Part shown: piece after piece, positions 1-56,831 of the stretch
Layout of the letters: the number at the start of each line of letters is the position of its first letter
Numbering within the stretch: the first letter of the stretch is position 1
Source of the DNA: a virus
Lineage: Duplodnaviria > Heunggongvirae > Uroviricota > Caudoviricetes
Virus record (IMG/VR): IMGVR_UViG_2585427593_000001
Location: 1-56,831 of that record
DNA: 56,831 nucleotides
Reading direction: 5' to 3' (one strand)
Position numbers and translations under genes: made by a program
The notes under the pieces: generated by a model
Told to the model about the DNA's origin: nothing
Seen by the model: only the letters and a program-made list of their open reading frames with translations
Database searches by the model: none

Positions 1-915
1 TACCGTGACGACGACGAGTCCGAGGTCAAGATCGAGACGGTCGATGAGAAGGATCTGTTTGCCTGCTCGCCTTACGTTCTCGGCTTCTCCTTCCGCGCCA
101 AGACCTGGGGCATGATGCGCGTCTCCGGCCTCAAGCCGATCGATTGGGCGAAGGATGCGTTCGAACGCCTGGTCCTCGATCCGAAGACCAAGAAGCGCGT
201 CCGTGGTCTCGTTCAGAACTCCGGCGACTCCTTCTCCGACATCATCGGTGGCAAGGGCGGCGGTTGCGTCTTCCTGCTGCACGGCGAACCCGGTCAGGGC
301 AAGACGCTGACGGCTGAAACCGTCGCTGAAGACCTGAAGCGGCCGCTCTACTCGATCTCCGTCGGCGAGCTCGGCACCGATCCGGATCAGCTCGAGGAAC
401 GCCTGCGCGAGATCCTCGACCTGGCAACGGTCTGGAACGCGGTTCTCCTCCTCGATGAGGCTGACATCTTCCTCGAGGCACGCGACGAAAAGGACGTGCT
501 GCGCAACGCAATGGTCGGCGTGTTCCTGCGCCTGCTCGAATACCATCAGGGCGTTCTCTTCCTGACGACCAACCGCGTCCGCAACATCGACCGCGCTTTC
601 TACAGCCGTATCTCCGTCGCGATCGCCTTCACGAAGGCTGACCTCGGCAAGCGGGTGAAGGTCTGGACCAACCTGCTCAAGGCAGCCGGCCTGACCATCA
701 CCACCGAGGACATCGCGTTGCTGGCCGACGCCGATCTCAACGGTCGTCAGATCAAGAACGTGATCCGCACGGCATCGACGATGGCAAAGCTCGACGGTGA
801 AGCCGTGACGTATGAGCGCCTGGTCGAAGAGATCGAGGAAGCTACCCGCTTCGAGCGCGAAATGCTCCAGGCGCCTGACTACCTCAGCAAGCCGAAGCTG
901 AAGGCCGTCGCCTGA
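1..915 (+). CDS. AAA+ ATPase (5' truncated; frame open from base 1)
   Basis: Walker A LLHGEPGQGKT, Walker B LLLDEAD, sensor TTNR. Frame 1 reads YRDDDESEV...GFSFRAKTWG without a stop upstream of the ATG at 112. Confidence 0.9.
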   Translation, partial: YRDDDESEVKIETVDEKDLFACSPYVLGFSFRAKTWGMMRVSGLKPIDWAKDAFERLVLDPKTKKRVRGLVQNSGDSFSDIIGGKGGGCVFLLHGEPGQGKTLTAETVAEDLKRPLYSISVGELGTDPDQLEERLREILDLATVWNAVLLLDEADIFLEARDEKDVLRNAMVGVFLRLLEYHQGVLFLTTNRVRNIDRAFYSRISVAIAFTKADLGKRVKVWTNLLKAAGLTITTEDIALLADADLNGRQIKNVIRTASTMAKLDGEAVTYERLVEEIEEATRFEREMLQAPDYLSKPKLKAVA

Positions 916-943
916 TACCACGGGCGGATCCCACTGAACCTAG

Positions 944-967
944 CGGGCGCTTTCGAGCGCCCGTTTT
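944..967 (+). terminator. Rho-independent terminator
   Basis: CGGGCGCT-TTCG-AGCGCCCG followed by TTTT, downstream of the AAA gene. Confidence 0.75.
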
Positions 968-986
968 CGTTTGGCTAGATAGCTAC

Positions 987-1274
987 CTATCTAGGAAGCT
1001 GCCCGAGAATCCACTTGTTGCCCTCACGGTTGCCACAGCCCATGCACCGCAGCCGTGATGTGAGCGAGCTAAGGTAGGTGCCCTTGCCCCACTTCTGCGA
1101 CAGATCCCAGCGCTGCACCCAGCCGGTGCGCTCACATTTGGAGCAATAACCACCAAGGGCGTGCCACTCGGGTATGTCGTCAAATGTGGTGTGCAATGGA
1201 TCGAGCAGCGGGCCGAGGTAGACCACCTCCCCGCGCCTTGGGCGAACGCCTTCCATTCCGTGCCGTCGCTTCAT
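987..1274 (-). CDS. Small hypothetical protein, probable zinc-binding
   Basis: Two CxxC pairs (CSKC, CMGC). Confidence 0.55.
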   Translation of the reverse strand: MKRRHGMEGVRPRRGEVVYLGPLLDPLHTTFDDIPEWHALGGYCSKCERTGWVQRWDLSQKWGKGTYLSSLTSRLRCMGCGNREGNKWILGQLPR

Positions 1275-1388
1275 GTTCCTATTTTGTTCATGTAATGCTA
1301 TAGAGTCAATCCACTCATCACCTACCGCATTCCAAGCGAGCGATTGCTAAAAACAAGCATCAGCAACGCAGAAAGCGAGCCAAACAAA

Positions 1389-1679
1389 ATGACCGTCAAA
1401 ACTCTCAAGGAACTGCTCGATCACTGCCAGGCGCAGGGCTGGATCATGAAATGCTTCTATGATGCGCCCGGCGAGCCCGACTACCTCGGCCTGGAAGCGA
1501 CTAAGGCGCAGGAAGCCCTTGAGGCGTGCGACGAAATGTATCTCCACGTCTATGATGGCGTGGGTCTTATGGGCTGGGTGTTTGTGGTCAACGACGCCGA
1601 TGGCGATCCCGAGGAGCAGATCAACGATTATGCCGGCGATCGGATTACCGAAATCCTCCGTTTTGAGGAGACGGCATGA
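1389..1679 (+). CDS. Hypothetical phage protein
   Basis: ATG 1389 after an A-rich leader; stop overlaps the next start (ATGA). Confidence 0.65.
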   Translation: MTVKTLKELLDHCQAQGWIMKCFYDAPGEPDYLGLEATKAQEALEACDEMYLHVYDGVGLMGWVFVVNDADGDPEEQINDYAGDRITEILRFEETA

Positions 1680-2089
1680 CCATCATCACCAACCCCAAAG
1701 AAGGCACGATGGGCGCGGCGCGCACGATGGTCGAGATCCTCTACGACCATATAGACCGCGGCGCTGGGCGGATCGACCTTCCCGCCTTTACGTTGATCTG
1801 GCGTCTCGGCGAGCACCGCCTGGGCGACAGTTGCAGGGGCCAGGTGCTGACCATCGAGAATTTCGCCATCCACCGTGGCGCTAACCGCTGGTCTATTGCT
1901 CGAATGTTCGCAGCAACCATTATCCGCGGACGCTACCCGATGCCGCGGGTTCCTATCGCCTTTCTCCATTACCAGGCGCCGAACCTGGCGCTCGGTGATT
2001 GCCTGAAGGCGCTGCACTTTCAACCCTACCGGATCGGCGATCGCCTAGACTTCTGGCACGTCGTCGATGGACAAGGAGAACTCCTCTAA
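1676..2089 (+). CDS. Hypothetical protein
   Basis: Translationally coupled to both neighbours. Confidence 0.65.
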   Translation: MTIITNPKEGTMGAARTMVEILYDHIDRGAGRIDLPAFTLIWRLGEHRLGDSCRGQVLTIENFAIHRGANRWSIARMFAATIIRGRYPMPRVPIAFLHYQAPNLALGDCLKALHFQPYRIGDRLDFWHVVDGQGELL

Positions 2090-2301
2090 TGGGACTCTCG
2101 ACAAAAGGACCGATCAGCAAATGGGAAGGATCCTGGGCTGACAAGATGGCTCAGGAGCGTGGAGCGCGTGATGCGGCTGCCGGTCTTCCCTACAGCGCCA
2201 ATCCATACGACGCCAAGAATCAGCGGCTGGCCTGGTCGATCGGACACAATGGCGCTCGTGCAACCATTTACATGCTGGAGAGCAACAATGGCATACGGTG
2301 A
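2089..2301 (+). CDS. Small protein with Rmf/CrpP-like motif
   Basis: SD AAGGAG at 2073; ERGARDAAAGLPYSANPY...AWSIGH resembles the G-xx-A-x-x-G...NPY...W-x-x-G pattern. Confidence 0.5.
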   Translation: MGLSTKGPISKWEGSWADKMAQERGARDAAAGLPYSANPYDAKNQRLAWSIGHNGARATIYMLESNNGIR

Positions 2302-2548
2302 CTACGACGGCCCCAAAAAGCCCGACAAGGGCCACGAGAACGGCTCCTGCAACCGCACCCGCTGTCAGGCGAGCCCGGCACGCTGGTATAACCACGGCTC
2401 CTACTCCTGGTATTGCGACAGCTGCCGCAACCAGATCAAGTTCGATAGCATCAACCTGCGCGACTGGCAGCGAAATTATCAGCCGCGGCTGAAGCACCCC
2501 ATGTTCGAGACCCGCGAGATGATGAACGCTCGCAAGGAGGCGGCATGA
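2288..2548 (+). CDS. Cys-rich hypothetical phage protein
   Basis: SD GGAG, ATG 2288; C-x4-C...CxxC. Confidence 0.6.
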   Translation: MAYGDYDGPKKPDKGHENGSCNRTRCQASPARWYNHGSYSWYCDSCRNQIKFDSINLRDWQRNYQPRLKHPMFETREMMNARKEAA

Positions 2549-2661
2549 CCTGGAAGGCACATGCCCTCAAAGATGGATTTTGGTGGATGGGCATCGAGAT
2601 CCGAGGTATTTGGACGCCCATCTACCGCGCCGGACGGATCGGCGACTGCATCAGGTTCTAG
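2545..2661 (+). CDS. Very small hypothetical protein (38 aa)
   Basis: SD AAGGAGG, ATGA overlap with the upstream stop. Confidence 0.4.
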   Translation: MTWKAHALKDGFWWMGIEIRGIWTPIYRAGRIGDCIRF

Positions 2662-2670
2662 GAGGAGATC

Positions 2671-2904
2671 ATGACCCAATACCGCGTCGTGACGGAGATA
2701 ACCGTCGAAGCCGATGACCCGAAGCAGGCAGCGATGAAGGTCTTCGCCCTGCACGACACGATGACGCCCGAGGATTATCGCGTGTTCGATCCCGCCTCTG
2801 CGGGCGACGTGTTCCTCGAGCCTGACGACAAGGAGGAGGCTCGGCGGGCTTATGCTGCGGGCGAATACTTCGAAGAGATCAGTATCTCCGAGGTAAAGCC
2901 GTGA
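2671..2904 (+). CDS. Acidic hypothetical protein
   Basis: SD GGAGGAG directly upstream; 77 aa. Confidence 0.65.
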   Translation: MTQYRVVTEITVEADDPKQAAMKVFALHDTMTPEDYRVFDPASAGDVFLEPDDKEEARRAYAAGEYFEEISISEVKP

Positions 2905-3067
2905 ACACTGCATCCCAGCCGCGGCTATGACGCCTACACGGGCACGGCGATCACTCTCGACGCCAACGGTGACCTGGTGCGCGGCGCCGGAGCTCTGACG
3001 GCTGGGGGCAGAAGCGGGGCATCGACGTGATCGACACCTCGGCCCCTCTGACGGTCGTGGCATAAAG

Positions 3068-3094
3068 TGGCGCCTTCGGGCGCCATTTCTCTTT
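3068..3094. terminator. Probable bidirectional terminator
   Basis: TGGCGCC-TTCG-GGCGCCA with a T-rich run on the right and AAA on the left, between convergent genes. Confidence 0.6.
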
Positions 3095-3097
3095 GGG

Positions 3098-3274
3098 TCA
3101 TGTCCAAAGGCTCGGTGTGTCCTGCAGATATCGCAGGCCGACCCCTACACCTATGATCCACGGCGCCAGACGAGCCACCAGGAATATTGTGAACAGCAGC
3201 CACACCTCGAGGCGACCCGATGCCTCGCCGCGTATGGCCCATTTGGTAAACTCGAATTTCAGGAATTTCTTCAA
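3098..3274 (-). CDS. Small membrane protein, paralog A (58 aa; not in the ORF track)
   Basis: TTG start with GGAG SD; MKKFLKFEFTKWAIRGEASGRLEVWLLFTIFLVARLAPWIIGVGVGLRYLQDTPSLWT; near-copy of 4462-4665. Confidence 0.65.
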   Translation of the reverse strand: MKKFLKFEFTKWAIRGEASGRLEVWLLFTIFLVARLAPWIIGVGVGLRYLQDTPSLWT

Positions 3275-3346
3275 TTTGGTGCTCCGACAGAAAGATTTGT
3301 CGGCACCACAATGGCAACCTACTCACCTTTCAGGCGCACGGTCAAT
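3161..3346 (+). repeat. Diverged direct repeat, copy 1 (copy 2 at 4552-4737)
   Basis: Shared blocks e.g. GAACAGCAGCCACACCTCGAG, TGGCCCATTTGGT, AGGAATTTCTTCAAT, TGTCGGCACCACAATGGCAA, TCACCTTTCAGGC. Confidence 0.9.
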
Positions 3347-3450
3347 TGCAATGGCGGGTTGAAGTCAGGGTAATTGCGAGTATTCCCCTGATGCACCTAC
3401 ACTTTTTGATGGCTTGCCGATATTTAATCATTCGCTGATATACTTCCTGG

Positions 3451-4485
3451 ATGACCAAGCAGCCCAGGAAGCCGCGATCGATCGGCCTGAAGAAGGAATC
3501 GGAAGAGCCACCGCTCAAGAGCGGTCGACTCAGGCGCCGTGCCGATTTTAAGAAGCCAGAGCTTCTGCTGGACCCAATGCCGGCGCGAGTTGACCCGTGC
3601 CTGGCGCAACTGACCATACGGCCGCCCAAGGGCGATGATTGGCGCTACGAGATCAAATGGGACGGCTACCGCGCCCATATTCATCGTGAACCGAAAGGCG
3701 TTCGGATGTTCACCAAGAACGGTCATGACTGGACGCACAAGTTCCCAGCTATAGCGGAAGCGGCCCTTGCCCTCACTCCGACCACCTTCATCATGGATGG
3801 AGAGATCGTGATGTTGGACGAGGAAGGTCGCTCCGACTTCAATCTCCTGGTCAGGTCGCTCGGAGGGCGCAATGGCAATCAGGTCGCTGCCAACGCGATC
3901 TGCATGGTGTTCGACCTCTTCTATCAGAATGGCCGCGACCTTCGTAAAATGGATTATTCGGAGAGGCGGCAAATCCTCGAAGAAGGTTTAGCCGGCGCCA
4001 CCGGTGCTATCAGGCTGTCGGAAGAGTTCGACGCCGACCCCGATATCCTGCTCAGGAAGGCTTGCGAGCTCGACCTCGAAGGTATCATCGCCAAGCGCGC
4101 GGATGCATGGCATATGCCCGGCAGAACTGGCACCTGGCGCAAAATCAAATGCAAGCAGTCGGACACCTTCCAGATCGTCGGATACGAGCCCTCGAGCTCG
4201 CCTGGCCTGCTGGCGAGTCTTCTGTTGGCGCAGGACAATAACGGCAAGCTTCGCTACGTCGGCTCGGTCGGCACCGGGTTTAAGGACCGAGATCTCCGCG
4301 AGCTGAAGGCGGCCCTGGATAAGCTGAAGGTCGCCAAGCCTGTCATTCCGATAAGGACCACCCGGAAGAACCTCGTCTTCACCAAGCCCACGCTCTACGC
4401 CGAGATCCAGTTCCGCGGTTGGACGACTGACAAGAAGCTGCGCCATCCCTCGTATAAGGGCCTACGCTTGCCAGAAGAGCTCTGA
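3451..4485 (+). CDS. ATP-dependent DNA ligase (stand-alone LigD-type ligase and OB domains)
   Basis: Motif I EIKWDGYR, III MDGEIV, IIIa VFDL, IV EGIIAK, V WRKIK, C-terminal LRHPSYKGLR. Confidence 0.92.
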   Translation: MTKQPRKPRSIGLKKESEEPPLKSGRLRRRADFKKPELLLDPMPARVDPCLAQLTIRPPKGDDWRYEIKWDGYRAHIHREPKGVRMFTKNGHDWTHKFPAIAEAALALTPTTFIMDGEIVMLDEEGRSDFNLLVRSLGGRNGNQVAANAICMVFDLFYQNGRDLRKMDYSERRQILEEGLAGATGAIRLSEEFDADPDILLRKACELDLEGIIAKRADAWHMPGRTGTWRKIKCKQSDTFQIVGYEPSSSPGLLASLLLAQDNNGKLRYVGSVGTGFKDRDLRELKAALDKLKVAKPVIPIRTTRKNLVFTKPTLYAEIQFRGWTTDKKLRHPSYKGLRLPEEL

Positions 4486-4665
4486 TGGCTTTTGGTCTAC
4501 CGCGGGCGAGCCTTGCAGGTAATGGAGCCCGATGCCGGCCGCTACGACCAACGGCGCCAGGCGAGCGACCAGGAACATAACGAACAGCAGCCACACCTCG
4601 AGAGGCCCTGCAGCCTCGCCACGCATGGCCCATTTGGTGAAGTCGAATTTGAGGAATTTCTTCAA
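4462..4665 (-). CDS. Small membrane protein, paralog B
   Basis: MKKFLKFDFTKWAMRGEAAGPLEVWLLFVMFLVARLAP; one hydrophobic segment. Confidence 0.6.
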   Translation of the reverse strand: MKKFLKFDFTKWAMRGEAAGPLEVWLLFVMFLVARLAPLVVAAGIGLHYLQGSPAVDQKPSELFWQA

Positions 4666-4737
4666 TGTGATGCTCCGACGGACAAAATTGTCGGCACCAC
4701 AATGGCAATCTATTCACCTTTCAGGCCGAAGGTCAAT
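4552..4737 (+). repeat. Diverged direct repeat, copy 2
   Basis: Aligns over about 186 bp with 3161-3346. Confidence 0.9.
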
Positions 4738-4877
4738 CTCGTTTTCCGTTCTTTCTTTGTGCCACGCGATCTGTGGATTACCGTTGATACCAGGCTTCCC
4801 GCAGGATCGCTGGCATCTCGACAAGATTCCTCACTTGCGCTAGGTCTATCGCTCCCGGAACGGAAGAGGAACGGGCT

Positions 4878-5108
4878 ATGATCAGAAAGCCCAGACAGAT
4901 CACACCCTACGCTGACCGCGACCTCGATTGCCAGGCCGCCCTGGAATCCACATTCCAGCATATGGTCGATCTGGCGGTAACCTGCGGCTGGGACAAGATC
5001 GAAGCCATGACAGCCTTCCAGGAGCTCGCCTACGCACACCTCTCCACCGAGGACGAGAACCTGCACTCCACACTCGCCATAATCCACGCCGGCCTCACCA
5101 AGCACTGA
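4878..5108 (+). CDS. Hypothetical protein
   Basis: SD GAGGAA; DRxxxCQxALE...GW...E pattern that I recall from rhizobial accessory regions. Confidence 0.65.
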   Translation: MIRKPRQITPYADRDLDCQAALESTFQHMVDLAVTCGWDKIEAMTAFQELAYAHLSTEDENLHSTLAIIHAGLTKH

Positions 5109-5219
5109 GCTATCTAGCTACCGAGCCATATAGCCATGGCCTTCCTTATTCAGGCGACATCCGGTCGCTAGCAATGCGATGCGAACTGACCTATATTTCG
5201 GCTACCGCGGAGCAGACAA

Positions 5220-5537
5220 ATGACGAAGAAGACCATTAATCAAAGAGGCCCAGGCAAGGATTCCGCCTTTCGGGATCGCGATGGGCGTTTTGAGAAAGTC
5301 ATCCCCAGGGAAGGCCGCACGGTCACGCGAGAGCCCATGCCCGCCAAGGGCGGATCATACAAATCGGCTGGGAGCGCTCCTACGGCCTCGTCGATTACAA
5401 CCACGTCTCGACCCTCGTCCGCGCGGACGACCGAACCCAAGCTTGCCCGGCCTGTTGAGCAAAGAGTCGATCCGCGTGACTTTGCGGCAGAGCTGCTTAT
5501 CACCGACAAGATCATCATGGATCACCTTGCCAAGTGA
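5220..5537 (+). CDS. Putative antitoxin for Doc
   Basis: GTGA overlap with doc; C-terminus IMDHLAK resembles the ..L-AK ends of Doc antitoxins; otherwise low complexity. Confidence 0.5.
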   Translation: MTKKTINQRGPGKDSAFRDRDGRFEKVIPREGRTVTREPMPAKGGSYKSAGSAPTASSITTTSRPSSARTTEPKLARPVEQRVDPRDFAAELLITDKIIMDHLAK

Positions 5538-5935
5538 GCGTTGAGCCTCTGTGGGTCACCGTTGACGAGGCAATCGCGCTTAACCAGGTCATCGTGCAGG
5601 CGACCGGGGAGAACCATCTCGTCCGAGACCGGGGCGCTCTTGAAAGTGCACTCACCCGCACTTTCAATTACTTCCACTACGATCACGTTGATGAACTTGC
5701 TGCCCTTGCCGCCCAACTCGTCCTCGCGATCGGCAAAGCGCACGCCTTCGAGCAAGGGAACAAAAGAACCGCCTGGGCAGCCGGCCGGTTGTTTATCCGA
5801 AACAACGGCTACCGCCTGAAGATCGAAAACATGCCTCAGATTGCCATCGCAGAAATCGTGGAGAACATGATGGTCGATGAAACTCAGATCACGCGGCTTA
5901 TTTTCTCGCTCCGCCATAACATTGAGCAGATTTAG
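5534..5935 (+). CDS. doc: Fic/Doc family toxin (death-on-curing)
   Basis: N-terminal VRDRGALESAL; Doc-type motif HAFEQGNKRTA. Confidence 0.88.
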   Translation: MSVEPLWVTVDEAIALNQVIVQATGENHLVRDRGALESALTRTFNYFHYDHVDELAALAAQLVLAIGKAHAFEQGNKRTAWAAGRLFIRNNGYRLKIENMPQIAIAEIVENMMVDETQITRLIFSLRHNIEQI

Positions 5936-5953
5936 CCTATTGGTTGCGGCCAC

Positions 5954-6093
5954 ACCTTTACATACAACCATCCACGACCTTTACATCAGGCAAGGCCAGG
6001 CCACCAAATCGGCCAGAAATAGCAATTCCGGCCATCAACCATGTAAAGGTCGCACCTTGTCAAAACCCACCATTTCCGGGACCGACCTTTACA
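5954..6093. repeat. Iteron-like ACCTTTACA repeats
   Basis: CGACCTTTACA at 5975, 6083 and inverted at 6042-6052; ACCTTTACAT at 5954. Confidence 0.7.
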
Positions 6094-6721
6094 GGAAGTT
6101 TACCTTTTCTTTACACGAACCCTCGATTTCGACTTTTTGCTCAATCTGTAAAGATAGCGAAGCGCTCACCTGACGCTGACAATCGAACAGAGAGAGTCAC
6201 AGACGCGATCCCTGACATAGAGACGATAGACAGAACGTCTCAACAAACCGACGCACTGTATGACGCTCTATGAGAACGACACCAAAAGCACTGGCCTGCA
6301 AAGGGCGAAAACATATTCGCTGACAGCACCGATAAGAGAGCACACCAATAGACCGACACAGAGACACGCCCATAGAGAGGACGCACCTAAGAGAGGTCAT
6401 ACGAGACCCAGGTGTCAAGTGCGTGTGTGTGCCAGGTGTAGAAAGGTCGAGGTGTGCGAAACGGGTGAAAACGTCGAGAGGAGGTATTGCGCCGCGCCGC
6501 GGTTCTCCACGGCAATCTCAGGCAGCCCATCACCTCCCACCCCAGACCACGGCAACCGAACCCGTCGGCACCCTGATTGCGTTCCATGCTGCCCTGTGAG
6601 ACACATCAGATCTCGATTTCGAGCGCTGTCACCCGGAGCGCTCAAGAGGAGAGCCTAGACATCTCTCCCCTCTTTCGTAGTTGCTGATGCCGGCGATCGG
6701 GTGTGAACCGGACAACTCTAT

Positions 6722-6760
6722 AGGGCGGCTTGGTCTTGAATGACCGGTCGCCCTTTCTTT
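6722..6760 (+). terminator. Terminator-like hairpin
   Basis: AGGGCGGCTTGGTC...GACCGGTCGCCCT (with G-U pairs) followed by TTCTTTT. Confidence 0.4.
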
Positions 6761-7175
6761 TTCTCCCGGAATTTAGGAACGGCCAGCTTTTGGTCTACCG
6801 GTAAGCAGGAATACTGGCCGGAGGAGATCCATCACCTAGGGTCGCCCAAGGGAAGGGAGAGGAGGTTACACCGTCTATTAGGTGTATCTAACTAGGTTCA
6901 TATAATAATAACTTTACGATAGATGGACGGGAATGAAGACGGGAAAGGAAGCTTCCGGCACGCTCCTAGGCTCGCCGCGGTTCACCTAGGTTCGCTCCCC
7001 AAGGTTAGCCCAAGGGCCGCGCATGTATAGACACCCCGGCGCTGGCTCCCGACCGTGTATTGCCCGCTCCGTCCCCGTCCCTCACCTCGATACTTCCAAG
7101 ACGCATTGCTTTAAAACTAAATCATCGAAAGCGAACGACTTTCGAACAACAAAGCAACGCTGAAAGGTTACTGAA

Positions 7176-8108
7176 ATGTCGAAGAAGAACACCGCAAAGA
7201 ACGCACCCGCATCTGCCGCCGAACTCGTTTCGATGGAAGAATTCTTCAACCAGGCTGCCGGCGCTGTCGCCGACATGGGCAAAGAGGCTGAAGAGATTGC
7301 TGCAGCCGAAGCCGCGGCCGAGCTCGCTGCCCAGGAAGCTGCACGCCTCGCCGCTGAAGACGCCGCTGCCCAGGCCGTGCTCGATGGTATGCAGCCTCTC
7401 GAGGACGGAACCGGCCAGGAACCGGCCACCAATGAAGATCCGGCCACCGACGGCGAACCGACTGCTCCGGTCAAGCGCGTCGAAGGCGTGCTCAAGGAAA
7501 TGAAGGCTGAGTTCGAGCCGGAAGCGAAGGAAGCCAAGAAGGTCGAAATCGTCATGTCCTTCGACGACCGCATCGCCTTCGAGAAGGCCCAGCCGGGTCT
7601 GTCCTCGAAGATGATCCCGAACCTCGAGGCCGAGCAGAAGAAGATGGCGACCATCGGTGCTGCCGGCCTGTTCCTGGCGATGGACATCGACCCTGGCTTC
7701 ATCAACCGCGAGGTCTCGACCGGCTCGAGGTTCAACGTCTACGCCCTGCAGAAGGTCAACGACCTGATCGTGGCGCTCGACGGCGGGTTCATGCAGAACG
7801 CCATCAACAAGGCGATCGTGCAGAGCCTGTTCAACTTCCGCGACGCCGGCATCCCCTTCACGGGCAACGCAGCACTTGCTGCCGCATCCGACAAGGTCAA
7901 GGCCGACCGGGCGATCACCAAGCACCTCGTTCGCCATACGGTGAGCGCCAACACCGCCTCGACCCAGAAGAGCAGCACCATGACGGCGCTGAAGACGCTG
8001 GGCATCGTCGAGAACAGCGGCACCCGCGGCAACGAGGTCTGGACCTTGACCGACACGCCGGCGACGCGCCGCCTCGAGGAAATCGTCCGGCCGAAGGCTG
8101 CTGCCTGA
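7176..8108 (+). CDS. Hypothetical protein; Ala/Glu-rich N-terminus, C-terminal domain paralogous to 10176-10775
   Basis: Phage-typical codon usage, SD GAAAGG; shared motifs YALQKV, KHLV, TQKSSTMTALKTLGIV. Confidence 0.8.
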   Translation: MSKKNTAKNAPASAAELVSMEEFFNQAAGAVADMGKEAEEIAAAEAAAELAAQEAARLAAEDAAAQAVLDGMQPLEDGTGQEPATNEDPATDGEPTAPVKRVEGVLKEMKAEFEPEAKEAKKVEIVMSFDDRIAFEKAQPGLSSKMIPNLEAEQKKMATIGAAGLFLAMDIDPGFINREVSTGSRFNVYALQKVNDLIVALDGGFMQNAINKAIVQSLFNFRDAGIPFTGNAALAAASDKVKADRAITKHLVRHTVSANTASTQKSSTMTALKTLGIVENSGTRGNEVWTLTDTPATRRLEEIVRPKAAA

Positions 8109-8131
8109 CACCAACAACCAGAGGGAAGATT

Positions 8132-8157
8132 AGGGCGCTCATCGTAGCGCCCTTTTC
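8132..8157 (+). terminator. Rho-independent terminator
   Basis: AGGGCGCT-CATCGT-AGCGCCCT-TTT. Confidence 0.7.
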
Positions 8158-8388
8158 ATTGGGTTGGATTTAGGGTTCGGGGATGGGGAACGGCAGCTGC
8201 CCTAGGGGTCCGCCGACAGGATTTTCTGTCGGTTACGGAACTGCCCGAGCCCGAGGCCACCCGCGGCGACCCTAGGGCGAGGCTTAGGCCCCTCCCCTGC
8301 CCCAGGCATACCCTGCCATCACCTGCCGCAACCCTGCGGTCGATTTGCGAAGCTCTTCGTGTCAGCAACACAAAGGAGCAAAGCTCAA

Positions 8389-8775
8389 ATGACCTCTCGC
8401 ACCGAACTCAATGCCATGATCGCCGGCTTCCTCAACAACCGCGGCACAATCACCATCTGCCCAGACTACGTGAAGGCTTACCCCTGGGCGACCGAGCAGG
8501 ACTGGAAGGACGCGCTGCAGCGCCATCACGTCGCGCTTGAGCTCGCCGGCCTGGTCGGTCAGGAAGACGACACCATCGACCGCGAGACCAACCTGGTCAC
8601 GGGTGAGGAACACTCCGCGGTCTACGCCTACTACCTGGGCGACGACGAGGATGTGTCCGACGTGACCGATCTCGACCGGCACGCCTACGAGCAGGACATC
8701 ATTGCGATGACCGACGCCGGCCTCATCGGCGACTGCTCGGCCCAGGCGATGTATTGGGCAGGAGAAGCCGCATGA
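8389..8775 (+). CDS. Acidic hypothetical protein
   Basis: SD AAAGGAG, ATG 8389. Confidence 0.7.
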   Translation: MTSRTELNAMIAGFLNNRGTITICPDYVKAYPWATEQDWKDALQRHHVALELAGLVGQEDDTIDRETNLVTGEEHSAVYAYYLGDDEDVSDVTDLDRHAYEQDIIAMTDAGLIGDCSAQAMYWAGEAA

Positions 8776-9014
8776 AGACCGTCCTCATCACCTTCGCCGA
8801 GAAGCCCACGCCCGACTACCCGCTTGCCGTCGTCATCATCGACCCGGCCAGCAACTGGCCCAAGCACCGCAGCCAGGACTACCTGGTCCGCTCAATCCGC
8901 GACGGGCGCATCCTCGCCAACGGGATTTGCATGGGTGCGCACCGAGCCGCGGCACATGGCGATCACACCTGGCCGGTCAACCCGAAGCTCGATGAGCGCC
9001 TGACTGACGTGTGA
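8772..9014 (+). CDS. Hypothetical protein
   Basis: ATGA overlap with the upstream gene, SD GGAG. Confidence 0.6.
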   Translation: MKTVLITFAEKPTPDYPLAVVIIDPASNWPKHRSQDYLVRSIRDGRILANGICMGAHRAAAHGDHTWPVNPKLDERLTDV

Positions 9015-9191
9015 CCGGCAAGGGTCTGGTTTCGGCCAGGCCCTTTTCGGCCGCTCGGCCACTACCCTAGGCCAGGCCAAGGGCGGCTCCCTTCCCGACC
9101 GAGGCCCGCTGCATACCCGGCCATCACCTCGATACAGCCGCGCTCAGCGTTTGCGAAGATCAATCATCGATCAACGCAAAGGAGCAAATCG

Positions 9192-9320
9192 ATGAACAAC
9201 GACCGCGTCAGCCTCAAAGACATCGCGCGTGATGGCGCCGCCTTCCTCTCCATGAGCCTCTTCATCATCGCGATCAGCATCGCCTGCGTCGCGATGAAGC
9301 CCGTCGTATTGCCTGTGTAA
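9192..9320 (+). CDS. Small membrane peptide (42 aa; not in the ORF track)
   Basis: SD AAAGGAG; MNNDRVSLKDIARDGAAFLSMSLFIIAISIACVAMKPVVLPV. Confidence 0.5.
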   Translation: MNNDRVSLKDIARDGAAFLSMSLFIIAISIACVAMKPVVLPV

Positions 9321-9391
9321 GCCTTTAGCTATCCAGCTAGAGAGCTAATAAGCTAGAAACTGCAAACAGCAACGCCAAGAAAGGCACCGAA

Positions 9392-9730
9392 ATGTCCTAC
9401 GTCACCGAAGTTTTCATGAACCGTCAGATCCGCGAAGCCGCTGTCAGCCTCGACATCGTGCAAGCCGCGCAGAACCACAAGCTGCCTGCAGACAGCAAGA
9501 AGCACGTTCTGCTCGCCAAGGTTCTCAAGGACCACGCCGATCGCCTTCAGCGCCTGGTCGCCGAGCAGACGGTCATGAGCCCTGACGAATTCTTCCGGCG
9601 CGCTTTCGAACGTGTCCGCGAGATGCGGGCTGAAGCTGCACTCATCGCCACCATGCGCCGCGAGAAGCGCGAGCGTGACGCCCTCGAGCGCGAAACGGTC
9701 ATGCAGGAGATGGGTCTGATCGCCGCCTGA
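9392..9730 (+). CDS. Helical hypothetical protein
   Basis: SD GAAAGG; followed by a terminator. Confidence 0.7.
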   Translation: MSYVTEVFMNRQIREAAVSLDIVQAAQNHKLPADSKKHVLLAKVLKDHADRLQRLVAEQTVMSPDEFFRRAFERVREMRAEAALIATMRREKRERDALERETVMQEMGLIAA

Positions 9731-9744
9731 CACGCCTAGAGACG

Positions 9745-9772
9745 ACCGCAGCTCTCACGGGCTGCGGTTTTG
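9745..9772 (+). terminator. Rho-independent terminator
   Basis: ACCGCAGC...GCTGCGGT-TTTG. Confidence 0.7.
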
Positions 9773-9851
9773 TCTGGGCTTGGGACTGCCCTAGGGGCGA
9801 GGGCAAGGATTTGGGGAACGGCAGCGCGCCTAGGGATCCGCGGTCAGGAAC

Positions 9852-9878
9852 GGGGTGCCAGGGGAACGGGTATAGGGG
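9852..9878 (+). other. Canonical G-quadruplex motif
   Basis: GGGG-TGCCA-GGGG-AAC-GGG-TATA-GGGG. Confidence 0.55.
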
Positions 9879-10126
9879 TGGTCGCCCCTAGGTGTGCCCT
9901 TGGGCGCGGGCGCGCCTCCCCTGCCCGCGCGCCTACGCGCCCTGGCCCTATGCGTGCATGACGCGCATATGAGCGCTCGATATCGCACGCGATAGCGTCT
10001 GGTCGACTCACAGCGCGTCACTGGCTGGCTTGGTCGCTTTCTGTGACTCGTTACTCATCTCAGCATGCGAAACGCGCTGTATGAGCTTCTATAGCGCTGC
10101 CCGTTTTCAGACATGAGCGCAAACGC

Positions 10127-10152
10127 AAAAAGCGCGCTATCTCTAGCGCGCT
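10127..10152 (-). terminator. Rho-independent terminator of the CC/GG-free gene
   Basis: AGCGCGCTA-TCTC-TAGCGCGCT with an A-run on the left (U-run on the minus strand). Confidence 0.75.
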
Positions 10153-10175
10153 TCATTCTGTTTATGAGTAGACGC

Positions 10176-10775
10176 TTATGCAGCGTCTTTTTCGTTCTCT
10201 TCGCTTTCGTCTTCGATTTCGACTTTCGCAAAGTCGATCTTGAACGCTACGCAAAGCGCTTCTGCGAGTGCTGTTAGATCGACGCTGAAAGCGTTCTTGA
10301 TATCGTGACGATGCTTGATGATATTCAGCGTCAAAAGCGCGTCTCTGCTCGTCTGTGACTGCGCTGCAATCGTCTCTGTCGTTTGAATGATGTTGCGCAC
10401 ATAAACGAGATGCTTGACGCTATCGTCAACAGTAACGTCTCGCGAAATCGATGCTTCGATCATTGCTTGCGTAAGCACTGCATCGTTGCGATAGCAGTTG
10501 ATTGCAGTGCGAAAGATTGCGTATGTGTTTTCGTTCAAGTCTTTTGCGTTCAGCGTCACAGCTTGCGAAGCAAACTTGACGACTTTCTCGCATGCATACA
10601 TTGCTCTTGTGAAGCGTTCAGCGTCGACGTTTGCGTCTGTCAGCATGTCAGCGAGCTTTTCGTTGGAAAGCATCGTAACAAGCTTGCGAAGCTTCTTTTC
10701 GTTGCTTGCGCTGCAGTTGTTCAGAAGAGCAGAGTTAAGACGTTCAGACATTGCGACTGCGAAGACGTTAGACAT
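10176..10775 (-). CDS. Hypothetical protein with no Gly, Pro or Trp, encoded by CC/GG-free DNA
   Basis: 199-aa ORF with purine-rich SD (GAAAGAGAG), its own terminator and recognisable similarity to 7176-8108. Confidence 0.85.
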   Translation of the reverse strand: MSNVFAVAMSERLNSALLNNCSASNEKKLRKLVTMLSNEKLADMLTDANVDAERFTRAMYACEKVVKFASQAVTLNAKDLNENTYAIFRTAINCYRNDAVLTQAMIEASISRDVTVDDSVKHLVYVRNIIQTTETIAAQSQTSRDALLTLNIIKHRHDIKNAFSVDLTALAEALCVAFKIDFAKVEIEDESEENEKDAA

Positions 10776-10920
10776 AGTGTTCTCTCTTTCGTGTAGAGCG
10801 TTGCGTTAGTCGAAAGCGTTGCTGATTTGTTTGTGTCGCTTTCGATGATTTGACTTTATCGAAGTCTTAGAACGGAGCAAATGTTCTGATGGGGATGCCT
10901 TCCGGACTGGCGACGCTCCG

Positions 10921-10945
10921 GTGATCCTATCCTCCTCAGCCAGCT
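10921..10945 (+). repeat. Intergenic spacer repeat (identical 25-mer at 11637-11661; 12-bp core also at 12304 and 13096)
   Basis: GTGATCCTATCCTCCTCAGCCAGCT twice; CCTATCCTCCTC four times. Confidence 0.9.
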
Positions 10946-11058
10946 ATCTAGCTGCGTAGCTATCTTCAGCCGAAAGACGGTAGTGTTTAGCACAGGAATT
11001 TCCCTTAATAATTGAGGATCATCATGATTAAACGGCCGAAGCATTTGCGGGGAAGGGA

Positions 11059-11613
11059 ATGACGGACAATTCGAAATCCTTGGCAGAACTCGCTGCGATG
11101 AGAGCACGCGAGGAACTCACCGATGAGCAGTTTGAGGACGCGCGAAAGTTATTATCGGCGGTGCCAACTGAACCACTGCATTTTCACGCACGCAGAACGC
11201 CGAAGAAAAGCGGAGATGTTGGAAGCGGCATCCTCGTATTGATGATCATCATCGGCGGGTTGTGGTGGCTGGGATCGTCCATCGGGAGCAAGAGCCCGGA
11301 GGAGCAAAAGCAAGAGGCTGCAGCAGAGAGTGCCAAGAAGGCTGAAGACAGGCGAAAAGGTTTCCACTGTCTTTCTGCCTGGGACGGTTCAGACCGTGAG
11401 CTGGTCGATGCTGTGAAAGAGTCGCTACGCGACCCCAGCAGCTTTGAGCATGACGAAACGAGGATCACGCCTGTCAGTCCGCAGGGCCAGCATTTTCTAA
11501 CGATGACTTTCCGCGCGAAGAACGGATTCGGTGGCACCAACGTTGGGGTGGCAACGGGTATGGTCAGGCAATCGGACTGCGCGCTTGTTAAGTGGAACCT
11601 TGTTTCGTCGTAA
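11059..11613 (+). CDS. Single-pass membrane protein
   Basis: TM segment ILVLMIIIGGLWWL; C-terminal LRDPSSF...FRAKNGFGG domain. Confidence 0.75.
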   Translation: MTDNSKSLAELAAMRAREELTDEQFEDARKLLSAVPTEPLHFHARRTPKKSGDVGSGILVLMIIIGGLWWLGSSIGSKSPEEQKQEAAAESAKKAEDRRKGFHCLSAWDGSDRELVDAVKESLRDPSSFEHDETRITPVSPQGQHFLTMTFRAKNGFGGTNVGVATGMVRQSDCALVKWNLVSS

Positions 11614-11752
11614 CCTCCACCCGGCCAACGTTCCCCGTGATCCTATCCTCCTCAGCCAGCTGCCCAGCTATCTAGCCAGGTGTTGCCCTCCCCTTTCACG
11701 AGCGGGCGCGATGTGATCCTATCGGTGGATCGGCTGCTGGATTCGAATCGAC

Positions 11753-11956
11753 ATGGTCAGACCTGTTCTTCTGTGGCTCACCGGACTCCTGTCCTCGTTT
11801 ATGCTTGGAGGTGGTCTGGGTCTGTTCCTGACCTCGCTTGGCGCATTGCCTGGGAAGGATCTCAACATCATGTTCAGCTTCGGGTTCGCTCTGATGTTCG
11901 CCTGCGTCAGGCTGTGGGTTCTCGAAGCCCGATCTCTCCGGAAGCCCGCTCCTTAA
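11753..11956 (+). CDS. Small two-TM membrane protein
   Basis: Hydrophobic 67 aa; ends FACVRLWVLEARS. Confidence 0.6.
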   Translation: MVRPVLLWLTGLLSSFMLGGGLGLFLTSLGALPGKDLNIMFSFGFALMFACVRLWVLEARSLRKPAP

Positions 11957-12078
11957 ACGCCTACCCGGCCGACGTTCTCCGGTGTCCCTCAGCCAGCTTC
12001 CTAGCTACCAAGCCAGGTAGCCCCTTCCAGAATCTCTGCCCGTCAGCTACACGCGGATATCAGCCACGGAATCACCTC

Positions 12079-12279
12079 ATGACCATTTTTCGCGAAATCG
12101 CCCTCTGGATCTCAGGGATTCTGGGTTTTGCATGCCTAGCGGGGGCGATCGCCGCTGCCGTCGAGAAGATTGCAGATCTCCGACAGTGGGATATCAGCCA
12201 TCCGCTGATTCTGGCGTTCCCTCTCATCTTTGTCTGCATCCGCTTGTGGATCCTCGAGCGCCGATCTACCCAGCGATAA
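12079..12279 (+). CDS. Small two-TM membrane protein, paralog of 11753
   Basis: ATG 12079; ends FVCIRLWILERRS. Confidence 0.6.
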   Translation: MTIFREIALWISGILGFACLAGAIAAAVEKIADLRQWDISHPLILAFPLIFVCIRLWILERRSTQR

Positions 12280-12370
12280 CACCCCGGCAGATATTCCCGG
12301 CGCCCTATCCTCCTCTAGCTCTCTCCGCAAAAAGCTGCTTAGCTAGATAGCTGGGTGGGGGAAAAATCTG

Positions 12371-13042
12371 ATGAGCAACATGACTTTGAGGGATTGGCGC
12401 GAACGCGCTGTTTGGCTGACAAGGCATGAGCGCGAGGAGAAAGAGCGCAGAACGCGGATTGAGCTCATAATGGCCGCGGCAACTGTTTTGTCTGCTATCT
12501 CGACGATAGCGGCTGTTGGGGTCGGAGCATTTCAGTATCGAGCAGCTTCGGACGCCCTCACCGCGGCAGATGTGAATCGTAGCCGCGAAGCCTACATTGT
12601 AGGCTGGAATGATGCCTGCCAGGCGTATAGGGCTTTGACAGCGCGACTGCCTGCGTGGGCAATTGTCGAGGATGAACTTCCAAAGTGGGATGACGATCAG
12701 AAACTCAGCGCTCTTCTCGAGCTAAACGGGCGTTTGCAAAAGCTGACGGATCTGAGCCTTAAGCTACTAATCTGGGAGGACCGCGATCATCTCGATAAAT
12801 TGAGCATCGCGATCGGACCGGACCTGGATGCGATGATGCATGGATTGCCAACGCATTCACTTGAAACAGTAAAGTTCTGGACGGCAATTTCTGATGGCTA
12901 CGCGCACTGCGAGAGCGCGATGCGCAAGGCCATCCTCTGGATGAAGGACAACGACCTGAACGGGAAGAAGGCTGATCGGGTCATGGTGTTTAAAACGCGC
13001 GCTGAATTAGAGCGCTACTTAACAGCCCAAAAAGCCAAATAG
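12371..13042 (+). CDS. Membrane-anchored hypothetical protein
   Basis: Charged N-terminus, one TM segment, helical C-terminal part; lower GC. Confidence 0.7.
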   Translation: MSNMTLRDWRERAVWLTRHEREEKERRTRIELIMAAATVLSAISTIAAVGVGAFQYRAASDALTAADVNRSREAYIVGWNDACQAYRALTARLPAWAIVEDELPKWDDDQKLSALLELNGRLQKLTDLSLKLLIWEDRDHLDKLSIAIGPDLDAMMHGLPTHSLETVKFWTAISDGYAHCESAMRKAILWMKDNDLNGKKADRVMVFKTRAELERYLTAQKAK

Positions 13043-13045
13043 CTA

Positions 13046-13075
13046 GATACCTGCCTAGCTATCTAGGCAGGTATC
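13046..13075. terminator. Perfect 13-bp hairpin (terminator-like, no clear U-run)
   Basis: GATACCTGCCTAG-CTAT-CTAGGCAGGTATC directly after the stop codon. Confidence 0.5.
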
Positions 13076-13151
13076 ACTACCCGGATCTGAGGTGCCCTAT
13101 CCTCCTCTCTCGCCCCTATGATAGAATCGCGGTTGTGGATCGGGGGATTGC

Positions 13152-13742
13152 ATGCTGAGGAATATCCTACTGAGCGCGGTCGGTGTCGTCATCGCTGTCG
13201 TCGTTTATGGCTATTGGGATTCAACCCATGTCCGGCAGATCTCAAACGCGCGGGTAACCGCCGAGCTCATCGATCCGATGGGAATGAATTTCGACACCAT
13301 GGATTCCATGCGCCCCTTCAACCGGGGTCAGCTCTTCATCAAGGTTCGCTGGCAGCAACCAGAAAAAGAGCGGGTTGCTGAGATCTACGCGGGCGGTGCG
13401 GTGTTTGAGGATGGCAAGATATTTGTCACTTTCGGCGAGATGTGCCAGCGCAGCGGTAGCACCTGGCTAGCCGAGGCTCATTGGGACTGGCAAGGCGATG
13501 TGCTGACGGATCTGACCTGCTTCATCAAGCTCGACAAGGAATTGCCGGTCGGCCTCGACAATCTCGGGCGAAACATGACCGCTGATATTGACGCTAATGA
13601 CCAGCGGATAGCCAAGATGCAGTTCGATGGGCTCATGTCGCGTGTGTATGCCTCCAAGGTGCCCTATCGCTATGTCACCTGGATCAACACCGGTCTTAAA
13701 CAGGTGAAGGACTGGATAGCCTACCCCTTCCAACGCACCTAG
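13152..13742 (+). CDS. N-terminally anchored (exported) hypothetical protein
   Basis: MLRNILLSAVGVVIAVVVYGYW signal anchor. Confidence 0.7.
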   Translation: MLRNILLSAVGVVIAVVVYGYWDSTHVRQISNARVTAELIDPMGMNFDTMDSMRPFNRGQLFIKVRWQQPEKERVAEIYAGGAVFEDGKIFVTFGEMCQRSGSTWLAEAHWDWQGDVLTDLTCFIKLDKELPVGLDNLGRNMTADIDANDQRIAKMQFDGLMSRVYASKVPYRYVTWINTGLKQVKDWIAYPFQRT

Positions 13743-13848
13743 TTGGCTATCCTGCCCCGAGACAGATATAGATAAATAGCCATGTAGCTATATGTAAGTA
13801 AGTGTTTACTTATCTGCGCAAGGGTGATACGGATTTTCTCACTGCTGA

Positions 13849-13925
13849 CGCGGGGTAGCTCAGTTGGTGAGAGCGCTGGACTCATAATCCAGAGGTCGTC
13901 GGTTCAAGTCCGATCCCCGCAACCA
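13849..13925 (+). tRNA. tRNA with CAU anticodon (Met type), encoded CCA
   Basis: Cloverleaf: D arm GCTC/GAGC, anticodon arm CTGGA-CTCATAA-TCCAG, T loop GGTTCAAGTCC, 3' ACCA. Confidence 0.95.
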
Positions 13926-13957
13926 GCATTCCATGACGATCTCGCTATAAAATAGGC

Positions 13958-14332
13958 ATGAGCAGAAAATACTCCGACCGTCCCGAATACGTGAAAACTG
14001 CCGTGCAAAAGCGTCGGCTGAAGATCAAAGCTATGGCCATTGAGTATAAGGGCGGAGCTTGCTCGCGTTGCGGATACGATCGCTGCCCTGACGCGCTGGA
14101 GTTCCACCATCTTGACCCTGCCGAAAAGGACTTCGGCGTTGGCACCAGCGGTCACTGCCGCTCCTGGGAGCGGGTAAAGGCCGAGCTCGATAAGTGCATC
14201 ATGGTCTGCTCCAACTGCCATCGCGAGATCCAAGTGCTTGGCTATCGCCCAGCTCCAACCCCAACCGCATGGCCGACCTTATCGAAGGGCGTCGTCTCCA
14301 GCTCTCCCTCGCCTTTCCCGAAACCTCGGTAG
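13958..14332 (+). CDS. Free-standing HNH endonuclease
   Basis: CSRC...LEFHH...CSNCH; the C-terminal tail looks low-complexity. Confidence 0.8.
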   Translation: MSRKYSDRPEYVKTAVQKRRLKIKAMAIEYKGGACSRCGYDRCPDALEFHHLDPAEKDFGVGTSGHCRSWERVKAELDKCIMVCSNCHREIQVLGYRPAPTPTAWPTLSKGVVSSSPSPFPKPR

Positions 14333-14363
14333 CTGCATAGCTACCCAGCCCGAAAGCTAATTA

Positions 14364-14570
14364 ATGCTGTCTCGCATTCTTCAGGTCGTCAACGGGGCTG
14401 TCGCCCTTATGGTCGTCGCCCTGACTATAGCCTACGCCTCGGTCGCGATCCCGGTTCTTCTCGGGGTGTTCGTCGGCTTCCTTCTCCTCTTGTGGATCCT
14501 CTCCCATTTGGCCGACGGCGTTTACATCGTGGGTCGCTGGCTTCTGAAGAAGTTCGGCAAGGATCAATAA
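14364..14570 (+). CDS. Small membrane protein
   Basis: Two hydrophobic segments, basic C-terminus. Confidence 0.6.
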   Translation: MLSRILQVVNGAVALMVVALTIAYASVAIPVLLGVFVGFLLLLWILSHLADGVYIVGRWLLKKFGKDQ

Positions 14571-14629
14571 ACAGAAAGGCCCGGCATAAACCGGACCTTT
14601 GGTAGCTCGGTAGCTGGAAAGCTATCGGG

Positions 14630-14893
14630 CTATTTGCGTTTCTGCTCGCGCTTCCAGGCGTTGAAGCACTCGATCAGGAATTTCGACATCGGCATACGGT
14701 GCTGAGCGGCCGTCATCTTGAATTCCAGGTGCCAGTCGTGCGGCATGTTGAAGGTCATGCCGACGGGACGGCTACCTTTCATGTTATTGGCAGCCTCGAC
14801 CGGCTCCTCGACGGCAGCCTGGGGTAGGAAGGAGGAGGGCGCTTGCTTTCTGGGCGGCGCTGCGATGACCGCGCGGGTGGTTTTCTCGTTCAT
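14630..14893 (-). CDS. Ribbon-helix-helix partition protein (type Ib, ParG-like)
   Basis: Coupled to parA; flexible N-terminus, then beta strand MTFNM and two helices. Confidence 0.7.
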   Translation of the reverse strand: MNEKTTRAVIAAPPRKQAPSSFLPQAAVEEPVEAANNMKGSRPVGMTFNMPHDWHLEFKMTAAQHRMPMSKFLIECFNAWKREQKRK

Positions 14894-15537
14894 GCTGCTT
14901 CCTCAAGGCTATTCACGACTGCGACGACTTCAGCGGCCACCAGGTCGGCCGTTTCTTCCAGGCGGCCCGTATTGAGGCCCTGGACCTCTGACAGCGCGTA
15001 GCCGTGGTTCTGGCTCTTCTGGTAGCTATGTTTGAGCGTGATGTTCTGGGATGCGACCCGGAACTCTTTCAGATATTCGCGCGCCTCGGAGATTGCGAGC
15101 TTGGAGTCCGTGATCTTCGACAGGACGAAGATGATCTTCTCCCGCTTCACGCCTTTGGCGACGAGCTCCTTGGCGAACGCGAGCTGCGGCTCGAGGTCAT
15201 CGAGGGAAAGACCGGTCGGCACAACCACGACATGGGAGCGAAGGGCGATTTCGAGAGAGGATTGAACCGAGTCCGGCCGGCCATCGGCGACGACGAGGTT
15301 ATATTCCTCGCGCGGCAGGAAGCTTGGTTGGTGATAAGCCTCGGCTGTGATCTCCGGCTTGATGCCGGCATTGGTGCGGATCCTGCACCATTTGACCGAG
15401 GTCAGCTGTGTAAGGTTGAAGTCGGCAATCAGCACGGTCCAGCCGGCGACCGCATAAGTTCTGGCGATGAGACGGGCGAGGGTGCTTTTACCAACCCCGC
15501 CCTTCTGCGACAGGCACGATATGATCAGGTCAGCCAT
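14890..15537 (-). CDS. parA: Short ParA partition ATPase
   Basis: Deviant Walker A QKGGVGKST; 215 aa with no N-terminal HTH. Confidence 0.92.
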   Translation of the reverse strand: MADLIISCLSQKGGVGKSTLARLIARTYAVAGWTVLIADFNLTQLTSVKWCRIRTNAGIKPEITAEAYHQPSFLPREEYNLVVADGRPDSVQSSLEIALRSHVVVVPTGLSLDDLEPQLAFAKELVAKGVKREKIIFVLSKITDSKLAISEAREYLKEFRVASQNITLKHSYQKSQNHGYALSEVQGLNTGRLEETADLVAAEVVAVVNSLEEAA

Positions 15538-15601
15538 CTATCTATGTCCCTATCTAGCTATCTAAGGCAGTAGCTATATGGCTGATTCTGGTTAAGGGAG
15601 T

Positions 15602-16045
15602 CTATACGCCGAGGTATCCCTTCGCCCTCATTTCGCGCCGGCGTTCGAAATAATCGACATCGGGCGGGCCATCGGCCGGCTCGAACCAGTCGAAATCGAA
15701 GATTTCCTCGAGCTGATCCTTGTCGACCTTCAAGACCCGGTAGCGATAGTCCTTGGCGTCGGTATCGAAGCGATCGTTGACCTCGCACTCCTTCTTCGAG
15801 ATGCCGTGCTTCTTGAACACCTCTTCCTCGTATTCGGCGCCATACTGAGCGAGGTGCATGTTGCTGATCCGGAAGTAGGCCCATTCGATCGGCAAGCGCA
15901 GTTCGCGCACCGGTTCGAAGGTGGGCGAGGTTCCAGGAGCGGCGAACGAGACATCGGGCGCGATCGCGATCCTGATATCGCGCTGGTCGGGGCGAGGGGA
16001 GATCTTTGCCTCCCCAACCCGGCGCGTTCCGCAATAGACCTGCAT
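15602..16045 (-). CDS. Hypothetical protein
   Basis: Coupled to the kinase gene. Confidence 0.65.
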   Translation of the reverse strand: MQVYCGTRRVGEAKISPRPDQRDIRIAIAPDVSFAAPGTSPTFEPVRELRLPIEWAYFRISNMHLAQYGAEYEEEVFKKHGISKKECEVNDRFDTDAKDYRYRVLKVDKDQLEEIFDFDWFEPADGPPDVDYFERRREMRAKGYLGV

Positions 16046-16602
16046 CAGTGAACCCGCCCGATCACGGCGACGAGCTTGTCCAGCAGATCCTGGCGAGCAG
16101 CTGCAGGCTCCAGTCCGCGCGCCAGGCCATCGTTGTTGATGCGGGCGTGGCAGAACTCGGGATTGAAGCGGTCGAACTCATACTGTGAGGGGCCGGCAAG
16201 CGGATTGACGATCTCGAGGACGAGGGCGCCGTGATTACGCCAGTAGAGACCCTGCTCGCGCCGGACGGAGCCGAAGACGGAGTAGGAGCCCTCGGGCCTG
16301 GCGTTGTGGCTCATGATCGGGATGATGTCGCCGCCGAACTTCTCTTCGAAGGCGTTGCCGATCTCACCCAGGATCTCGCGGACTTCCCATTCGCGACCGT
16401 TGAGCGTGACCTTCTGCTTCTTGCCCTCCTGGGTGAAAACCTGTTCGGCCGTCAGTCCCAGGTAGTCCATGCCGATCTTGCGCAGCGGCAGACCGTCGTC
16501 AGCCAGCTCGTGGCCGTAGACCTCATTGATGATATCGGCAGCGGTCGACTTGCCGGATCCAGGATGCCCGCAAAGGGCGATGTTCTTGGGGATGTGGTGC
16601 AT
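16045..16602 (-). CDS. Deoxynucleoside monophosphate kinase-like P-loop protein
   Basis: IALCGHPGSGKST; PLRK..; REILGEIG pattern typical of phage dNMP kinases. Confidence 0.75.
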   Translation of the reverse strand: MHHIPKNIALCGHPGSGKSTAADIINEVYGHELADDGLPLRKIGMDYLGLTAEQVFTQEGKKQKVTLNGREWEVREILGEIGNAFEEKFGGDIIPIMSHNARPEGSYSVFGSVRREQGLYWRNHGALVLEIVNPLAGPSQYEFDRFNPEFCHARINNDGLARGLEPAAARQDLLDKLVAVIGRVH

Positions 16603-16699
16603 AGTTGCTCCTGCTACGTAAGTGCTTACTTACTATTTATAGCGGGCAGGGGCAGCTTGCTGCATACATAGCTCGGTATCTGCCGAGCTATCTAGCTAT

Positions 16700-16885
16700 C
16701 TAGGCATAAACGATGGGCTCGTCGTCCTCGCCGGCGAGCTGGGCGATACGCATGGCAAGCGAGCGGCAGCGCCGCTCGAGCTCGGCGTTTTCTTCCTGCA
16801 GGCGCTCGAGTTCGGCATGCAGGTGATCCGCGGACATGATGGAGTGCCCGCGTTCGTTGAAGAAGTGGATCGGATCGACCTTCAT
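16700..16885 (-). CDS. Small coiled-coil hypothetical protein
   Basis: Coupled to the helicase stop codon. Confidence 0.55.
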   Translation of the reverse strand: MKVDPIHFFNERGHSIMSADHLHAELERLQEENAELERRCRSLAMRIAQLAGEDDEPIVYA

Positions 16886-18456
16886 TATGCAGCCTTGCGT
16901 TCGAAGATTCCCCAGGGGAAGTTGTCGTTTGCGGGCAGGATGCCTTCGACAAAGCCAGGCGTTGCCCGGACGATGCCTTCGCGGCGCCGTGCATGATCGC
17001 GCAGCGTGCCGTTCAGGTTGATGGAATAGTCAGCGATGAACGTGACATTCGGCCCAAACTTCTTATAGCGAAGACCGCGACCGATCCGCTGACGAAGTTC
17101 GACCTCTGCCTTCATTCCACCACCGAGCTGCACCAGGCCGATCGCCGGGCAGTCGACACCGACATCGAGGATCTTGGTGCCGATGACGACATCGATCCGG
17201 CCGGCAGCCAGGTCAGCCAGGCGCGCCTTGCGCTCCTTCTGGTCATCGTCGCCGCGCAGGAACACGGCGCGCAGCCCGAAACGCTTGTAGAGTGCCATCA
17301 GGTTGTCGCCGGCCTCGGTGCGAGCGACCAGGGTGAGGGTAGGGAGTCCGTAGCGCTTCGCCATCATGGCGTCTTCGAGCATGACCTTGTGAAGAGGGGA
17401 GGTGTCCCTGACGTAGGCCAGCGTATAGGCGCGCTCGAAGGGTGAGGACTTGTGCAGGCCCTTCGGCGCCTCGCAATCGCGGAAGAGGAAGTAGGGCTTG
17501 GCGAGAATGCCGCGCTCGATCAGCAGCGACTCCGGAATGTCGATCAGAACGGGACCGAAGGCGGCCATCAGGCGCATGTTGTCTGCAGCCGAATCCTTCA
17601 TGAAGGGCGTGGCCGTCAGAGCAACGCGGATCGTGGCGTTCTTGCAGTGACGCAGGATCTCGTAATAGGACGTGCCGCCCGCTTCATGGGCTTCCTCACC
17701 GATCACGACCTCGACCAGCTCCAGAAACTTCAAGATGGCCGCCCGGCGCTTGGTCTTCTTGTCGAAGCGCTCCTGTGCGAGGCGAGCGATCTCGGCTTCA
17801 CTGATTTCGGAGTTGCCGTTCTTGCGCTGGTGCGCAGACTTGACGACTGCGCGGCGCTCGGCAGCGAGATCCGGAACCTCGAGCGCCTGGACAAGGGTCT
17901 GCACCATGCCAAGGTTAACGCCGCGCACAAACTTCATTTCGCCGTCGCCGATCTGGCCGGTGTTGAAGCCGATCTCCTGCAGCTGGTCGTCCATCTGGTA
18001 GAGCAGGATCCCGCGCGTGGTCAGAAACAGGGTCATGCGCTTGAAGCGCGCCATGATGAGCTTGGCGATCTTCGACTTGCCACCGCCCGTGGCGACGCGG
18101 ATGATGCCGGCGCCGTGCTTTTCGACCTGGCGCAGCGACTTCATCTGGTAGTCGTAGCGCGGATCGTCGTTGCCGAGCTCGTCAACGATCGGGTTTTCGG
18201 GGCCGAGCGGCGTGGCGTGCGGCTTGAAGACCTCATAGACCGTGTGGCCGATGCGCTCGAGCTCAGCCTTGACGGTATAGGCAAAGCCTGCCGGAAAGGT
18301 ATTCCTGGTGATCGAGAAGAAGCTTGCCGTGCCGGAGAAGCCAAGTCCGCCCTCTTCCTTATAGGAGAGGAGGGAGGCCACGAAGTTCTTCACTTCCTTC
18401 GGAGGATCTCGAAGCTGGGCAACGACGGCGTTGCGGGCGATCGTTACGACTGCCAT
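16885..18456 (-). CDS. Superfamily 2 helicase (UvsW-like)
   Basis: ATGGGKS, EEAH, LTATP, GVDCP, QRIGRGLR. Confidence 0.9.
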   Translation of the reverse strand: MAVVTIARNAVVAQLRDPPKEVKNFVASLLSYKEEGGLGFSGTASFFSITRNTFPAGFAYTVKAELERIGHTVYEVFKPHATPLGPENPIVDELGNDDPRYDYQMKSLRQVEKHGAGIIRVATGGGKSKIAKLIMARFKRMTLFLTTRGILLYQMDDQLQEIGFNTGQIGDGEMKFVRGVNLGMVQTLVQALEVPDLAAERRAVVKSAHQRKNGNSEISEAEIARLAQERFDKKTKRRAAILKFLELVEVVIGEEAHEAGGTSYYEILRHCKNATIRVALTATPFMKDSAADNMRLMAAFGPVLIDIPESLLIERGILAKPYFLFRDCEAPKGLHKSSPFERAYTLAYVRDTSPLHKVMLEDAMMAKRYGLPTLTLVARTEAGDNLMALYKRFGLRAVFLRGDDDQKERKARLADLAAGRIDVVIGTKILDVGVDCPAIGLVQLGGGMKAEVELRQRIGRGLRYKKFGPNVTFIADYSINLNGTLRDHARRREGIVRATPGFVEGILPANDNFPWGIFERKAA

Positions 18457-18471
18457 TGGTTTTCCTTCAAC

Positions 18472-18519
18472 TTGCCTATTGCGTTCTGCGGAGGTTATAG
18501 TAAGTAACTACTTACTTAT
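18472..18519 (+). promoter_or_regulatory. Sigma70-like promoter overlapped by the palindromic operator
   Basis: TTGCCT-N18-TATAGT; operator GTAAGTAACTACTTACTTAT at 18500-18519, between divergent genes. Confidence 0.6.
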
Positions 18520-18533
18520 TCGGAACCGTCCAT

Positions 18534-19280
18534 ATGCGCAAGATTGAATATCTGAACGTCGCCGTCACCGAGCTGCGGAAGAACCCCTGGAACACCAACA
18601 AGGTGAGCCCGGAAAATGAACTCAAGATCCGCGAGAGCCTCAGTCGCAATGGCATGTTCAAGCCCATTGTCGTTCGCGAAGTCGAGGGTGTGCCTGGATT
18701 TGAGATCCTGGGCGGCGAGCACCGCTGGGAACAGGCGATCGAACTTGGCGAATCTGAGGTGCCGGTTGCCAACCTCGGCATCATCTCTGAGAAGCAGGCC
18801 AAGGAAATCGGTCTCATCGACAACGCTCGATATGGCTCCGACGATACCTTGGGCTTGGCTGATCTGCTGAAGGAGATCGGTGATGTTCCTGAACTGCAAA
18901 GCTTTCTTCCTTATGGGCAGGCTGACATTGACGCAATTTTCAATGCGTCAGTTATAGCGCTCGACGACTTGGAGATTGACGAAAGCTTTGAAAAGACGCC
19001 GGAAACGGAAGAGGAAGCGCCGCTTCCCAAGGTAGCAAAGACCCACGCTCAGATGCGCTTCAAGGTTCCGATCGCTGATGCCGAGCGCATCACTGCCCTG
19101 ATTGCCAAGACCCAGAAGGATTTCGGCTACACGACCGAAGACGAGCTCACCAACGCCGGTGATGCGCTGATCCACCTTCTCGGCGATTACCTGCGGCGCC
19201 CGGCCAGCACTCTTGCCTATAACGACGACGAAATCGAAGCCACGCTCGATGCGGCGCTGGCAAACCCGGATGATATCTGA
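18534..19280 (+). CDS. ParB/Srx N-terminal domain protein
   Basis: NPWNTN, GMFKPIVVR, ILGGEHRW, DN.ARYG. Confidence 0.85.
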   Translation: MRKIEYLNVAVTELRKNPWNTNKVSPENELKIRESLSRNGMFKPIVVREVEGVPGFEILGGEHRWEQAIELGESEVPVANLGIISEKQAKEIGLIDNARYGSDDTLGLADLLKEIGDVPELQSFLPYGQADIDAIFNASVIALDDLEIDESFEKTPETEEEAPLPKVAKTHAQMRFKVPIADAERITALIAKTQKDFGYTTEDELTNAGDALIHLLGDYLRRPASTLAYNDDEIEATLDAALANPDDI

Positions 19281-19954
19281 TGTCTGAACCGAACCACGCC
19301 ATTGAAATTGTCGATATCGGCTGGCTGAAGGAATACGAGGCCAACGCCAAGAAGCACCCGGACGACGAAGTCGCCAAGCTTGCGACCTCGATCGAGAAGT
19401 TCGGCTGGACGGCGCCGATCATCGTCTGGAAGGATGGCGTCATCATCGCCGGTCACGGCCGGCGCAAGGCAGCTCTCAGGCTCGGCCTGAAGAAGGTGCC
19501 AGTCATCGTCCGCCGCGACCTGACCAAGGCCCAGGCCGACGCGCTGCGCCTGGCTGACAACCGTGTCGCCGGCACGCAGTATGACCAGGCCGCGATCCAG
19601 ATCGAACTGCAGCGCCTGGCTGATGAACTGGATGGCTCGTTCGAGCTGTCCGACATGGGCTTCACCGAAAAGGAGCTCGACTTCTCGCTCGGGGATCTGG
19701 ACGAGATCTCCGACGACCTCTTCGTGGACGACATCTCCAGCGCTGTCGAGACCCAGAAGGAAGAGAACAAGGCCAAGGTTGAAGCGGTCGACGACACGGC
19801 CGCTCCCGTTGGCGATGCCCTCGGCTTCAAGCGCGTCACGATCGAGGAGAGCCGCAAGCTCAAGGGCTTGATGTCCCAGATCGAGACCAGGACCGGCCGC
19901 AAGGGCGTCGATGCCCTGATCTATGTGTTTTCTGCTGCTTTGGCAGCTAAGTAA
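19280..19954 (+). CDS. ParB/Srx N-terminal domain protein
   Basis: YEANAKKH, SIEKFGWTAPI, IIAGHGRRKAA, RLADNR. Confidence 0.88.
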   Translation: MSEPNHAIEIVDIGWLKEYEANAKKHPDDEVAKLATSIEKFGWTAPIIVWKDGVIIAGHGRRKAALRLGLKKVPVIVRRDLTKAQADALRLADNRVAGTQYDQAAIQIELQRLADELDGSFELSDMGFTEKELDFSLGDLDEISDDLFVDDISSAVETQKEENKAKVEAVDDTAAPVGDALGFKRVTIEESRKLKGLMSQIETRTGRKGVDALIYVFSAALAAK

Positions 19955-19964
19955 GGACTTACAT

Positions 19965-20393
19965 ATGTCGAATGTCGTCTCACTCCTCACCCGCAAGCCC
20001 TGGCACGAGGAGCAGGCTGAAAAGCGGCGTCAGCGCCGGGCCGAGGGTCGTAAGAAGAGGAAGGAGCTGTCCGAGGCAAAGGCCGATCACAAGGCAACCC
20101 AGCTCGCCATGCTCGACGAGATCCGCAAGCTGGTCGAGGAGGATAAGTTCGAAGGGCTGCTGATCGTCGGACGCGATCCGAAGACCAAGAATTTCTACAA
20201 CGACTTCGTCCTCGATGTCACGACCGTCCCTCTCAACGACTACTACGCCTATTCGGGTGTCCTGGCGACGCTCGCTACCGAACTGAACCAGTGCGCCACG
20301 ATGGCGCCGGCGCTGATGGCCGACGGGTCGACCCTCGATCCGTATATGGAGCCGCCCGAGGTCGTCTACATGGAAGGCGATTTCGATGACTGA
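19965..20393 (+). CDS. Hypothetical protein
   Basis: ATG 19965 next to an operator-like site; overlaps the next start. Confidence 0.7.
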   Translation: MSNVVSLLTRKPWHEEQAEKRRQRRAEGRKKRKELSEAKADHKATQLAMLDEIRKLVEEDKFEGLLIVGRDPKTKNFYNDFVLDVTTVPLNDYYAYSGVLATLATELNQCATMAPALMADGSTLDPYMEPPEVVYMEGDFDD

Positions 20394-21015
20394 CTACATC
20401 ATCACCCGCAAGTTCAACACCTCTGTCGAGCGCACGCCGCGCGTCCTCGAAATCGCTGAAGCCTTCGGGCTTGGCCTCTCCGACAAGGAGTTCGTGGTCT
20501 ATGACGGGCTGAAGATCACCATCAACCTCGGCGATGTCGTCTACATCAAGGGCCAGTCCGGCTCCGGCAAGTCGCTGCTGCTCAAGGATCTCACCGCCCA
20601 GATGACCGCAGGCGGCCTCAAGGTCGCCGATCTGAACAAGATCGAGCTGGAAGAGCGCCCGGTCATTGAGCTGGTCGGCAAGTCGACCGTCGAGGCGACC
20701 GATCTGCTCGCCAAGGCCGGCATCTCTGACGCCTACATCTACCTGCGCAAGCCTTCGGAACTCTCCGACGGCCAGCGCTATCGGCTGAAGCTCGCAATCC
20801 TGATGGCGTCCGACGCCGATGTCTGGATCGCTGACGAGTTCGGCGCCGTGCTTGATCGCACGACGGCAAAGCTCGTCGCCTTCTCGATGCAGAAGGTCGC
20901 CCGGCGCATGGGCAAGACCTTCATGATCGCAACCACTCATGACGACCTGGTGGACGAACTCGGGCCGTCGCTGACCATCACCAAGCGCTTCCGCGAGAAG
21001 GTCGAGGTCGCATGA
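20386..21015 (+). CDS. Soluble ABC-type ATPase
   Basis: Walker A GQSGSGKS, signature LSDGQ, Walker B WIADEF, H-loop ATTH. Confidence 0.9.
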   Translation: MTDYIITRKFNTSVERTPRVLEIAEAFGLGLSDKEFVVYDGLKITINLGDVVYIKGQSGSGKSLLLKDLTAQMTAGGLKVADLNKIELEERPVIELVGKSTVEATDLLAKAGISDAYIYLRKPSELSDGQRYRLKLAILMASDADVWIADEFGAVLDRTTAKLVAFSMQKVARRMGKTFMIATTHDDLVDELGPSLTITKRFREKVEVA

Positions 21016-21305
21016 ACTACGGTCAGGCACTTGAATTCGTGAAGCGGGGAGGGGTCGCCAGGCGCCAGGAATGGAAGCCGCAGCAGATCATCTACCTCGA
21101 GCAGGGCTCGCGCGACGCATCGAAGCTACGCGGTCACCAGCGCCTGGCTGCCGTCCTCAACGCCGAGCTCTTCCAGGACGGCGACAAGGGCACGGTCACG
21201 CGCCTGCCGAACATCAACATGAAGACGCCGACCGGCGAGACGCTGACCGGATTTAACCCCTCCCAGCTCGATCAGCTGGCCGAGGATTGGGAGATTGTGG
21301 AATGA
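21012..21305 (+). CDS. DUF2829 family protein (Tad2-like)
   Basis: MNYGQALE..K.G..ARR.EW and C-terminal PSQ.D.LAEDW.IV. Confidence 0.8.
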   Translation: MNYGQALEFVKRGGVARRQEWKPQQIIYLEQGSRDASKLRGHQRLAAVLNAELFQDGDKGTVTRLPNINMKTPTGETLTGFNPSQLDQLAEDWEIVE

Positions 21306-21499
21306 GCAAGTTCGTCACCGCCAAGGATATCGTCATTCCGGCCGGCACCGAGGTCGATTTCGCGCCAGTCAGGACCGAATACTTCACCCGTCACGGCGAG
21401 GTGATCATCGGCTTCGACAAGGATACGACCGGCAGCCTGCGCTTCGATTGGGAAGAAGCTGAGCAGCTCGGCCTCATTCGGGAGAGCGCCGATGGCTAA
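21302..21499 (+). CDS. Hypothetical protein
   Basis: ATGA overlap; 65 aa. Confidence 0.6.
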   Translation: MSKFVTAKDIVIPAGTEVDFAPVRTEYFTRHGEVIIGFDKDTTGSLRFDWEEAEQLGLIRESADG

Positions 21500-21815
21500 T
21501 CGCGGCTGGTATGGGGTCGACTTCGACGGGACGCTCGCGACCTACGACACCTGGAAGGGCATCGATCACGTCGGCGAACCGATCTGGCCGATGATCAACC
21601 GCGTCAAGAACTGGCTGGCTGCCGGCAAGGAAGTCCGCATCTTCACCGCGCGCTGCGCTGGGCCGGAAGATTGCAAGCCGGCGATCGAGAAGTTCTGCCT
21701 GGAACACATCGGCCAGGTGCTGCCGATCACCAACATCAAGGACTTCGGCTTGATCGAACTCTGGGACGATCGCGCGGTTCGGGTCGAAGAAAACACTGGT
21801 CAGAGGATCCTCTAA
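21492..21815 (+). CDS. HAD-superfamily phosphatase-like protein
   Basis: Motif I VDFDGTL, motif II IFTAR, terminal WDDRA. Confidence 0.8.
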   Translation: MANRGWYGVDFDGTLATYDTWKGIDHVGEPIWPMINRVKNWLAAGKEVRIFTARCAGPEDCKPAIEKFCLEHIGQVLPITNIKDFGLIELWDDRAVRVEENTGQRIL

Positions 21816-21958
21816 TGGCCGATGTGATAATCTTCATCATCCTGCTGCTTGTATTCGTCATCTGGTTTATGCGCGAAGACATTGCGCACGCATATGAAGA
21901 ATGGATCGTCAGGAAGCAGCTTGAGAAGCTCAGGGGACGCGACCGCGATGTCTCCTGA
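21815..21958 (+). CDS. Small membrane protein (47 aa)
   Basis: TAATG coupling; MADVIIFIILLLVFVIWF. Confidence 0.5.
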   Translation: MADVIIFIILLLVFVIWFMREDIAHAYEEWIVRKQLEKLRGRDRDVS

Positions 21959-22817
21959 TATCGAGACACTGATCGAGCGAAACGCGAGCCCTCGCGCGAA
22001 TTTCGCGCTCACGGATGAGATGTTCGTGGAGCGCGGAACCAAGGCGGATTGGGATCTGCTGCACGATCTCCACTACAAGGCCGAGGGCCTGCCGATCGGG
22101 CCGCAGTTCTGGAAGCTGACGCTGCACGGGCAGACGATCGGCGTGCTCGTCGTCGGCATGCCGAAGGGTATGCTGAAGGAGCGCCACCTGGTCTTTAAGA
22201 AGCTGGCGCCTGGCTCCGGCGAGACGACGCTGACCAACACCAACCGCTACCTCTACATCAACGCCAATTTCCGGGTGGTCTCGCGCTTCGTCATCGACAC
22301 GATGTTCCGCGGGATCGGCGCCGGCTACCGGATGATGAACCTGGTCGCCCGTATGGACGGTCACAAGTTCATGGAGATCCAGTCCTCGATGTCGAAGTTC
22401 AACGCCTTCGGCCAGAAGGCAGGCTTCCGCTTCGTCAAGCCGATGAACGCCAACAAGTTCGACGCCGGCATGAAGTTCTTCCGCGGCAATTTCGAATCCA
22501 CGCCCCAGGACTTTGAGGCCGTGGTCAACGAGCTGGAGAACTCGCCGCGCTTCGAACAGCTGTTTGCAGCCTGCAAGGAGTTTTACCAGAAGAACTCGGC
22601 GACCGAGAACACCGGTGCGGCCCGCGATGGTGCTGACGCGCGTGTGGCAGCCATGAGCCCGCGGGATGTCATCAAGGGCATTCAGCAGATGAGCCTGGCC
22701 TCGCCGATGTATGGTGTCTTCCAGAACCCGGATCTCGGCCGCACTCTGCCGGAGCGTTTGCCTCTAACTGCATTTGATGGGCAGCAGCCGACGGAAAGGC
22801 TGGTGCTCAATGGCTAA
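21948..22817 (+). CDS. GNAT-fold acyltransferase (Mom-like candidate)
   Basis: Acetyl-CoA-binding motif A SRFVIDTMFRGIGAG; LHDLHY; ATG 21948. Confidence 0.75.
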   Translation: MSPDIETLIERNASPRANFALTDEMFVERGTKADWDLLHDLHYKAEGLPIGPQFWKLTLHGQTIGVLVVGMPKGMLKERHLVFKKLAPGSGETTLTNTNRYLYINANFRVVSRFVIDTMFRGIGAGYRMMNLVARMDGHKFMEIQSSMSKFNAFGQKAGFRFVKPMNANKFDAGMKFFRGNFESTPQDFEAVVNELENSPRFEQLFAACKEFYQKNSATENTGAARDGADARVAAMSPRDVIKGIQQMSLASPMYGVFQNPDLGRTLPERLPLTAFDGQQPTERLVLNG

Positions 22818-23064
22818 GCCGCGCCGCACCGAGAAGCAGAGGGAGCTGATGGGACTGATTCTGAAGGCAGCCGGGGAGGGGAGGTATCTCACGCCTTCCG
22901 AGCTGCATGAGAAGATTTCCTACGAGGCGAGCTACGGAGCGATCCGGATCTCTATCAAGTTCCTGGCCCATCAAGGCATGATCGAGAAGCGCCCGGTCGG
23001 TAACTATGTGCATCTGGTTCCGACTATGAAAGGCTACGATTGGTTCCGTCCGGCAGCTTCATGA
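22810..23064 (+). CDS. Winged-helix DNA-binding protein
   Basis: TEKQRELM...LTPSELHE...AIRISIKFL...GMIEK...PTMKG pattern. Confidence 0.7.
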   Translation: MAKPRRTEKQRELMGLILKAAGEGRYLTPSELHEKISYEASYGAIRISIKFLAHQGMIEKRPVGNYVHLVPTMKGYDWFRPAAS

Positions 23065-23149
23065 ATTCCCGTCCTTTCACTGTCATATTACTAATATCTA
23101 GTAAGTAAGTAATTAATTACTTATAATATGACAGTGAAAGGACGGGAAT
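23065..23149. repeat. Perfect 26-bp inverted repeat with 33-bp AT-rich spacer
   Basis: ATTCCCGTCCTTTCACTGTCATATTA ... TAATATGACAGTGAAAGGACGGGAAT. Confidence 0.95.
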
Positions 23150-23215
23150 GAAGACCCTCCGGACGGAAAAGCCGCGTCCGCGGAAATAAGGAATTGCTTA
23201 CTTTTGGAAGAGAGA

Positions 23216-23872
23216 ATGTCTGAGGAAGTCGAAAAGGAAGAGGCAAAGGACGCGGCTGCCGCGGGCGCCAAGCGCATGTCTGATGCTGACTTCGCCGAAG
23301 CAAAGGAGCTTTACGAGCTCGGCAAGGCCGGGCTGTCGGAGCTCGCGGACCAGTTCGGTGTTTCGCGCCAGGCACTCTCCCAGCGTTTAAAGAGCGCAGG
23401 AGCGGTTAAGGGCTCTCGGGCGCACGAGGTAGCGGCTGCGGCTAAGAAGGCTGTCACCGGCGCTGCTGGGTCGTCTGCTGCTGCAACCGCGGAGCGCTTC
23501 GCGGACAAGCGCGGCGAATGGATCGAAGAGACGCGCATCACTGGTTTTCGCCAGCTCAAGCTTGCGCGCCAGCTCGCCCAGAAGGTGGTTCAGGACGCTC
23601 TGTCTGCCGGCCGTTCGATCGCGACCACGGATGATGAGCTGAAGGCCGTCATGCGCCTCAACAAGATCCTTTGCGACAACATCGAGTCCACGCTCAACCT
23701 GCTCGAAGCCGACAAGCACGTCGATGAGAACGACCTGCCGTCGCTCAACATCGAGGATCTGACCAACGAAGACATCCTGAAGCACCATATCGGCACCGGC
23801 GCGCTCCCCGAGGGCTCGACGGTCCAGGACATGCTGGCTGACGAAGCCGATCCGGGACTGACCGATGAGTGA
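23216..23872 (+). CDS. Probable terminase small subunit
   Basis: N-terminal HTH (LSELADQFGVSRQALSQR), helical body, directly upstream of terL. Confidence 0.7.
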   Translation: MSEEVEKEEAKDAAAAGAKRMSDADFAEAKELYELGKAGLSELADQFGVSRQALSQRLKSAGAVKGSRAHEVAAAAKKAVTGAAGSSAAATAERFADKRGEWIEETRITGFRQLKLARQLAQKVVQDALSAGRSIATTDDELKAVMRLNKILCDNIESTLNLLEADKHVDENDLPSLNIEDLTNEDILKHHIGTGALPEGSTVQDMLADEADPGLTDE

Positions 23873-25133
23873 GATCGCCTCTCTCAAGCTTCATCGCCTG
23901 CAGAAGGTGGTCATGAACGACCCGCACCGCTTCCGGGTGGTCGTCGCCGGCCGTCGTTGGGGCAAGACGCAGGTCTCGAAGATCTCGCTCATCAAGTTTG
24001 CCGCGGTAAGGCAGAAGCAGCTGATCTGGTATGTGGCGCCGACCTACGCGATGGCGCGCGACCTGATGTGGAAGCCGCTCAAGGCGGCCATGCCCAAGGG
24101 CTGGATCAAGAAGATCAACGAGAGCCGCATGGAGATGCTGCTCATCAATGGCTCCGAAATCTCGCTGAAGGGCGCCGACAAGCCGGACTCGCTGCGCGGT
24201 GTCGGTCTCGATTTCGTGGTCATCGACGAAGCCCAGGACATCAAGGAAGAGACCTGGGAAGAAGTCCTGATGCCGACGCTGGCGACGACCAACGGCCGGG
24301 CGCTCTTCATCGGCACGCCGAAGTCATACAACTGGCTCTATCATCGCTTCATGCTCGGTCAGCGCGGCCCGATGGTCAAGGATCATCGCAAGCGCCTGGT
24401 CGCCAATGAATGGATGAGCTGGCAGTTCCCGACCATCACCTCGCCGTTCATCCCGCGTAAGGAAATCGAGGCGCGTCGCCGCGACATGGATCCTCGCTCG
24501 TTCCGTCAGGAATTCGAGGCGAGCTTCGAAACCATGTCCGGCCGCGTCTACTATCCGTTCAACCGCAATGAACATGTCGGCGACTATCCGTTCAATCCGA
24601 AGCTGCCGATCTATATCGGCATGGACTTCAACATCGATCCGATGTCCTCGATCATCATCCAGGAGCAGCCCGACGGCGAGATCTGGGTGGTCGACGAGGC
24701 GGTCATGTATGGTTCGAACGTCCAGGAGACGGCCGACGAACTGTCCAGGCGCTACTTCCGCTACTTCAACCAGATCGCGATCTTCCCGGACCCGGCCGGC
24801 AACAACCGCAACCACGACCGCGGTGAGTCCTCGCTCGACATCCTGCGCGAAGCCGGTTTCAAGCGGATCTACTTCAAGCGCAAGCACCCGGCCGTGCAGG
24901 ACCGCATCAACGCGGTCAACCGTCTGCTCTACACTGCAGAGGGCGAGACCAGGCTGCGCGTCAATTCCACCTGCCGCAAGTTCATCGATAGCCTCGAGCA
25001 GACGATCTATAAGGAAGGCACCAACGAGGTCGACAAGACCCAGGGCAACGAACACGCGACCGACGCTTTCGGCTATTACGCGGACTTCCGTCATCCGATG
25101 AAGAAGAGCCTCATTCTTGGTGTTTCGATTTAA
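23865..25133 (+). CDS. terL: Terminase large subunit
   Basis: AGRRWGKT, VIDEAQ, GTPK, nuclease GMDFNIDPM, HATDAFGY. Confidence 0.95.
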   Translation: MSEIASLKLHRLQKVVMNDPHRFRVVVAGRRWGKTQVSKISLIKFAAVRQKQLIWYVAPTYAMARDLMWKPLKAAMPKGWIKKINESRMEMLLINGSEISLKGADKPDSLRGVGLDFVVIDEAQDIKEETWEEVLMPTLATTNGRALFIGTPKSYNWLYHRFMLGQRGPMVKDHRKRLVANEWMSWQFPTITSPFIPRKEIEARRRDMDPRSFRQEFEASFETMSGRVYYPFNRNEHVGDYPFNPKLPIYIGMDFNIDPMSSIIIQEQPDGEIWVVDEAVMYGSNVQETADELSRRYFRYFNQIAIFPDPAGNNRNHDRGESSLDILREAGFKRIYFKRKHPAVQDRINAVNRLLYTAEGETRLRVNSTCRKFIDSLEQTIYKEGTNEVDKTQGNEHATDAFGYYADFRHPMKKSLILGVSI

Positions 25134-25141
25134 GCTTGCAA

Positions 25142-25161
25142 CTAAGTAAGCACTTACTTAC
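25142..25161. promoter_or_regulatory. Palindromic operator upstream of portal
   Basis: CTAAGTAAGCACTTACTTAC. Confidence 0.75.
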
Positions 25162-25190
25162 AATAGAGCTTCATTCACCCAGGAATAACC

Positions 25191-26825
25191 ATGCCTTCGA
25201 CGACCGCACAGAACGACGCCATGAGGGAATTCTTCGATCGCCGGCACCCCGGCTATCAGGAGAACCTTCCGCATTGGCGCTTTCTCGACGCCTGCTATCG
25301 GGGCGGCCGCGACTGGTTCTACGAAAACATCTTCCGCTACTTCAAGGAAGGCGAGAAGGAATTCGACAAGCGCGTTGAGCGCGCCTATCGCTTCAATCAC
25401 ACCCGCGAAGTCGTGGAGCTCGTCCAGAAGTATCTCTTCAAGGGCGAAATCACCCGCAACACCGCTGATGCGCCCGATGTCGTCACGCAGTTCTGGCAGA
25501 AGGCCATGCGCGGTGGCGCCAGCATCGATCAGCTGATGCGCCTGGTCTCCGTCAACAACTCGACGGGCGGCCGTGTCGCGATCGTGGTCGACAACAACTT
25601 CCAGGGCGAGGTCGAGATTGCCGAGGGCGTCACGCGTCCGGTGTCGATCGCCGAAGCCAAGGCACAGAATTTCCGCATCTACGCCTATACGGTGCCGGTC
25701 AAGGACATCCTCGATTTCGCATTCGACGAGGATGGCGACGGCGAGCTCCTGTGGGTGAAGCTGCGCGAGGTCGTCCGTGACGACAAGGATCCTTTCTACT
25801 CGACCGGCGAACTGGTCGAGCGCGTCCGGCTGTGGACCCGCACGGGCTGGGAACTCTACCAGGAGATGGAGACCGGCGAGACGACGGTCTTCAATGGCAT
25901 CCGCACCCCGGTCAAGAAGGTCGAGCTGGTCGACTTTGGCTATCACGAGCTCGGCTTCGTGCCGGTCTATTTCGCCGACCATACGATCAACGAGAATCCC
26001 TATCGTGTCACCGGCCTGATCGATGACATCGCTTATCTCGATCGCGCCGTCGCCAACTACCTTTCGAACCTGGATGCCATCATCCAGGACCAGACCTTCT
26101 CGCAGCTCGCGATCCCTTCCCAGGCGATCCAGTCGGGCGACGACATGTTCAACAAGGTGCTCGAAATGGGCACCAAGCGCATCTTTGTCTACGACGCTGG
26201 CGCTGGCTCGGGCTCCAAGCCTGAATATCTGTCGCCGGACCCGAAGCAGGCAGGTGTGATCCTCGCGGTGATCAACAAGATCATCAACGAAATCTACAAC
26301 ACCGTCGGCCTGGCCGGCGAGCGCACGAAGGAAGACAACGCCGTCGGCATCGACAATTCGTCCGGTGTCGCCAAGGCATACGACTTCGAGCGGGTGAACT
26401 CCCTTCTCCTGGCAAAGGCTCAGTCCTGCCAGAACGCGGAAAACTGGATGGTCAAGACTGTCCTTGCCTGGGCGGGTGAGAAGCCGCTCAAGGATGACCT
26501 CGTCAGCTACCCGACGACCTTCGACATCATGGGTCTCAACGATGAGCTTGTTACCGCCGAGGCACTGGCGAAGCTCCAGGGACCGATCGAAGTTCGCCGC
26601 GAGCAGATGAAGTCTGTGGTCGACAAGATCTTCCCGCAGCTCAAGAAGGAACTGCGTTCGAAGCTCCATGCCGACATCGACAAGTGGCTGGAAGGAACTG
26701 ACCTTCTCATGCTGCCCACGTCCATCGGTGGCACGGCCAAGCCTGCTGCCGCTCCCAATCGCCAGGGCGAAGTCACTTCGAAGACGCCCGCAAAGCCTGC
26801 CACGAACAAGGCTGCAGCCAAGTAA
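25191..26825 (+). CDS. Portal protein
   Basis: 544 aa after terL; RHP.Y...W...Y.GG N-terminus and SGVAKAYDF motif. Confidence 0.88.
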   Translation: MPSTTAQNDAMREFFDRRHPGYQENLPHWRFLDACYRGGRDWFYENIFRYFKEGEKEFDKRVERAYRFNHTREVVELVQKYLFKGEITRNTADAPDVVTQFWQKAMRGGASIDQLMRLVSVNNSTGGRVAIVVDNNFQGEVEIAEGVTRPVSIAEAKAQNFRIYAYTVPVKDILDFAFDEDGDGELLWVKLREVVRDDKDPFYSTGELVERVRLWTRTGWELYQEMETGETTVFNGIRTPVKKVELVDFGYHELGFVPVYFADHTINENPYRVTGLIDDIAYLDRAVANYLSNLDAIIQDQTFSQLAIPSQAIQSGDDMFNKVLEMGTKRIFVYDAGAGSGSKPEYLSPDPKQAGVILAVINKIINEIYNTVGLAGERTKEDNAVGIDNSSGVAKAYDFERVNSLLLAKAQSCQNAENWMVKTVLAWAGEKPLKDDLVSYPTTFDIMGLNDELVTAEALAKLQGPIEVRREQMKSVVDKIFPQLKKELRSKLHADIDKWLEGTDLLMLPTSIGGTAKPAAAPNRQGEVTSKTPAKPATNKAAAK

Positions 26826-26919
26826 CCGGCCGCGCCTGATCCTGTTTTGGTCCGAGATACTGGACCACCCGACTACGCCTACCCGCAACGCCCGAGAGAA
26901 TGGGCAAAGGAGACTGTAA

Positions 26920-27882
26920 ATGAAGACCGCAATCGCAACCGCAGGCGCAATCTACGCATCGTCCATGACGTATCCGGGCGCGCCTCAGATCATGTTTGCC
27001 CCTGAGACTGGCGCTGGTTCTGGTGGAGCCGGTGACGCTGACGCTATCGCTGCTGCCGCTGCAGCCGCTGCCGTCGAAAAGCATACCCAGGAAGTCGCAG
27101 CTGCTGAAGCTGCCGCTGCCGAGGCTGCTGCTGCCCAGGAACTGCAGGAAGCCGAAGACGCCGCTGCCGCTGCTGCTGAAGCCGGCAAGGATCCGAAGAC
27201 GCTCGCCGACGAGAAGGTCAAGCTTCTGCGCGAGGTCATGGACAAGAAGAACAAGCTCAAGGCCGCCGAACAGGCTGCCAAGGACGCCGCGGCCCAGCTC
27301 AAGGCATTCGAGGGCGTGGATCCGGCCAAGTATCGCGAGCTCATCAAGAAGGAGCAGGAGGCTGAACTTGCCGCTGCCGAAGCCAAGGGCGATTTCGATC
27401 GCGTGAAGGCTGTCATGGCCGAGGAGCACGGCAAGGAGAAGAAGACGCTCGAGGAGCGCATCGCCGACCTGGAAGGCAAGCTGTCTGCGAAGGACTCGGT
27501 GATCGATACCCTGACGATCGGCAATGACTTCGGTCAGTCGGCCTATATCAAGGATACCCTGACTCTGACGCCGGCCAAGGCTCGTCAGCTCTACGGTGAC
27601 CACTTCGAGGTGAAGGACGGCAAGACCGTGGCTTACGACAAGCCGAAGTCCGCAGCCAACCGCAATCCGCTGGTCGACTCCTCCGGCAATCCGCTGGTGT
27701 TCGATGAAGCCTTCAAGCGCATTATCGAGGCCGACCCGGACAAGGAGTCGCTCCTCAAGGCCAAGGTGACGCCGGGATCTGCCTCGAGCACCACGTCCCA
27801 GGTCAGGCCCGCGGCCACGCAGAAGGCGACCAATATCCTCTCCGGCGTCGACCGTATCCGGGCCTCCTTCGAAAAGAAGTAA
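26920..27882 (+). CDS. Capsid scaffolding protein
   Basis: Ala/Glu-rich coiled coil between portal and capsid genes. Confidence 0.75.
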   Translation: MKTAIATAGAIYASSMTYPGAPQIMFAPETGAGSGGAGDADAIAAAAAAAAVEKHTQEVAAAEAAAAEAAAAQELQEAEDAAAAAAEAGKDPKTLADEKVKLLREVMDKKNKLKAAEQAAKDAAAQLKAFEGVDPAKYRELIKKEQEAELAAAEAKGDFDRVKAVMAEEHGKEKKTLEERIADLEGKLSAKDSVIDTLTIGNDFGQSAYIKDTLTLTPAKARQLYGDHFEVKDGKTVAYDKPKSAANRNPLVDSSGNPLVFDEAFKRIIEADPDKESLLKAKVTPGSASSTTSQVRPAATQKATNILSGVDRIRASFEKK

Positions 27883-27910
27883 CCCCAACTCCTGACTTAT
27901 AGCGGAAAAA

Positions 27911-27982
27911 GTAAGTAACTGCTTACTTTTTCCCTTGCGCGCACGCCTGTTGTTGGACTATTGTAAGTAAGTGCTTACTTAC
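27911..27982 (+). promoter_or_regulatory. Capsid promoter with tandem operators
   Basis: TTGCGC-N18-TATTGT; operators at 27911-27930 and 27963-27982 (GTAAGTAAGTGCTTACTTAC). Confidence 0.7.
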
Positions 27983-28024
27983 GTAGTCCACGACGGGCTA
28001 CGTGCATTAAAGGAGAATTCACGT

Positions 28025-28924
28025 ATGCCGCTTCTGATGACCGAAGCCGCAAAGCTGGCTGAAGACGATCGCCAGCGCGGCATTATCGAGGAACTCCTCG
28101 ACAAGGACGAATTTTTCGCCCTCGTGCCCTTCGTTCGGGCCAAGGACGACACCTTCAGCTACACCCGCGAGCTTGCTCTGCCGGGCGCCGGCTGGATCGA
28201 TCCCTACGATGATATCGAAGAGTCGACTGGTCAGGTCGAGAACATCAGCACCAAGATCAAGATCCTGGCTGGTCAGTTCGATATCGCCAACTTCATCTCC
28301 GAAGTTAAGTCCGACATGTATGATCAGATCGCCGTCCAGGCGAAGTTCAAGATCAAGGCTGTCGGCCGCGACTTCAAGAACGTTCTCATCAACGGTGACT
28401 CCGCAGTCAATGCCAAGCAGTTCGACGGCCTGAAGAAGCTCGTCGTTGCCGATCGCACCCTGACCGCCGGCGCAAACGGTGCGGCTCTTGCCTACTCCGC
28501 TCTCGACGAGCTGAAGGATGCGGTTCCGCTCGGCTGTGACTTCCTGATGATGCGCTCCGAAACCTGGCGCGTTATCCGCGAGCTCAACCGTCTGCATGGC
28601 GGCAACACTGCCGAAATGATGATGGTCGAGAACTTCGGTGCTCCGATGCGCTTCTACGACGGCACGCCGGTCATCATCAACGACTACATCTCGAAGACCG
28701 AAACTCAGGGCTCCAGCTCTCTGACGACTTCGATCTACGCAGTCCGTGCAAACGAAGTCGACGGCTTCCACGGCCTCTGGGCCGGCGATGCCGCTGGCGT
28801 TCGCCTCGAAGAGATCGGCACCAACTTCAACAAGGACTCCAAGCGCTGGCGCGTCAAGTGGTATACCGGTGCGGCTCTCCGCGCTACCCACGCCGTTGCT
28901 CGCCTGAAGGGCGTCCTCATTTAA
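28025..28924 (+). CDS. Major capsid protein
   Basis: SD AAGGAG, ATG 28025; 299 aa; INGD...FDGL motif; strong codon bias. Confidence 0.9.
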   Translation: MPLLMTEAAKLAEDDRQRGIIEELLDKDEFFALVPFVRAKDDTFSYTRELALPGAGWIDPYDDIEESTGQVENISTKIKILAGQFDIANFISEVKSDMYDQIAVQAKFKIKAVGRDFKNVLINGDSAVNAKQFDGLKKLVVADRTLTAGANGAALAYSALDELKDAVPLGCDFLMMRSETWRVIRELNRLHGGNTAEMMMVENFGAPMRFYDGTPVIINDYISKTETQGSSSLTTSIYAVRANEVDGFHGLWAGDAAGVRLEEIGTNFNKDSKRWRVKWYTGAALRATHAVARLKGVLI

Positions 28925-28932
28925 GCTTGATA

Positions 28933-28981
28933 GTAAGTAAGAACTTACTTATTATGGGCGGGATCATTCCCGCCCATTTTG
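28933..28981 (+). terminator. Operator followed by Rho-independent terminator
   Basis: GTAAGTAAGAACTTACTTAT, then ATGGGCGGGA-TCAT-TCCCGCCCAT-TTT. Confidence 0.75.
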
Positions 28982-28997
28982 CTATTCGGAGAAAGCA

Positions 28998-29564
28998 ATG
29001 CCGCGCATCAAGCTCACGAAGCCCAGCTTCGCCAATCTGACCGGGCAGCTTCCCGGCAAGAAGTTCCGGGGTGTGAATTTCACCAGCGGCATTTCCGACG
29101 ACATTCCCCTTTTCGTGGTCGACAAGATTGCAGCCCAGATCGCCGGCTGCCGCCTGGTCGATGGCTCGGGCGTAGACCTCGGGCCGGCCGGCTCCTCCTA
29201 TCGCAAGACGACGATCATCCCGACCCCGACCATTCGGCGCACCGAGTCTGTCATCGCTGAAGGCTCCGACGCCACGCGCGTTCGCACTATCAGCACCACC
29301 ACCTATACGCTGGTCGCTACCGATGCTGGCATGATCCTCGACTTCACGGTCGGCACTGTCGTCACCGTTCCCGCATCACTCCCGGCCGCCTTCAACTGTG
29401 CGCTTCGCCAGGGTGGTGCCAATCAGATCCAGGTGGTCGCTGGCGCCGGCGCCGTCGTTGAAGAGATCGATGGCAAGTTCAAGTCCGAGAAGCGCCTGGC
29501 TCTGCTGACGCTCGCACGCTACCCGGACGGCAAGTTCCAGCTCATCGGAAGGACTTCGGCTTAA
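28998..29564 (+). CDS. Putative head decoration/adaptor protein
   Basis: N-terminus resembles that of 31172-31870; beta-rich C-domain TYTLVATDAG...VTVP...RQGGA. Confidence 0.6.
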   Translation: MPRIKLTKPSFANLTGQLPGKKFRGVNFTSGISDDIPLFVVDKIAAQIAGCRLVDGSGVDLGPAGSSYRKTTIIPTPTIRRTESVIAEGSDATRVRTISTTTYTLVATDAGMILDFTVGTVVTVPASLPAAFNCALRQGGANQIQVVAGAGAVVEEIDGKFKSEKRLALLTLARYPDGKFQLIGRTSA

Positions 29565-31156
29565 TGGCGTCGTTCCTGTCCTCGATCGTTGGTCTCATGG
29601 CAGGTGTAGCCGCGGCAGTTGTCGCAGCGCCGCCCGATGTCGATCCCGATCGCTACATGTTCTTTGCGACCCGCAACCGCGTCCCGACTGGCACGCTGGT
29701 CACGGCAGCTGCCGGCCACAACTACGTCACCACGAAGATCGTGGTCAACACGCCCGAATACCCGGTCAACCGTCTGCGCATCCACTTCTCGAACTTCCTG
29801 CTGACCGAAGGCGGGAACTCGCCGCGCGAGCAGGCGACGGGTGCGATCCAGACCAACGCCAAGGTCATCGATAAGGTATTTGCCTACGCCAATGGCGAAA
29901 TGGTGCAGGTCAAGTTCGGCGGCGCGCCTGGCCTGACCATCGCTACCGCGGCAAGGGGCGGCTGGTCGGACGAGATCGTTTTCACCAATAAGGTGCCTGC
30001 CGAGACCAAGGTCACCTTCTTCACCATCTATCACACGGCCGTTGGCGAGAAGCAGATCCCTGTCTATCGGATCCAGAAGCATCGCGGCGAACGCGTATGG
30101 TCGGGTGCCGACCTTGCGACGGTCGAAGCATATGTCAGCAATCCCGACGCCGACTCCGTTGGTCCTCTCGATGTAAGCTATGCCTCGCAGTCGCAGCCGC
30201 AGGTCTACGGCCCTGACTTCATGGTCGCCAAGGGCTGGGATGGCCGTCCGGTCGCCTGCTGCTTCGTGGACTCGATCGGTGAAGCTCGCCAGGAATTTAG
30301 CGCGGCCGCCGACGATCGCGGCAATCTCGGCTGGCTTCGTCGCTGGCTCGACAAGAAGGCCGGCATCGGTCGCATTCCGCACATGATGATGGCCGGGCCT
30401 GGCGCTCACGCTGAATACGAAATGACCGGCACCGGATCCAACATCGCTACGATGCGCTGGGACATTGTCGATGAAGTGAAGGCGATGAATGGTGGCACCA
30501 AGCTCCCCTTCACCGTGTTCGTCAACCAGCTGGGTCAGAACGACACCGGCACGACCATCGCTCAGTGGTGGACGCGTATTTTCAATCCGCGCACCCGGTC
30601 GAATACCCGCTATCCCGGCATTCGTCATGTCTACGTTCCTCCGCTGGGTCGCACCACGACCAACAACAATTGGAGGGACGCAGCCGGCCAGTCCTTTTCT
30701 GCAAACAATGTTTGGCCCGCCAACGAAGCCGATCCGGCGACCGGCAAGTGGGTAATGAGGGCGCGCATCCTGGCGCTTATGAGCAGCATTGCCGATGCTG
30801 CAATCGACACCTACGCCGCCTGGGCCTCTCCCAGCGCCGATGGCAAGTGGCCTGGTTACCTCGAGCTGCCGTTCTCCACGCTCACGCAGCCGCTGAACGC
30901 GACCGCCTCGATCACTGTCGCTGACGGTTCGATCTATACGCCCGAGCAGGTAATCCTGGTCGGCAACGCCAACAAGATCATTGCCGCTGTCAACGACAAC
31001 GTCATCACCTTCACCTCGGCTACCGCCGAAGTGCAGCCGGTCGGAACGCCGATCTATCAGATCCCGACGGTCGACGGGGTTCATCCCTATTCAGTCATGG
31101 TCAAGCGCATCGTCGCTGGCATCCCGCAGTCCGAAAAGCAGAAGCTTTTCGCTTAA
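29564..31156 (+). CDS. SGNH/GDSL-like esterase, probably virion-associated
   Basis: Block I variant FVDSI, block III LGQND, block V DGVHP. Confidence 0.7.
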   Translation: MASFLSSIVGLMAGVAAAVVAAPPDVDPDRYMFFATRNRVPTGTLVTAAAGHNYVTTKIVVNTPEYPVNRLRIHFSNFLLTEGGNSPREQATGAIQTNAKVIDKVFAYANGEMVQVKFGGAPGLTIATAARGGWSDEIVFTNKVPAETKVTFFTIYHTAVGEKQIPVYRIQKHRGERVWSGADLATVEAYVSNPDADSVGPLDVSYASQSQPQVYGPDFMVAKGWDGRPVACCFVDSIGEARQEFSAAADDRGNLGWLRRWLDKKAGIGRIPHMMMAGPGAHAEYEMTGTGSNIATMRWDIVDEVKAMNGGTKLPFTVFVNQLGQNDTGTTIAQWWTRIFNPRTRSNTRYPGIRHVYVPPLGRTTTNNNWRDAAGQSFSANNVWPANEADPATGKWVMRARILALMSSIADAAIDTYAAWASPSADGKWPGYLELPFSTLTQPLNATASITVADGSIYTPEQVILVGNANKIIAAVNDNVITFTSATAEVQPVGTPIYQIPTVDGVHPYSVMVKRIVAGIPQSEKQKLFA

Positions 31157-31171
31157 TAAGGAAACTCTAAT

Positions 31172-31870
31172 ATGGAAATGAAGAAGCTCAAGGTCGCAAC
31201 CGCACGTATGGCTGGCTATACCGGCGTCCTCGGCCCCGTTCGGTTCACCGATGGCGTATCCGATGAATATCTGCCGCGCCACATCCGCGACCGTATGGCC
31301 GCTTCGATGGAATTCCTTGAGGTCGACGCCCAGGGCAACGAACAGCCGGCCGGCGCCCAGCACCGCCTGATCACCGAAAGCGCCGAGCGCGCGCCGCAGC
31401 TTGCGCCGCTCACTCGTCAGACGGATGCCGAGAAGGCCGCTGAGATTGCGGCTGCGGCCGTCCTGTCCGCTAAGGTGCCGGTTCTGGAAACTCGTGAAAG
31501 TCTCGAAGAGATCGCCGCGAAGAAGGGCATCAAGGGCCTGCGCGAGATCGGCAAGAAGTGGAACGTCAAGCACCGCGCGATCCCGACGCTGATCGAAATG
31601 ATCCTCGACGCTCAGGAGAAGGTCGTCGCCGCCCGCACCAAGACGGAAGCCCCGGCGCCTGTCGGCGAAGAGCCGGAAGTCGTCGAGACTGACGATGAAA
31701 AGCCCGACGACTCGTCGATCGACCCGGCTGTCACTGATGAAACCGAGCGCCTGGCTGCTGAAAACGCGGCCGAGGCTGAGGCATTCCAGGCGGAGCAGGA
31801 GGCAATCAAGGCTGCCGCGGCAACCGGCGATCTTGCCGCTGCCATCTCCGCCGAAACCCCGCAGGAGTAA
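31172..31870 (+). CDS. Head-associated hypothetical protein
   Basis: N-terminal YTGVLGPVRFTDGVS; small helical LREIGKKWNVK motif; acidic tail. Confidence 0.65.
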   Translation: MEMKKLKVATARMAGYTGVLGPVRFTDGVSDEYLPRHIRDRMAASMEFLEVDAQGNEQPAGAQHRLITESAERAPQLAPLTRQTDAEKAAEIAAAAVLSAKVPVLETRESLEEIAAKKGIKGLREIGKKWNVKHRAIPTLIEMILDAQEKVVAARTKTEAPAPVGEEPEVVETDDEKPDDSSIDPAVTDETERLAAENAAEAEAFQAEQEAIKAAAATGDLAAAISAETPQE

Positions 31871-31875
31871 GATCC

Positions 31876-32694
31876 TTGAAGTTCTATCCCGAGGATTACA
31901 TCGTCGAGGTGGTCGTCAAGTTCACCGACCTCAATGGAGCAGCCGTCACCCCGACGGCTGTTTCTGCCGTTCTCTATAACGGCGACGATACCGAGGTCGT
32001 GGATTTCGGCTCGCTGCCCTTCGATGCATCCGAGGGACAGAAGACGATCTCCATCCCGAAGGAATTCAACCGGCTCGCGGACGGCGAGATCCGGGCAGCG
32101 CGCATTCTGCGTGTAGGCATCGAGACGGAGCAGGGCACTATCCCGCGCTCCTTCTCCTACGCGATCGAGTCCGAGCAGCGCCTGGTTCTGCTGACCAATA
32201 CCTTCGTCACGCTGGAAGCGGCCGAGTTCATGGCGCTCGATACGCCGAACGTCGCCGGCTGGAATGTCGCAAGCGACGACCAGAAGCTCGCAGCGCTCAC
32301 TGAAGCCTATCGCCGGCTCACTCAGATCCCGATGAAGTTCCCGACCTACGCGCCCGGCACGCGGTTCGACTCCTACAACACGATCGCCCCGCGCGAGCTC
32401 CTCGAGGAGACCGTGATCGAGCGCGATATGTGGGACGGTATCACCGGCGAGCAGTTCAACGATTTCCCGATCGCCTTCAAGAAGGCCGTGCGGCGCGCGC
32501 AATTTGTCGAGGCAAACGAGCTGCTGCAGGGCGACAACGTCGCCAAGAAGCATCGCCAGGGCATCGTGACCGAAACCATTGGCGAAAGCTCTGTGACGCT
32601 GCGCGACGGCCGCATCGATTACGGTATCGGCTCCGAGACGCTGAAGGCGCTGACCGGCTATATCTACTTCAACATGAGGATCCGGCGCGCTTGA
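31876..32694 (+). CDS. Probable head-tail adaptor
   Basis: Position; NTFVTLEAA...W...ALTEA...ETIGESS pattern. Confidence 0.65.
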   Translation: MKFYPEDYIVEVVVKFTDLNGAAVTPTAVSAVLYNGDDTEVVDFGSLPFDASEGQKTISIPKEFNRLADGEIRAARILRVGIETEQGTIPRSFSYAIESEQRLVLLTNTFVTLEAAEFMALDTPNVAGWNVASDDQKLAALTEAYRRLTQIPMKFPTYAPGTRFDSYNTIAPRELLEETVIERDMWDGITGEQFNDFPIAFKKAVRRAQFVEANELLQGDNVAKKHRQGIVTETIGESSVTLRDGRIDYGIGSETLKALTGYIYFNMRIRRA

Positions 32695-33440
32695 TCCCTC
32701 ATCGGCTTACCGAGGCGGCTGACCAGGCCGCTCGTCGCTACGATCTCCTGTCGCAGACCTTTAGCGCGCTCTATCGCAGCGCGCTGCTGTCGGCTGACTT
32801 CGGCTCTGCCAATCAATCGCCGGTGCTCTTCAACGACGCCTACGAGAACGCTGGCCTGTATTTCGAACGCGACAAGGACGAGCTCGCGATCCTTTCTCTC
32901 GAAATCGCTGAAAACGCTCACCAGAGCGCGTTAGCGAAAATTGCGAGCGTAGACTCGTCTGGCCTGTCGGACGCAGCCCTCGCGCATGTGAGCGAGACCC
33001 AGACGTATCTTTCAAACGAGATAGCAGCTCAGGTGCATCGCGATATCGCGCACATGCGATTTTCCCTGCAGCGGGCTGTTCTGGACGTGAGCATGATTGC
33101 CCGCACGCGCCGGCTCGATCATCGCCGGGCGCAGATGGCCTATGTGATGAAGAACACCGAGGATCTCGAGCTTCAGTTTGTCGATCGCCGCGGGCGCCGC
33201 ACGCCGACGCGCACGTTTGTCCGCTCGCTCTATCGCCAGGCGCTGCTGTCGATCCACAATGAGACGACGCTCCACGCGCTTGCCGATCACGGCATCGAGA
33301 CGGCCGCGGTGATGAAGCTCGAGGATGGTGTCGAAAAGCAGATCGACCGCATTTCGATCCATGACTACGCCGGGCTGCGCGCCAACCTCTTTCACCCGAA
33401 CTCGAATTCCTTCCTCGACGTGGAGATTGACGATGTTTGA
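32691..33440 (+). CDS. Head/neck hypothetical protein
   Basis: TTG 32691 overlapping the upstream stop; C-terminal LFHPNS. Confidence 0.55.
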   Translation: MIPHRLTEAADQAARRYDLLSQTFSALYRSALLSADFGSANQSPVLFNDAYENAGLYFERDKDELAILSLEIAENAHQSALAKIASVDSSGLSDAALAHVSETQTYLSNEIAAQVHRDIAHMRFSLQRAVLDVSMIARTRRLDHRRAQMAYVMKNTEDLELQFVDRRGRRTPTRTFVRSLYRQALLSIHNETTLHALADHGIETAAVMKLEDGVEKQIDRISIHDYAGLRANLFHPNSNSFLDVEIDDV

Positions 33441-33780
33441 GCCCAATGTGGTTGGCAAGCTCCTGCGGGTGACTGGCCGCGATGTTCATGCCCGGCCGAC
33501 CTATTCCGAGCCGGTGGACTGCCCGTGCGGCATCGTTAATCTGGACATCGGTTCGGACAAGACCGTTGTGCGCGCCGACTCCTCTGCCTCGCGCGGCTCT
33601 GCTGACGAAAAGAGCGCCCAGCGCGGCAAGATCCTGATCGCCAGCTATGTGACCGTGAACATCGGCGATCGCTTCGAGTTCGACGGCATGCCCTTCGAAA
33701 TCAAGTCGAAGCACGTCCGGCGCTCCGTCATGGGCGCGGTCGATCACTTCGAATGCGATATGGAGCTCCTGCCGGCATGA
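33433..33780 (+). CDS. Probable head closure/stopper protein
   Basis: 115-aa beta-rich protein in the neck cluster. Confidence 0.6.
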   Translation: MFEPNVVGKLLRVTGRDVHARPTYSEPVDCPCGIVNLDIGSDKTVVRADSSASRGSADEKSAQRGKILIASYVTVNIGDRFEFDGMPFEIKSKHVRRSVMGAVDHFECDMELLPA

Positions 33781-34268
33781 ACGGGCGTATCCGCATGACT
33801 GGCCTTGCTGCCGTGCGAACCGAGCTTCGCACGATGGCAACGCGCGTGCCTGAAGGGGCGCGCAAGACCATGCACCGCTCTGCCGAGATCATTGTCGAGC
33901 AGGCGAGGAAGTATGCGCCGGAAGACACCGGCAACCTGGTGCGCGGTATCCAGATCATCAAGGACTACGCCGGCGCCAACGGCCGCCTTCAGATCGACGT
34001 TGGGATCATGATGCCGCCTGACGCCTTCTCTGCCTCGGGCACGCCGCTGACTGAGGCGCAGTTCGACCGCTACGTGACGCTGGTCCACGAGAACTACGAG
34101 TCCATCATCGAGAAGCCCGGCAAGCGCACGCTTCAGAAGATGGGCGAGAACCCCGGCAAGGTCGGCTCAGGCTTTCTCACGCGCGCCGCGGCCGAGGAGA
34201 GCCAGAAGCTCGAGGCAAAGACGATCGCTGCCATCACCAGGATTATTGAAGAGGTTCAGAAGGACTAA
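33777..34268 (+). CDS. HK97 gp10-like tail completion protein
   Basis: ARKYAPEDTGNL...I motif; FLTRA. Confidence 0.75.
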   Translation: MNGRIRMTGLAAVRTELRTMATRVPEGARKTMHRSAEIIVEQARKYAPEDTGNLVRGIQIIKDYAGANGRLQIDVGIMMPPDAFSASGTPLTEAQFDRYVTLVHENYESIIEKPGKRTLQKMGENPGKVGSGFLTRAAAEESQKLEAKTIAAITRIIEEVQKD

Positions 34269-34684
34269 TGATCTACGACATCCTCGAAAAGAAGCTCGCC
34301 GATAGCGGCCTCGTGGTGCCCGGTCAGTCCCTGTTCCGCGGCTTCATGCCTGGTGACTGCCAGATCGGCGTCATGATCCGTGCGCCGCTGTCGGGTATCG
34401 AGATCGACCCGTTCATCGAAGGCTGGCACAAGACGCATCTGCAGGTCATCACGCGCCACACTGATCCCGTCGAGGGTGACAGGATGGCAAACCAGGTGTC
34501 GAGGATCCTGTTTGTCGAGAAGCCGGATTTCTACGAGGCGAGCGCCGAGCGCGGCCCGGCACATATCAACCTGTTCTATCCGATCTCGCTGCCGATCCAG
34601 TATCCGCGTCTTGAAGGCAACAGCCTGGAGTTCTCACAGCACTTCCAGGCGGCATTCGGCTTCAAGCCGGCCTGGCGCTCTTAG
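34268..34684 (+). CDS. Probable tail terminator
   Basis: Position before the major tail protein; LQVITR. Confidence 0.6.
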   Translation: MIYDILEKKLADSGLVVPGQSLFRGFMPGDCQIGVMIRAPLSGIEIDPFIEGWHKTHLQVITRHTDPVEGDRMANQVSRILFVEKPDFYEASAERGPAHINLFYPISLPIQYPRLEGNSLEFSQHFQAAFGFKPAWRS

Positions 34685-35031
34685 CCTTGCCGGATGCCGT
34701 CGAGCATTGACCTGTAGATCCGATTCAACCTCGAGAGCTGATCGAGGTAGTCGGACGGGCAGGGCGGTTGCGCCGGCCGCGATCGTTCCTCGTTATAGGC
34801 TCTGTCGAGATCCTGTTGGACTTTGACGATATCGGTTCCCTGCTGAAGAAGCACGCCGAGATAGTCGGTGTAGAATTTGGGATCGAACTGAAGCTGGCAG
34901 CTCTCGGTCATCACCCGCATGCGTGTGATGTGGATCTGCATGGCGCTGATCGCCGAGCCGTCTGCCGCATTTGCGCCTGTCGTTGCGCTCAGCATCGCCA
35001 GGGCGGCGATCGCTGCCTTACGTGTCGTCAT
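34681..35031 (-). CDS. Exported protein with signal peptide, antisense to the tail operon
   Basis: SD AGGAGACAGGAA; MTTRKAAIAALAMLSATTGANA signal; two Cys. Confidence 0.65.
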   Translation of the reverse strand: MTTRKAAIAALAMLSATTGANAADGSAISAMQIHITRMRVMTESCQLQFDPKFYTDYLGVLLQQGTDIVKVQQDLDRAYNEERSRPAQPPCPSDYLDQLSRLNRIYRSMLDGIRQG

Positions 35032-35098
35032 TTCCTGTCTCCTGGAAGCATGCAGCCTCTCTAACAGTGCCCGTTTAGGGTGTCTACGGCCGAAATCG

Positions 35099-35168
35099 GC
35101 AAGTAAGGACTTACTTACTATTGTCAAGCCCTATCCGTTTGCGGTATTGTAAGTAAGTGCTTACTTAC
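35099..35168 (+). promoter_or_regulatory. Tail promoter with tandem operators
   Basis: TTGTCA-N18-TATTGT; operators at 35099-35118 and 35149-35168. Confidence 0.7.
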
Positions 35169-35211
35169 TTCGTCCGTGGTGGACGAAGTCCATAGACAGG
35201 AGAACTAAGGA

Positions 35212-36039
35212 ATGTCGTCCACCGAGAACGTAAAGCTCGGCGTCTGCAACGTTCTCTTCGACGGAGTTGACCTTGGCTTCACCAAGGGCGGCGTCGAAGT
35301 TGAAGTTGCCACGTCCACGAAGGAAATTACCGTCGACCAGATGGGTGAAACCCCGATCGGCGAAGTCATCATGGGCCGCACGGTTCAGGCAACCGTCCCG
35401 CTCGCCGAAACCACGCTCGACAACCTCGTCGCTGTTATGCCGGGTTCCGTTCTGATTTCTGACGGCGCCAAGGCTTCCGGCACGGTCACGTTCTCGACGG
35501 CTGCTCCGGTCAACAACGACAAGATCTCGTTCGGTGGCGTCGACTACGTCTTCAAGACCACCCCGCTTCTGCAGAACGAAATGGCGATCCCGGCCACGAT
35601 CGCTGCTGCCGCGACCGAGCTCGCCGTCAAGATCAACGCCATTTCCGCCAACTTCGTCGCCTCTGCGGCCGCTGGTGTCGTCACGATTACGGCCAAGAGC
35701 CGCGGTGTCGATGGCAACGTCGCGATCGCCAAGACTGTTGCCACTCCGGCAAACGTCACGGTCGTCAACCTGACGGGTGGCGTCGATACGACCAAGGCTC
35801 AGGTCAAGGTCTCGACCGGCGTCAACATCAACCTGCTCAGGCTCGCAAAGACCCTGGTCCTGCGCCCGAAGGGCACGAACGGCGAAGACGACTTCACGAT
35901 CCACCGCGCCATGTGCCCCGGTGCTCTGAACTTCGCCTACCAGTTCGACAACGAGCGCGTCTTCAACTCCGTCTTCAAGGGCTACGCCCAGGACAACGGC
36001 GACCTCTTCGCAGTCGGTGACGTAACGGCGACCGCCTAA
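35212..36039 (+). CDS. Major tail (tube) protein with an inserted domain
   Basis: DLGFTKGGVEV...VPLAETT...F..DNERVF pattern. Confidence 0.85.
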   Translation: MSSTENVKLGVCNVLFDGVDLGFTKGGVEVEVATSTKEITVDQMGETPIGEVIMGRTVQATVPLAETTLDNLVAVMPGSVLISDGAKASGTVTFSTAAPVNNDKISFGGVDYVFKTTPLLQNEMAIPATIAAAATELAVKINAISANFVASAAAGVVTITAKSRGVDGNVAIAKTVATPANVTVVNLTGGVDTTKAQVKVSTGVNINLLRLAKTLVLRPKGTNGEDDFTIHRAMCPGALNFAYQFDNERVFNSVFKGYAQDNGDLFAVGDVTATA

Positions 36040-36071
36040 TGCGCGGCGACGAAATCGGTTTCTAACAACCC

Positions 36072-36107
36072 CGACCGGCGCCTCTCTTCAGGGACGCCGG
36101 TCTTTTT
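36072..36107 (+). terminator. Rho-independent terminator
   Basis: GACCGGCG...CGCCGGTC-TTTTT. Confidence 0.75.
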
Positions 36108-36131
36108 CCTCAAAGCAACAGAGAGACAGAT

Positions 36132-36488
36132 ATGACCAAGGTCATCAACATCGCTTCCCTTCGCAAGCCTGCCGCTGTCGTCATCGAGACGGAAGACGGG
36201 AAGAAGCACGAAATGGTCCCGGCCACCGTCGACACCTTCCTCGAGAACCTGAAGGACGTTGAGACGCTCGGTCTCGATGCCTCTCCGATCCAGGAAGCCG
36301 AGCTTACGATCCGCGCTATCCAGCGCGCGTTCCCTTCCATCGATCGCAAGGAGATCGGCGGCTGGGATCTCGACGTGATCAAGAGCCTCTACGAAATGAT
36401 CATCACCGTGAATGGTGAGGTTGTCTCTCAGGATCCCGAAGCGATCAAGGAGATCGAACAGACGGGAAAGTCCGCGCAGGCGGCGTAA
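36132..36488 (+). CDS. Tail assembly chaperone (gpG-like)
   Basis: Between tail tube and tape measure genes; slippery site near its end. Confidence 0.8.
   Translation: MTKVINIASLRKPAAVVIETEDGKKHEMVPATVDTFLENLKDVETLGLDASPIQEAELTIRAIQRAFPSIDRKEIGGWDLDVIKSLYEMIITVNGEVVSQDPEAIKEIEQTGKSAQAA
36464..36470 (+). other. -1 programmed frameshift slippery site
   Basis: G-GGA-AAG in frame; the -1 frame is open through to 36835. Confidence 0.85.
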
Positions 36489-36835
36489 GCCAGATCGATC
36501 TCGGCTTCCTGATCTGCAGGGTCATGGCCGAGTATGGCTACACCGTCGAAACTGTCCTCAAGCTACCGATCAAGCAGTTCTGGTTCGTCTCGAACATGGT
36601 TGACCGTTTGAGGGCAGAGAAGGATCTCCGGCAGATCCAGTTATTGGCATCGGTGACGACCAAGGAAGCCTACACGGAAGCCTTCAAGTCGCTGAACAAC
36701 CAGGCCGGCCAGGTCTACGTGTTCGAAAAGGAAATCCCGACGGAGATCCGCATCGACCCCGCAACTGGACTGGATCCTGAATTCGATCGTGAGGGTCTGC
36801 GGGCACTGAAGATGAAGATCGCTGCTGGCCGCTGA
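36464..36835 (+). CDS. gpT-like C-terminal part of the gpGT fusion
   Basis: -1 frame GKVRAGGVSQIDLGFLICRVMAEYG... joins the ORF at 36524. Confidence 0.75.
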   Translation, partial: GKVRAGGVSQIDLGFLICRVMAEYGYTVETVLKLPIKQFWFVSNMVDRLRAEKDLRQIQLLASVTTKEAYTEAFKSLNNQAGQVYVFEKEIPTEIRIDPATGLDPEFDREGLRALKMKIAAGR

Positions 36836-36865
36836 TCTAAGTAATTACTTACTTAGGATTTGAGA

Positions 36866-39800
36866 ATGACGGCTATTCGCGTTGAACTTCAGCTGGCAGA
36901 CGGCTCCTTTACCTCGGGCATGCTCCGGGCAGGGCAGTCGCTCGCGCAGCTCCAGGCGCAGCTCGTTCGCACCAACCCTCAGCTTGCAAACGTGGCAGCG
37001 AATGGCGGAAACGTCATTCGCTCCATGACTGGCATGGACAGCTCTGCCAAGGGCTTCCTGTCCACCCTTCGCGACGTGTCGATCGTCACCGGCCTGGTGT
37101 CGATGGGATTGTCGAAGATGTCCGGCGCGGCGAACGGCTGGGTCGGTGAGATCGTCCGCATCAATGCGGAAATGGAAAAGCTGAACTTCCAGATGCGGTC
37201 GATGGCGACTTCCGCCGACCCGATGAAGGAAGCAGCCGACAACGTGAAGTATCTGCGCGAGCAGGCAACTCAGATGCCGTTCTCGCTGCGAACCATCACC
37301 TCTGGCTTCGTCAAGCTCAAGGCGACCGGCACGGACCCGATGAACGGCTCGCTGAAGGCGATCGCCGACGGCATCGCGTCGTTTGGCGGTTCTGACGAAG
37401 CCTTCAACCGCACCATTCTCGGTATTACCCAGGCGGCCGGTAAGGGCGTCCTGCAGATGGAAGAACTGCGTCAGCAGATCGGCGAATCCATGCCGAATGC
37501 GATGCAGCTGCTTGCCCGCTCGATGGGCCTGTCAGTCGGTCAGCTCGCCAAGGAGATCTCGACCGGCACGGTAGCCTCGCGCCCGGCGCTGGAGAAGCTC
37601 TACGACGAGCTTAACCGCGTCTACGGTGGCACCTCGCAGCGCATGATGCGCACCTTCTCGGGCCAGCTCACCCAGCTTCATACCAACCTGCAGAACCTTG
37701 CCACCAATGAAGGCGGCAGTGGCTTCTTCGATCAGGTGAAGGGTCAGCTCCAGGATATCAACCGGTTCCTGGCAAGCGACATGGCAAACCAGTTCGCGAC
37801 CAAGCTCGGCAACGCCTTGTCTTCGGTCGTTCAGGGTCTGCGCACGGCAATTACCACGATCTGGGAGTTCCGCGACGAAATCACCCGCGTTGGCGCCATC
37901 GTCGCCGGTGGCCTCGGCATGCTCGCACTTGCCCGCGGCATCCAGTCCCTGACTGCTGCGGTGACGGCTGCCGGCTTTGCCTGGAAGATCTTCCGGACGA
38001 ACATGGCCGAGGCTGTCTCCAACATTACGCTTGGCGTGACCGGCTTCCGGAACATGACCACGGCTTCGACCGGCCTTTCGTTCGTCCTGATGGGTATGCG
38101 TGGCGCGTTCGGAGCAATCCTGACCGGCTTCACGGCCTTTGCTCCGCTGATCGTCGGCGTTGGTGTCGCGGCTTATACGGCCGGTGAATATTTCGGCCTG
38201 TTCAAGGATCGCGTTGGTGACGCCTACGAGGAGCTGAAGAAGTTCGGCGCCGAGTCCGAAGCCATTGCCCGTAAGACGGTCGAAGCCAAGCGCAACCAGC
38301 TGCAGGAGCGCATCGCGTCCATGCAGAACGCCCGCGCGCTGGGTGGTCAGGGCTGGGACGAACAGATCGCCGCGGCTCAAAAGGAGCTTGAGCAGTTCAA
38401 CGTTGAAAGCCCGAAGTTCATCCAGGACGCCGCAAAGGCCGAAAACACCAAGAAGCTCGATGCTTACAAGCAGAGCATCCAGGACGCTGTTGCGATCCAG
38501 CAGCAGGGCTATGAGAAGCTCCAGAAGGAGCGCGACCAGGCGTTTGACGAGGATCTTGCCAAGACCGGCGAGAACGAAGAGTCGAAGGCCCAGATCACCA
38601 AGAAGTATCAGGATAAGCTGCGGGAGAACCAGAAGAACCTCTCCAAGGAGATCATCAAGGGATACGACGAGCGCCTCGACGCGCTGAACAAGTCGCTGGC
38701 GACTGCGGCTGGCTCCGAGAAGGATCTGATCCAGCAGCAGATCGCCTACGTCAACAGCCTGCGCAACCCGGAATACCAGCGCTTCCTCACCCTGGACGAC
38801 AAGACCTTCAGCGTCGATCACACCTCGACCGGTGCGAACGAGACGAAGGCTGTCGAACGCGGCAAGAAGGCGCTCGAGGAGCTTCAGGCCGATATCGCCA
38901 AGATCCAGGCGAACATGAACGGCGCATCCGGTGCTGCTGCTGAAATGGCCGAGAAGATCGCGGCCAACGACTTTGGTTCGATCAAGGAGGGCGGCGAGGA
39001 TATCGCGAGGCTCCACGATCAGCTGATGGCTGCTGCCGAGGCGAAGGAAACCCTCGACAAGGCCATGAAGGGCAACCAGAAGGCCGATCGCGATCTGGAT
39101 AATATCCAGGAGGATATTCGCGAGCGCGAAATGAAGCTCCTGGAGCGCCAGCAGGGCAGGGAGCTCAACGACGCCCAGAAGATGCGCCTGCGTCTCGACA
39201 ACGGCGGCTACTTCGCCCTCGGTCCCTACGACAACATCAAGAAGGCACTCGGCGAAGTCGTCGGCGCCATGAACGCCCAGGGTGCGGCTGCCAACCAGGT
39301 TGGCACCGTCATGCGCGAGAACACGTTCAGCAATGAGACCGTCAAGCACGTCGACACCGTCACCGATGCCATCGGCCGGCTCTCCGGCGCTATTCGGGGT
39401 GTTGGCACGTCACTGAACGGTCTGAACTTCGCCGACCTGGGCAAGGGCCTCTCCGGCACCCTTCCGATGGGTGGCAATGCCCCGAAGATCACGCAGTTCT
39501 CTGGCTCGATGCTCGACCTGATCGCCAAGGGAGAGTCGGGCGGCGACTATAACGCCACGCTGGACAACGGCGCATGGACGGGCGGTTCGCAGAACCTCGT
39601 TGGCATGACGCTGAACCAGGTCCGCGACCTGCAGCGCCAGATGCTCTCTAATCCCGCCAACCGGGCAAAGTATGACGGCAAGGGCTCTTCGGCGCTCGGC
39701 AAGTATCAGATCGTCGGTCAGACGCTGCAGGGTCTCATGGAAGAGATGGGCCTCTCCGGCGACGAGATGTTCGATGAGAAGATGCAGGACCAGATGGCGA

Positions 39801-41476
39801 TGCGTCTGCTCAATCGTCGTCTCGGCTCTGGCGAGGGCATCGGAGGTCTCCGCAAGGAATGGACCTCGCTCAAGAACGTCTCCGACGACGTGATCCAGAA
39901 CGCGCTGAATAGCGCTTCGAACGGCCCGACGCGCGAGAAGGCCGCTGGCTACGCTATGACCAGCGCGCCGGCGATGTCGGCCAGCCTCGGCCCGCTGCCG
40001 ACCTACCAGCCGACCGTGATCGACGCCCAGATCGAAAAGACGGCCGACCTTCGCAAGGAGCTCGATGAGGCCGACAAGAAGTATCAGGAGCTCGGCAAGA
40101 AGACCAACGACGCGGATCTCGCCGACTGGATCAAGCAGACCTCGACCGAAACCAAGGATCTCGGCAAGAACGCTGAAGATACCGGCAAGCGCTATGACGC
40201 TCTGGTCAAGGCAATCTCGGGCGGCAAGTTCGGCGACAGCGACGAAGACAAGAACCCCGAGGCAGCGCGCTACAAGGACGCGATTGCCGCGGCGAAGGAA
40301 TACGACGCCGTTGCCAAGGATGTCGACGAGAAGAAGAAGCTTCGCACCCAGACGGATCGCGAGACCGAAAAGCTTGAGCAGGATCGCCTCGAGCTCAACC
40401 GGCGCCTGGCTGAAGCTCAGAAGAAGGTCTCCAATCCGGACTACATCAAGGACTCGTCCGCCCTTGAGGATTTGACCACCCGTCTCGACGCCTACATCGC
40501 CAAGACCAAGGAGCTCTACGGCGAAGACAGCGATGCGTATCGCCAGGCGCTACAGACCAAGACCAACATGCTGCGCTCGCAGTCCCAGCTCGACAGCGCC
40601 GTCACCCAGACGAAGCTCGAGAAGGAACGTCGCGACACCGAAAGCACGCTGCTCACCACGACGCAGATGCGTCGGCAGGAGATGCAGCGCAAGATCGCCC
40701 TCATCGACCAGGCCACGCAGGAAGCGATTGCTGCCGGCGAGGATGAGGTCGAGGCGACCAGGCGTGGCGAAGCTCAGAAGGCGGCTATCCGTGCGCAGTA
40801 TGTGCAGGAAATGTCGCCCATGCAGAAGCAGTTCAAGGAATGGGGCGACCTGCAGTCCAACCTCGCCCAGGGATCTGCGCGCTGGATGGACTCGCTTGCG
40901 GGCGGCATCGCTGATCTCATCACTGGCACCGGTGATCTGCGCCAGACCCTTCAGGGCATCCTGAAGGACATCGTGAGCACGGGCGTCAAGTATATGATGT
41001 CCGGCATGTTCTCCGGTAAGGGCGGTGGCGCTGCTTCCGGTGGCAAGAAGGGTGCAGCCGCAGCTGGTGGCAGCAAGAAGGGCCTGGTCCCGACCGCGCA
41101 CACGGGCGGCATCATCGGCTCGAGCGCGCTTTCGCCGAAGATGGCCCACGCTGCCATGTTCGCGGGCGCTCCCAAGTTCCACACGGGCGGCATCGTCGAT
41201 AGCCTGCTGCCTTCCGAGGTTCCGATCATCGCCAAGAAGGGCGAGGGCGTCTTCACGCCTGAGCAGATGGACGCGATGGGCGGCTTCTCCCAGAGCCAGT
41301 CGATCGTCATCTCGTCGCCGATCACCGTCAACGGATCGGCCGGCTCGCCGGAACAGAACCAGGATCTCGCAAAGAAGATGGCCCGTGAATACGAGCAGTC
41401 GATGCGCGGCGTGGTCGCCGAGGAAATCCGGAAGCAGACGCGTCCGGGCAATTACATGAACCAGAGGAGCCGCTGA
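36866..41476 (+). CDS. Tape measure protein with internal lysozyme-like domain
   Basis: About 1,536 aa; GKGVLQMEELRQQIGE tape-measure motif; ESGGDYN...GKYQ...QD domain; C-terminal HTGG repeats. Confidence 0.93.
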   Translation: MTAIRVELQLADGSFTSGMLRAGQSLAQLQAQLVRTNPQLANVAANGGNVIRSMTGMDSSAKGFLSTLRDVSIVTGLVSMGLSKMSGAANGWVGEIVRINAEMEKLNFQMRSMATSADPMKEAADNVKYLREQATQMPFSLRTITSGFVKLKATGTDPMNGSLKAIADGIASFGGSDEAFNRTILGITQAAGKGVLQMEELRQQIGESMPNAMQLLARSMGLSVGQLAKEISTGTVASRPALEKLYDELNRVYGGTSQRMMRTFSGQLTQLHTNLQNLATNEGGSGFFDQVKGQLQDINRFLASDMANQFATKLGNALSSVVQGLRTAITTIWEFRDEITRVGAIVAGGLGMLALARGIQSLTAAVTAAGFAWKIFRTNMAEAVSNITLGVTGFRNMTTASTGLSFVLMGMRGAFGAILTGFTAFAPLIVGVGVAAYTAGEYFGLFKDRVGDAYEELKKFGAESEAIARKTVEAKRNQLQERIASMQNARALGGQGWDEQIAAAQKELEQFNVESPKFIQDAAKAENTKKLDAYKQSIQDAVAIQQQGYEKLQKERDQAFDEDLAKTGENEESKAQITKKYQDKLRENQKNLSKEIIKGYDERLDALNKSLATAAGSEKDLIQQQIAYVNSLRNPEYQRFLTLDDKTFSVDHTSTGANETKAVERGKKALEELQADIAKIQANMNGASGAAAEMAEKIAANDFGSIKEGGEDIARLHDQLMAAAEAKETLDKAMKGNQKADRDLDNIQEDIREREMKLLERQQGRELNDAQKMRLRLDNGGYFALGPYDNIKKALGEVVGAMNAQGAAANQVGTVMRENTFSNETVKHVDTVTDAIGRLSGAIRGVGTSLNGLNFADLGKGLSGTLPMGGNAPKITQFSGSMLDLIAKGESGGDYNATLDNGAWTGGSQNLVGMTLNQVRDLQRQMLSNPANRAKYDGKGSSALGKYQIVGQTLQGLMEEMGLSGDEMFDEKMQDQMAMRLLNRRLGSGEGIGGLRKEWTSLKNVSDDVIQNALNSASNGPTREKAAGYAMTSAPAMSASLGPLPTYQPTVIDAQIEKTADLRKELDEADKKYQELGKKTNDADLADWIKQTSTETKDLGKNAEDTGKRYDALVKAISGGKFGDSDEDKNPEAARYKDAIAAAKEYDAVAKDVDEKKKLRTQTDRETEKLEQDRLELNRRLAEAQKKVSNPDYIKDSSALEDLTTRLDAYIAKTKELYGEDSDAYRQALQTKTNMLRSQSQLDSAVTQTKLEKERRDTESTLLTTTQMRRQEMQRKIALIDQATQEAIAAGEDEVEATRRGEAQKAAIRAQYVQEMSPMQKQFKEWGDLQSNLAQGSARWMDSLAGGIADLITGTGDLRQTLQGILKDIVSTGVKYMMSGMFSGKGGGAASGGKKGAAAAGGSKKGLVPTAHTGGIIGSSALSPKMAHAAMFAGAPKFHTGGIVDSLLPSEVPIIAKKGEGVFTPEQMDAMGGFSQSQSIVISSPITVNGSAGSPEQNQDLAKKMAREYEQSMRGVVAEEIRKQTRPGNYMNQRSR

Positions 41477-41829
41477 TGGCGCTGCCGACCTTTGAACCGC
41501 CCGTCGGTCCCTCGCCGGGCACGTCTCACAAGCCGACCGTCAACCTTTGGGAGTCGGAATTCGGCGACGGATATAGCCAGACGATGCCGAAGGGCATCAA
41601 CCACATCAGGAAGACCACTTCCCTGAAGTGGGAGACGCTGACCTATGACGAGATGCGCGAGATTGTCGATTTCTTCGAGGAACGGCAGGGCTCGAAGGCA
41701 TTCTGGTTCAAGCCGTTTGGTGAGCCCCTTCGCGTCAAGTGGACCTGCAAGGAGTGGGACTACGTCACGAACGGTGGCATTTGGTCCGTCTCGGCGAACT
41801 TCGTCCAGAGCTTCACGACCGAATTGTAA
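41476..41829 (+). CDS. Distal tail protein (lambda gpM-like)
   Basis: FGDGYSQ...GIN...F.W.P...F.QSF. Confidence 0.88.
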   Translation: MALPTFEPPVGPSPGTSHKPTVNLWESEFGDGYSQTMPKGINHIRKTTSLKWETLTYDEMREIVDFFEERQGSKAFWFKPFGEPLRVKWTCKEWDYVTNGGIWSVSANFVQSFTTEL

Positions 41830-41853
41830 GTGTTTCCTTATTTAGGCTTGCAA

Positions 41854-41873
41854 GTAAGTAAGCACTTACTTAC
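41854..41873. promoter_or_regulatory. Palindromic operator
   Basis: GTAAGTAAGCACTTACTTAC. Confidence 0.75.
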
Positions 41874-41899
41874 AATTGGACCTCAATCAAGAGGCCCGA

Positions 41900-42607
41900 A
41901 TGTCCGTTCAGTCTGAAGCTCAGTCGCTTTCGCCGTCTGCCATCATCTCGCTGTTCACCATCGACGCTTCGCCGATGGGCGGCCCGCTGATGTATTTCGT
42001 GCAGGGCTCGGAGAACGACGGCCCGGTCGTCTACAACGGCATTGAATACCAGCCGGTCGACGTTCAGTTCGAAGGGCTGGAAACGTCCGGCGCCGGCGCG
42101 CTGCCGCAGCCGAAGATTCGCATCTCCAACGTCGACGGCATGGCCCAGGCCCTGGTCTCGACCTATGGCGAGCTGCTCGGCTGCACGCTCTACCGTGTTC
42201 GCACCTACAAGCGCTTCCTCGACTACCAGCCCGACGCCGACCCCGAAGCTTTCTATGGCCCCGATATCTTCCGCTTTGAGCGCAAGACCTCGGAAAACGG
42301 CGTCTTCATCGAGTGGGATCTGTCTGCGTCGATCGACCAGGAAGGCAAGATGCTGCCTGGCCGCACGGTCATCCGCAACACCTGCCTGTGGCGCTACCGC
42401 TACTTCAACACCCTGACCGGCACCTTCGACTATTCCAAGGCGCAGTGCCCTTACACGGGCAACCGATATTTCGACATCAACGATGCGCCGGTCAGCGACC
42501 CGTCCAAGGACGTGCCGTCGCGCCGTCTCAACTGCTGCCGCACCCGCTTTGGCCGCGGCAATCCGCTGCCCTTCGGCGGCTTCCCTGGCGTCCAGAGGAT
42601 CTCCTAA
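41900..42607 (+). CDS. Tail tip protein (lambda gpL-like)
   Basis: PKIRISNVDG; CLWRY...CPYTG...CCRTRFG...LPFGGFPG. Confidence 0.9.
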   Translation: MSVQSEAQSLSPSAIISLFTIDASPMGGPLMYFVQGSENDGPVVYNGIEYQPVDVQFEGLETSGAGALPQPKIRISNVDGMAQALVSTYGELLGCTLYRVRTYKRFLDYQPDADPEAFYGPDIFRFERKTSENGVFIEWDLSASIDQEGKMLPGRTVIRNTCLWRYRYFNTLTGTFDYSKAQCPYTGNRYFDINDAPVSDPSKDVPSRRLNCCRTRFGRGNPLPFGGFPGVQRIS

Positions 42608-43390
42608 ATGATGAAGTTTGCACTCGCTTTCGAGGATGCGAAGGCTCACGCGCGTCGGGTTTATCCCGAGGAAAGCTGCGGCCTGATCGTCGGTGGCAAG
42701 TATATCGCCTGCGAGAACGTCGCGGCTGACCCGACCAATCATGTCGATGATCCGAACTGCTCCTGCCGCAGGTGCTCTTTCGAGATCTCGCCGGCCGTCT
42801 ACGTCAGCCACGGCGACAACATCGAAATGGTCGTGCATTCGCACCCGGATGGCCCCTTCTATCCGTCGAAGGCCGACATGGAATGCCAGGTCCAGACCGG
42901 CAAGCCCTGGGCGATCATCACCCTCGACGAGGAACGCGTTGCTGAAAAGCCGGTGATCTGGGGTGGCGACATCCCCGAACTGCTCGGCCGTCAGTTCATG
43001 CACGGCGTCACCGACTGCTATGCGGTCATCAAGGACGCCTACGCGCTCGGCAAGGACGCGCTCGAAAAGCAGGGCATTCCCGGCTGGCCTTACGATCCGA
43101 TCATTCTGCCTGAGTTCCCGCGCAGCGATGCGTGGTGGGAAGGCGGCGAGGATCTCTACATCGATAATTTCGCCAAGGCCGGCTTCGTGGAGACCACGGA
43201 CACGCCGCAGCCCGGCGATGTCTTCCTGATGAAGATCCGCTCCTCGAAGGAGAACCACGGCGGGCTCCTCGTCGGTAACGACCTCATCGTCCATCACCTG
43301 CCGTCGCGCATGTCGCGCCGCGAACCTGCCGGTCTCTGGGGTCGGCAGGCGACGCGCTGGCTTCGCTACAAGGGGAACGCCGATGCGTAA
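42608..43390 (+). CDS. Tail tip assembly protein (lambda gpK-like, JAB and NlpC/P60)
   Basis: EESCG, VHSHPDG..PS..D, DCY...HGG. Confidence 0.9.
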   Translation: MMKFALAFEDAKAHARRVYPEESCGLIVGGKYIACENVAADPTNHVDDPNCSCRRCSFEISPAVYVSHGDNIEMVVHSHPDGPFYPSKADMECQVQTGKPWAIITLDEERVAEKPVIWGGDIPELLGRQFMHGVTDCYAVIKDAYALGKDALEKQGIPGWPYDPIILPEFPRSDAWWEGGEDLYIDNFAKAGFVETTDTPQPGDVFLMKIRSSKENHGGLLVGNDLIVHHLPSRMSRREPAGLWGRQATRWLRYKGNADA

Positions 43391-44036
43391 GGTCATCCTG
43401 CACGGTTCCCTCGGCGACAAGTATGGCAAGGAATTCAGTCTCGACGTGCGCACGGCCGGCGAGGCTGTCCGCGCGCTCGCGGCCAACTTCCCGATGTTCA
43501 TGAAGGATCTGCGCGAAGGCGCCTGGCATGTCGTGCGGGGCAAGAAGGTCGATAGCGGTCTTTCGCTCGATGAAACCCAGATCAGCGGTTTTCGCCTGGG
43601 CAAGGGCGATCTCCACATCGCGCCCTTCATCGCTGGCTCCAAGCGGGGCGGGCTGCTGAAGGTCGTTCTCGGCGTCGTGCTGATCGGCGCAGCATTCGCA
43701 TTCACGGGCGGGGCGCTGGCGACCGCTGTCGGCGCCGGCTCTGCGATGGGCTCTCTTGGCATCACCGGCACCCAGGTTGCGCTCTTTGGCGCGGCAGTGG
43801 CGCTTGCGGGCGTCTCCTCGCTGCTCTCGCCCGAAGAGAAGGCCAAGGAAGAGGACGGCTCTCAGTCGTTCACGATGGCCGGGCCTGCCAACACCTCCGA
43901 CCAGGGCGCTCCGGTCCCGCTTGTCTACGGCGAGGTCATCACGGGCGGCGTCCTGATTTCGGGCGGCATCGACATCGAGCAGATCGCTGTCACCGGCGAC
44001 GGTGGTGGATCTGTCGGCAGCGGAGGCAAGAAGTGA
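43383..44036 (+). CDS. Tail assembly protein (lambda gpI-like)
   Basis: VILHGSLG...QGAPVPLVYGE. Confidence 0.9.
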   Translation: MRKVILHGSLGDKYGKEFSLDVRTAGEAVRALAANFPMFMKDLREGAWHVVRGKKVDSGLSLDETQISGFRLGKGDLHIAPFIAGSKRGGLLKVVLGVVLIGAAFAFTGGALATAVGAGSAMGSLGITGTQVALFGAAVALAGVSSLLSPEEKAKEEDGSQSFTMAGPANTSDQGAPVPLVYGEVITGGVLISGGIDIEQIAVTGDGGGSVGSGGKK

Positions 44037-47000
44037 TCAAGATCCTCTCCCACGGCGACACCGCGCTCGCGACCCAGGAAATCGTCAACGCCCAGCCGGC
44101 GCGTATTCGCGGCTTCAAGGGCAGCAGCAAGGGCGGCAAGGTCACGAACGACGGCAACACGCTGCGTTCGCGTGCAAACTTCCGGCTTGTCGAGGCTGTC
44201 TCGGAAGGTCCGATCTGGGGCCTCGTCGATGGCGAAAAGTCGATCTACTTCGACCAGACGCCGCTCCTCAACGATGACGGCACCTATAATTTCAAGAACG
44301 TCTCAGTCTCTTCGCATAAGGGCCTGCCTGACGAAGGCTATTTCAACGGCCACAATGCAGTCGAGACGCCGGTAAACGTCGAGGTCCAGGTCAAGAATTC
44401 GCTTGGCCCGACGGTGCGCACCATTGTCGACGAGAACGTCGACGCCGTGCGCGTCATCATGCGCATTCCGTCGCTCGTCCACCAGGACAGCAAGGGCGGC
44501 CTGAAGAAGACCTCGGTTTCCTACGCGATCGATGTGCGCGCCAACAATGGTAGCTGGAACCAGGTCGTCCTGCAGAATTTGGACAACGAGAAGACGCTCT
44601 CGCCGTTCCAGATCGACCACCGTGTTCCCCTGCCGCTGAATGGCGCTCCCTGGGACATCCGCGTCCGTCGTCTGACGGCCGACTCCGGTGACGACAAGCT
44701 TCAGAACGATACCTATTGGGAGAGCTACGTCGAGCTTGTCGAGGGCAAGTTCCTCTACCCGAACACGGCAGCTTTCGCGATCTCCGGCTCTGCTGAGCAG
44801 ATGGGGTCGAATATCCCGCCGCGGTCCTATCACCTCCGCGGCCTGCTGGTGAACGTTCCGTCGAACTACAACCCGCTGACGCGGTCCTATACCGGTATTT
44901 GGAACGGCACCTTCAAGATCGCCTGGACCAACAACCCGGCATGGGTGTTCTACGACCTGCTGATCAACGACCGTTACGGCCTCGGTGAATTCATCAAGCC
45001 CGACATCGTTGACAAGTGGTCGCTCTACACTATCGCGCAGTATTGCGACCAGCCCGTTAAGTCCGGCTTCAAGAACGGCGACACGGGCGCGGATATCTAC
45101 GAGCCCCGCTACACCTTCAACGGCGTCATCAACACCAAGGATGAAGCCTTCTTCGTGCTGCAGTCGATCACGAAGGCATGGCGCGGCATGGGCTATTGGG
45201 CGCTCGGCCAGGTCTTCGCGACCGCTGACATGCCGCAGGATCCTGTGCGCCTGGTCACGCCGGCAAACGTGCTCGGCGGAGAGTTCGAATATGGCGGGAC
45301 GGCGCTCAAGGCGCGGCACTCCGTCGTCATGGTCAAGTGGAACAATCCGGACGACTTCTACCGCCCGGACACCGAAGTCGTCATCGATAGCGAGCTGCTC
45401 CACAAGTATGACTGGCGCGACAAGACGCTCCAGCTCACCGGCTGCACCTCGCGCGGCCTCGCGCATCGTTACGGCAAGTGGGTAATCGACACCGAGCAGC
45501 ACGAGACCGACACGCTCACCTATCAGGCGAGCTGGGATCATGCCGAGCTTCGGCCTGGCGAAATCATCGCGGTCTCGGATCCTCGCAAGGCGCTGATCCG
45601 CGCGGGCGGCCGCATTGTCGACCACAGCGGCCTGACGGTCACGCTCGACGCGGACTTCGAATACACCGAAGGCGAAACCTATCAGCTCATGCTGACGCTG
45701 CCGTCGGGTCAGGTCGAGACCAAGCCGATCCTGGCGTTCCTTGATGCTCGCACTGTTCGCCTCTCCACTGGCTTCTCTGCTGAAGCTCAGCCCGATGCGA
45801 TGTGGACGATCAAGGGCACCGACATCACGCCGCGGCTCTATCGTGTTATCTCCGTCGATGAGACGGACACCAACGTCTTCAAGATCACGGCACTGTTCCA
45901 CGATCCGCTGAAGTATGCGCGCATCGAGAAGGACATTGTATTCGAGCCGCTGCCTTACGATCGGCCGGACAAGAAGGCTGTTCCGCCTTCGAACCTCATC
46001 GTGCGCGAGACCGGCTATGTCACGGGCGGCCAGACCTTCCATTCGCTGACGGTCTCCTGGAGCCCGCCTCCGAATACCCTGGTGCGCGGCTTCGTCGTAG
46101 CTGTCGATGCGCCGGACGGCGAGAGCTTCGTCATTGGCTCGACCAACGAAACCTTCATGGAGCTGCTTACCACGAGGGGCGGCACCTACAAGTTCTACGT
46201 CCAGACGATCACCTACACCGGCCTGGTGTCGGATCCTGCGACCATCGAGTTCGAGGCGGTCGGCCCGGAAGGCTATCCGATCCCGACCGTCACCGACCTG
46301 GAACTGGTTGACGATCCCACGACCTCGAACTTCACTGGCACGGACCTCCGGGTCCGGTGGAAGAACAACTTCGCGCTGTCGGCTAACGGCGCTCTCGAGC
46401 ACGTCGCCTCGCCGCACTACAGCCACAACACGGTCAACGTCTACCACAACGGCACGGGCGCGCTACTGCGCTCCGAGCGCATCACGTCTGAGACCTATAC
46501 CTACGATCTCGGTTCGAACCGCGCCGACTGCAAGAAGCTGGGCTATTCGACCCCGACCCGCTCTGTCCGCATTGAGGTCAGCGTAACCGACGTTTTCGCC
46601 CGCACCTCGAATGAGGTCGATCGGGTCTTCACGAACCCGGTCCCGCAGGCGATCGCGCCGAGCTACACCGTTGCCGCATCCACGATCTTCCTCGGCTTCA
46701 ACCAGCCGGCCGATCCCGACTACGCCGGCTATGTGCTTCTGCGCTCGAAGGTCTCGGGCATCGATATAACCGACGAGCCCTATTACGACGGCCAGGCCAA
46801 CCCGCTGACCATTCCGGGCGAGCCGAACACGACCTATTACTTCCGCATTGCCGCATACGACGCCTTCGGCAAGACGGGCCTCAACTGGTCGACGGAATTC
46901 GAAATCGCCACGCACACCGACAGCGTCGACTTTGAGCCGCCTGCGGTTCCGACCGGCCTCGCCGCGACTTCGGTCATTCGTGCCGACGGCATGGTGGATG

Positions 47001-50000
47001 TTACCTACACCTGGGACGCCAACACCGAAGGCGACCTGATGGGCTACATTGTCCAGATCAAGGAAGGTGCGGGCAACTACATCGGCTTCTCTGCGCCGTC
47101 GCCGGCGCTGAAGGTCACCGTGCTGCCGACGACCTTGCTGACCGCCCAGGTGCTCGCTTACGACACCAACGGCAACAGGTCGAACCTCAGTGATCCTCCG
47201 CTCATCTATACGGCAAGCCGCGATGAGCTGCCGCCTGCCGTTCCGTCGAACTGGACCGCGAAGGGTGGTTTCGGCCTCGTCGTGCTTTCAGGCGATCCGA
47301 ATACCGAACTGGATTTCTCCCACTACGAGATCTACCAGAGCACGGTCGACACCGCACCTGACGCTGCAACGCCTGCGACGCTGGTCGCAAGCTCCAATCA
47401 GTTCTTCATCACCGACCTCGACGACGAGCTGACGCTCTATTTCTGGCTGCGTTCGGTCGATGGTAGCGGCAACAAGTCGGACTGGTCCGATCGCCTGGTC
47501 GCGACCACGGTCTCTTCGAACGTTCTGCTGACCACCGAGGCTCTCGAGGGCCTGGTCGACCGGACGAGCTTTGCGACCTCGATTGAGCCGCCTGGCATCG
47601 GTAGCACTCTGCCGGACCTGCCCTTTACCAACGAGACGCCGAAGCAGTTCTTCCTGACTACCGAAGGGAAGATGTATATCCAGAAGGTCGACGGATCCGG
47701 CTGGGTGCTGACCACCTCGACCACCATCCTCGACGGCAAGATCGTCACCGGCCAGATCGCGGCAGGCGCGATCGGCGCGGATCAGATCGCGGCCGGCGCC
47801 ATCACCACGAAGAACCTGTCGATCCGCGATTTCACGATCCTTGCGGAAAATGCAGACATGCAGCTCGGCAACACTGTCGGCTGGGCGAGCGGTAAGGAAC
47901 GCATCATCCAGGACGCAGCCAATGCCTATCCGGGCCAGACCTGGGTGGCAGCGCTGACGGGCACGACCACCCTCATCGTGACCAACGCCCTCGAGGTGTC
48001 GTGCGTCGCCGGGGAACGCTTCTATCTGTCCGCGCATGTTAAGACCGTCGGTAACGCTGGCGCCGGCCGCAAGGGCGTGCGTGCTCAGTTCGTCGACAAG
48101 GACGGCAATCTGCTGACGCCTGGCACGGCTGACACGACCGGCAATCCGACGGCCTGGACTGCCGTTGTAGGCTTTGCGACTGCGCCTGCAGACACGGCCA
48201 AGGTTCGGCTCGAGGTCATCAACTACAACAACGTGGGCGGCACCTGCTATGTCGCCAACCCGCGCCTGATGCGTGCAGCCGCGGTTCTGATCGAGCCGAA
48301 CGGCATCACGGCCGACAAGCTGACGACTGGCGAACTGATCACGCTCTCGGCGCAGATCAAGGATGCCATCATCACCAGCGCCAAGGTCTTCGACCTCGAC
48401 GCGGCCAAGATCCGGGCTGGCACCATCATGGCCGGGACCATCACGGTCAACGGTTCGCAGCTCGGCATCATCAAGAACAATGCCGAACTCGGCGCGACCG
48501 ATCCGGCGACCCGCATCAACTCGGGCACGACGACTATCAACGGCGGAAAGGTCACGATCTCCAACACCGGCGTCCTGAGCGATTGGGCGATGGGTGGCGA
48601 CTCGACCGAGATCAACGGTGGCGCCGTAGCGGCAAACACCCTGACGGCCAATAAGCTGACGATCGGCCAGCGCGGCATCAACCTCGAGAATATCCAGTTC
48701 TCCTACGACAAGGCAACTGGCATCGTCTCGTGGACGGCTGGCGTGCTGCGCTACACCCGCACCAATGCGACGACGCTCGCGCCTGAAGTCGGCTTCGTCA
48801 ACATCTCTGCGGGCACCGCTACGTGGACCACGGGCCGCCTCTATGTCTATTGGGACAAGGGCGCAACGGATCCGGCCAATGGCGCGGCCGTCACGCTGCT
48901 TGCCAGCAACGTCGTGGCAACGGCCAACGGCGACAACAAGCTCGTGCTGGCGACCTATAGCGGTGGCACGATGTTCGTTGCCAACTACGGCCAGACGATC
49001 ATCGACGGTGGAACCATTCGCGCACAGTCGATCGACGCGGCGCAGATTAAGGCGAACGCCATCACGGCCGGCCTGATCGCTGCGGATGCGATCGAGACGC
49101 GGCACCTGAAGTCGCAGATCATCACCGCAAAGCAGATGGTCATGTATGACGCCCAGAATTGGGTGTCGAATGGCGAGTTCGAAGAGCTCGACACTGAGGC
49201 TACCTGGACGTTCGGCGGTGGCAACATTTCGCCGCAGTTCAGCGGTCTCAACACGACCAGCATGTTCTACCTGTCGACGGAGGGCTCGCAGACCGGCCGC
49301 TACGTTCTGGCGCTCGATCGCAAGAGCTCCTCGTATGGCACGAACCTGAACGTCAACATGAAGAACAAGTTTCAGGTGACCTCGGGATCGACTTTGACGG
49401 TCAGCGTTGCCTTTGGATCGTTGAACGCGGCAAGCACCGCAGGCTTCTACATCACGCTCTATTGGTATGACTCCGACGGCGTGCAGACGACCAGCACGTT
49501 CCTCTGGAACAACAGCTCGATCCCGGCGACGATTACCGAGCAGACGAAGAAGATCGTCGTGCCGGCTGGGGCCACCTATTGCCATTTGCGCATCACCCAC
49601 GGCGCGGGCTCGACCGAGCCGGTCATCTACGTCGACCGCGTTGCGGTTCGTAAGGCTAATGCTGCCAGCCTGATCGTGGACGGTGGCATCAAGGCCAACC
49701 ACATCGATGTTCAGGACTTGAGCGCCTTGAACATCAAGGTGCACAATATCGATATCGACGAAGGCACGATTGGTGGCGAGAAGCTCACCAACGGGGCGAT
49801 CTCGGATGTCTACATGGATAGTTCCGGATCATCCATCTACCTCAACGGCTCAACGAATCTCCTCGTTCGCAATATCGCGGTTAAAGCGAGCGAGCGCCTC
49901 CTGTTCACGGGCTTCTGGAACATCAGGAGTTTCATCAACTTTGACACGGAAATCTGCTGGTATGGTTATGCCCAGATCGTGGTTAATGGCACCGTGATCG

Positions 50001-50227
50001 CCCAGACCATGATCGTTGGTCCTGCCATTGACGGCTATACGTGCGCCAATCAGTCGATGTCCGGCGCCTGCATTATCGGGTCTGACCAGACTGTCACCTG
50101 TATTTTCCGTTTCGTCATTGGCTCAGGGGGCACGCCTCGCTCTGGCAGTTATAACAGTGGCGCGCTCGCGCAAAATCCGATGAGTAACGACGGCGTGTCG
50201 TGGTCGATTATAAGGGCTAAGAAGTGA
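44033..50227 (+). CDS. Central tail fibre/host-specificity protein (lambda gpJ-like)
   Basis: VSEGPIWG, WTNNPAWVFYDLL..RYGLG, GCTSRGLAHR.GKW; FN3-like and CBM-like C-terminal modules; 2064 aa. Confidence 0.93.
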   Translation: MIKILSHGDTALATQEIVNAQPARIRGFKGSSKGGKVTNDGNTLRSRANFRLVEAVSEGPIWGLVDGEKSIYFDQTPLLNDDGTYNFKNVSVSSHKGLPDEGYFNGHNAVETPVNVEVQVKNSLGPTVRTIVDENVDAVRVIMRIPSLVHQDSKGGLKKTSVSYAIDVRANNGSWNQVVLQNLDNEKTLSPFQIDHRVPLPLNGAPWDIRVRRLTADSGDDKLQNDTYWESYVELVEGKFLYPNTAAFAISGSAEQMGSNIPPRSYHLRGLLVNVPSNYNPLTRSYTGIWNGTFKIAWTNNPAWVFYDLLINDRYGLGEFIKPDIVDKWSLYTIAQYCDQPVKSGFKNGDTGADIYEPRYTFNGVINTKDEAFFVLQSITKAWRGMGYWALGQVFATADMPQDPVRLVTPANVLGGEFEYGGTALKARHSVVMVKWNNPDDFYRPDTEVVIDSELLHKYDWRDKTLQLTGCTSRGLAHRYGKWVIDTEQHETDTLTYQASWDHAELRPGEIIAVSDPRKALIRAGGRIVDHSGLTVTLDADFEYTEGETYQLMLTLPSGQVETKPILAFLDARTVRLSTGFSAEAQPDAMWTIKGTDITPRLYRVISVDETDTNVFKITALFHDPLKYARIEKDIVFEPLPYDRPDKKAVPPSNLIVRETGYVTGGQTFHSLTVSWSPPPNTLVRGFVVAVDAPDGESFVIGSTNETFMELLTTRGGTYKFYVQTITYTGLVSDPATIEFEAVGPEGYPIPTVTDLELVDDPTTSNFTGTDLRVRWKNNFALSANGALEHVASPHYSHNTVNVYHNGTGALLRSERITSETYTYDLGSNRADCKKLGYSTPTRSVRIEVSVTDVFARTSNEVDRVFTNPVPQAIAPSYTVAASTIFLGFNQPADPDYAGYVLLRSKVSGIDITDEPYYDGQANPLTIPGEPNTTYYFRIAAYDAFGKTGLNWSTEFEIATHTDSVDFEPPAVPTGLAATSVIRADGMVDVTYTWDANTEGDLMGYIVQIKEGAGNYIGFSAPSPALKVTVLPTTLLTAQVLAYDTNGNRSNLSDPPLIYTASRDELPPAVPSNWTAKGGFGLVVLSGDPNTELDFSHYEIYQSTVDTAPDAATPATLVASSNQFFITDLDDELTLYFWLRSVDGSGNKSDWSDRLVATTVSSNVLLTTEALEGLVDRTSFATSIEPPGIGSTLPDLPFTNETPKQFFLTTEGKMYIQKVDGSGWVLTTSTTILDGKIVTGQIAAGAIGADQIAAGAITTKNLSIRDFTILAENADMQLGNTVGWASGKERIIQDAANAYPGQTWVAALTGTTTLIVTNALEVSCVAGERFYLSAHVKTVGNAGAGRKGVRAQFVDKDGNLLTPGTADTTGNPTAWTAVVGFATAPADTAKVRLEVINYNNVGGTCYVANPRLMRAAAVLIEPNGITADKLTTGELITLSAQIKDAIITSAKVFDLDAAKIRAGTIMAGTITVNGSQLGIIKNNAELGATDPATRINSGTTTINGGKVTISNTGVLSDWAMGGDSTEINGGAVAANTLTANKLTIGQRGINLENIQFSYDKATGIVSWTAGVLRYTRTNATTLAPEVGFVNISAGTATWTTGRLYVYWDKGATDPANGAAVTLLASNVVATANGDNKLVLATYSGGTMFVANYGQTIIDGGTIRAQSIDAAQIKANAITAGLIAADAIETRHLKSQIITAKQMVMYDAQNWVSNGEFEELDTEATWTFGGGNISPQFSGLNTTSMFYLSTEGSQTGRYVLALDRKSSSYGTNLNVNMKNKFQVTSGSTLTVSVAFGSLNAASTAGFYITLYWYDSDGVQTTSTFLWNNSSIPATITEQTKKIVVPAGATYCHLRITHGAGSTEPVIYVDRVAVRKANAASLIVDGGIKANHIDVQDLSALNIKVHNIDIDEGTIGGEKLTNGAISDVYMDSSGSSIYLNGSTNLLVRNIAVKASERLLFTGFWNIRSFINFDTEICWYGYAQIVVNGTVIAQTMIVGPAIDGYTCANQSMSGACIIGSDQTVTCIFRFVIGSGGTPRSGSYNSGALAQNPMSNDGVSWSIIRAKK

Positions 50228-50619
50228 TTTGGTTTGTTCTCTATAGCGCGGACGGCGCGATCGCCCAGCATGGCAATGCTCTCAATGAGGAGGAAGCAGC
50301 GGAACAGGCTGCACTCCTGGGCCTGTCCCTTCTTGTGGTGGAGGAGCAGTTGAAGGACGTTAGGAACTGGTATGTTCTCGACGGTGTGCTCACGCCTAAG
50401 CAGGAAATCAACGCCGAGGGTGAATACACGATCGCCGCTGACGGGGCGGCCGAGGTCTCCTTTCCCGTGCCCGAGGGAACTCCAATCATTTTTCAGAAGT
50501 CATGGCACCTGTCGGATGGCGCCTTCGAGTTCGCCACGGACACGCCGGGGAATTATGAGGTCACGATCGAGACGGGCGCCACGACTTTGAGCAAGAGGGT
50601 AATTATCCATGCGGTTTGA
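50224..50619 (+). CDS. Tail-fibre-associated protein
   Basis: GTGA overlap with the gpJ stop; position. Confidence 0.55.
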   Translation: MIWFVLYSADGAIAQHGNALNEEEAAEQAALLGLSLLVVEEQLKDVRNWYVLDGVLTPKQEINAEGEYTIAADGAAEVSFPVPEGTPIIFQKSWHLSDGAFEFATDTPGNYEVTIETGATTLSKRVIIHAV

Positions 50620-51022
50620 TTTGAAGATGGGACTCCCGGCCATCAAGGCGGACCTGAAGGCCAAGATCGACCTGCAGGCGGGGCAGCTTCGCAATCTCTA
50701 CATTACGACCATTCCGGGACAGGACATGGTCTACATGGAGAAGCGCCTGGAAGCAGAGATGGTCGTGGCTGATCCTCAGCTCGGGGAAGGGCTCAGCGCC
50801 TCCGAGATTCCCCACATCGTCAAGGAAGCTGACACGTCTGGGGTTAGCCGCTACGAAAAGGCGGTGGAGATCCTCACTCTGGCGAATCTCTGGAAGCAGA
50901 TTTCCCCGATGATCGAAGATCGCCGGCTGTCGGTGAAGAGCGCGATCGATGCCGCTACGACTGTAGCCGAGGCACGGGATCTCGCCGACGTGGACTGGAG
51001 CGATCTGGTGCTAACGCCCTAG
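50609..51022 (+). CDS. Tail-fibre-associated protein/chaperone
   Basis: YMEKRLEA...IEDRR...K.AI..A pattern of tail-associated chaperones. Confidence 0.6.
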   Translation: MRFDLKMGLPAIKADLKAKIDLQAGQLRNLYITTIPGQDMVYMEKRLEAEMVVADPQLGEGLSASEIPHIVKEADTSGVSRYEKAVEILTLANLWKQISPMIEDRRLSVKSAIDAATTVAEARDLADVDWSDLVLTP

Positions 51023-51051
51023 GTTTTGGTTGCCCTTTTCTCCCACTTGTA

Positions 51052-51071
51052 GTAAGTAAGTCCTTACTTAT
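51052..51071. promoter_or_regulatory. Palindromic operator upstream of the lysis cassette
   Basis: GTAAGTAAGTCCTTACTTAT. Confidence 0.75.
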
Positions 51072-51091
51072 CTCATCGTTGGAGACGTGTC

Positions 51092-51454
51092 ATGGCAGCC
51101 ATGCCTTCCATTAAGCTCAACAAGGAGACACTCGGTCTTGTGATCGCGTGTTTCTCGGTCGCAGGCAGCATTTTCGCCGCCTACAACTGGCTGCTGGCTG
51201 GCCGTGCAGAAAATGCACCGATCGTCCGTCAGCTCGTGCTGAAGGACGAGGTTCAGGACAAGCGCCTCGATCGCACCGACGAAGATCGCGCCATCACCAA
51301 GGAACTCACCCAGAAGACCGGCGAACTCAAGGAAGCCGTCGTCAAGCTGACGACCGTGCTGGAGAACACCCCGGCCCGTAAGGCCGAATACTATTTCGAG
51401 AATACCTCTCCGCGGCCGGGCATGCCTTCGCCCACCATTGAGGTGCGGCGATGA
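51092..51454 (+). CDS. Single-TM coiled-coil protein of the lysis cassette
   Basis: TM LGLVIACFSVAGSIFAAYNW followed by a coiled coil. Confidence 0.6.
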   Translation: MAAMPSIKLNKETLGLVIACFSVAGSIFAAYNWLLAGRAENAPIVRQLVLKDEVQDKRLDRTDEDRAITKELTQKTGELKEAVVKLTTVLENTPARKAEYYFENTSPRPGMPSPTIEVRR

Positions 51455-51681
51455 TCCACCCCGACTGGAAGAACATCTTGGGTCACTCCTATGTGGCCTG
51501 GTGCGGCTACGCGCTCTTCCTCCTCAACGCGCTTGATGCCTCCTACTGGTTCTTCCTCGGATACGCACCCATCGCGCCGTGGGCTATGGGCCTTGTGTCT
51601 GCGCTGATCGGCCTCGCGATCCCCTACCTGCGCGTCAAGCTTCAGAAGAGCATTTCAGGAGACACCCATGCCGGTGAATAA
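51451..51681 (+). CDS. Probable holin
   Basis: 76 aa, two TM segments, directly before the endolysin. Confidence 0.65.
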   Translation: MIHPDWKNILGHSYVAWCGYALFLLNALDASYWFFLGYAPIAPWAMGLVSALIGLAIPYLRVKLQKSISGDTHAGE

Positions 51682-52279
51682 GACCTTCGCGAGCAAGCGC
51701 GGCAAGGCCGCTGTCGCTGCCGCGATCATGGCTGCTGCATTGACTGGTTGGCAGAGTGTCAAGGACACCAACCCGGCCAAGCACGTTTATCCGCCCGCAG
51801 TTATTCTGGCGACCGACGCGCTGATCAAGCCGTGGGAAGGCAATGTGCTGAGCGCGCATTGGGATCCTTTCGCCAAGATCTACGACATCTGTTACGGCAA
51901 GACCCGTTTCAACGGCAAGCCTGTCACCAAGGACATGAAGTTCACCAAGGAGGAGTGCGCCGACTTCCTCGAGGCGGATGTCTACAACGACTATTACCTG
52001 CCGCTCACCAAGAAGATTCCGGGCTTCACGTCCTTCCCGATCGGCAACCAGGCCGCGATGATCTCCGGCGCCTATAACTTCGGCGTTGGCGCAATGGTCA
52101 ATTCCACGGCGACCAGCTTAGCGCTGAAGGGCCAGTGGGAAGCCGCATGTGACGCCCAGACCGCCTTCAACAAGGCAGGTGGCGTGCGTGTGCCTGGCCT
52201 CGTGAAGCGCCGCGAGATGGGCGACGATTACCGCAAGGGCGAAGCCGAGATCTGCAAGTCCGGCCAGGTAACGAAGTGA
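51668..52279 (+). CDS. GH24 lysozyme endolysin, possible SAR type
   Basis: Ala-rich N-terminal segment; WEG...WD...DICYG; AYNFG; GLVKRR. Confidence 0.9.
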   Translation: MPVNKTFASKRGKAAVAAAIMAAALTGWQSVKDTNPAKHVYPPAVILATDALIKPWEGNVLSAHWDPFAKIYDICYGKTRFNGKPVTKDMKFTKEECADFLEADVYNDYYLPLTKKIPGFTSFPIGNQAAMISGAYNFGVGAMVNSTATSLALKGQWEAACDAQTAFNKAGGVRVPGLVKRREMGDDYRKGEAEICKSGQVTK

Positions 52280-52620
52280 TCAAGGCGCTCATCGCACCCT
52301 ACCTCGGCTACGTCTACACGGGCCTGGCTGTGCTGGTCGCTACTGCCGGCGCCTATGCCTACAACGCCATCTACGATCGCGGCTGGAACGCCAATGAAGC
52401 TGTCTGGCTCAAGAAGCAGGCCGACCAGGTCGAAGCCAATGACCGGGCCATTGCGAACGCCACCAAGGAATTGCGGGAGGATATCGCCGCACTGGTTCTT
52501 CAAAATGGAAAGCTCGAAAATGATGTCGCTCGCCTCAATGAAGAAGCCCTTAAGGATCCTGACGCTCATTCTGGTGGCATCAAGCGCAGCAGCGTGCAGC
52601 GCATTAACTCCGTCCGCTAA
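52276..52620 (+). CDS. Inner-membrane spanin (Rz-like)
   Basis: N-terminal TM and coiled coil. Confidence 0.75.
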   Translation: MIKALIAPYLGYVYTGLAVLVATAGAYAYNAIYDRGWNANEAVWLKKQADQVEANDRAIANATKELREDIAALVLQNGKLENDVARLNEEALKDPDAHSGGIKRSSVQRINSVR

Positions 52621-52873
52621 AGTTCCGATCAATCTTCCACCTCTGCCGGCCGACGTTCTCTGGATCTGTAAGCTCGACAAAGAGGGCAAGCAGGTGTGCA
52701 AGCTGACGTGTCCGGAAGGTGTGCTCGTGCCTGACCGCGACATCGACCAGGCTGAGGCGGAAACCTATTGGATTCAGGACCGCGCCGGCCTTCGAACCTG
52801 CCGGAACGCTTTCAATGCGACCGTAAAGTTCTATGAGAACCTTCGAACGGAACTCTCCGCGCCGGAGAAGTGA
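52538..52873 (+). CDS. Outer-membrane lipoprotein spanin (Rz1-like)
   Basis: ATG 52538 overlapping Rz; MKKPLRILTLILVASSAAAC lipobox; Pro-rich. Confidence 0.75.
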   Translation: MKKPLRILTLILVASSAAACSALTPSAKVPINLPPLPADVLWICKLDKEGKQVCKLTCPEGVLVPDRDIDQAEAETYWIQDRAGLRTCRNAFNATVKFYENLRTELSAPEK

Positions 52874-52999
52874 TCCATCTCTCGTCTCTTATATGCATCT
52901 GACTAAGTGCATATAATTATACTTGACAGTGAATGGACGGGAATACGCTTCCGGACGGCGAGAACGTGTTCCGGTTTCCAGGTCAAGCCCTAAATAAAT

Positions 53000-53019
53000 G
53001 TAAGTAAGCGCTTACTTAT
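53000..53019. promoter_or_regulatory. Palindromic operator upstream of phoH
   Basis: GTAAGTAAGCGCTTACTTAT. Confidence 0.75.
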
Positions 53020-53080
53020 TATGATGCTTTCAGCTACATTGGGCTCGTAGTCGATACCTCCCCAATGGAGCTCTCCTGAA

Positions 53081-53836
53081 ATGTCTAAGCCTCGCAAGTC
53101 CGTCGCACGTCAGACCCGCCGCGACGACCGCGCACGTATGCGCAACGACTCCAAGCTGATCGCTTCTGCCGATCGGTCGATCCCTGCGCAGCCCACTCCC
53201 GCACGCAGGGAGCCTGTCAAGCCGCTGACCCACGGTCAGAAGCGCTATGACGCCGGGTTCAAGTCCTCAGATATCATCTTCGGCATTGGACCGGCAGGCA
53301 CGGGCAAGACCTGGTTTGCCATCCAGCGCGCCGCGGAAGCCCTTAAGGCTGGCCTGATCAAGAAGATCTACGTCACCCGGCCGGCGATCGAGGTAGGCGA
53401 GGGGATGGGCTTTCTGCCGGGCGAGCTGGACGAGAAGTTCGCACCCTATCTGATCCCGCTGAAGGAAGCCTTTGTCGAGGCCCTCGGCGCCGGCTTCTAT
53501 GAATACTGCCTCAAGGCAGGCATCATCGAGCCGATCCCGCTCGCATTCATCCGCGGCCGCACGCTGAAGGATGCGTGGGTGATCTTTGACGAGGCGCAGA
53601 ACGCGACCAAGGCCGAGTTCAAGGCGTTCCTGACCCGTATCGGCGAGAACGCCAAGTTCGTCATCAATGGCGACACGACCCAGATCGACGAGAAGATCGG
53701 CTCGAAGTCCGGCCTGATGGACGCCGTCAAGCGTATCGGCAATCACTCTCAGGTGTCGGTCGTGACGTTCACGCGCGGCGAGGTCGTTCGCTCCGGCCTC
53801 TGCCAGGACATGGTCGAGGCATACGAAGACGCTTAA
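53081..53836 (+). CDS. phoH: PhoH-like ATPase
   Basis: GPAGTGKT, TRPAIE, GFLPG, IRGRT, FDEAQN, GDTTQID. Confidence 0.93.
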   Translation: MSKPRKSVARQTRRDDRARMRNDSKLIASADRSIPAQPTPARREPVKPLTHGQKRYDAGFKSSDIIFGIGPAGTGKTWFAIQRAAEALKAGLIKKIYVTRPAIEVGEGMGFLPGELDEKFAPYLIPLKEAFVEALGAGFYEYCLKAGIIEPIPLAFIRGRTLKDAWVIFDEAQNATKAEFKAFLTRIGENAKFVINGDTTQIDEKIGSKSGLMDAVKRIGNHSQVSVVTFTRGEVVRSGLCQDMVEAYEDA

Positions 53837-53846
53837 CGACCCTGAC

Positions 53847-53876
53847 GCGAGCGCGGACAACCCCGCGCTCGCTTTG
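53847..53876 (+). terminator. Probable terminator
   Basis: GCGAGCGCGG-ACAACC-CCGCGCTCGC-TTTG. Confidence 0.6.
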
Positions 53877-53933
53877 TCTGCTCTTCCGCATGACGCTCGC
53901 TATAAGTCATCACAGAACAACGAAAGTCCTGTT

Positions 53934-54686
53934 ATGCCGCATCTGATTACCGCCTATTCAACCGATCTCGAAGCCGAGCGCGTCACCACGCTTGAGAACG
54001 ATTACATCATCTCCAACTACATTTCGCATGAGTTTCAGGAGTTTGATCGGATGGGCTGGTCGCGGAAGTGGTTCGACTATCGTCATATGACGCTGCTGCA
54101 GGCGACCCATAAATACATGGAAGTCTATGGCGATATCTACCGTCGCATCTTTGCCCGCGAGTTCGATCGCGAGCGGGCCGAGCACATTCGCCCGCTGAAT
54201 TTCGACGCGATCCTCGGCGCGCTTCGCCCCGACGGTCAGACGGACAATAGGAAGGTCACGAAGGCCAAGAAGCAGCTCGTCGGCTGCTGGCGCGGCCGTC
54301 AGGTGGCAGACATGCTGGGCTGCCCCTACGAGGTCTACATCGATCTCGCCTTCACCTACCGCATGCGGCGCTGGAAGCAGAACAACATGCCGCAGCCGCT
54401 TCACCTCTACCACGAGTATGACGTGGAGAAGATTGCCGATCGCTGGGAGGAGCTACAGGCCGGCCGGCTCTATCTCGCCGAGCATTCCGCCTACCTCGTC
54501 CAGAACTACCGCGATCTGCCGCAGCAGAACGATTATCACGAGTGGCTCTTCAAGCAGGCCAAGCTCCGCTCCAACCCGGCCGAGTTCGTCGCTCGATTCA
54601 TCGACGATCACCTTCTCCCGATCGACAAGGTGAAGACCCGCACCGATCTCCCCGAATGGGAAATGATCGAGCGCTATCTACAGTAA
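53934..54686 (+). CDS. Hypothetical protein upstream of the helicase
   Basis: ATG 53934; 250 aa; aromatic-rich. Confidence 0.7.
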   Translation: MPHLITAYSTDLEAERVTTLENDYIISNYISHEFQEFDRMGWSRKWFDYRHMTLLQATHKYMEVYGDIYRRIFAREFDRERAEHIRPLNFDAILGALRPDGQTDNRKVTKAKKQLVGCWRGRQVADMLGCPYEVYIDLAFTYRMRRWKQNNMPQPLHLYHEYDVEKIADRWEELQAGRLYLAEHSAYLVQNYRDLPQQNDYHEWLFKQAKLRSNPAEFVARFIDDHLLPIDKVKTRTDLPEWEMIERYLQ

Positions 54687-54756
54687 TCCCCACGCGCTTC
54701 TCGCTATAACATACGCATGACGTTTTTCGCTTGCTTGAATACGTAAGCACTTACTT

Positions 54757-56094
54757 ATGAATTGGAGTCAATACGTGACTGAGACGGCACAGTTTGAGTT
54801 CGATCAGTCTTTCCAGACGAAGGTCGCGGCGCTGGTGATGCGCGACACGAACTTCGCCATGAATACGAAGGATCTGATCAAGCCCGAATATTTCACCGAG
54901 GACGCAGCCGGCGCCCTCGTTCGCATCGTGCATGAGCATGTGAAGACCTATCGCTCCGTGCCCGACATGAAGATCCTACCGACGATCCTGAAGGATGAGA
55001 TCGCAGCCAAGCGCATTCGCTCGGACATGGTGGATCCGATCAAGAAGATGGTGCGTGATGTGCTCACCACCGATCTGTCGAACCCGCAGTTCGTCCAGGA
55101 CAAGGTGACGGACTTCGCCAAGCACCAGGCCGTCGAAGGCGCCATCATGCAGATCCTCCCGCTGCTCGAAAAGGGCAAGGATTGGGGCAAGATCGGCCAG
55201 CTGATGAAGGATGCCGTCTCGGTCGGCTCGACCACCGACGGTGGCGACTACGACTTCTTCAACGAGATTGGCAACCGCACCAAGATGCGCCACGACCTGA
55301 AGGCCGGCAAGGTCATCAGGAACGGCATCACCACCGGCTATCCGGCGATCGACGCCTATCTCTATCACCTCGGATGGGGCCGCAAGGAACTGAGCTGCAT
55401 GATGGGTGCAGCCAAGGCTGGCAAGTCGATGTCACTTGGCGACTTCGGCAAGAACGCGGCGATGGCCGGCTACAACGTCCTCTACGACAGCCTCGAAGTC
55501 TCGAAGGAAATCATCGCCGAGCGTATCGACGCGGCAATGTCCGATACCTTGATGCGCGAGCTGCACAAGGATCCTGACGCTGTCGAGGCTGCGATCAGGG
55601 CGATTGCTGCCAAGTCCGGTCACTTCAAGATCCGTGACCACGCATCAGGCACTCTGAAGCCCTCCGCGCTGCATCGCCTCATCGAGAACTATCGCGCCGA
55701 CGGCATCATCTTCGACCTGGTCATTGTCGACTACGCCGACATCATGGCCGCGGAATATCGTTCCGACAATCTGATCGAGAACCTGCGCACCATCTACATC
55801 GACCTGCGCGCGCTCGCCCACGAGCTGAACTGCGCATTCCTGACGGCCACGCAGACCAACCGCGACGGCGCAAAGGCTGCAACGGCCAAGGCGACTGACG
55901 TTGGCGACGACTGGAACAAGGCTCGAACCGTCGACATCATGATCGGCATCAACGCGACCGACGCTGAGAAGGCTGCCGGCGAGGCGCGTCTCACCTGGCT
56001 GCTCTCGCGCAACACCGAAGACGGCTTCAGCCTGCGCATCAAGCAGGACCGGGCGAAGATGCAGTTCCTCAAGAAGGTGATCGGGAAGGAGTAA
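54757..56094 (+). CDS. dnaB: DnaB-like replicative helicase
   Basis: GAAKAGKS, VIVDYADIM, TATQTNR, RNTE. Confidence 0.9.
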   Translation: MNWSQYVTETAQFEFDQSFQTKVAALVMRDTNFAMNTKDLIKPEYFTEDAAGALVRIVHEHVKTYRSVPDMKILPTILKDEIAAKRIRSDMVDPIKKMVRDVLTTDLSNPQFVQDKVTDFAKHQAVEGAIMQILPLLEKGKDWGKIGQLMKDAVSVGSTTDGGDYDFFNEIGNRTKMRHDLKAGKVIRNGITTGYPAIDAYLYHLGWGRKELSCMMGAAKAGKSMSLGDFGKNAAMAGYNVLYDSLEVSKEIIAERIDAAMSDTLMRELHKDPDAVEAAIRAIAAKSGHFKIRDHASGTLKPSALHRLIENYRADGIIFDLVIVDYADIMAAEYRSDNLIENLRTIYIDLRALAHELNCAFLTATQTNRDGAKAATAKATDVGDDWNKARTVDIMIGINATDAEKAAGEARLTWLLSRNTEDGFSLRIKQDRAKMQFLKKVIGKE

Positions 56095-56095
56095 G

Positions 56096-56831
56096 ATGTC
56101 TAAGCTGTCCTTTGCACAGATCCAGGACGAGCTCGACATTGAGTTCTTCCTCGATCGCGAAAGCATCTCCTTTCGCGAGACGCGCGGCACGTCCGGCGTC
56201 CAGCTGAATATCAAGACCTGCCCGAACCCGGCCTGCCGCGACGAGCGCTGGCGCACCTATTTCGGGATCGACAACGGGCAGGGTAACTGCTTCGTCTGCG
56301 GTCAGTCCTTCAACAAGGTCCACTTCGTCAACAACTACTTCGATTTTGGCGACAACTGGCGCGCCACCTTCCAGATGTGCGAGGAGATCCTGCGCGACCA
56401 GGGCTATCGTCCGAAGCGCAAGGCAATGGTGCGTGTCGAGCACGGCGACGTGACGCTTCCGGTTTCCGATCCGCTACCTATGCCGGACGGTTCGAACCTG
56501 GCCTATCTCGAGCAGCGCGGCTTCGGCGCCGACATCTGCAAGTATTTCGAGCTGCGTTGGTGCCAGTTCGGCTGGTGGAAGTTCAAGGATCCGGACGGCA
56601 ACACGCAGACGCAAAACTTTGGCGATCGCGTCATCATTCCGGTCTTCGACCTCGACGGCACGCTCAAGACGTTCCAGGGTCGCGATCTGACCGGCGAGTC
56701 GGCGAAGAAGTATCTCTTTCCGATGGAGCTGCCCGGAACCGGCCGCTACCTTCTGAACGGTCATAATGCCGTGGCGACCGACCATGTGTGTATGGGCGAG
56801 GGCGCTTTCGACGTTGCTGCGATCAAGCTTG
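56096..56831 (+). CDS. DNA primase (3' truncated; missing from the ORF track)
   Basis: ATG 56096; zinc finger CPNPAC...CFVC; YLEQRG, RVIIP, FQGR, KY; start of Toprim MGEGAFD. Confidence 0.88.
   Translation, partial: MSKLSFAQIQDELDIEFFLDRESISFRETRGTSGVQLNIKTCPNPACRDERWRTYFGIDNGQGNCFVCGQSFNKVHFVNNYFDFGDNWRATFQMCEEILRDQGYRPKRKAMVRVEHGDVTLPVSDPLPMPDGSNLAYLEQRGFGADICKYFELRWCQFGWWKFKDPDGNTQTQNFGDRVIIPVFDLDGTLKTFQGRDLTGESAKKYLFPMELPGTGRYLLNGHNAVATDHVCMGEGAFDVAAIKL

Follow-up and report, generated by a model that had tools for sequence, protein, structure and literature searches.

A transcription unit nearly devoid of CC and GG in a Rhizobium phage-plasmid encodes a predicted winged-helix protein lacking glycine, proline and tryptophan

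In phage T5 the first-step-transfer DNA carries no EcoRI sites, and phage T7 makes Ocr (gene 0.3) before its type I sites enter the cell, T7 entry being a transcription-driven process that brings in the leading 850 bp first. At the RNA level, toxin-site-free transcripts are represented by mRNAs that lack the MazF site and by the ACA-less mRNAs engineered for single-protein production. Very short motifs are read by the nickase Nt.CviPII (CCD), by CviJI (RGCY), through the type I-F PAM (CC) and by CmdT, which acts at GA, and since enzymes reading 2-3 nt exist, a factor that reads CC or GG is biochemically plausible; we know of no such short-motif reader in the Rhizobiaceae or in the phage family considered here. 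A defence that acts while DNA is being injected is SNIPE, a GIY-YIG nuclease anchored in the membrane, which according to a preprint (bioRxiv 10.1101/2025.11.03.685801) cuts siphovirus DNA as it enters; that work was done with lambda in E. coli.

The DNA analyzed here (the window) is a 56,831-nucleotide stretch whose source genome is a 120.8-kb Rhizobium phage-plasmid. A sequence-only reading of the window had reported that positions 10103-10873 contain no CC and one GG where 80-90 would be expected, and our recount agrees, giving 0 CC and a single GG, at 10665-10666, against ~85; the base composition of these 771 bp (47% GC) predicts 38 CC and 47 GG. Genome-wide, CC or GG occurs once per 7.2 bp, with 16,807 occurrences outside the island. 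The two CC/GG-free gaps of the island span 564 and 209 bp, and the next longest gap is 74 bp, in the window and in the whole genome alike. The gap scan, which answers a whole-genome check proposed in that reading, thus found no second island: such a stretch occurs only once in the 120.8 kb, each genome has one island, and at the CC/GG density of the genome the probability of the gap arising by chance is ~e^-78. In a genome scan, TA, which is scarce throughout the genome, was the one other dinucleotide class with a comparable gap. The GC content of the island is ~10 points below that of its surroundings; CG and GC are its most strongly enriched dinucleotides (~1.75-fold), and AA, GA, AG, TC and TT are mildly enriched. 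In 8.5 kb of diverse islands, CC was found twice and GG once. The features of the locus are as follows.

10102..10873, minus strand: CC/GG-free island of 772 bp with 0 CC and 1 GG; its right edge is sharp at 10874.
10875..10880, minus strand: predicted -35 hexamer, TTGCTC, from an upstream alignment of 13 relatives; the flank's first CC lies across its 3′ end.
10853..10858, minus strand: predicted -10 hexamer, TAAAGT, after a 16-bp spacer and within the conserved block TCTAAGACTTCGA-TAAAGT; the putative transcription start lies near 10846.
10810..10845, minus strand: 5′-terminal mRNA stem-loop with a 9-bp stem (TCGAAAGCG / CGCTTTCGA) and an 18-nt loop.
10783..10793, minus strand: purine-rich ribosome-binding region GAAAGAGAGAA, without GG, from sequence and alignment.
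10176..10775, minus strand: coding sequence of 199 aa, whose product has a helical domain at the N terminus, a winged-helix domain over residues ~76-181 and an acidic tail.
10117..10154, minus strand: intrinsic terminator, an 11-bp stem of alternating G and C followed by a T run.
9947..10101, no strand assigned: partly depleted zone past the terminator, with three CC/GG sites in 155 bp.
10874..10945, no strand assigned: GG/CC-rich conserved element just outside the island, with GGGGATGCC at 10891-10899 and CCTATCCTCCTC at 10926-10937.
7176..8108, plus strand: paralog of 310 aa with ordinary composition, homologous to the purged protein in its C-terminal domain and located within the putative terminal repeat.

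The island contains the promoter spacer, the -10 hexamer, the 5′ UTR, the coding sequence and the terminator. The earlier description of leader, coding sequence and terminator as free of CC and GG therefore holds, but the island begins near -30 of the predicted promoter and not at an arbitrary position in the leader; the terminator stem of alternating G and C was also recovered, at 10129-10154, with GCGCGC forming part of it. A TTGnnn-16-TAAAGT arrangement is conserved upstream of the conserved 5′ hairpin and is unlike the phage's own promoter/operator family, which would fit a host sigma-70-type promoter, although a strict promoter-consensus scan did not list the predicted -10. The 5′ stem-loop has a fold z of -2.9, and its stem is maintained by compensatory changes in four relatives (L012, L011, L017 and L021). 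Since the ribosome-binding region has no GG, the Shine-Dalgarno core is missing. In most relatives the purged stretch extends from 97-116 bp upstream of the ATG to 55-80 bp past the stop; in some it passes terminator-like sites, and in V1VFA-S it runs ~195 bp beyond such a site. The GG/CC-rich element at 10874..10945 is conserved even in the 41%-GC relative L011, and it would lie between the promoter and the physical DNA end. An Rfam search returned no RNA family around the island.

The 199-aa product contains no Gly, Pro or Trp (P = 1.6e-12 at the frequencies of the phage's other genes). When the same protein was recoded with the phage's codon usage, 56 ± 5 CC/GG were obtained, with a minimum of 37 in 20,000 trials, compared to the one observed; the constraint is therefore on nucleic acid, DNA or RNA, and not on the protein. 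The sequence-only reading had likewise placed it outside the protein, and neither the junctions between codons nor the 5′ leader or terminator contain CC or GG. An AlphaFold model of the protein (pLDDT 91) predicts an N-terminal helical part and a winged-helix domain, a three-helix bundle with a beta-hairpin wing, and in a VIA-wide structure search residues 76-181 aligned with many winged-helix domains (kleisin C-terminal domain, ORC, MarR, histone H5) at Z 7-8.3, a generic fold match. No specific winged-helix family could be assigned: Pfam and PHROGs gave no credible match for this protein, for the island's neighbours or for the second purged genes described below, Foldseek found nothing in the PDB at E <= 0.001 and only the protein's own family and the paralog in AFDB, and an Atlas feature search gave sub-threshold leads alone. 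Across 28 homolog sequences 31 columns are invariant, a pattern that points to strong purifying selection. The model thus suggests that a folded helical and winged-helix protein can be made from 17 amino acids. The gene at 7176, previously suspected to be a paralog that uses CC and GG freely, is related to the purged protein by hhalign (probability 86%, E 5.5e-6) and has an ordinary composition, with 146 CC/GG and 33 Gly/Pro/Trp.

The purge is shared by relatives. The CC/GG-free lengths are 851 bp in B1VFA, 1279 bp in V1VFA-S and 1334 bp in pLM21S1, and relatives at 25-55% protein identity, in genomes of 41-63% GC, have 690-840 bp free of CC/GG. Gly, Pro and Trp are all absent in 36 of 44 close homologs and in 34 of 47 cluster representatives. 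At 20-65% of identical residues the codons are different, and therefore much synonymous change has taken place. The syntenic position of the unit is constant: five sequenced phages or plasmids share it, as do more than 15 relatives, metagenomic or genomic, that were sampled independently. Both the depletion and the absence of the three amino acids are thus kept across syntenic relatives despite heavy synonymous turnover, as an ortholog comparison proposed earlier was meant to reveal, and these alignments show that the trait is old and actively kept in syntenic relatives down to 25% identity, a few lineages having lost it partly or wholly. Additional purged genes, of 86 and 101 aa, lie inside the islands of V1VFA-S and pLM21S1, and the partly depleted zone at 9947..10101 may be a remnant of the second gene that these two still carry; in L011 a second, convergent unit is purged too. 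A foreign insert, a chimeric contig or chance, which the lower GC of the island relative to its flanks might bring to mind, is refuted by the conserved synteny in independent samples, and the gap probability of ~e^-78 speaks against it as well. We also considered a horizontally acquired island and rejected it, as the position is the same in all relatives examined and not patchy.

The lineages in which the constraint has lapsed, among them L019, L061, L070, L071 and those like G001, are natural controls together with the never-purged paralog. In L070 and L019, CC and GG return at synonymous sites while the protein is still poor in Gly, Pro and Trp. In L019 the sense-strand CC has come back (28) but GG has not (2; p = 0.0006 vs genome rates), an asymmetry that the independent lineages L070 (CC/GG 40/19) and L071 (7/9), which we count as symmetric, do not reproduce. 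The asymmetry is also significant in L016, which looks like a recombinant of the same allele as L019, and as a clue to the reader it is suggestive only. A relaxed complete genome, G001, retains the synteny, the terminase and the upstream element unchanged, so that no evident alteration of its gene content or its ends accounts for the loss. Compared with the purged G000, G002, G003 and pRlX6 in a search for a phage-encoded reader, it lacks none of the conserved genes. Its RecA-like gene is unusually divergent (48% vs 66-71%), with no obvious tie to the trait.

These data bear on mutation pressure, in which local hypermutation, for instance the deamination of CC that accompanies transcription where single strands are exposed, would keep eroding CC/GG in a highly transcribed unit. 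The island's lower GC, its mild enrichment in AA, GA, AG, TC and TT and limits that roughly match the transcribed DNA are what such a process might leave. However, CG and GC, rather than the C-to-T products TC/CT/TT and GA/AG/AA, are the most enriched, Trp codons would become stop codons, the protein is under strong purifying selection (31 invariant columns in 28 sequences), and the quick regain of CC/GG at synonymous sites in L070 and L019 is as relaxed selection predicts, so that we regard mutation pressure as highly improbable.

The coincidence of the island with the predicted transcript, from ~-30 to just past the terminator and not an arbitrary length of DNA, also raises the possibility of immunity at the RNA level, whereby GG and CC would have to be missing from the transcript so that the mRNA of this regulator survives one or two ribonucleases or RNA-modifying toxins of dinucleotide-scale specificity, such as HEPN RNases or mRNA ADP-ribosyltransferases, acting during infection or in the lysogen. 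CmdT ADP-ribosylates mRNA at GA, and particular dinucleotides are favoured by some of the Csx1 and Cas13 enzymes. The mRNA would have a protective 5′ hairpin and a strong terminator and gives up GG even in its ribosome-binding region; the phage carries tRNA genes and encodes the RNA ligase RtcB, both typical marks of a conflict over RNA cleavage; and the L019 asymmetry hints at two separable, strand-specific constraints. Nevertheless, CC and GG are purged equally in nearly all lineages, which would require two readers or transcription of both strands, the asymmetry is not repeated in the relaxed L070 and L071, the island passes terminator-like sites in some relatives, and we know of no RNase with GG or CC specificity in these hosts. 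Taken together, an origin at the RNA level appears unlikely.

A generalist avoidance of restriction was examined through the palindromes of the islands. Dropping a dinucleotide would remove at one stroke the many CC...GG and GG...CC sites of the enzymes of GC-rich hosts from a gene that has to act ahead of any protection, and 6 of the 8 all-G/C palindromic hexamers do contain CC or GG by enumeration. Site avoidance does shape the evolution of this family: none of the seven complete genomes contains GTAC, against 114-177 expected, and the single 6-mers CAGCTG, GCATGC and GACGTC are missing in single lineages. Among the 4-mers of the islands none falls further below expectation than the palindromes AGCT and GTAC, and there are 173 palindromic 6-mers vs 213 expected. 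However, the depletion of palindromes as a class is weak and not significant (p = 0.15), and the islands are rich in GCGC (135), CGCG (97), TCGA and TGCA, so the restriction-site candidate of the earlier reading does not find support as general site avoidance. Furthermore, total loss in every context, including non-palindromic ones, exceeds the need of any set of 4-8 bp sites, and relatives of 41-45% GC, in whose hosts other enzymes would be expected, retain the purge. Restriction avoidance of this kind is thus quite improbable. A strict link between GTAC avoidance and the CC/GG purge was rejected, because L011 and L059 are purged yet have GTAC while G001 is relaxed yet lacks it.

Two other candidates proposed from the sequence fared no better. 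AAG is the type I-E PAM and CC the type I-F PAM; AAG is the most over-represented trinucleotide of the islands, and a PAM-free gene alone cannot shield a genome with 16,807 CC/GG, and escape from CRISPR thus finds no support. Nor does modification of bases by phage-encoded enzymes: PGAP annotates neither a methyltransferase nor a known hypermodification gene in pRlX6, and a paper reports none in pLM21S1.

The genomic setting of the unit suggests a further explanation, in which the gene would encode the immunity or maintenance regulator of the plasmid-prophage and would have to stay transcribed while a DNA-binding roadblock nucleating on CC/GG silences the rest. The unit is oriented against almost all other genes and adjoins partition genes and anti-defence genes (Acb2/Tad1), its product is a predicted winged-helix protein, ~17 palindromic operators (GTAAGTAAG...CTTACTTAC) are dispersed in the genome and need a repressor, and a symmetric double-stranded-DNA roadblock would explain both the strand symmetry and the transcription-unit limits. 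On the other hand, ParA, ParB, RepC and other maintenance genes, which the prophage has to express as well, carry CC/GG at the normal level, the host genome, at ~61% GC, would be silenced too, and the dispersed operator is absent from the unit's own promoter. To our knowledge there is no silencer with CC/GG specificity, and we consider this explanation very unlikely.

The position of the unit relative to the genome ends was approached through the published terminal repeats, which are 3,605 bp in B1VFA and 3,939 bp in V1VFA-S, the latter size coming from coverage only. Windows of the repeat size in B1VFA were mapped onto V1VFA-S by alignment, assuming homologous repeat boundaries. Among 98,837 evaluable windows (~19% were not evaluable), a single location maps to 3,939 ± 1 bp in V1VFA-S; the fitting windows start at 39,639-39,809 and end at 43,243-43,413 in B1VFA, where the island occupies 42,408-43,259 and the -35 hexamer 43,260-43,265. 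These windows end 0-154 bp beyond the promoter edge of the island, with a 1-bp discrepancy (335 vs 334). By inference from published sizes and alignment, the promoter would therefore be no more than ~150 bp away from an end of the DNA molecule in the virion, and it would read inward from there. No repeated motif was found at the predicted left boundary of the repeat. The start of the B1VFA record was rejected as a physical end because it is intergenic within nucleotide-metabolism genes and looks arbitrary, and the 'terminal repeats' of IMG/VR contigs were rejected as true ends because they are 95- or 127-bp assembly overlaps. A constraint on the first-injected DNA had been among the earlier candidates; the published repeat sizes fit, indirectly, a DNA end beside the unit, while the order of entry is a proposal.

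Our best reading, to which we give a probability of about 0.4, is that the unit is a first-entering gene of the T7/T5 type that avoids a dinucleotide-reading factor. It would be a self-contained immediate-early unit, consisting of a host-type promoter, a 5′ hairpin, a leader without a Shine-Dalgarno sequence, the winged-helix gene and a terminator, placed at the extreme, inner-facing end of a ~3.6-kb direct terminal repeat. Its DNA would enter the cell first and be transcribed and translated while a factor acting at CC/GG steps is still active, so that selection would have stripped the unit of every CC and GG and, as the cost, of Gly, Pro and Trp and of its Shine-Dalgarno core. Exposure of the remaining genome, with its one CC/GG per 7 bp, would follow only on the action of the winged-helix product, which in some relatives is joined by a second small protein. 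Our data show the purge, its nucleic-acid level, age and maintenance, the anatomy of the unit and the fold class of the product; the existence and nature of the CC/GG reader and the role of the protein are what we infer. We count as support the conserved unit limits, the promoter and the covarying 5′ hairpin, the purging of second genes inside the island, the GTAC avoidance, which is target avoidance elsewhere in the family, and the precedent that SNIPE offers for attack on siphovirus DNA during injection. The overrun in V1VFA-S and the purged second unit of L011 are not predicted by a simple picture in which only the first 0.9 kb matters, and the relaxed G001, with its unchanged synteny, terminase and upstream element, also counts against this reading.

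An early host-destroying nuclease is unlikely to be the reader because these elements are temperate plasmid-prophages, and we know of no factor in these hosts that recognizes CC/GG steps by themselves on DNA, nor did one emerge from our analysis. More tentatively still, we propose that a host- or phage-encoded factor with true CC/GG dinucleotide specificity may act at the start of infection and that a 'stealth' leading-end gene without targets may answer it across the alphaproteobacterial phage-plasmid superfamily. If so, the reader would be a new class of immunity or takeover mechanism, and the gene a natural case of proteome-level recoding driven by nucleic-acid targeting. A limited literature search found no description of a CC/GG-free gene or of a Gly/Pro/Trp-free phage protein, and as far as that search shows, no working gene with so old and complete a loss of one dinucleotide has been reported. 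The purge marks a specific, uncharacterized molecular conflict, and synonymous restoration of CC and GG offers an experimental handle on it.

Compared with the known systems, the locus resembles SNIPE in its proposed timing, since DNA entry is when a leading-end gene would need to be untouchable; sequence specificity is not apparent in the parts of the SNIPE description considered here, and SNIPE is not known from these hosts. It differs from the targets of known short-motif readers in that PAM avoidance in one gene leaves the genome unprotected. As in the MazF-site-free mRNAs, the transcript would lack a cleavage word, and the limits of the purge coincide with the predicted mRNA; those cases, however, are strand-specific and concern words of 3-7 nt, whereas here both CC and GG are missing. 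It shares with restriction-site avoidance the strand-symmetric, selected removal of a short word across relatives, as seen for GTAC (0 vs ~160) in the same genomes, but the removal is confined to a single transcription unit and does not extend over the genome, the word has 2 bp and is not a known recognition site, and other GC palindromes are abundant in the island. The likeness to T5 and T7 would lie in genes with host promoters at or in the terminal repeat that are expressed early and are free of threatening sites, the terminal position here being deduced. In contrast to T5 and T7, the elements are temperate plasmid-prophages for which a two-step or transcription-driven entry is only proposed, the product has no sequence or fold relation to T5 A1/A2 or Ocr, and the avoided word is a dinucleotide in all contexts instead of a 6-bp site, with the proteome reshaped and no Shine-Dalgarno core. 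If the leading-end reading is right, the T5/T7 principle of 'target-free gene first' would extend to temperate phage-plasmids of soil bacteria, and the locus would show how far that principle can reshape a protein.

Positions 10103-10873 of the window had been proposed, from the sequence alone, to form a unit purged of CC and GG, and our recount bore this out: the stretch contains no CC and one GG (at 10665), whereas 38 CC and 47 GG would be expected from base composition. The CC/GG-free gaps in this island measure 564 and 209 bp, and nothing comparable exists elsewhere in the 120,831-bp genome, where the next longest gap is 74 bp and the overall density is one CC/GG per 7.2 bp. CG and GC are approximately 1.75-fold enriched in the island, indicating that G and C are retained but never doubled. 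As the sequence-only reading also claimed, the 199-aa product contains no Gly, Pro or Trp (P = 1.6e-12, given the frequencies in the phage's other genes). When the codons of this protein were redrawn from phage codon usage in a synonymous recoding test (20,000 trials), the CDS acquired 56 ± 5 CC/GG (minimum 37) compared to the 1 observed. The depletion is therefore imposed on the nucleic acid rather than the protein, as had been argued, and exceeds the effect of the odd protein composition. This purge is highly non-random, and a limited literature search found no published description of it.

Features of the window
10103-10873, minus-strand gene: CC/GG-purged island
10176-10775, minus strand: CDS of the 199-aa protein
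7176-8108: gene of a 310-aa paralog
13794, 16614, 18500, 23101, 25142, 27963, 28933, 35149, 41854, 51052, 53000 and others: copies of an operator-like palindrome
10926, 11642, 12304, 13096, plus strand: copies of CCTATCCTCCTC

The AlphaFold model of the 199-aa protein is confident (pLDDT 91): a helical domain at the N terminus is joined by a winged-helix domain (residues ~76-181) that gives only generic matches to many winged-helix domains (Z 7-8). The gene at 7176 was confirmed as a paralog that uses Gly, Pro and CC/GG freely (hhalign probability 86%, E 5.5e-6; structural match to the purged protein in AFDB). Its composition is ordinary, with 146 CC/GG, 19 Gly, 13 Pro and 1 Trp, and in the hhalign alignment its Gly and Pro positions are Asn, Asp, His, Ala or Val in the purged protein.

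The source of the window is a ~120-kb siphovirus/plasmid-prophage of Rhizobium, the family of which carries ParA/ParB/RepC, its own DnaE, RecA, two ligases, RtcB, an NAD salvage pair, a sigma factor and tRNAs. An ortholog lies at the same position in all five named relatives (RHph_X66, B1VFA, V1VFA-S, plasmid pRlX6 and Sinorhizobium pLM21S1), with CC/GG-free stretches of 475+383, 432+336, 851, 1279 and 1334 bp; the islands of V1VFA-S and pLM21S1 additionally contain a small gene (86 or 101 aa) that is unrelated to the first and also lacks Gly, Pro and Trp. Islands of 690-820 bp occur in metagenomic and genomic relatives at 44-55% identity, and islands of 838, 839 and 1196 bp in those at 25-30% identity, which include genomes of 41% and 45% GC. 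Gly, Pro and Trp are wholly absent from 36 of 44 near homologs and from 34 of 47 representatives of 50%-identity clusters. Where purged orthologs share a residue, 20-65% of the codons differ, and each of the ten invariant residue columns is encoded by at least two codons, indicating repeated turnover of the sequence under the purge. The depletion has thus persisted while the sequence diverged, and these comparisons indicate that it is conserved, old and actively maintained. Further convergent-operon genes are CC/GG-free or nearly so in some relatives (locus L011, 7084-7551; locus L009, 8211-8609), examples being a 99-aa gene and the ortholog of window 9392-9730, which itself has about half of the expected CC/GG.

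In most relatives the free zone begins 97-116 bp 5′ of the ATG and stops 55-80 bp past the stop codon. The aligned upstream regions contain a predicted host-type promoter (conserved TTGnnn, 16-bp spacer, TAAAGT), followed by a 5′-terminal hairpin maintained by compensatory changes and a purine-rich ribosome-binding region without GG; 3′ of the stop lies a strong predicted terminator whose stem of alternating G and C is as first described. The first CC of the flank lies at the 3′ edge of the predicted -35 hexamer, and a conserved GG/CC-rich element (GGCATCCCC) lies directly outside the island, even in the 41%-GC relative. The island therefore coincides with the predicted transcription unit, its limits being about -30 and a point just beyond the terminator. 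Three observations qualify this match: islands run 150-200 bp further in some relatives, window 9947-10100 is partly depleted, and in L011 the convergent strand carries another purged unit. The first copy of CCTATCCTCCTC belongs to the conserved element abutting the island, and the four copies precede a cassette-like array of small membrane-protein genes. The operator-like palindrome (GTAAGTAAG, 2-4 nt, CTTACTTAC) occurs in ~17 copies of confirmed sequence at gene boundaries and was not found at the purged unit's promoter. A sigma-70-family factor is annotated in B1VFA (98760-99404, B1VFA_132) and V1VFA-S (79869-80513); a phage-encoded sigma factor is in keeping with an immediate-early unit read from a host promoter and phage-specific promoters in other places. 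In distant relatives, the divergent gene set opposite the purged unit holds an Acb2/Tad1-type sponge gene (anti-CBASS/anti-Thoeris), which makes the neighbourhood resemble an anti-defence region.

Acb2/Tad1-type sponge gene regions at loci of relatives
L009 4329-4700
L012 4189-4620
L057 5093-5419
L059 4945-5475

Some lineages have lost the purge. In the relative genome G001 (locus L019), the CDS contains ~30 CC/GG and the protein three Pro. Locus L016, encoding a protein 97% identical to the window's gene product, has ten CC/GG; since seven of these coincide with L019 positions, its gene is probably a recombinant. In L070 the CC/GG count is normal, yet the protein contains just 2 Gly and 2 Pro; L071 falls in between, L061 and L072 are entirely ordinary, and a chromosomal fragment of the gene in R. 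ruizarguesonis is decaying. These natural losses show that the odd composition is dispensable for the protein and that the constraint can lapse. In L070 (2231-2995) the gene adjoins a staphylococcal-nuclease-like gene and an Xre/ParS antitoxin-like gene, a context different from that of the phage-plasmids. Comparison of G001 with four purged complete genomes found no gene missing from G001 but conserved in the others, and identified no phage-encoded CC/GG reader; only a RecA-like gene was unusually divergent in G001. This gene (75855-77042 of the whole genome, beyond the window) shows 48% identity in G001 compared to 71% and 66% in the more distant G002 and G003, which suggests an allele replacement.

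The original inference, that the constraint acts on nucleic acid and lets the unit evade something reading CC/GG, is supported; the specific candidates offered for it mostly lack support. General restriction avoidance is unlikely, given that GCGC, CGCG, TCGA and TGCA are abundant in the islands and that there is no significant depletion of palindromes as a class. Self-modification by the phage is not supported either, as the pRlX6 annotation contains no methyltransferase or known hypermodification gene; a paper likewise reports none in pLM21S1. CC is the type I-F CRISPR PAM, but the 16,807 CC/GG elsewhere in the genome tend to speak against PAM avoidance, as does the over-representation in the islands of AAG, a type I-E PAM. 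If the transcript rather than the DNA had to be CC/GG-free, this would agree with the fit of the island limits to the predicted transcript, with the RtcB carried by the phage and with the regain of CC but not GG in L019 (p = 0.0006); however, this asymmetry is absent in L070 and L071, and we regard RNA-level reading as rather unlikely. Avoidance of targets in DNA, as a habit of the family, is supported by GTAC, which is absent from six of seven complete genomes (G000, the window's own, G001, G002, G003, pRlX6, B1VFA and V1VFA-S), with 2 sites in pRlX6, against 114-177 expected; single lineages also lack single hexamers (CAGCTG, GCATGC or GACGTC). GTAC is also absent from most high-GC relatives and present in low-GC L011 and L059, and it is likewise scarce in two 12-kb stretches of R. 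ruizarguesonis DNA (1-2 versus 15 expected).

According to the genome announcement, the ends are fixed and carry direct terminal repeats, 3,605 bp long in B1VFA and 3,939 bp in V1VFA-S (the latter from coverage). These differ by 334 bp, and the main gene in V1VFA-S is shifted by exactly 334 bp owing to the extra purged gene. Using an alignment of both complete genomes, we mapped each 3,605-bp window of B1VFA to V1VFA-S. Of the 98,837 windows that could be evaluated, a mapped length of 3,939 ± 1 bp was obtained solely for starts at 39,639-39,809 and ends at 43,243-43,413. The best-fitting windows gave a length difference of 335 compared to the published 334, and the next nearest class, in structural genes, was 7-17 bp off.

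Features of B1VFA
42,408-43,259: island
43,260-43,265: predicted -35

The repeat thus most likely begins in a 1.5-kb non-coding gap and continues through the paralog and two small genes to the purged unit, the promoter of which would read inward from a point no more than 150 bp from the right physical end. In lambda, the last DNA packaged exits first. If packaging has the same direction as the terminase and structural genes, and the last-packaged DNA leaves first, the purged unit would be the first DNA into the cell. The earlier suggestion of a constraint on first-injected DNA gains indirect support in this way: the published repeat sizes would place the unit at an end, and the order of entry is assumed.

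The closest parallels are found in T5, with its first-step-transfer DNA, and at the leading end of T7, which carries gene 0.3; in both, host-promoter genes at the entering end lack dangerous sites. The purged unit differs from these in avoiding a two-letter word in every context, an avoidance that reshapes the protein and removes the Shine-Dalgarno core. We know of no reader of a two-letter CC/GG word in such a phage/host setting, and there is a substantial chance that it would be a new kind of factor. The SNIPE preprint (bioRxiv 10.1101/2025.11.03.685801) shows that siphovirus DNA can be cut while it is injected. By analogy with T5 and T7, we file the purge as putative target-site avoidance in first-entering DNA, in a new form.

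Follow-up and report, generated by a model that had tools for sequence, protein, structure and literature searches.

In phage T7, the end of the DNA that enters the cell carries host-type promoters, and the gene that comes first behind them, gene 0.3 for Ocr, is read inward. Chlorella viruses use a frequent nickase/methylase pair (Nt.CviPII/M.CviPII, site CCD) that degrades host DNA while their own DNA stays safe. Among GNAT-fold enzymes, Mu Mom modifies phage DNA, while NAT10 and TmcA, in which a P-loop ATPase is joined to the GNAT domain, acetylate cytidine. T5 A1 has reportedly been proposed by Davison as the phage's own nuclease of a shredder type. In T5, DNA-targeting defences strike only the first-entering region, which has also been proposed to lack sites of the phage's own nuclease (bioRxiv 10.1101/866236). 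For Autographiviridae, target sites in the early-injected region decide restriction sensitivity (PMC12455610). Finally, in the ParB-dependent phage thymine dioxygenases (5mYOX), short ParB-like proteins activate a DNA-modifying enzyme, whose modification has a dinucleotide-level preference (NTC, NTG) and covers 10-35% of a base (PMC13229309).

The locus described here lies in a window of 56,831 nucleotides from a Rhizobium phage-plasmid with a 120.8-kb genome. Between positions 10101 and 10874 (774 bp, 47% GC) only a single CC/GG is present, at 10665, in a genome where these dinucleotides occur on average once per 7.2 bp and the next-longest gap is 74 bp. The stretch spans promoter to terminator of a minus-strand gene (10176..10775) for a 199-aa protein, P0001. 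A coding sequence for the identical protein with the codon usage of this phage should hold 57 +/- 5 CC/GG, and none of 20,000 simulations had one or fewer; the one CC/GG-free gene of a preliminary description is thus confirmed, with a depletion stronger than reported. Kept free of CC/GG, the gene encodes a protein that lacks glycine, proline and tryptophan (P ~4e-13 for 199 residues); the avoidance of one 2-base step reshapes the amino-acid alphabet of the encoded protein. No other di- or trinucleotide was found to be missing from the stretch. The purge includes synonymous sites (GCC in 0 of 28 Ala codons, ACC in 0 of 14 Thr codons), codon junctions and the non-coding flanks, which indicates that selection targets the nucleotide sequence rather than the protein.

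The anatomy of the stretch is that of a transcription unit. Comparison of 13 lineages reveals a conserved sigma-70-type promoter on the minus strand (10853..10880; -35 TTGCTC, 16-nt spacer, -10 TAAAGT), which was absent from the list of a generic promoter scan. The aligned upstream regions define a 5' leader (10776..10852, minus strand) in which the ribosome-binding site, GAAAGAGAGAA, is free of GG; a hairpin lies at 10810-10845, its stem varying between lineages by paired substitutions. On the same strand, an intrinsic terminator (10129..10154) has a T run behind a stem in which nothing but G and C alternate. The -35 element marks the beginning of the purged zone, which ends just past the terminator. 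Upstream of the promoter lies a conserved CC/GG-rich element (10888..10936) containing GGCATCCCC and GGAGGATAGG, and homology with relatives breaks at 10945. Just past the terminator, a CC/GG-dense block (9770..9950) has 26-31 CC/GG per 100 bp compared with a genome mean of 14. The preliminary description had noted this saturation just left of 9950, and the counts of 26 and 31 in two 100-bp bins (~9776-9975) bear it out. Most relatives keep the block, and a G-quadruplex-type motif within it (plus strand, 9852-9878) is present in 12 of 17 loci.

In P0001 a helical N-terminal part precedes a C-terminal half that resembles a winged helix, and the chain closes with an acidic tail and an Ala-Ala end. 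The predicted winged-helix assignment has Z scores of 7-8, a level that a widespread helix arrangement can also produce; the fold is not that of an Ocr/ArdA-like DNA mimic, and no sequence or family relationship to T5 A1 or A2 was found. By analogy with T5 A2, which is a small DNA-binding protein, P0001 may bind DNA and act on the phage's own terminal DNA. A 310-aa paralogue (7176..8108, plus strand; hhalign E 3.7e-4 over 127 columns) has the C-terminal helical and winged-helix part in common with P0001 and carries an acidic/Ala-rich N-terminal extension. Its gene has normal CC/GG (84 CC, 62 GG), second profile matches occur at its position in RHEph10 and in the Methylobacterium plasmid, and an AFDB match has 325 aa.

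Orthologues spanning identities of 97% to <30% retain the purge, in genome backgrounds of 38-63% GC, and the zone always comprises the gene plus ~100-340 bp upstream and 60-630 bp downstream. About 80 of the 111 protein clusters of the P0001 family lack Gly, Pro and Trp, while ~20 distant members have a normal content (4-11% Gly+Pro+Trp), so the fold tolerates these residues. It is hardly credible that the protein itself must be free of Gly, Pro and Trp, for example as an escape from tRNA-cleaving defences, or that a CC-specific deaminase eroded the region. The composition of P0001 and the presence of tRNAs and an RtcB ligase in the phage would suit such an origin, but it is contradicted by the purged synonymous sites and flanks and by the distant members, and it is at odds with the strong purifying selection on P0001 and the sharp, conserved edges of the zone. 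Besides the purged state there are two others. In two to three independent lineages CC has returned to the sense strand (10, 16 and 28 times) and GG has not (0, 1 and 2 times), compared with ~40 CC to 21 GG expected under full synonymous relaxation. In a Methylobacterium relative the P0001 homologue lies on the plus strand and is no longer purged; no purged stretch >165 bp was found in all 116.8 kb of that element. Orientation and purge hence go together. The Rhizobium element has few minus-strand genes, that for P0001 included, and the others are not purged.

Direct terminal repeat (DTR) lengths of 3,605 and 3,939 bp have been published (PMC12509600). A genome-wide fit of these two lengths, which assumes homologous boundaries in both phages, gives a best placement with a difference of 335 bp versus the reported 334; the next-best placement (difference 327) falls inside head genes. 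In the best placement the gene is 74-252 bp from the right repeat boundary, which maps to ~10850-11030, while the left boundary maps to 6473..6651 (B1VFA positions 39,631-39,809), within a conserved ~1.3 kb non-coding region that all relatives have. The unit thus probably lies at the right end of the terminal repeat of 3.6-3.9 kb, with its promoter outermost and reading inward. Judged from this placement, it probably precedes all other phage DNA both in entering the cell and in being transcribed by the host RNA polymerase, and the gene does look like the entry gene the preliminary description took it for. An inward-reading first gene behind a host-type promoter at the entering end resembles T7 gene 0.3, yet P0001 is winged-helix-like and not a DNA mimic, and a 2-base step is avoided instead of specific 6-8-base sites. 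The likeness to T5, with its first-step-transfer DNA and its pre-early genes A1/A2 in the terminal repeat, extends to a siphophage genome of ~120 kb that has fixed ends bearing a long direct terminal repeat, repeat genes expressed first from host promoters, and first-entering DNA as the part exposed to restriction and CRISPR. In contrast to T5, the repeat is about 3.6-4.4 kb and not 10 kb, and a single 0.8-1.4 kb unit is target-free, yet it lacks a dinucleotide altogether. Unlike T5, the present element can also live as a plasmid.

We consider, at about even confidence, that this pre-early gene is kept free of targets of some CC-directed agent acting at the DNA level. The CC/GG-free stretch would be a self-contained pre-early ('leader') transcription unit, made up of the host-type sigma-70 promoter, the 5' hairpin, the GG-less ribosome-binding site, the open reading frame and the alternating-GC terminator. 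Located at the right extremity of the virion DTR and reading against almost every other gene, it would enter first and be transcribed first by the host RNA polymerase, as is the case for gene 0.3 of T7 or the pre-early genes of T5. Selection would keep the unit usable from promoter to terminator while CC/GG-bearing DNA is hit. The return of CC but not GG to the sense strand makes CC on the template strand the harder constraint, which suggests that the agent would act on 5'-CC-3', with the worst harm from CC on the template strand, be it by a base lesion, a nick or a roadblock; a lesion on the C of CC in the template strand would fit. Against this reading, CC/GG abounds in the remaining terminal-repeat genes, and no CC-specific enzyme was found. 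The asymmetry is accounted for equally well at the RNA level, if the mRNA had to be without GG, and usually without CC, in order to escape a GG-directed ribonuclease, anti-Shine-Dalgarno binding by the ribosome or an RNA-binding repressor, in parallel to the ACA-less mRNAs that escape MazF. The persistent constraint is indeed on sense-strand GG, the zone roughly equals the transcript, and the ribosome-binding site is likewise GG-free. We nevertheless regard an RNA-level cause as quite improbable, only because the promoter falls within the zone, which in certain lineages reaches 200-340 bp upstream and as much as 630 bp downstream, and because CC is missing as well from most lineages, although the antisense strand should not matter for RNA. 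These hosts are not known to have a GG-specific RNase.

Avoidance of short sites is widespread in this genome. GTAC is absent (170 expected), as it is across the lineage including the Methylobacterium member, and several hexamers have 0-2 copies; the CC/GG-bearing AGGCCT, GGGCCC, CCCGGG, TGGCCA and CCATGG are almost absent genome-wide. Together with the T5 and T7 precedents and the many counter-defence genes nearby (Tad2-like, Acb2/Tad1, NAD salvage), this would agree with a first-entering DNA stripped of targets for host defences that cut DNA and need CC/GG, such as many GC-rich restriction sites or CRISPR PAMs like CC or NGG, with a gene product that disarms those defences. We find such an evasion unlikely. 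Other GC-rich palindromes are kept in the zone (GCGC ten times, GTCGAC, GCATGC, CTGCAG and others), the purge across hosts of 38 to 63% GC points to a cause within the phage lineage, and P0001 lacks an Ocr/ArdA-like fold. Double-strand recognition, moreover, does not predict the CC-versus-GG asymmetry, and double-strand cutting alone would be a difficulty for the preferred CC-directed agent as well.

A cause intrinsic to the phage could be a shredder of host DNA, an early or injected nickase or nuclease that cuts CC-type sites and is survived by the site-free leader unit while the remainder of the genome is either shielded or follows at a later stage. RNA polymerase would halt at template-strand nicks, and double-strand breaks cannot arise from sites confined to one strand, which would explain the asymmetry; the lineage-wide loss of GTAC would be self-avoidance of a short site, and two DNA ligases and several HNH endonucleases are among the phage's gene products. 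The chlorella-virus enzymes likewise act at a CC-type site of 2-3 bases and spare the virus's own DNA, yet there by methylation and not by site avoidance. A shredder appears rather unlikely, however, since no candidate nuclease was assigned, the other terminal-repeat genes carry CC/GG, the two-step DNA entry it needs is unsupported by this analysis, and the Methylobacterium relative must have lost the system.

The preliminary description had proposed that a ParB-N/ParB-N/ABC-ATPase/GNAT module modifies the genome and spares the entry gene. The module itself is found beside the terminase genes, which encode a small-terminase-like DNA-binding protein and the large terminase (23204..25133, plus strand). 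All of its genes are on the plus strand. Two proteins with ParB/Srx N-terminal domains, of 248 and 224 aa (18534-19280, 19280-19954; phrog_723, phrog_930), match Pfam PF02195 with 41 and 33 bits (cut-off 26.3), and a soluble ABC-type ATPase of 209 aa (20386..21015; phrog_293) matches ABC_tran with 52.7 bits (cut-off 25). The 289-aa protein at 21948..22817 has an RGIGAG motif and no Pfam match; the PDB matches of its AlphaFold model are GNAT folds only (E 1e-4). Its conservation is high, with 65-97% identity among the best 120 of 783 matches, and relatives are named 'ABC-type ATPase with predicted acetyltransferase domain' by JGI. The predicted ABC/GNAT pair is thus real at the fold level and resembles nucleic-acid-modifying GNATs, as NAT10, TmcA and Mu Mom are among the structural matches, although TM-scores to NAT10 and Mom are ~0.3, there is no sequence-family match, and the ATPase is a separate ABC-type protein and not joined as in NAT10 and TmcA.

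Such a module would modify virion DNA at C or G in a CC/GG context during or before packaging, the modified base being the C of CC and the candidate chemistry an N4-acyl group from a split ATPase + GNAT enzyme like NAT10 or TmcA. The fold matches, the JGI naming, the template-strand asymmetry and a trait that tracks the phage lineage even where hosts differ widely in GC content agree with this. Phages are also known to carry ParB-like proteins that activate post-replicative DNA modification with an NTC/NTG preference (PMC13229309), and short phage ParB-like proteins are likewise present here; the partner would be the ABC ATPase and GNAT, whereas a TET/JBP enzyme and the kinase or transferase of hypermodification pathways are absent, and neither a methyltransferase nor a TGT was found in the phage. 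That the module drives the purge is nonetheless doubtful. The Methylobacterium relative has the complete ParB/ABC/GNAT module (GNAT 66% identical) without a purged stretch, and the CC-regaining lineages (10-28 CC) retain an intact GNAT. The co-occurrence sought between module and CC/GG-free gene is not independent evidence either, since all purged genes belong to one phage lineage. In addition, the CC/GG hexamer avoidance, unnecessary if CC/GG were protectively modified, argues against blanket protection and for apparent exposure to restriction, and all other early genes would need to be read from modified templates. Of the proposal, the real module and the likely entry gene stand, while the link between module and purge does not.

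Inside the module lies a further gene, which the preliminary description had not mentioned. It encodes a Tad2-like (DUF2829) protein (21012..21305, plus strand; Pfam PF11195, 60 bits), a candidate anti-Thoeris sponge.

The minus-strand gene at 10176-10775, initially described as free of CC and GG, lies within a stretch of 774 bp (10101-10874) with a single CC/GG step, at 10665, as against one per 7.2 bp in the genome as a whole. The next-longest gap in the genome free of both dinucleotides measures 74 bp. The 199-aa product of the gene, P0001, contains no Gly, Pro or Trp. With the protein held fixed and codons drawn from the phage's own usage, 57 ± 5 CC/GG were expected in the coding sequence, and none of 20,000 simulated draws gave one or fewer. 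GCC is used for none of the 28 Ala codons and ACC for none of the 14 Thr codons, although both are the phage's preferred codons. All other di- and trinucleotides were checked and none is missing from the zone, and the sites GCGC, TCGA, GTCGAC, GCATGC and CTGCAG occur in it at or above the genome rate. Hence, the purge reflects neither a general avoidance of restriction sites, which was rejected because of these many palindromes without CC/GG, nor a property of the protein alone. A cause at the level of tRNAs or amino acids was rejected from the synonymous codon usage and from the Gly, Pro and Trp of distant homologues, and mutational erosion of the zone was rejected as well. As in first-entering regions of the T5/T7 type, the zone lacks sites that the remaining genome carries.

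The preliminary description had also placed a CC/GG-saturated block next to this gene, and just past the terminator 26-31 CC/GG per 100 bp are indeed found, compared with a mean of 14. A G-quadruplex-type motif of four G3-4 runs with short loops is located here (9852-9878, plus strand), one of only three such motifs in the 56.8-kb window. In 12 of 17 related loci a motif of this kind occupies the matching position, the G runs always being on the template strand.

The window covers the initial 56.8 kb of a single-contig phage genome of 120,831 bp, which belongs to a lineage of Hyphomicrobiales phage-plasmids of 115-125 kb. Region 9900-22817 is 92-95% identical over 73-86% of its length to the Rhizobium siphophages RHph_X66, B1VFA and V1VFA-S and, within the same ranges, to plasmid pRlX6 of R. 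beringeri; Sinorhizobium pLM21S1 is 82% identical. The purge is present in every orthologous locus examined (X66, B1VFA, V1VFA-S, pLM21S1, pRlX6, RHEph10, a Shinella plasmid, and contigs from metagenomes and isolates with protein identities as low as 44-50%), in backgrounds of 38% to 63% GC. The CC/GG-free run extends over 1,279 bp in V1VFA-S and 1,334 bp in pLM21S1. A profile search returned 113 clusters at 50% identity, and about 80 of the 111 clusters checked lack Gly, Pro and Trp altogether, while some 20, mostly the weakest or longest matches, have 4-11% Gly+Pro+Trp. The gene of one such homologue shows ordinary CC/GG. Since homologues with these residues exist, the fold tolerates them, and the constraint bears on the nucleic acid.

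The genuine CC/GG-free gene of RHEph10 is the ORF 29195-29809 on the minus strand, the GenBank CDS gp097 being on the opposite strand, and the annotated frame of gp103, which gives an Arg/Gly-rich product, looks wrong, as a P0001-like domain is encoded there in another frame (observations spanning 26170-27060 and 29105-29785). A further homologue, P0045, is a 137-aa fragment on an 882-kb contig of Rhizobium ruizarguesonis that matches family residues 87-172 and continues into an unrelated Gly/Pro-rich tail; it is probably what is left of such an element inside a large replicon.

For the anatomy of the unit, the sequences upstream of the gene were aligned for 13 lineages. A CC/GG-rich element conserved among them (GGAGG..., GGCATCCCC) is located upstream of a sigma-70-type promoter, in the window TTGCTC, 16 nt and TAAAGT, and the purged zone begins at its -35 element. 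A -35/-10 pair separated by 16 nt is conserved in at least nine lineages. It is followed on the minus strand by a leader hairpin (10810-10845), by a ribosome-binding site without GG (GAAAGAGA) 5' of the ORF and, 3' of it, by a terminator with an alternating-GC stem. The hairpin stem differs between lineages by paired changes, the variants read by eye including CGAAAGCG/CGCTTTCG, TCAAGAAC/GTTCTTGA and TCAAGACG/CGTCTTGA. With its edges at the -35 element and the terminator, the purged zone corresponds to promoter plus transcript. The gene is oriented against its neighbours, and its host-type promoter reads inward, as in T5 and T7. The lineage also encodes a sigma-70-family sigma factor of its own (B1VFA 98760-99404; 108054-108680 in the Methylobacterium phage-plasmid NZ_CP090351.1), so most phage genes may use a phage-specific promoter and the purged gene a host-type one.

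B1VFA and V1VFA-S are phage-plasmid-like, carry parA, parB and repC, and have fixed ends with direct terminal repeats of 3,605 bp and 3,939 bp, respectively (PMC12509600). To place these repeats, B1VFA was mapped base to base onto V1VFA-S and searched for a 3,605-bp segment that corresponds to 3,939 bp in the other genome. Among 94,986 testable starts, only the segment from B1VFA 39,631-39,809 to 43,235-43,413 fits within 6 bp, with a length difference of 335 bp compared with the reported 334; the next-best fit (327) falls inside head genes. The fitting segment begins in a non-coding stretch that measures 1.3-1.5 kb and is conserved, and it ends 74-252 bp upstream of the start codon of the purged gene, a range that includes the edge of the purged zone. 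Mapped from B1VFA, the repeat would extend from ~6.5 kb to ~10.9 kb of the window, and homology with the relatives breaks at 10,945, right after its predicted right boundary. That the unit occupies the right end of this repeat is what we infer from the published repeat lengths, and the order in which the two ends enter is likewise an inference. If this placement is correct, the unit lies outermost at the right end of the packaged DNA, with its promoter facing inward; it runs against almost all other genes.

A search for the upstream motif near the predicted left repeat boundary gave no second copy. The GenBank starts of B1VFA and V1VFA-S were rejected as physical ends, as they are arbitrary, and the 95-bp terminal repeat of the window was rejected as an assembly overlap. 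The non-coding region (~5120-7170 in the window) is conserved in position in all relatives and would contain the left boundary, while past the homology break (10945-13742) there are variable small genes, one with a SHOCT domain, and then tRNA genes.

Three natural states of the gene are observed. Both CC and GG are absent in most lineages. In a second state, the lineages L037, L025 and L040 have regained 10, 16 and 28 sense-strand CC, but only 0, 1 and 2 GG, where full synonymous relaxation would yield ~40 CC to 21 GG. The protein of L037 is 97% identical to P0001, and the family tree places the regain of CC in two or three independent events. In the third state, seen in a Methylobacterium oryzae phage-plasmid, the plus strand encodes the homologue, which has 53 CC and 18 GG but codes for a protein with still only 2 Gly, 1 Pro and no Trp, a legacy of the purged state. 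As CC was regained with hardly any GG, the harder constraint is on sense-strand GG, i.e. on template-strand CC. This asymmetry does not fit simple recognition of double-stranded DNA, as of a restriction site or a PAM. It agrees with marking, nicking or blocking at 5'-CC-3' by an agent whose effect is worst on the template strand, and equally well with a dislike of GG at the RNA level. We consider a cause in the RNA improbable, the implied agent of two-base specificity acting more probably on DNA.

We give roughly even credence to the purged gene being a pre-early leader gene that lacks the targets of a CC-directed, template-sensitive agent. Its promoter would lie outermost at the packaged right end and the gene would be read inward, while the agent would mark, nick or block DNA at 5'-CC-3' and be most harmful on the template strand. 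Regarding its identity, a nickase of the phage directed against host DNA would agree with nicking at CC and is quite unlikely overall. DNA-targeting immunity of the host could likewise select for a target-free entry gene, although the strand asymmetry speaks against recognition of a simple double-stranded site, and is unlikely. If the repeat is placed correctly, the end-located, inward-reading design of the leader gene is shared with T7 gene 0.3 and the T5 pre-early genes. The closest known systems are the first-step-transfer region of T5 and the early region of T7; what sets the purged unit apart is that the target has two bases and that its avoidance alters the protein alphabet.

To our knowledge, site avoidance in first-injected phage DNA is known only for specific sites of 4-8 bases, and we know of neither a precedent for a two-base target shaping the amino-acid alphabet of a protein nor a description of an agent with such two-base specificity. 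What is new here is the exclusion of a whole dinucleotide step from a complete transcription unit, strict enough to strip three amino acids from P0001 and maintained throughout a large phage-plasmid family of plant-associated bacteria. The three natural states, namely a complete purge, a purge restricted to GG on the sense strand, and complete relaxation in an inverted gene, can be put to use, and the system might bring to light a novel DNA modification, a novel nuclease or a novel rule for reading phage DNA on entry.

A modification made by the phage itself is the remaining candidate for the agent and ranks first, slightly ahead of host immunity, the nickase and, last, a cause in the RNA. The preliminary description had tentatively attributed such a modification to a module near the terminase, with the target-free gene spared for entry. 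The composition of this module was confirmed: its two ParB_N proteins (18534-19954) match PF02195 with 41.3 and 33.2 bits (cut-off 26.3), the ABC ATPase (20386-21015) is likewise assigned by Pfam, a Tad2-like gene sits within the module, and the 289-aa protein at 21948-22817 is a GNAT by its predicted fold. No Pfam family, including the Acetyltransf_1 HMM, matches the latter. Its model (pLDDT 76) matches GNAT folds only, NAT10, TmcA and Mu Mom included, and every Foldseek match at E ≤ 1e-3 is a GNAT or has a GNAT domain. RGIGAG, which fits the acyl-CoA-binding motif R/Q-x-x-G-x-G/A of the superfamily, is strictly or almost strictly conserved in 18 sequences. Wherever a purged gene has enough context, the synteny is ParA, helicase, two ParB, ABC, Tad2, GNAT and terminase. 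As these genes belong to one phage lineage, this co-occurrence is not independent support for a link between module and purge, and the informative cases speak against the link. The Methylobacterium element (116,758 bp) has the full module, with a GNAT of 66% identity, but nowhere does a run without CC/GG, or without CC or GG considered singly, exceed 165 bp; the lineages with regained CC retain an intact GNAT. Furthermore, no N6/N4 or C5 methyltransferase, TGT or TET/JBP was found at E ≤ 1 in the whole genome, which leaves an uncharacterised GNAT-fold protein in place of a recognisable base-modifying enzyme.

The genome also avoids CC/GG-containing hexamers (AGGCCT 0, GGGCCC 0, CCCGGG 1, TGGCCA 2 and CCATGG 2 copies), and such selection is hard to explain under a protective modification of CC/GG. 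Phages do have ParB-like activators of post-replicative modification with dinucleotide selectivity (PMC13229309) and, together with the cytidine acetyltransferases among the structural neighbours of the GNAT, these mean that the modification idea is only weakened; we regard it as doubtful. In its specific form, virions would carry a novel cytosine modification at 5'-CC-3', introduced by a split ABC-ATPase/GNAT enzyme with ParB-like guides and halting host RNA polymerase on the template strand, so that the terminal pre-early gene would be the sole unmodifiable unit. This form is hardly probable; if true, it would explain why P0001 evolved without glycine, proline and tryptophan. Of the earlier proposal, the entry-gene half thus gains from the predicted terminal position and the host-type promoter, while the half in which the module modifies the genome loses ground.

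The five hexamers, GACGTC and CACGTG have 0-2 copies in the Rhizobium-infecting members, and all seven except CACGTG have 27-117 copies in the Methylobacterium relative NZ_CP090351.1, a contrast that points to restriction pressure specific to the host. The 120.8-kb genome has no GTAC at all (~170 copies expected), and neither have B1VFA, V1VFA-S and NZ_CP090351.1 (66% GC); pRlX6 has 2 copies. This avoidance of a four-base site is lineage-wide and extends across host genera.

P0001 is modelled (pLDDT 90) as a helical protein whose C-terminal half (residues ~65-181) resembles a winged helix. Matches to winged-helix domains of kleisin, cullin, linker histone (H1/H5), ORC and MarR had VIA Z values of 7-8.3, a range that possibly reflects a common arrangement, and are suggestive but not decisive for a winged-helix domain in this half of the predicted structure. 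A Foldseek search of the PDB returned no match at E ≤ 1e-3, and neither Pfam nor PHROGs assigned a family to P0001 or to the other terminal-repeat genes. At its C terminus P0001 has an acidic tail followed by Ala-Ala, only the last ~15 residues being acidic; no Ocr or ArdA was among the matches listed, which does not exclude a DNA-mimic family. As a by-product, the family shows that Gly, Pro and Trp are dispensable for building a folded, winged-helix-like protein. A 310-aa paralogue encoded 2 kb away (7176-8108, plus strand) has the same C-terminal part and normal CC/GG; it was seen solely by profile-profile comparison, as the family profile found only the purged gene itself in the phage's own genome.

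The lineage has a region rich in counter-defence genes (window 21012-21305; L009 8329-8700; L012 8054-8485; B1VFA 13589-16080), with the Tad2-like gene in the window and Acb2/Tad1-like genes adjoining the purged gene in relatives. An NAD salvage pair, NadM/Nudix and nicotinamide phosphoribosyltransferase, is located in the same region.
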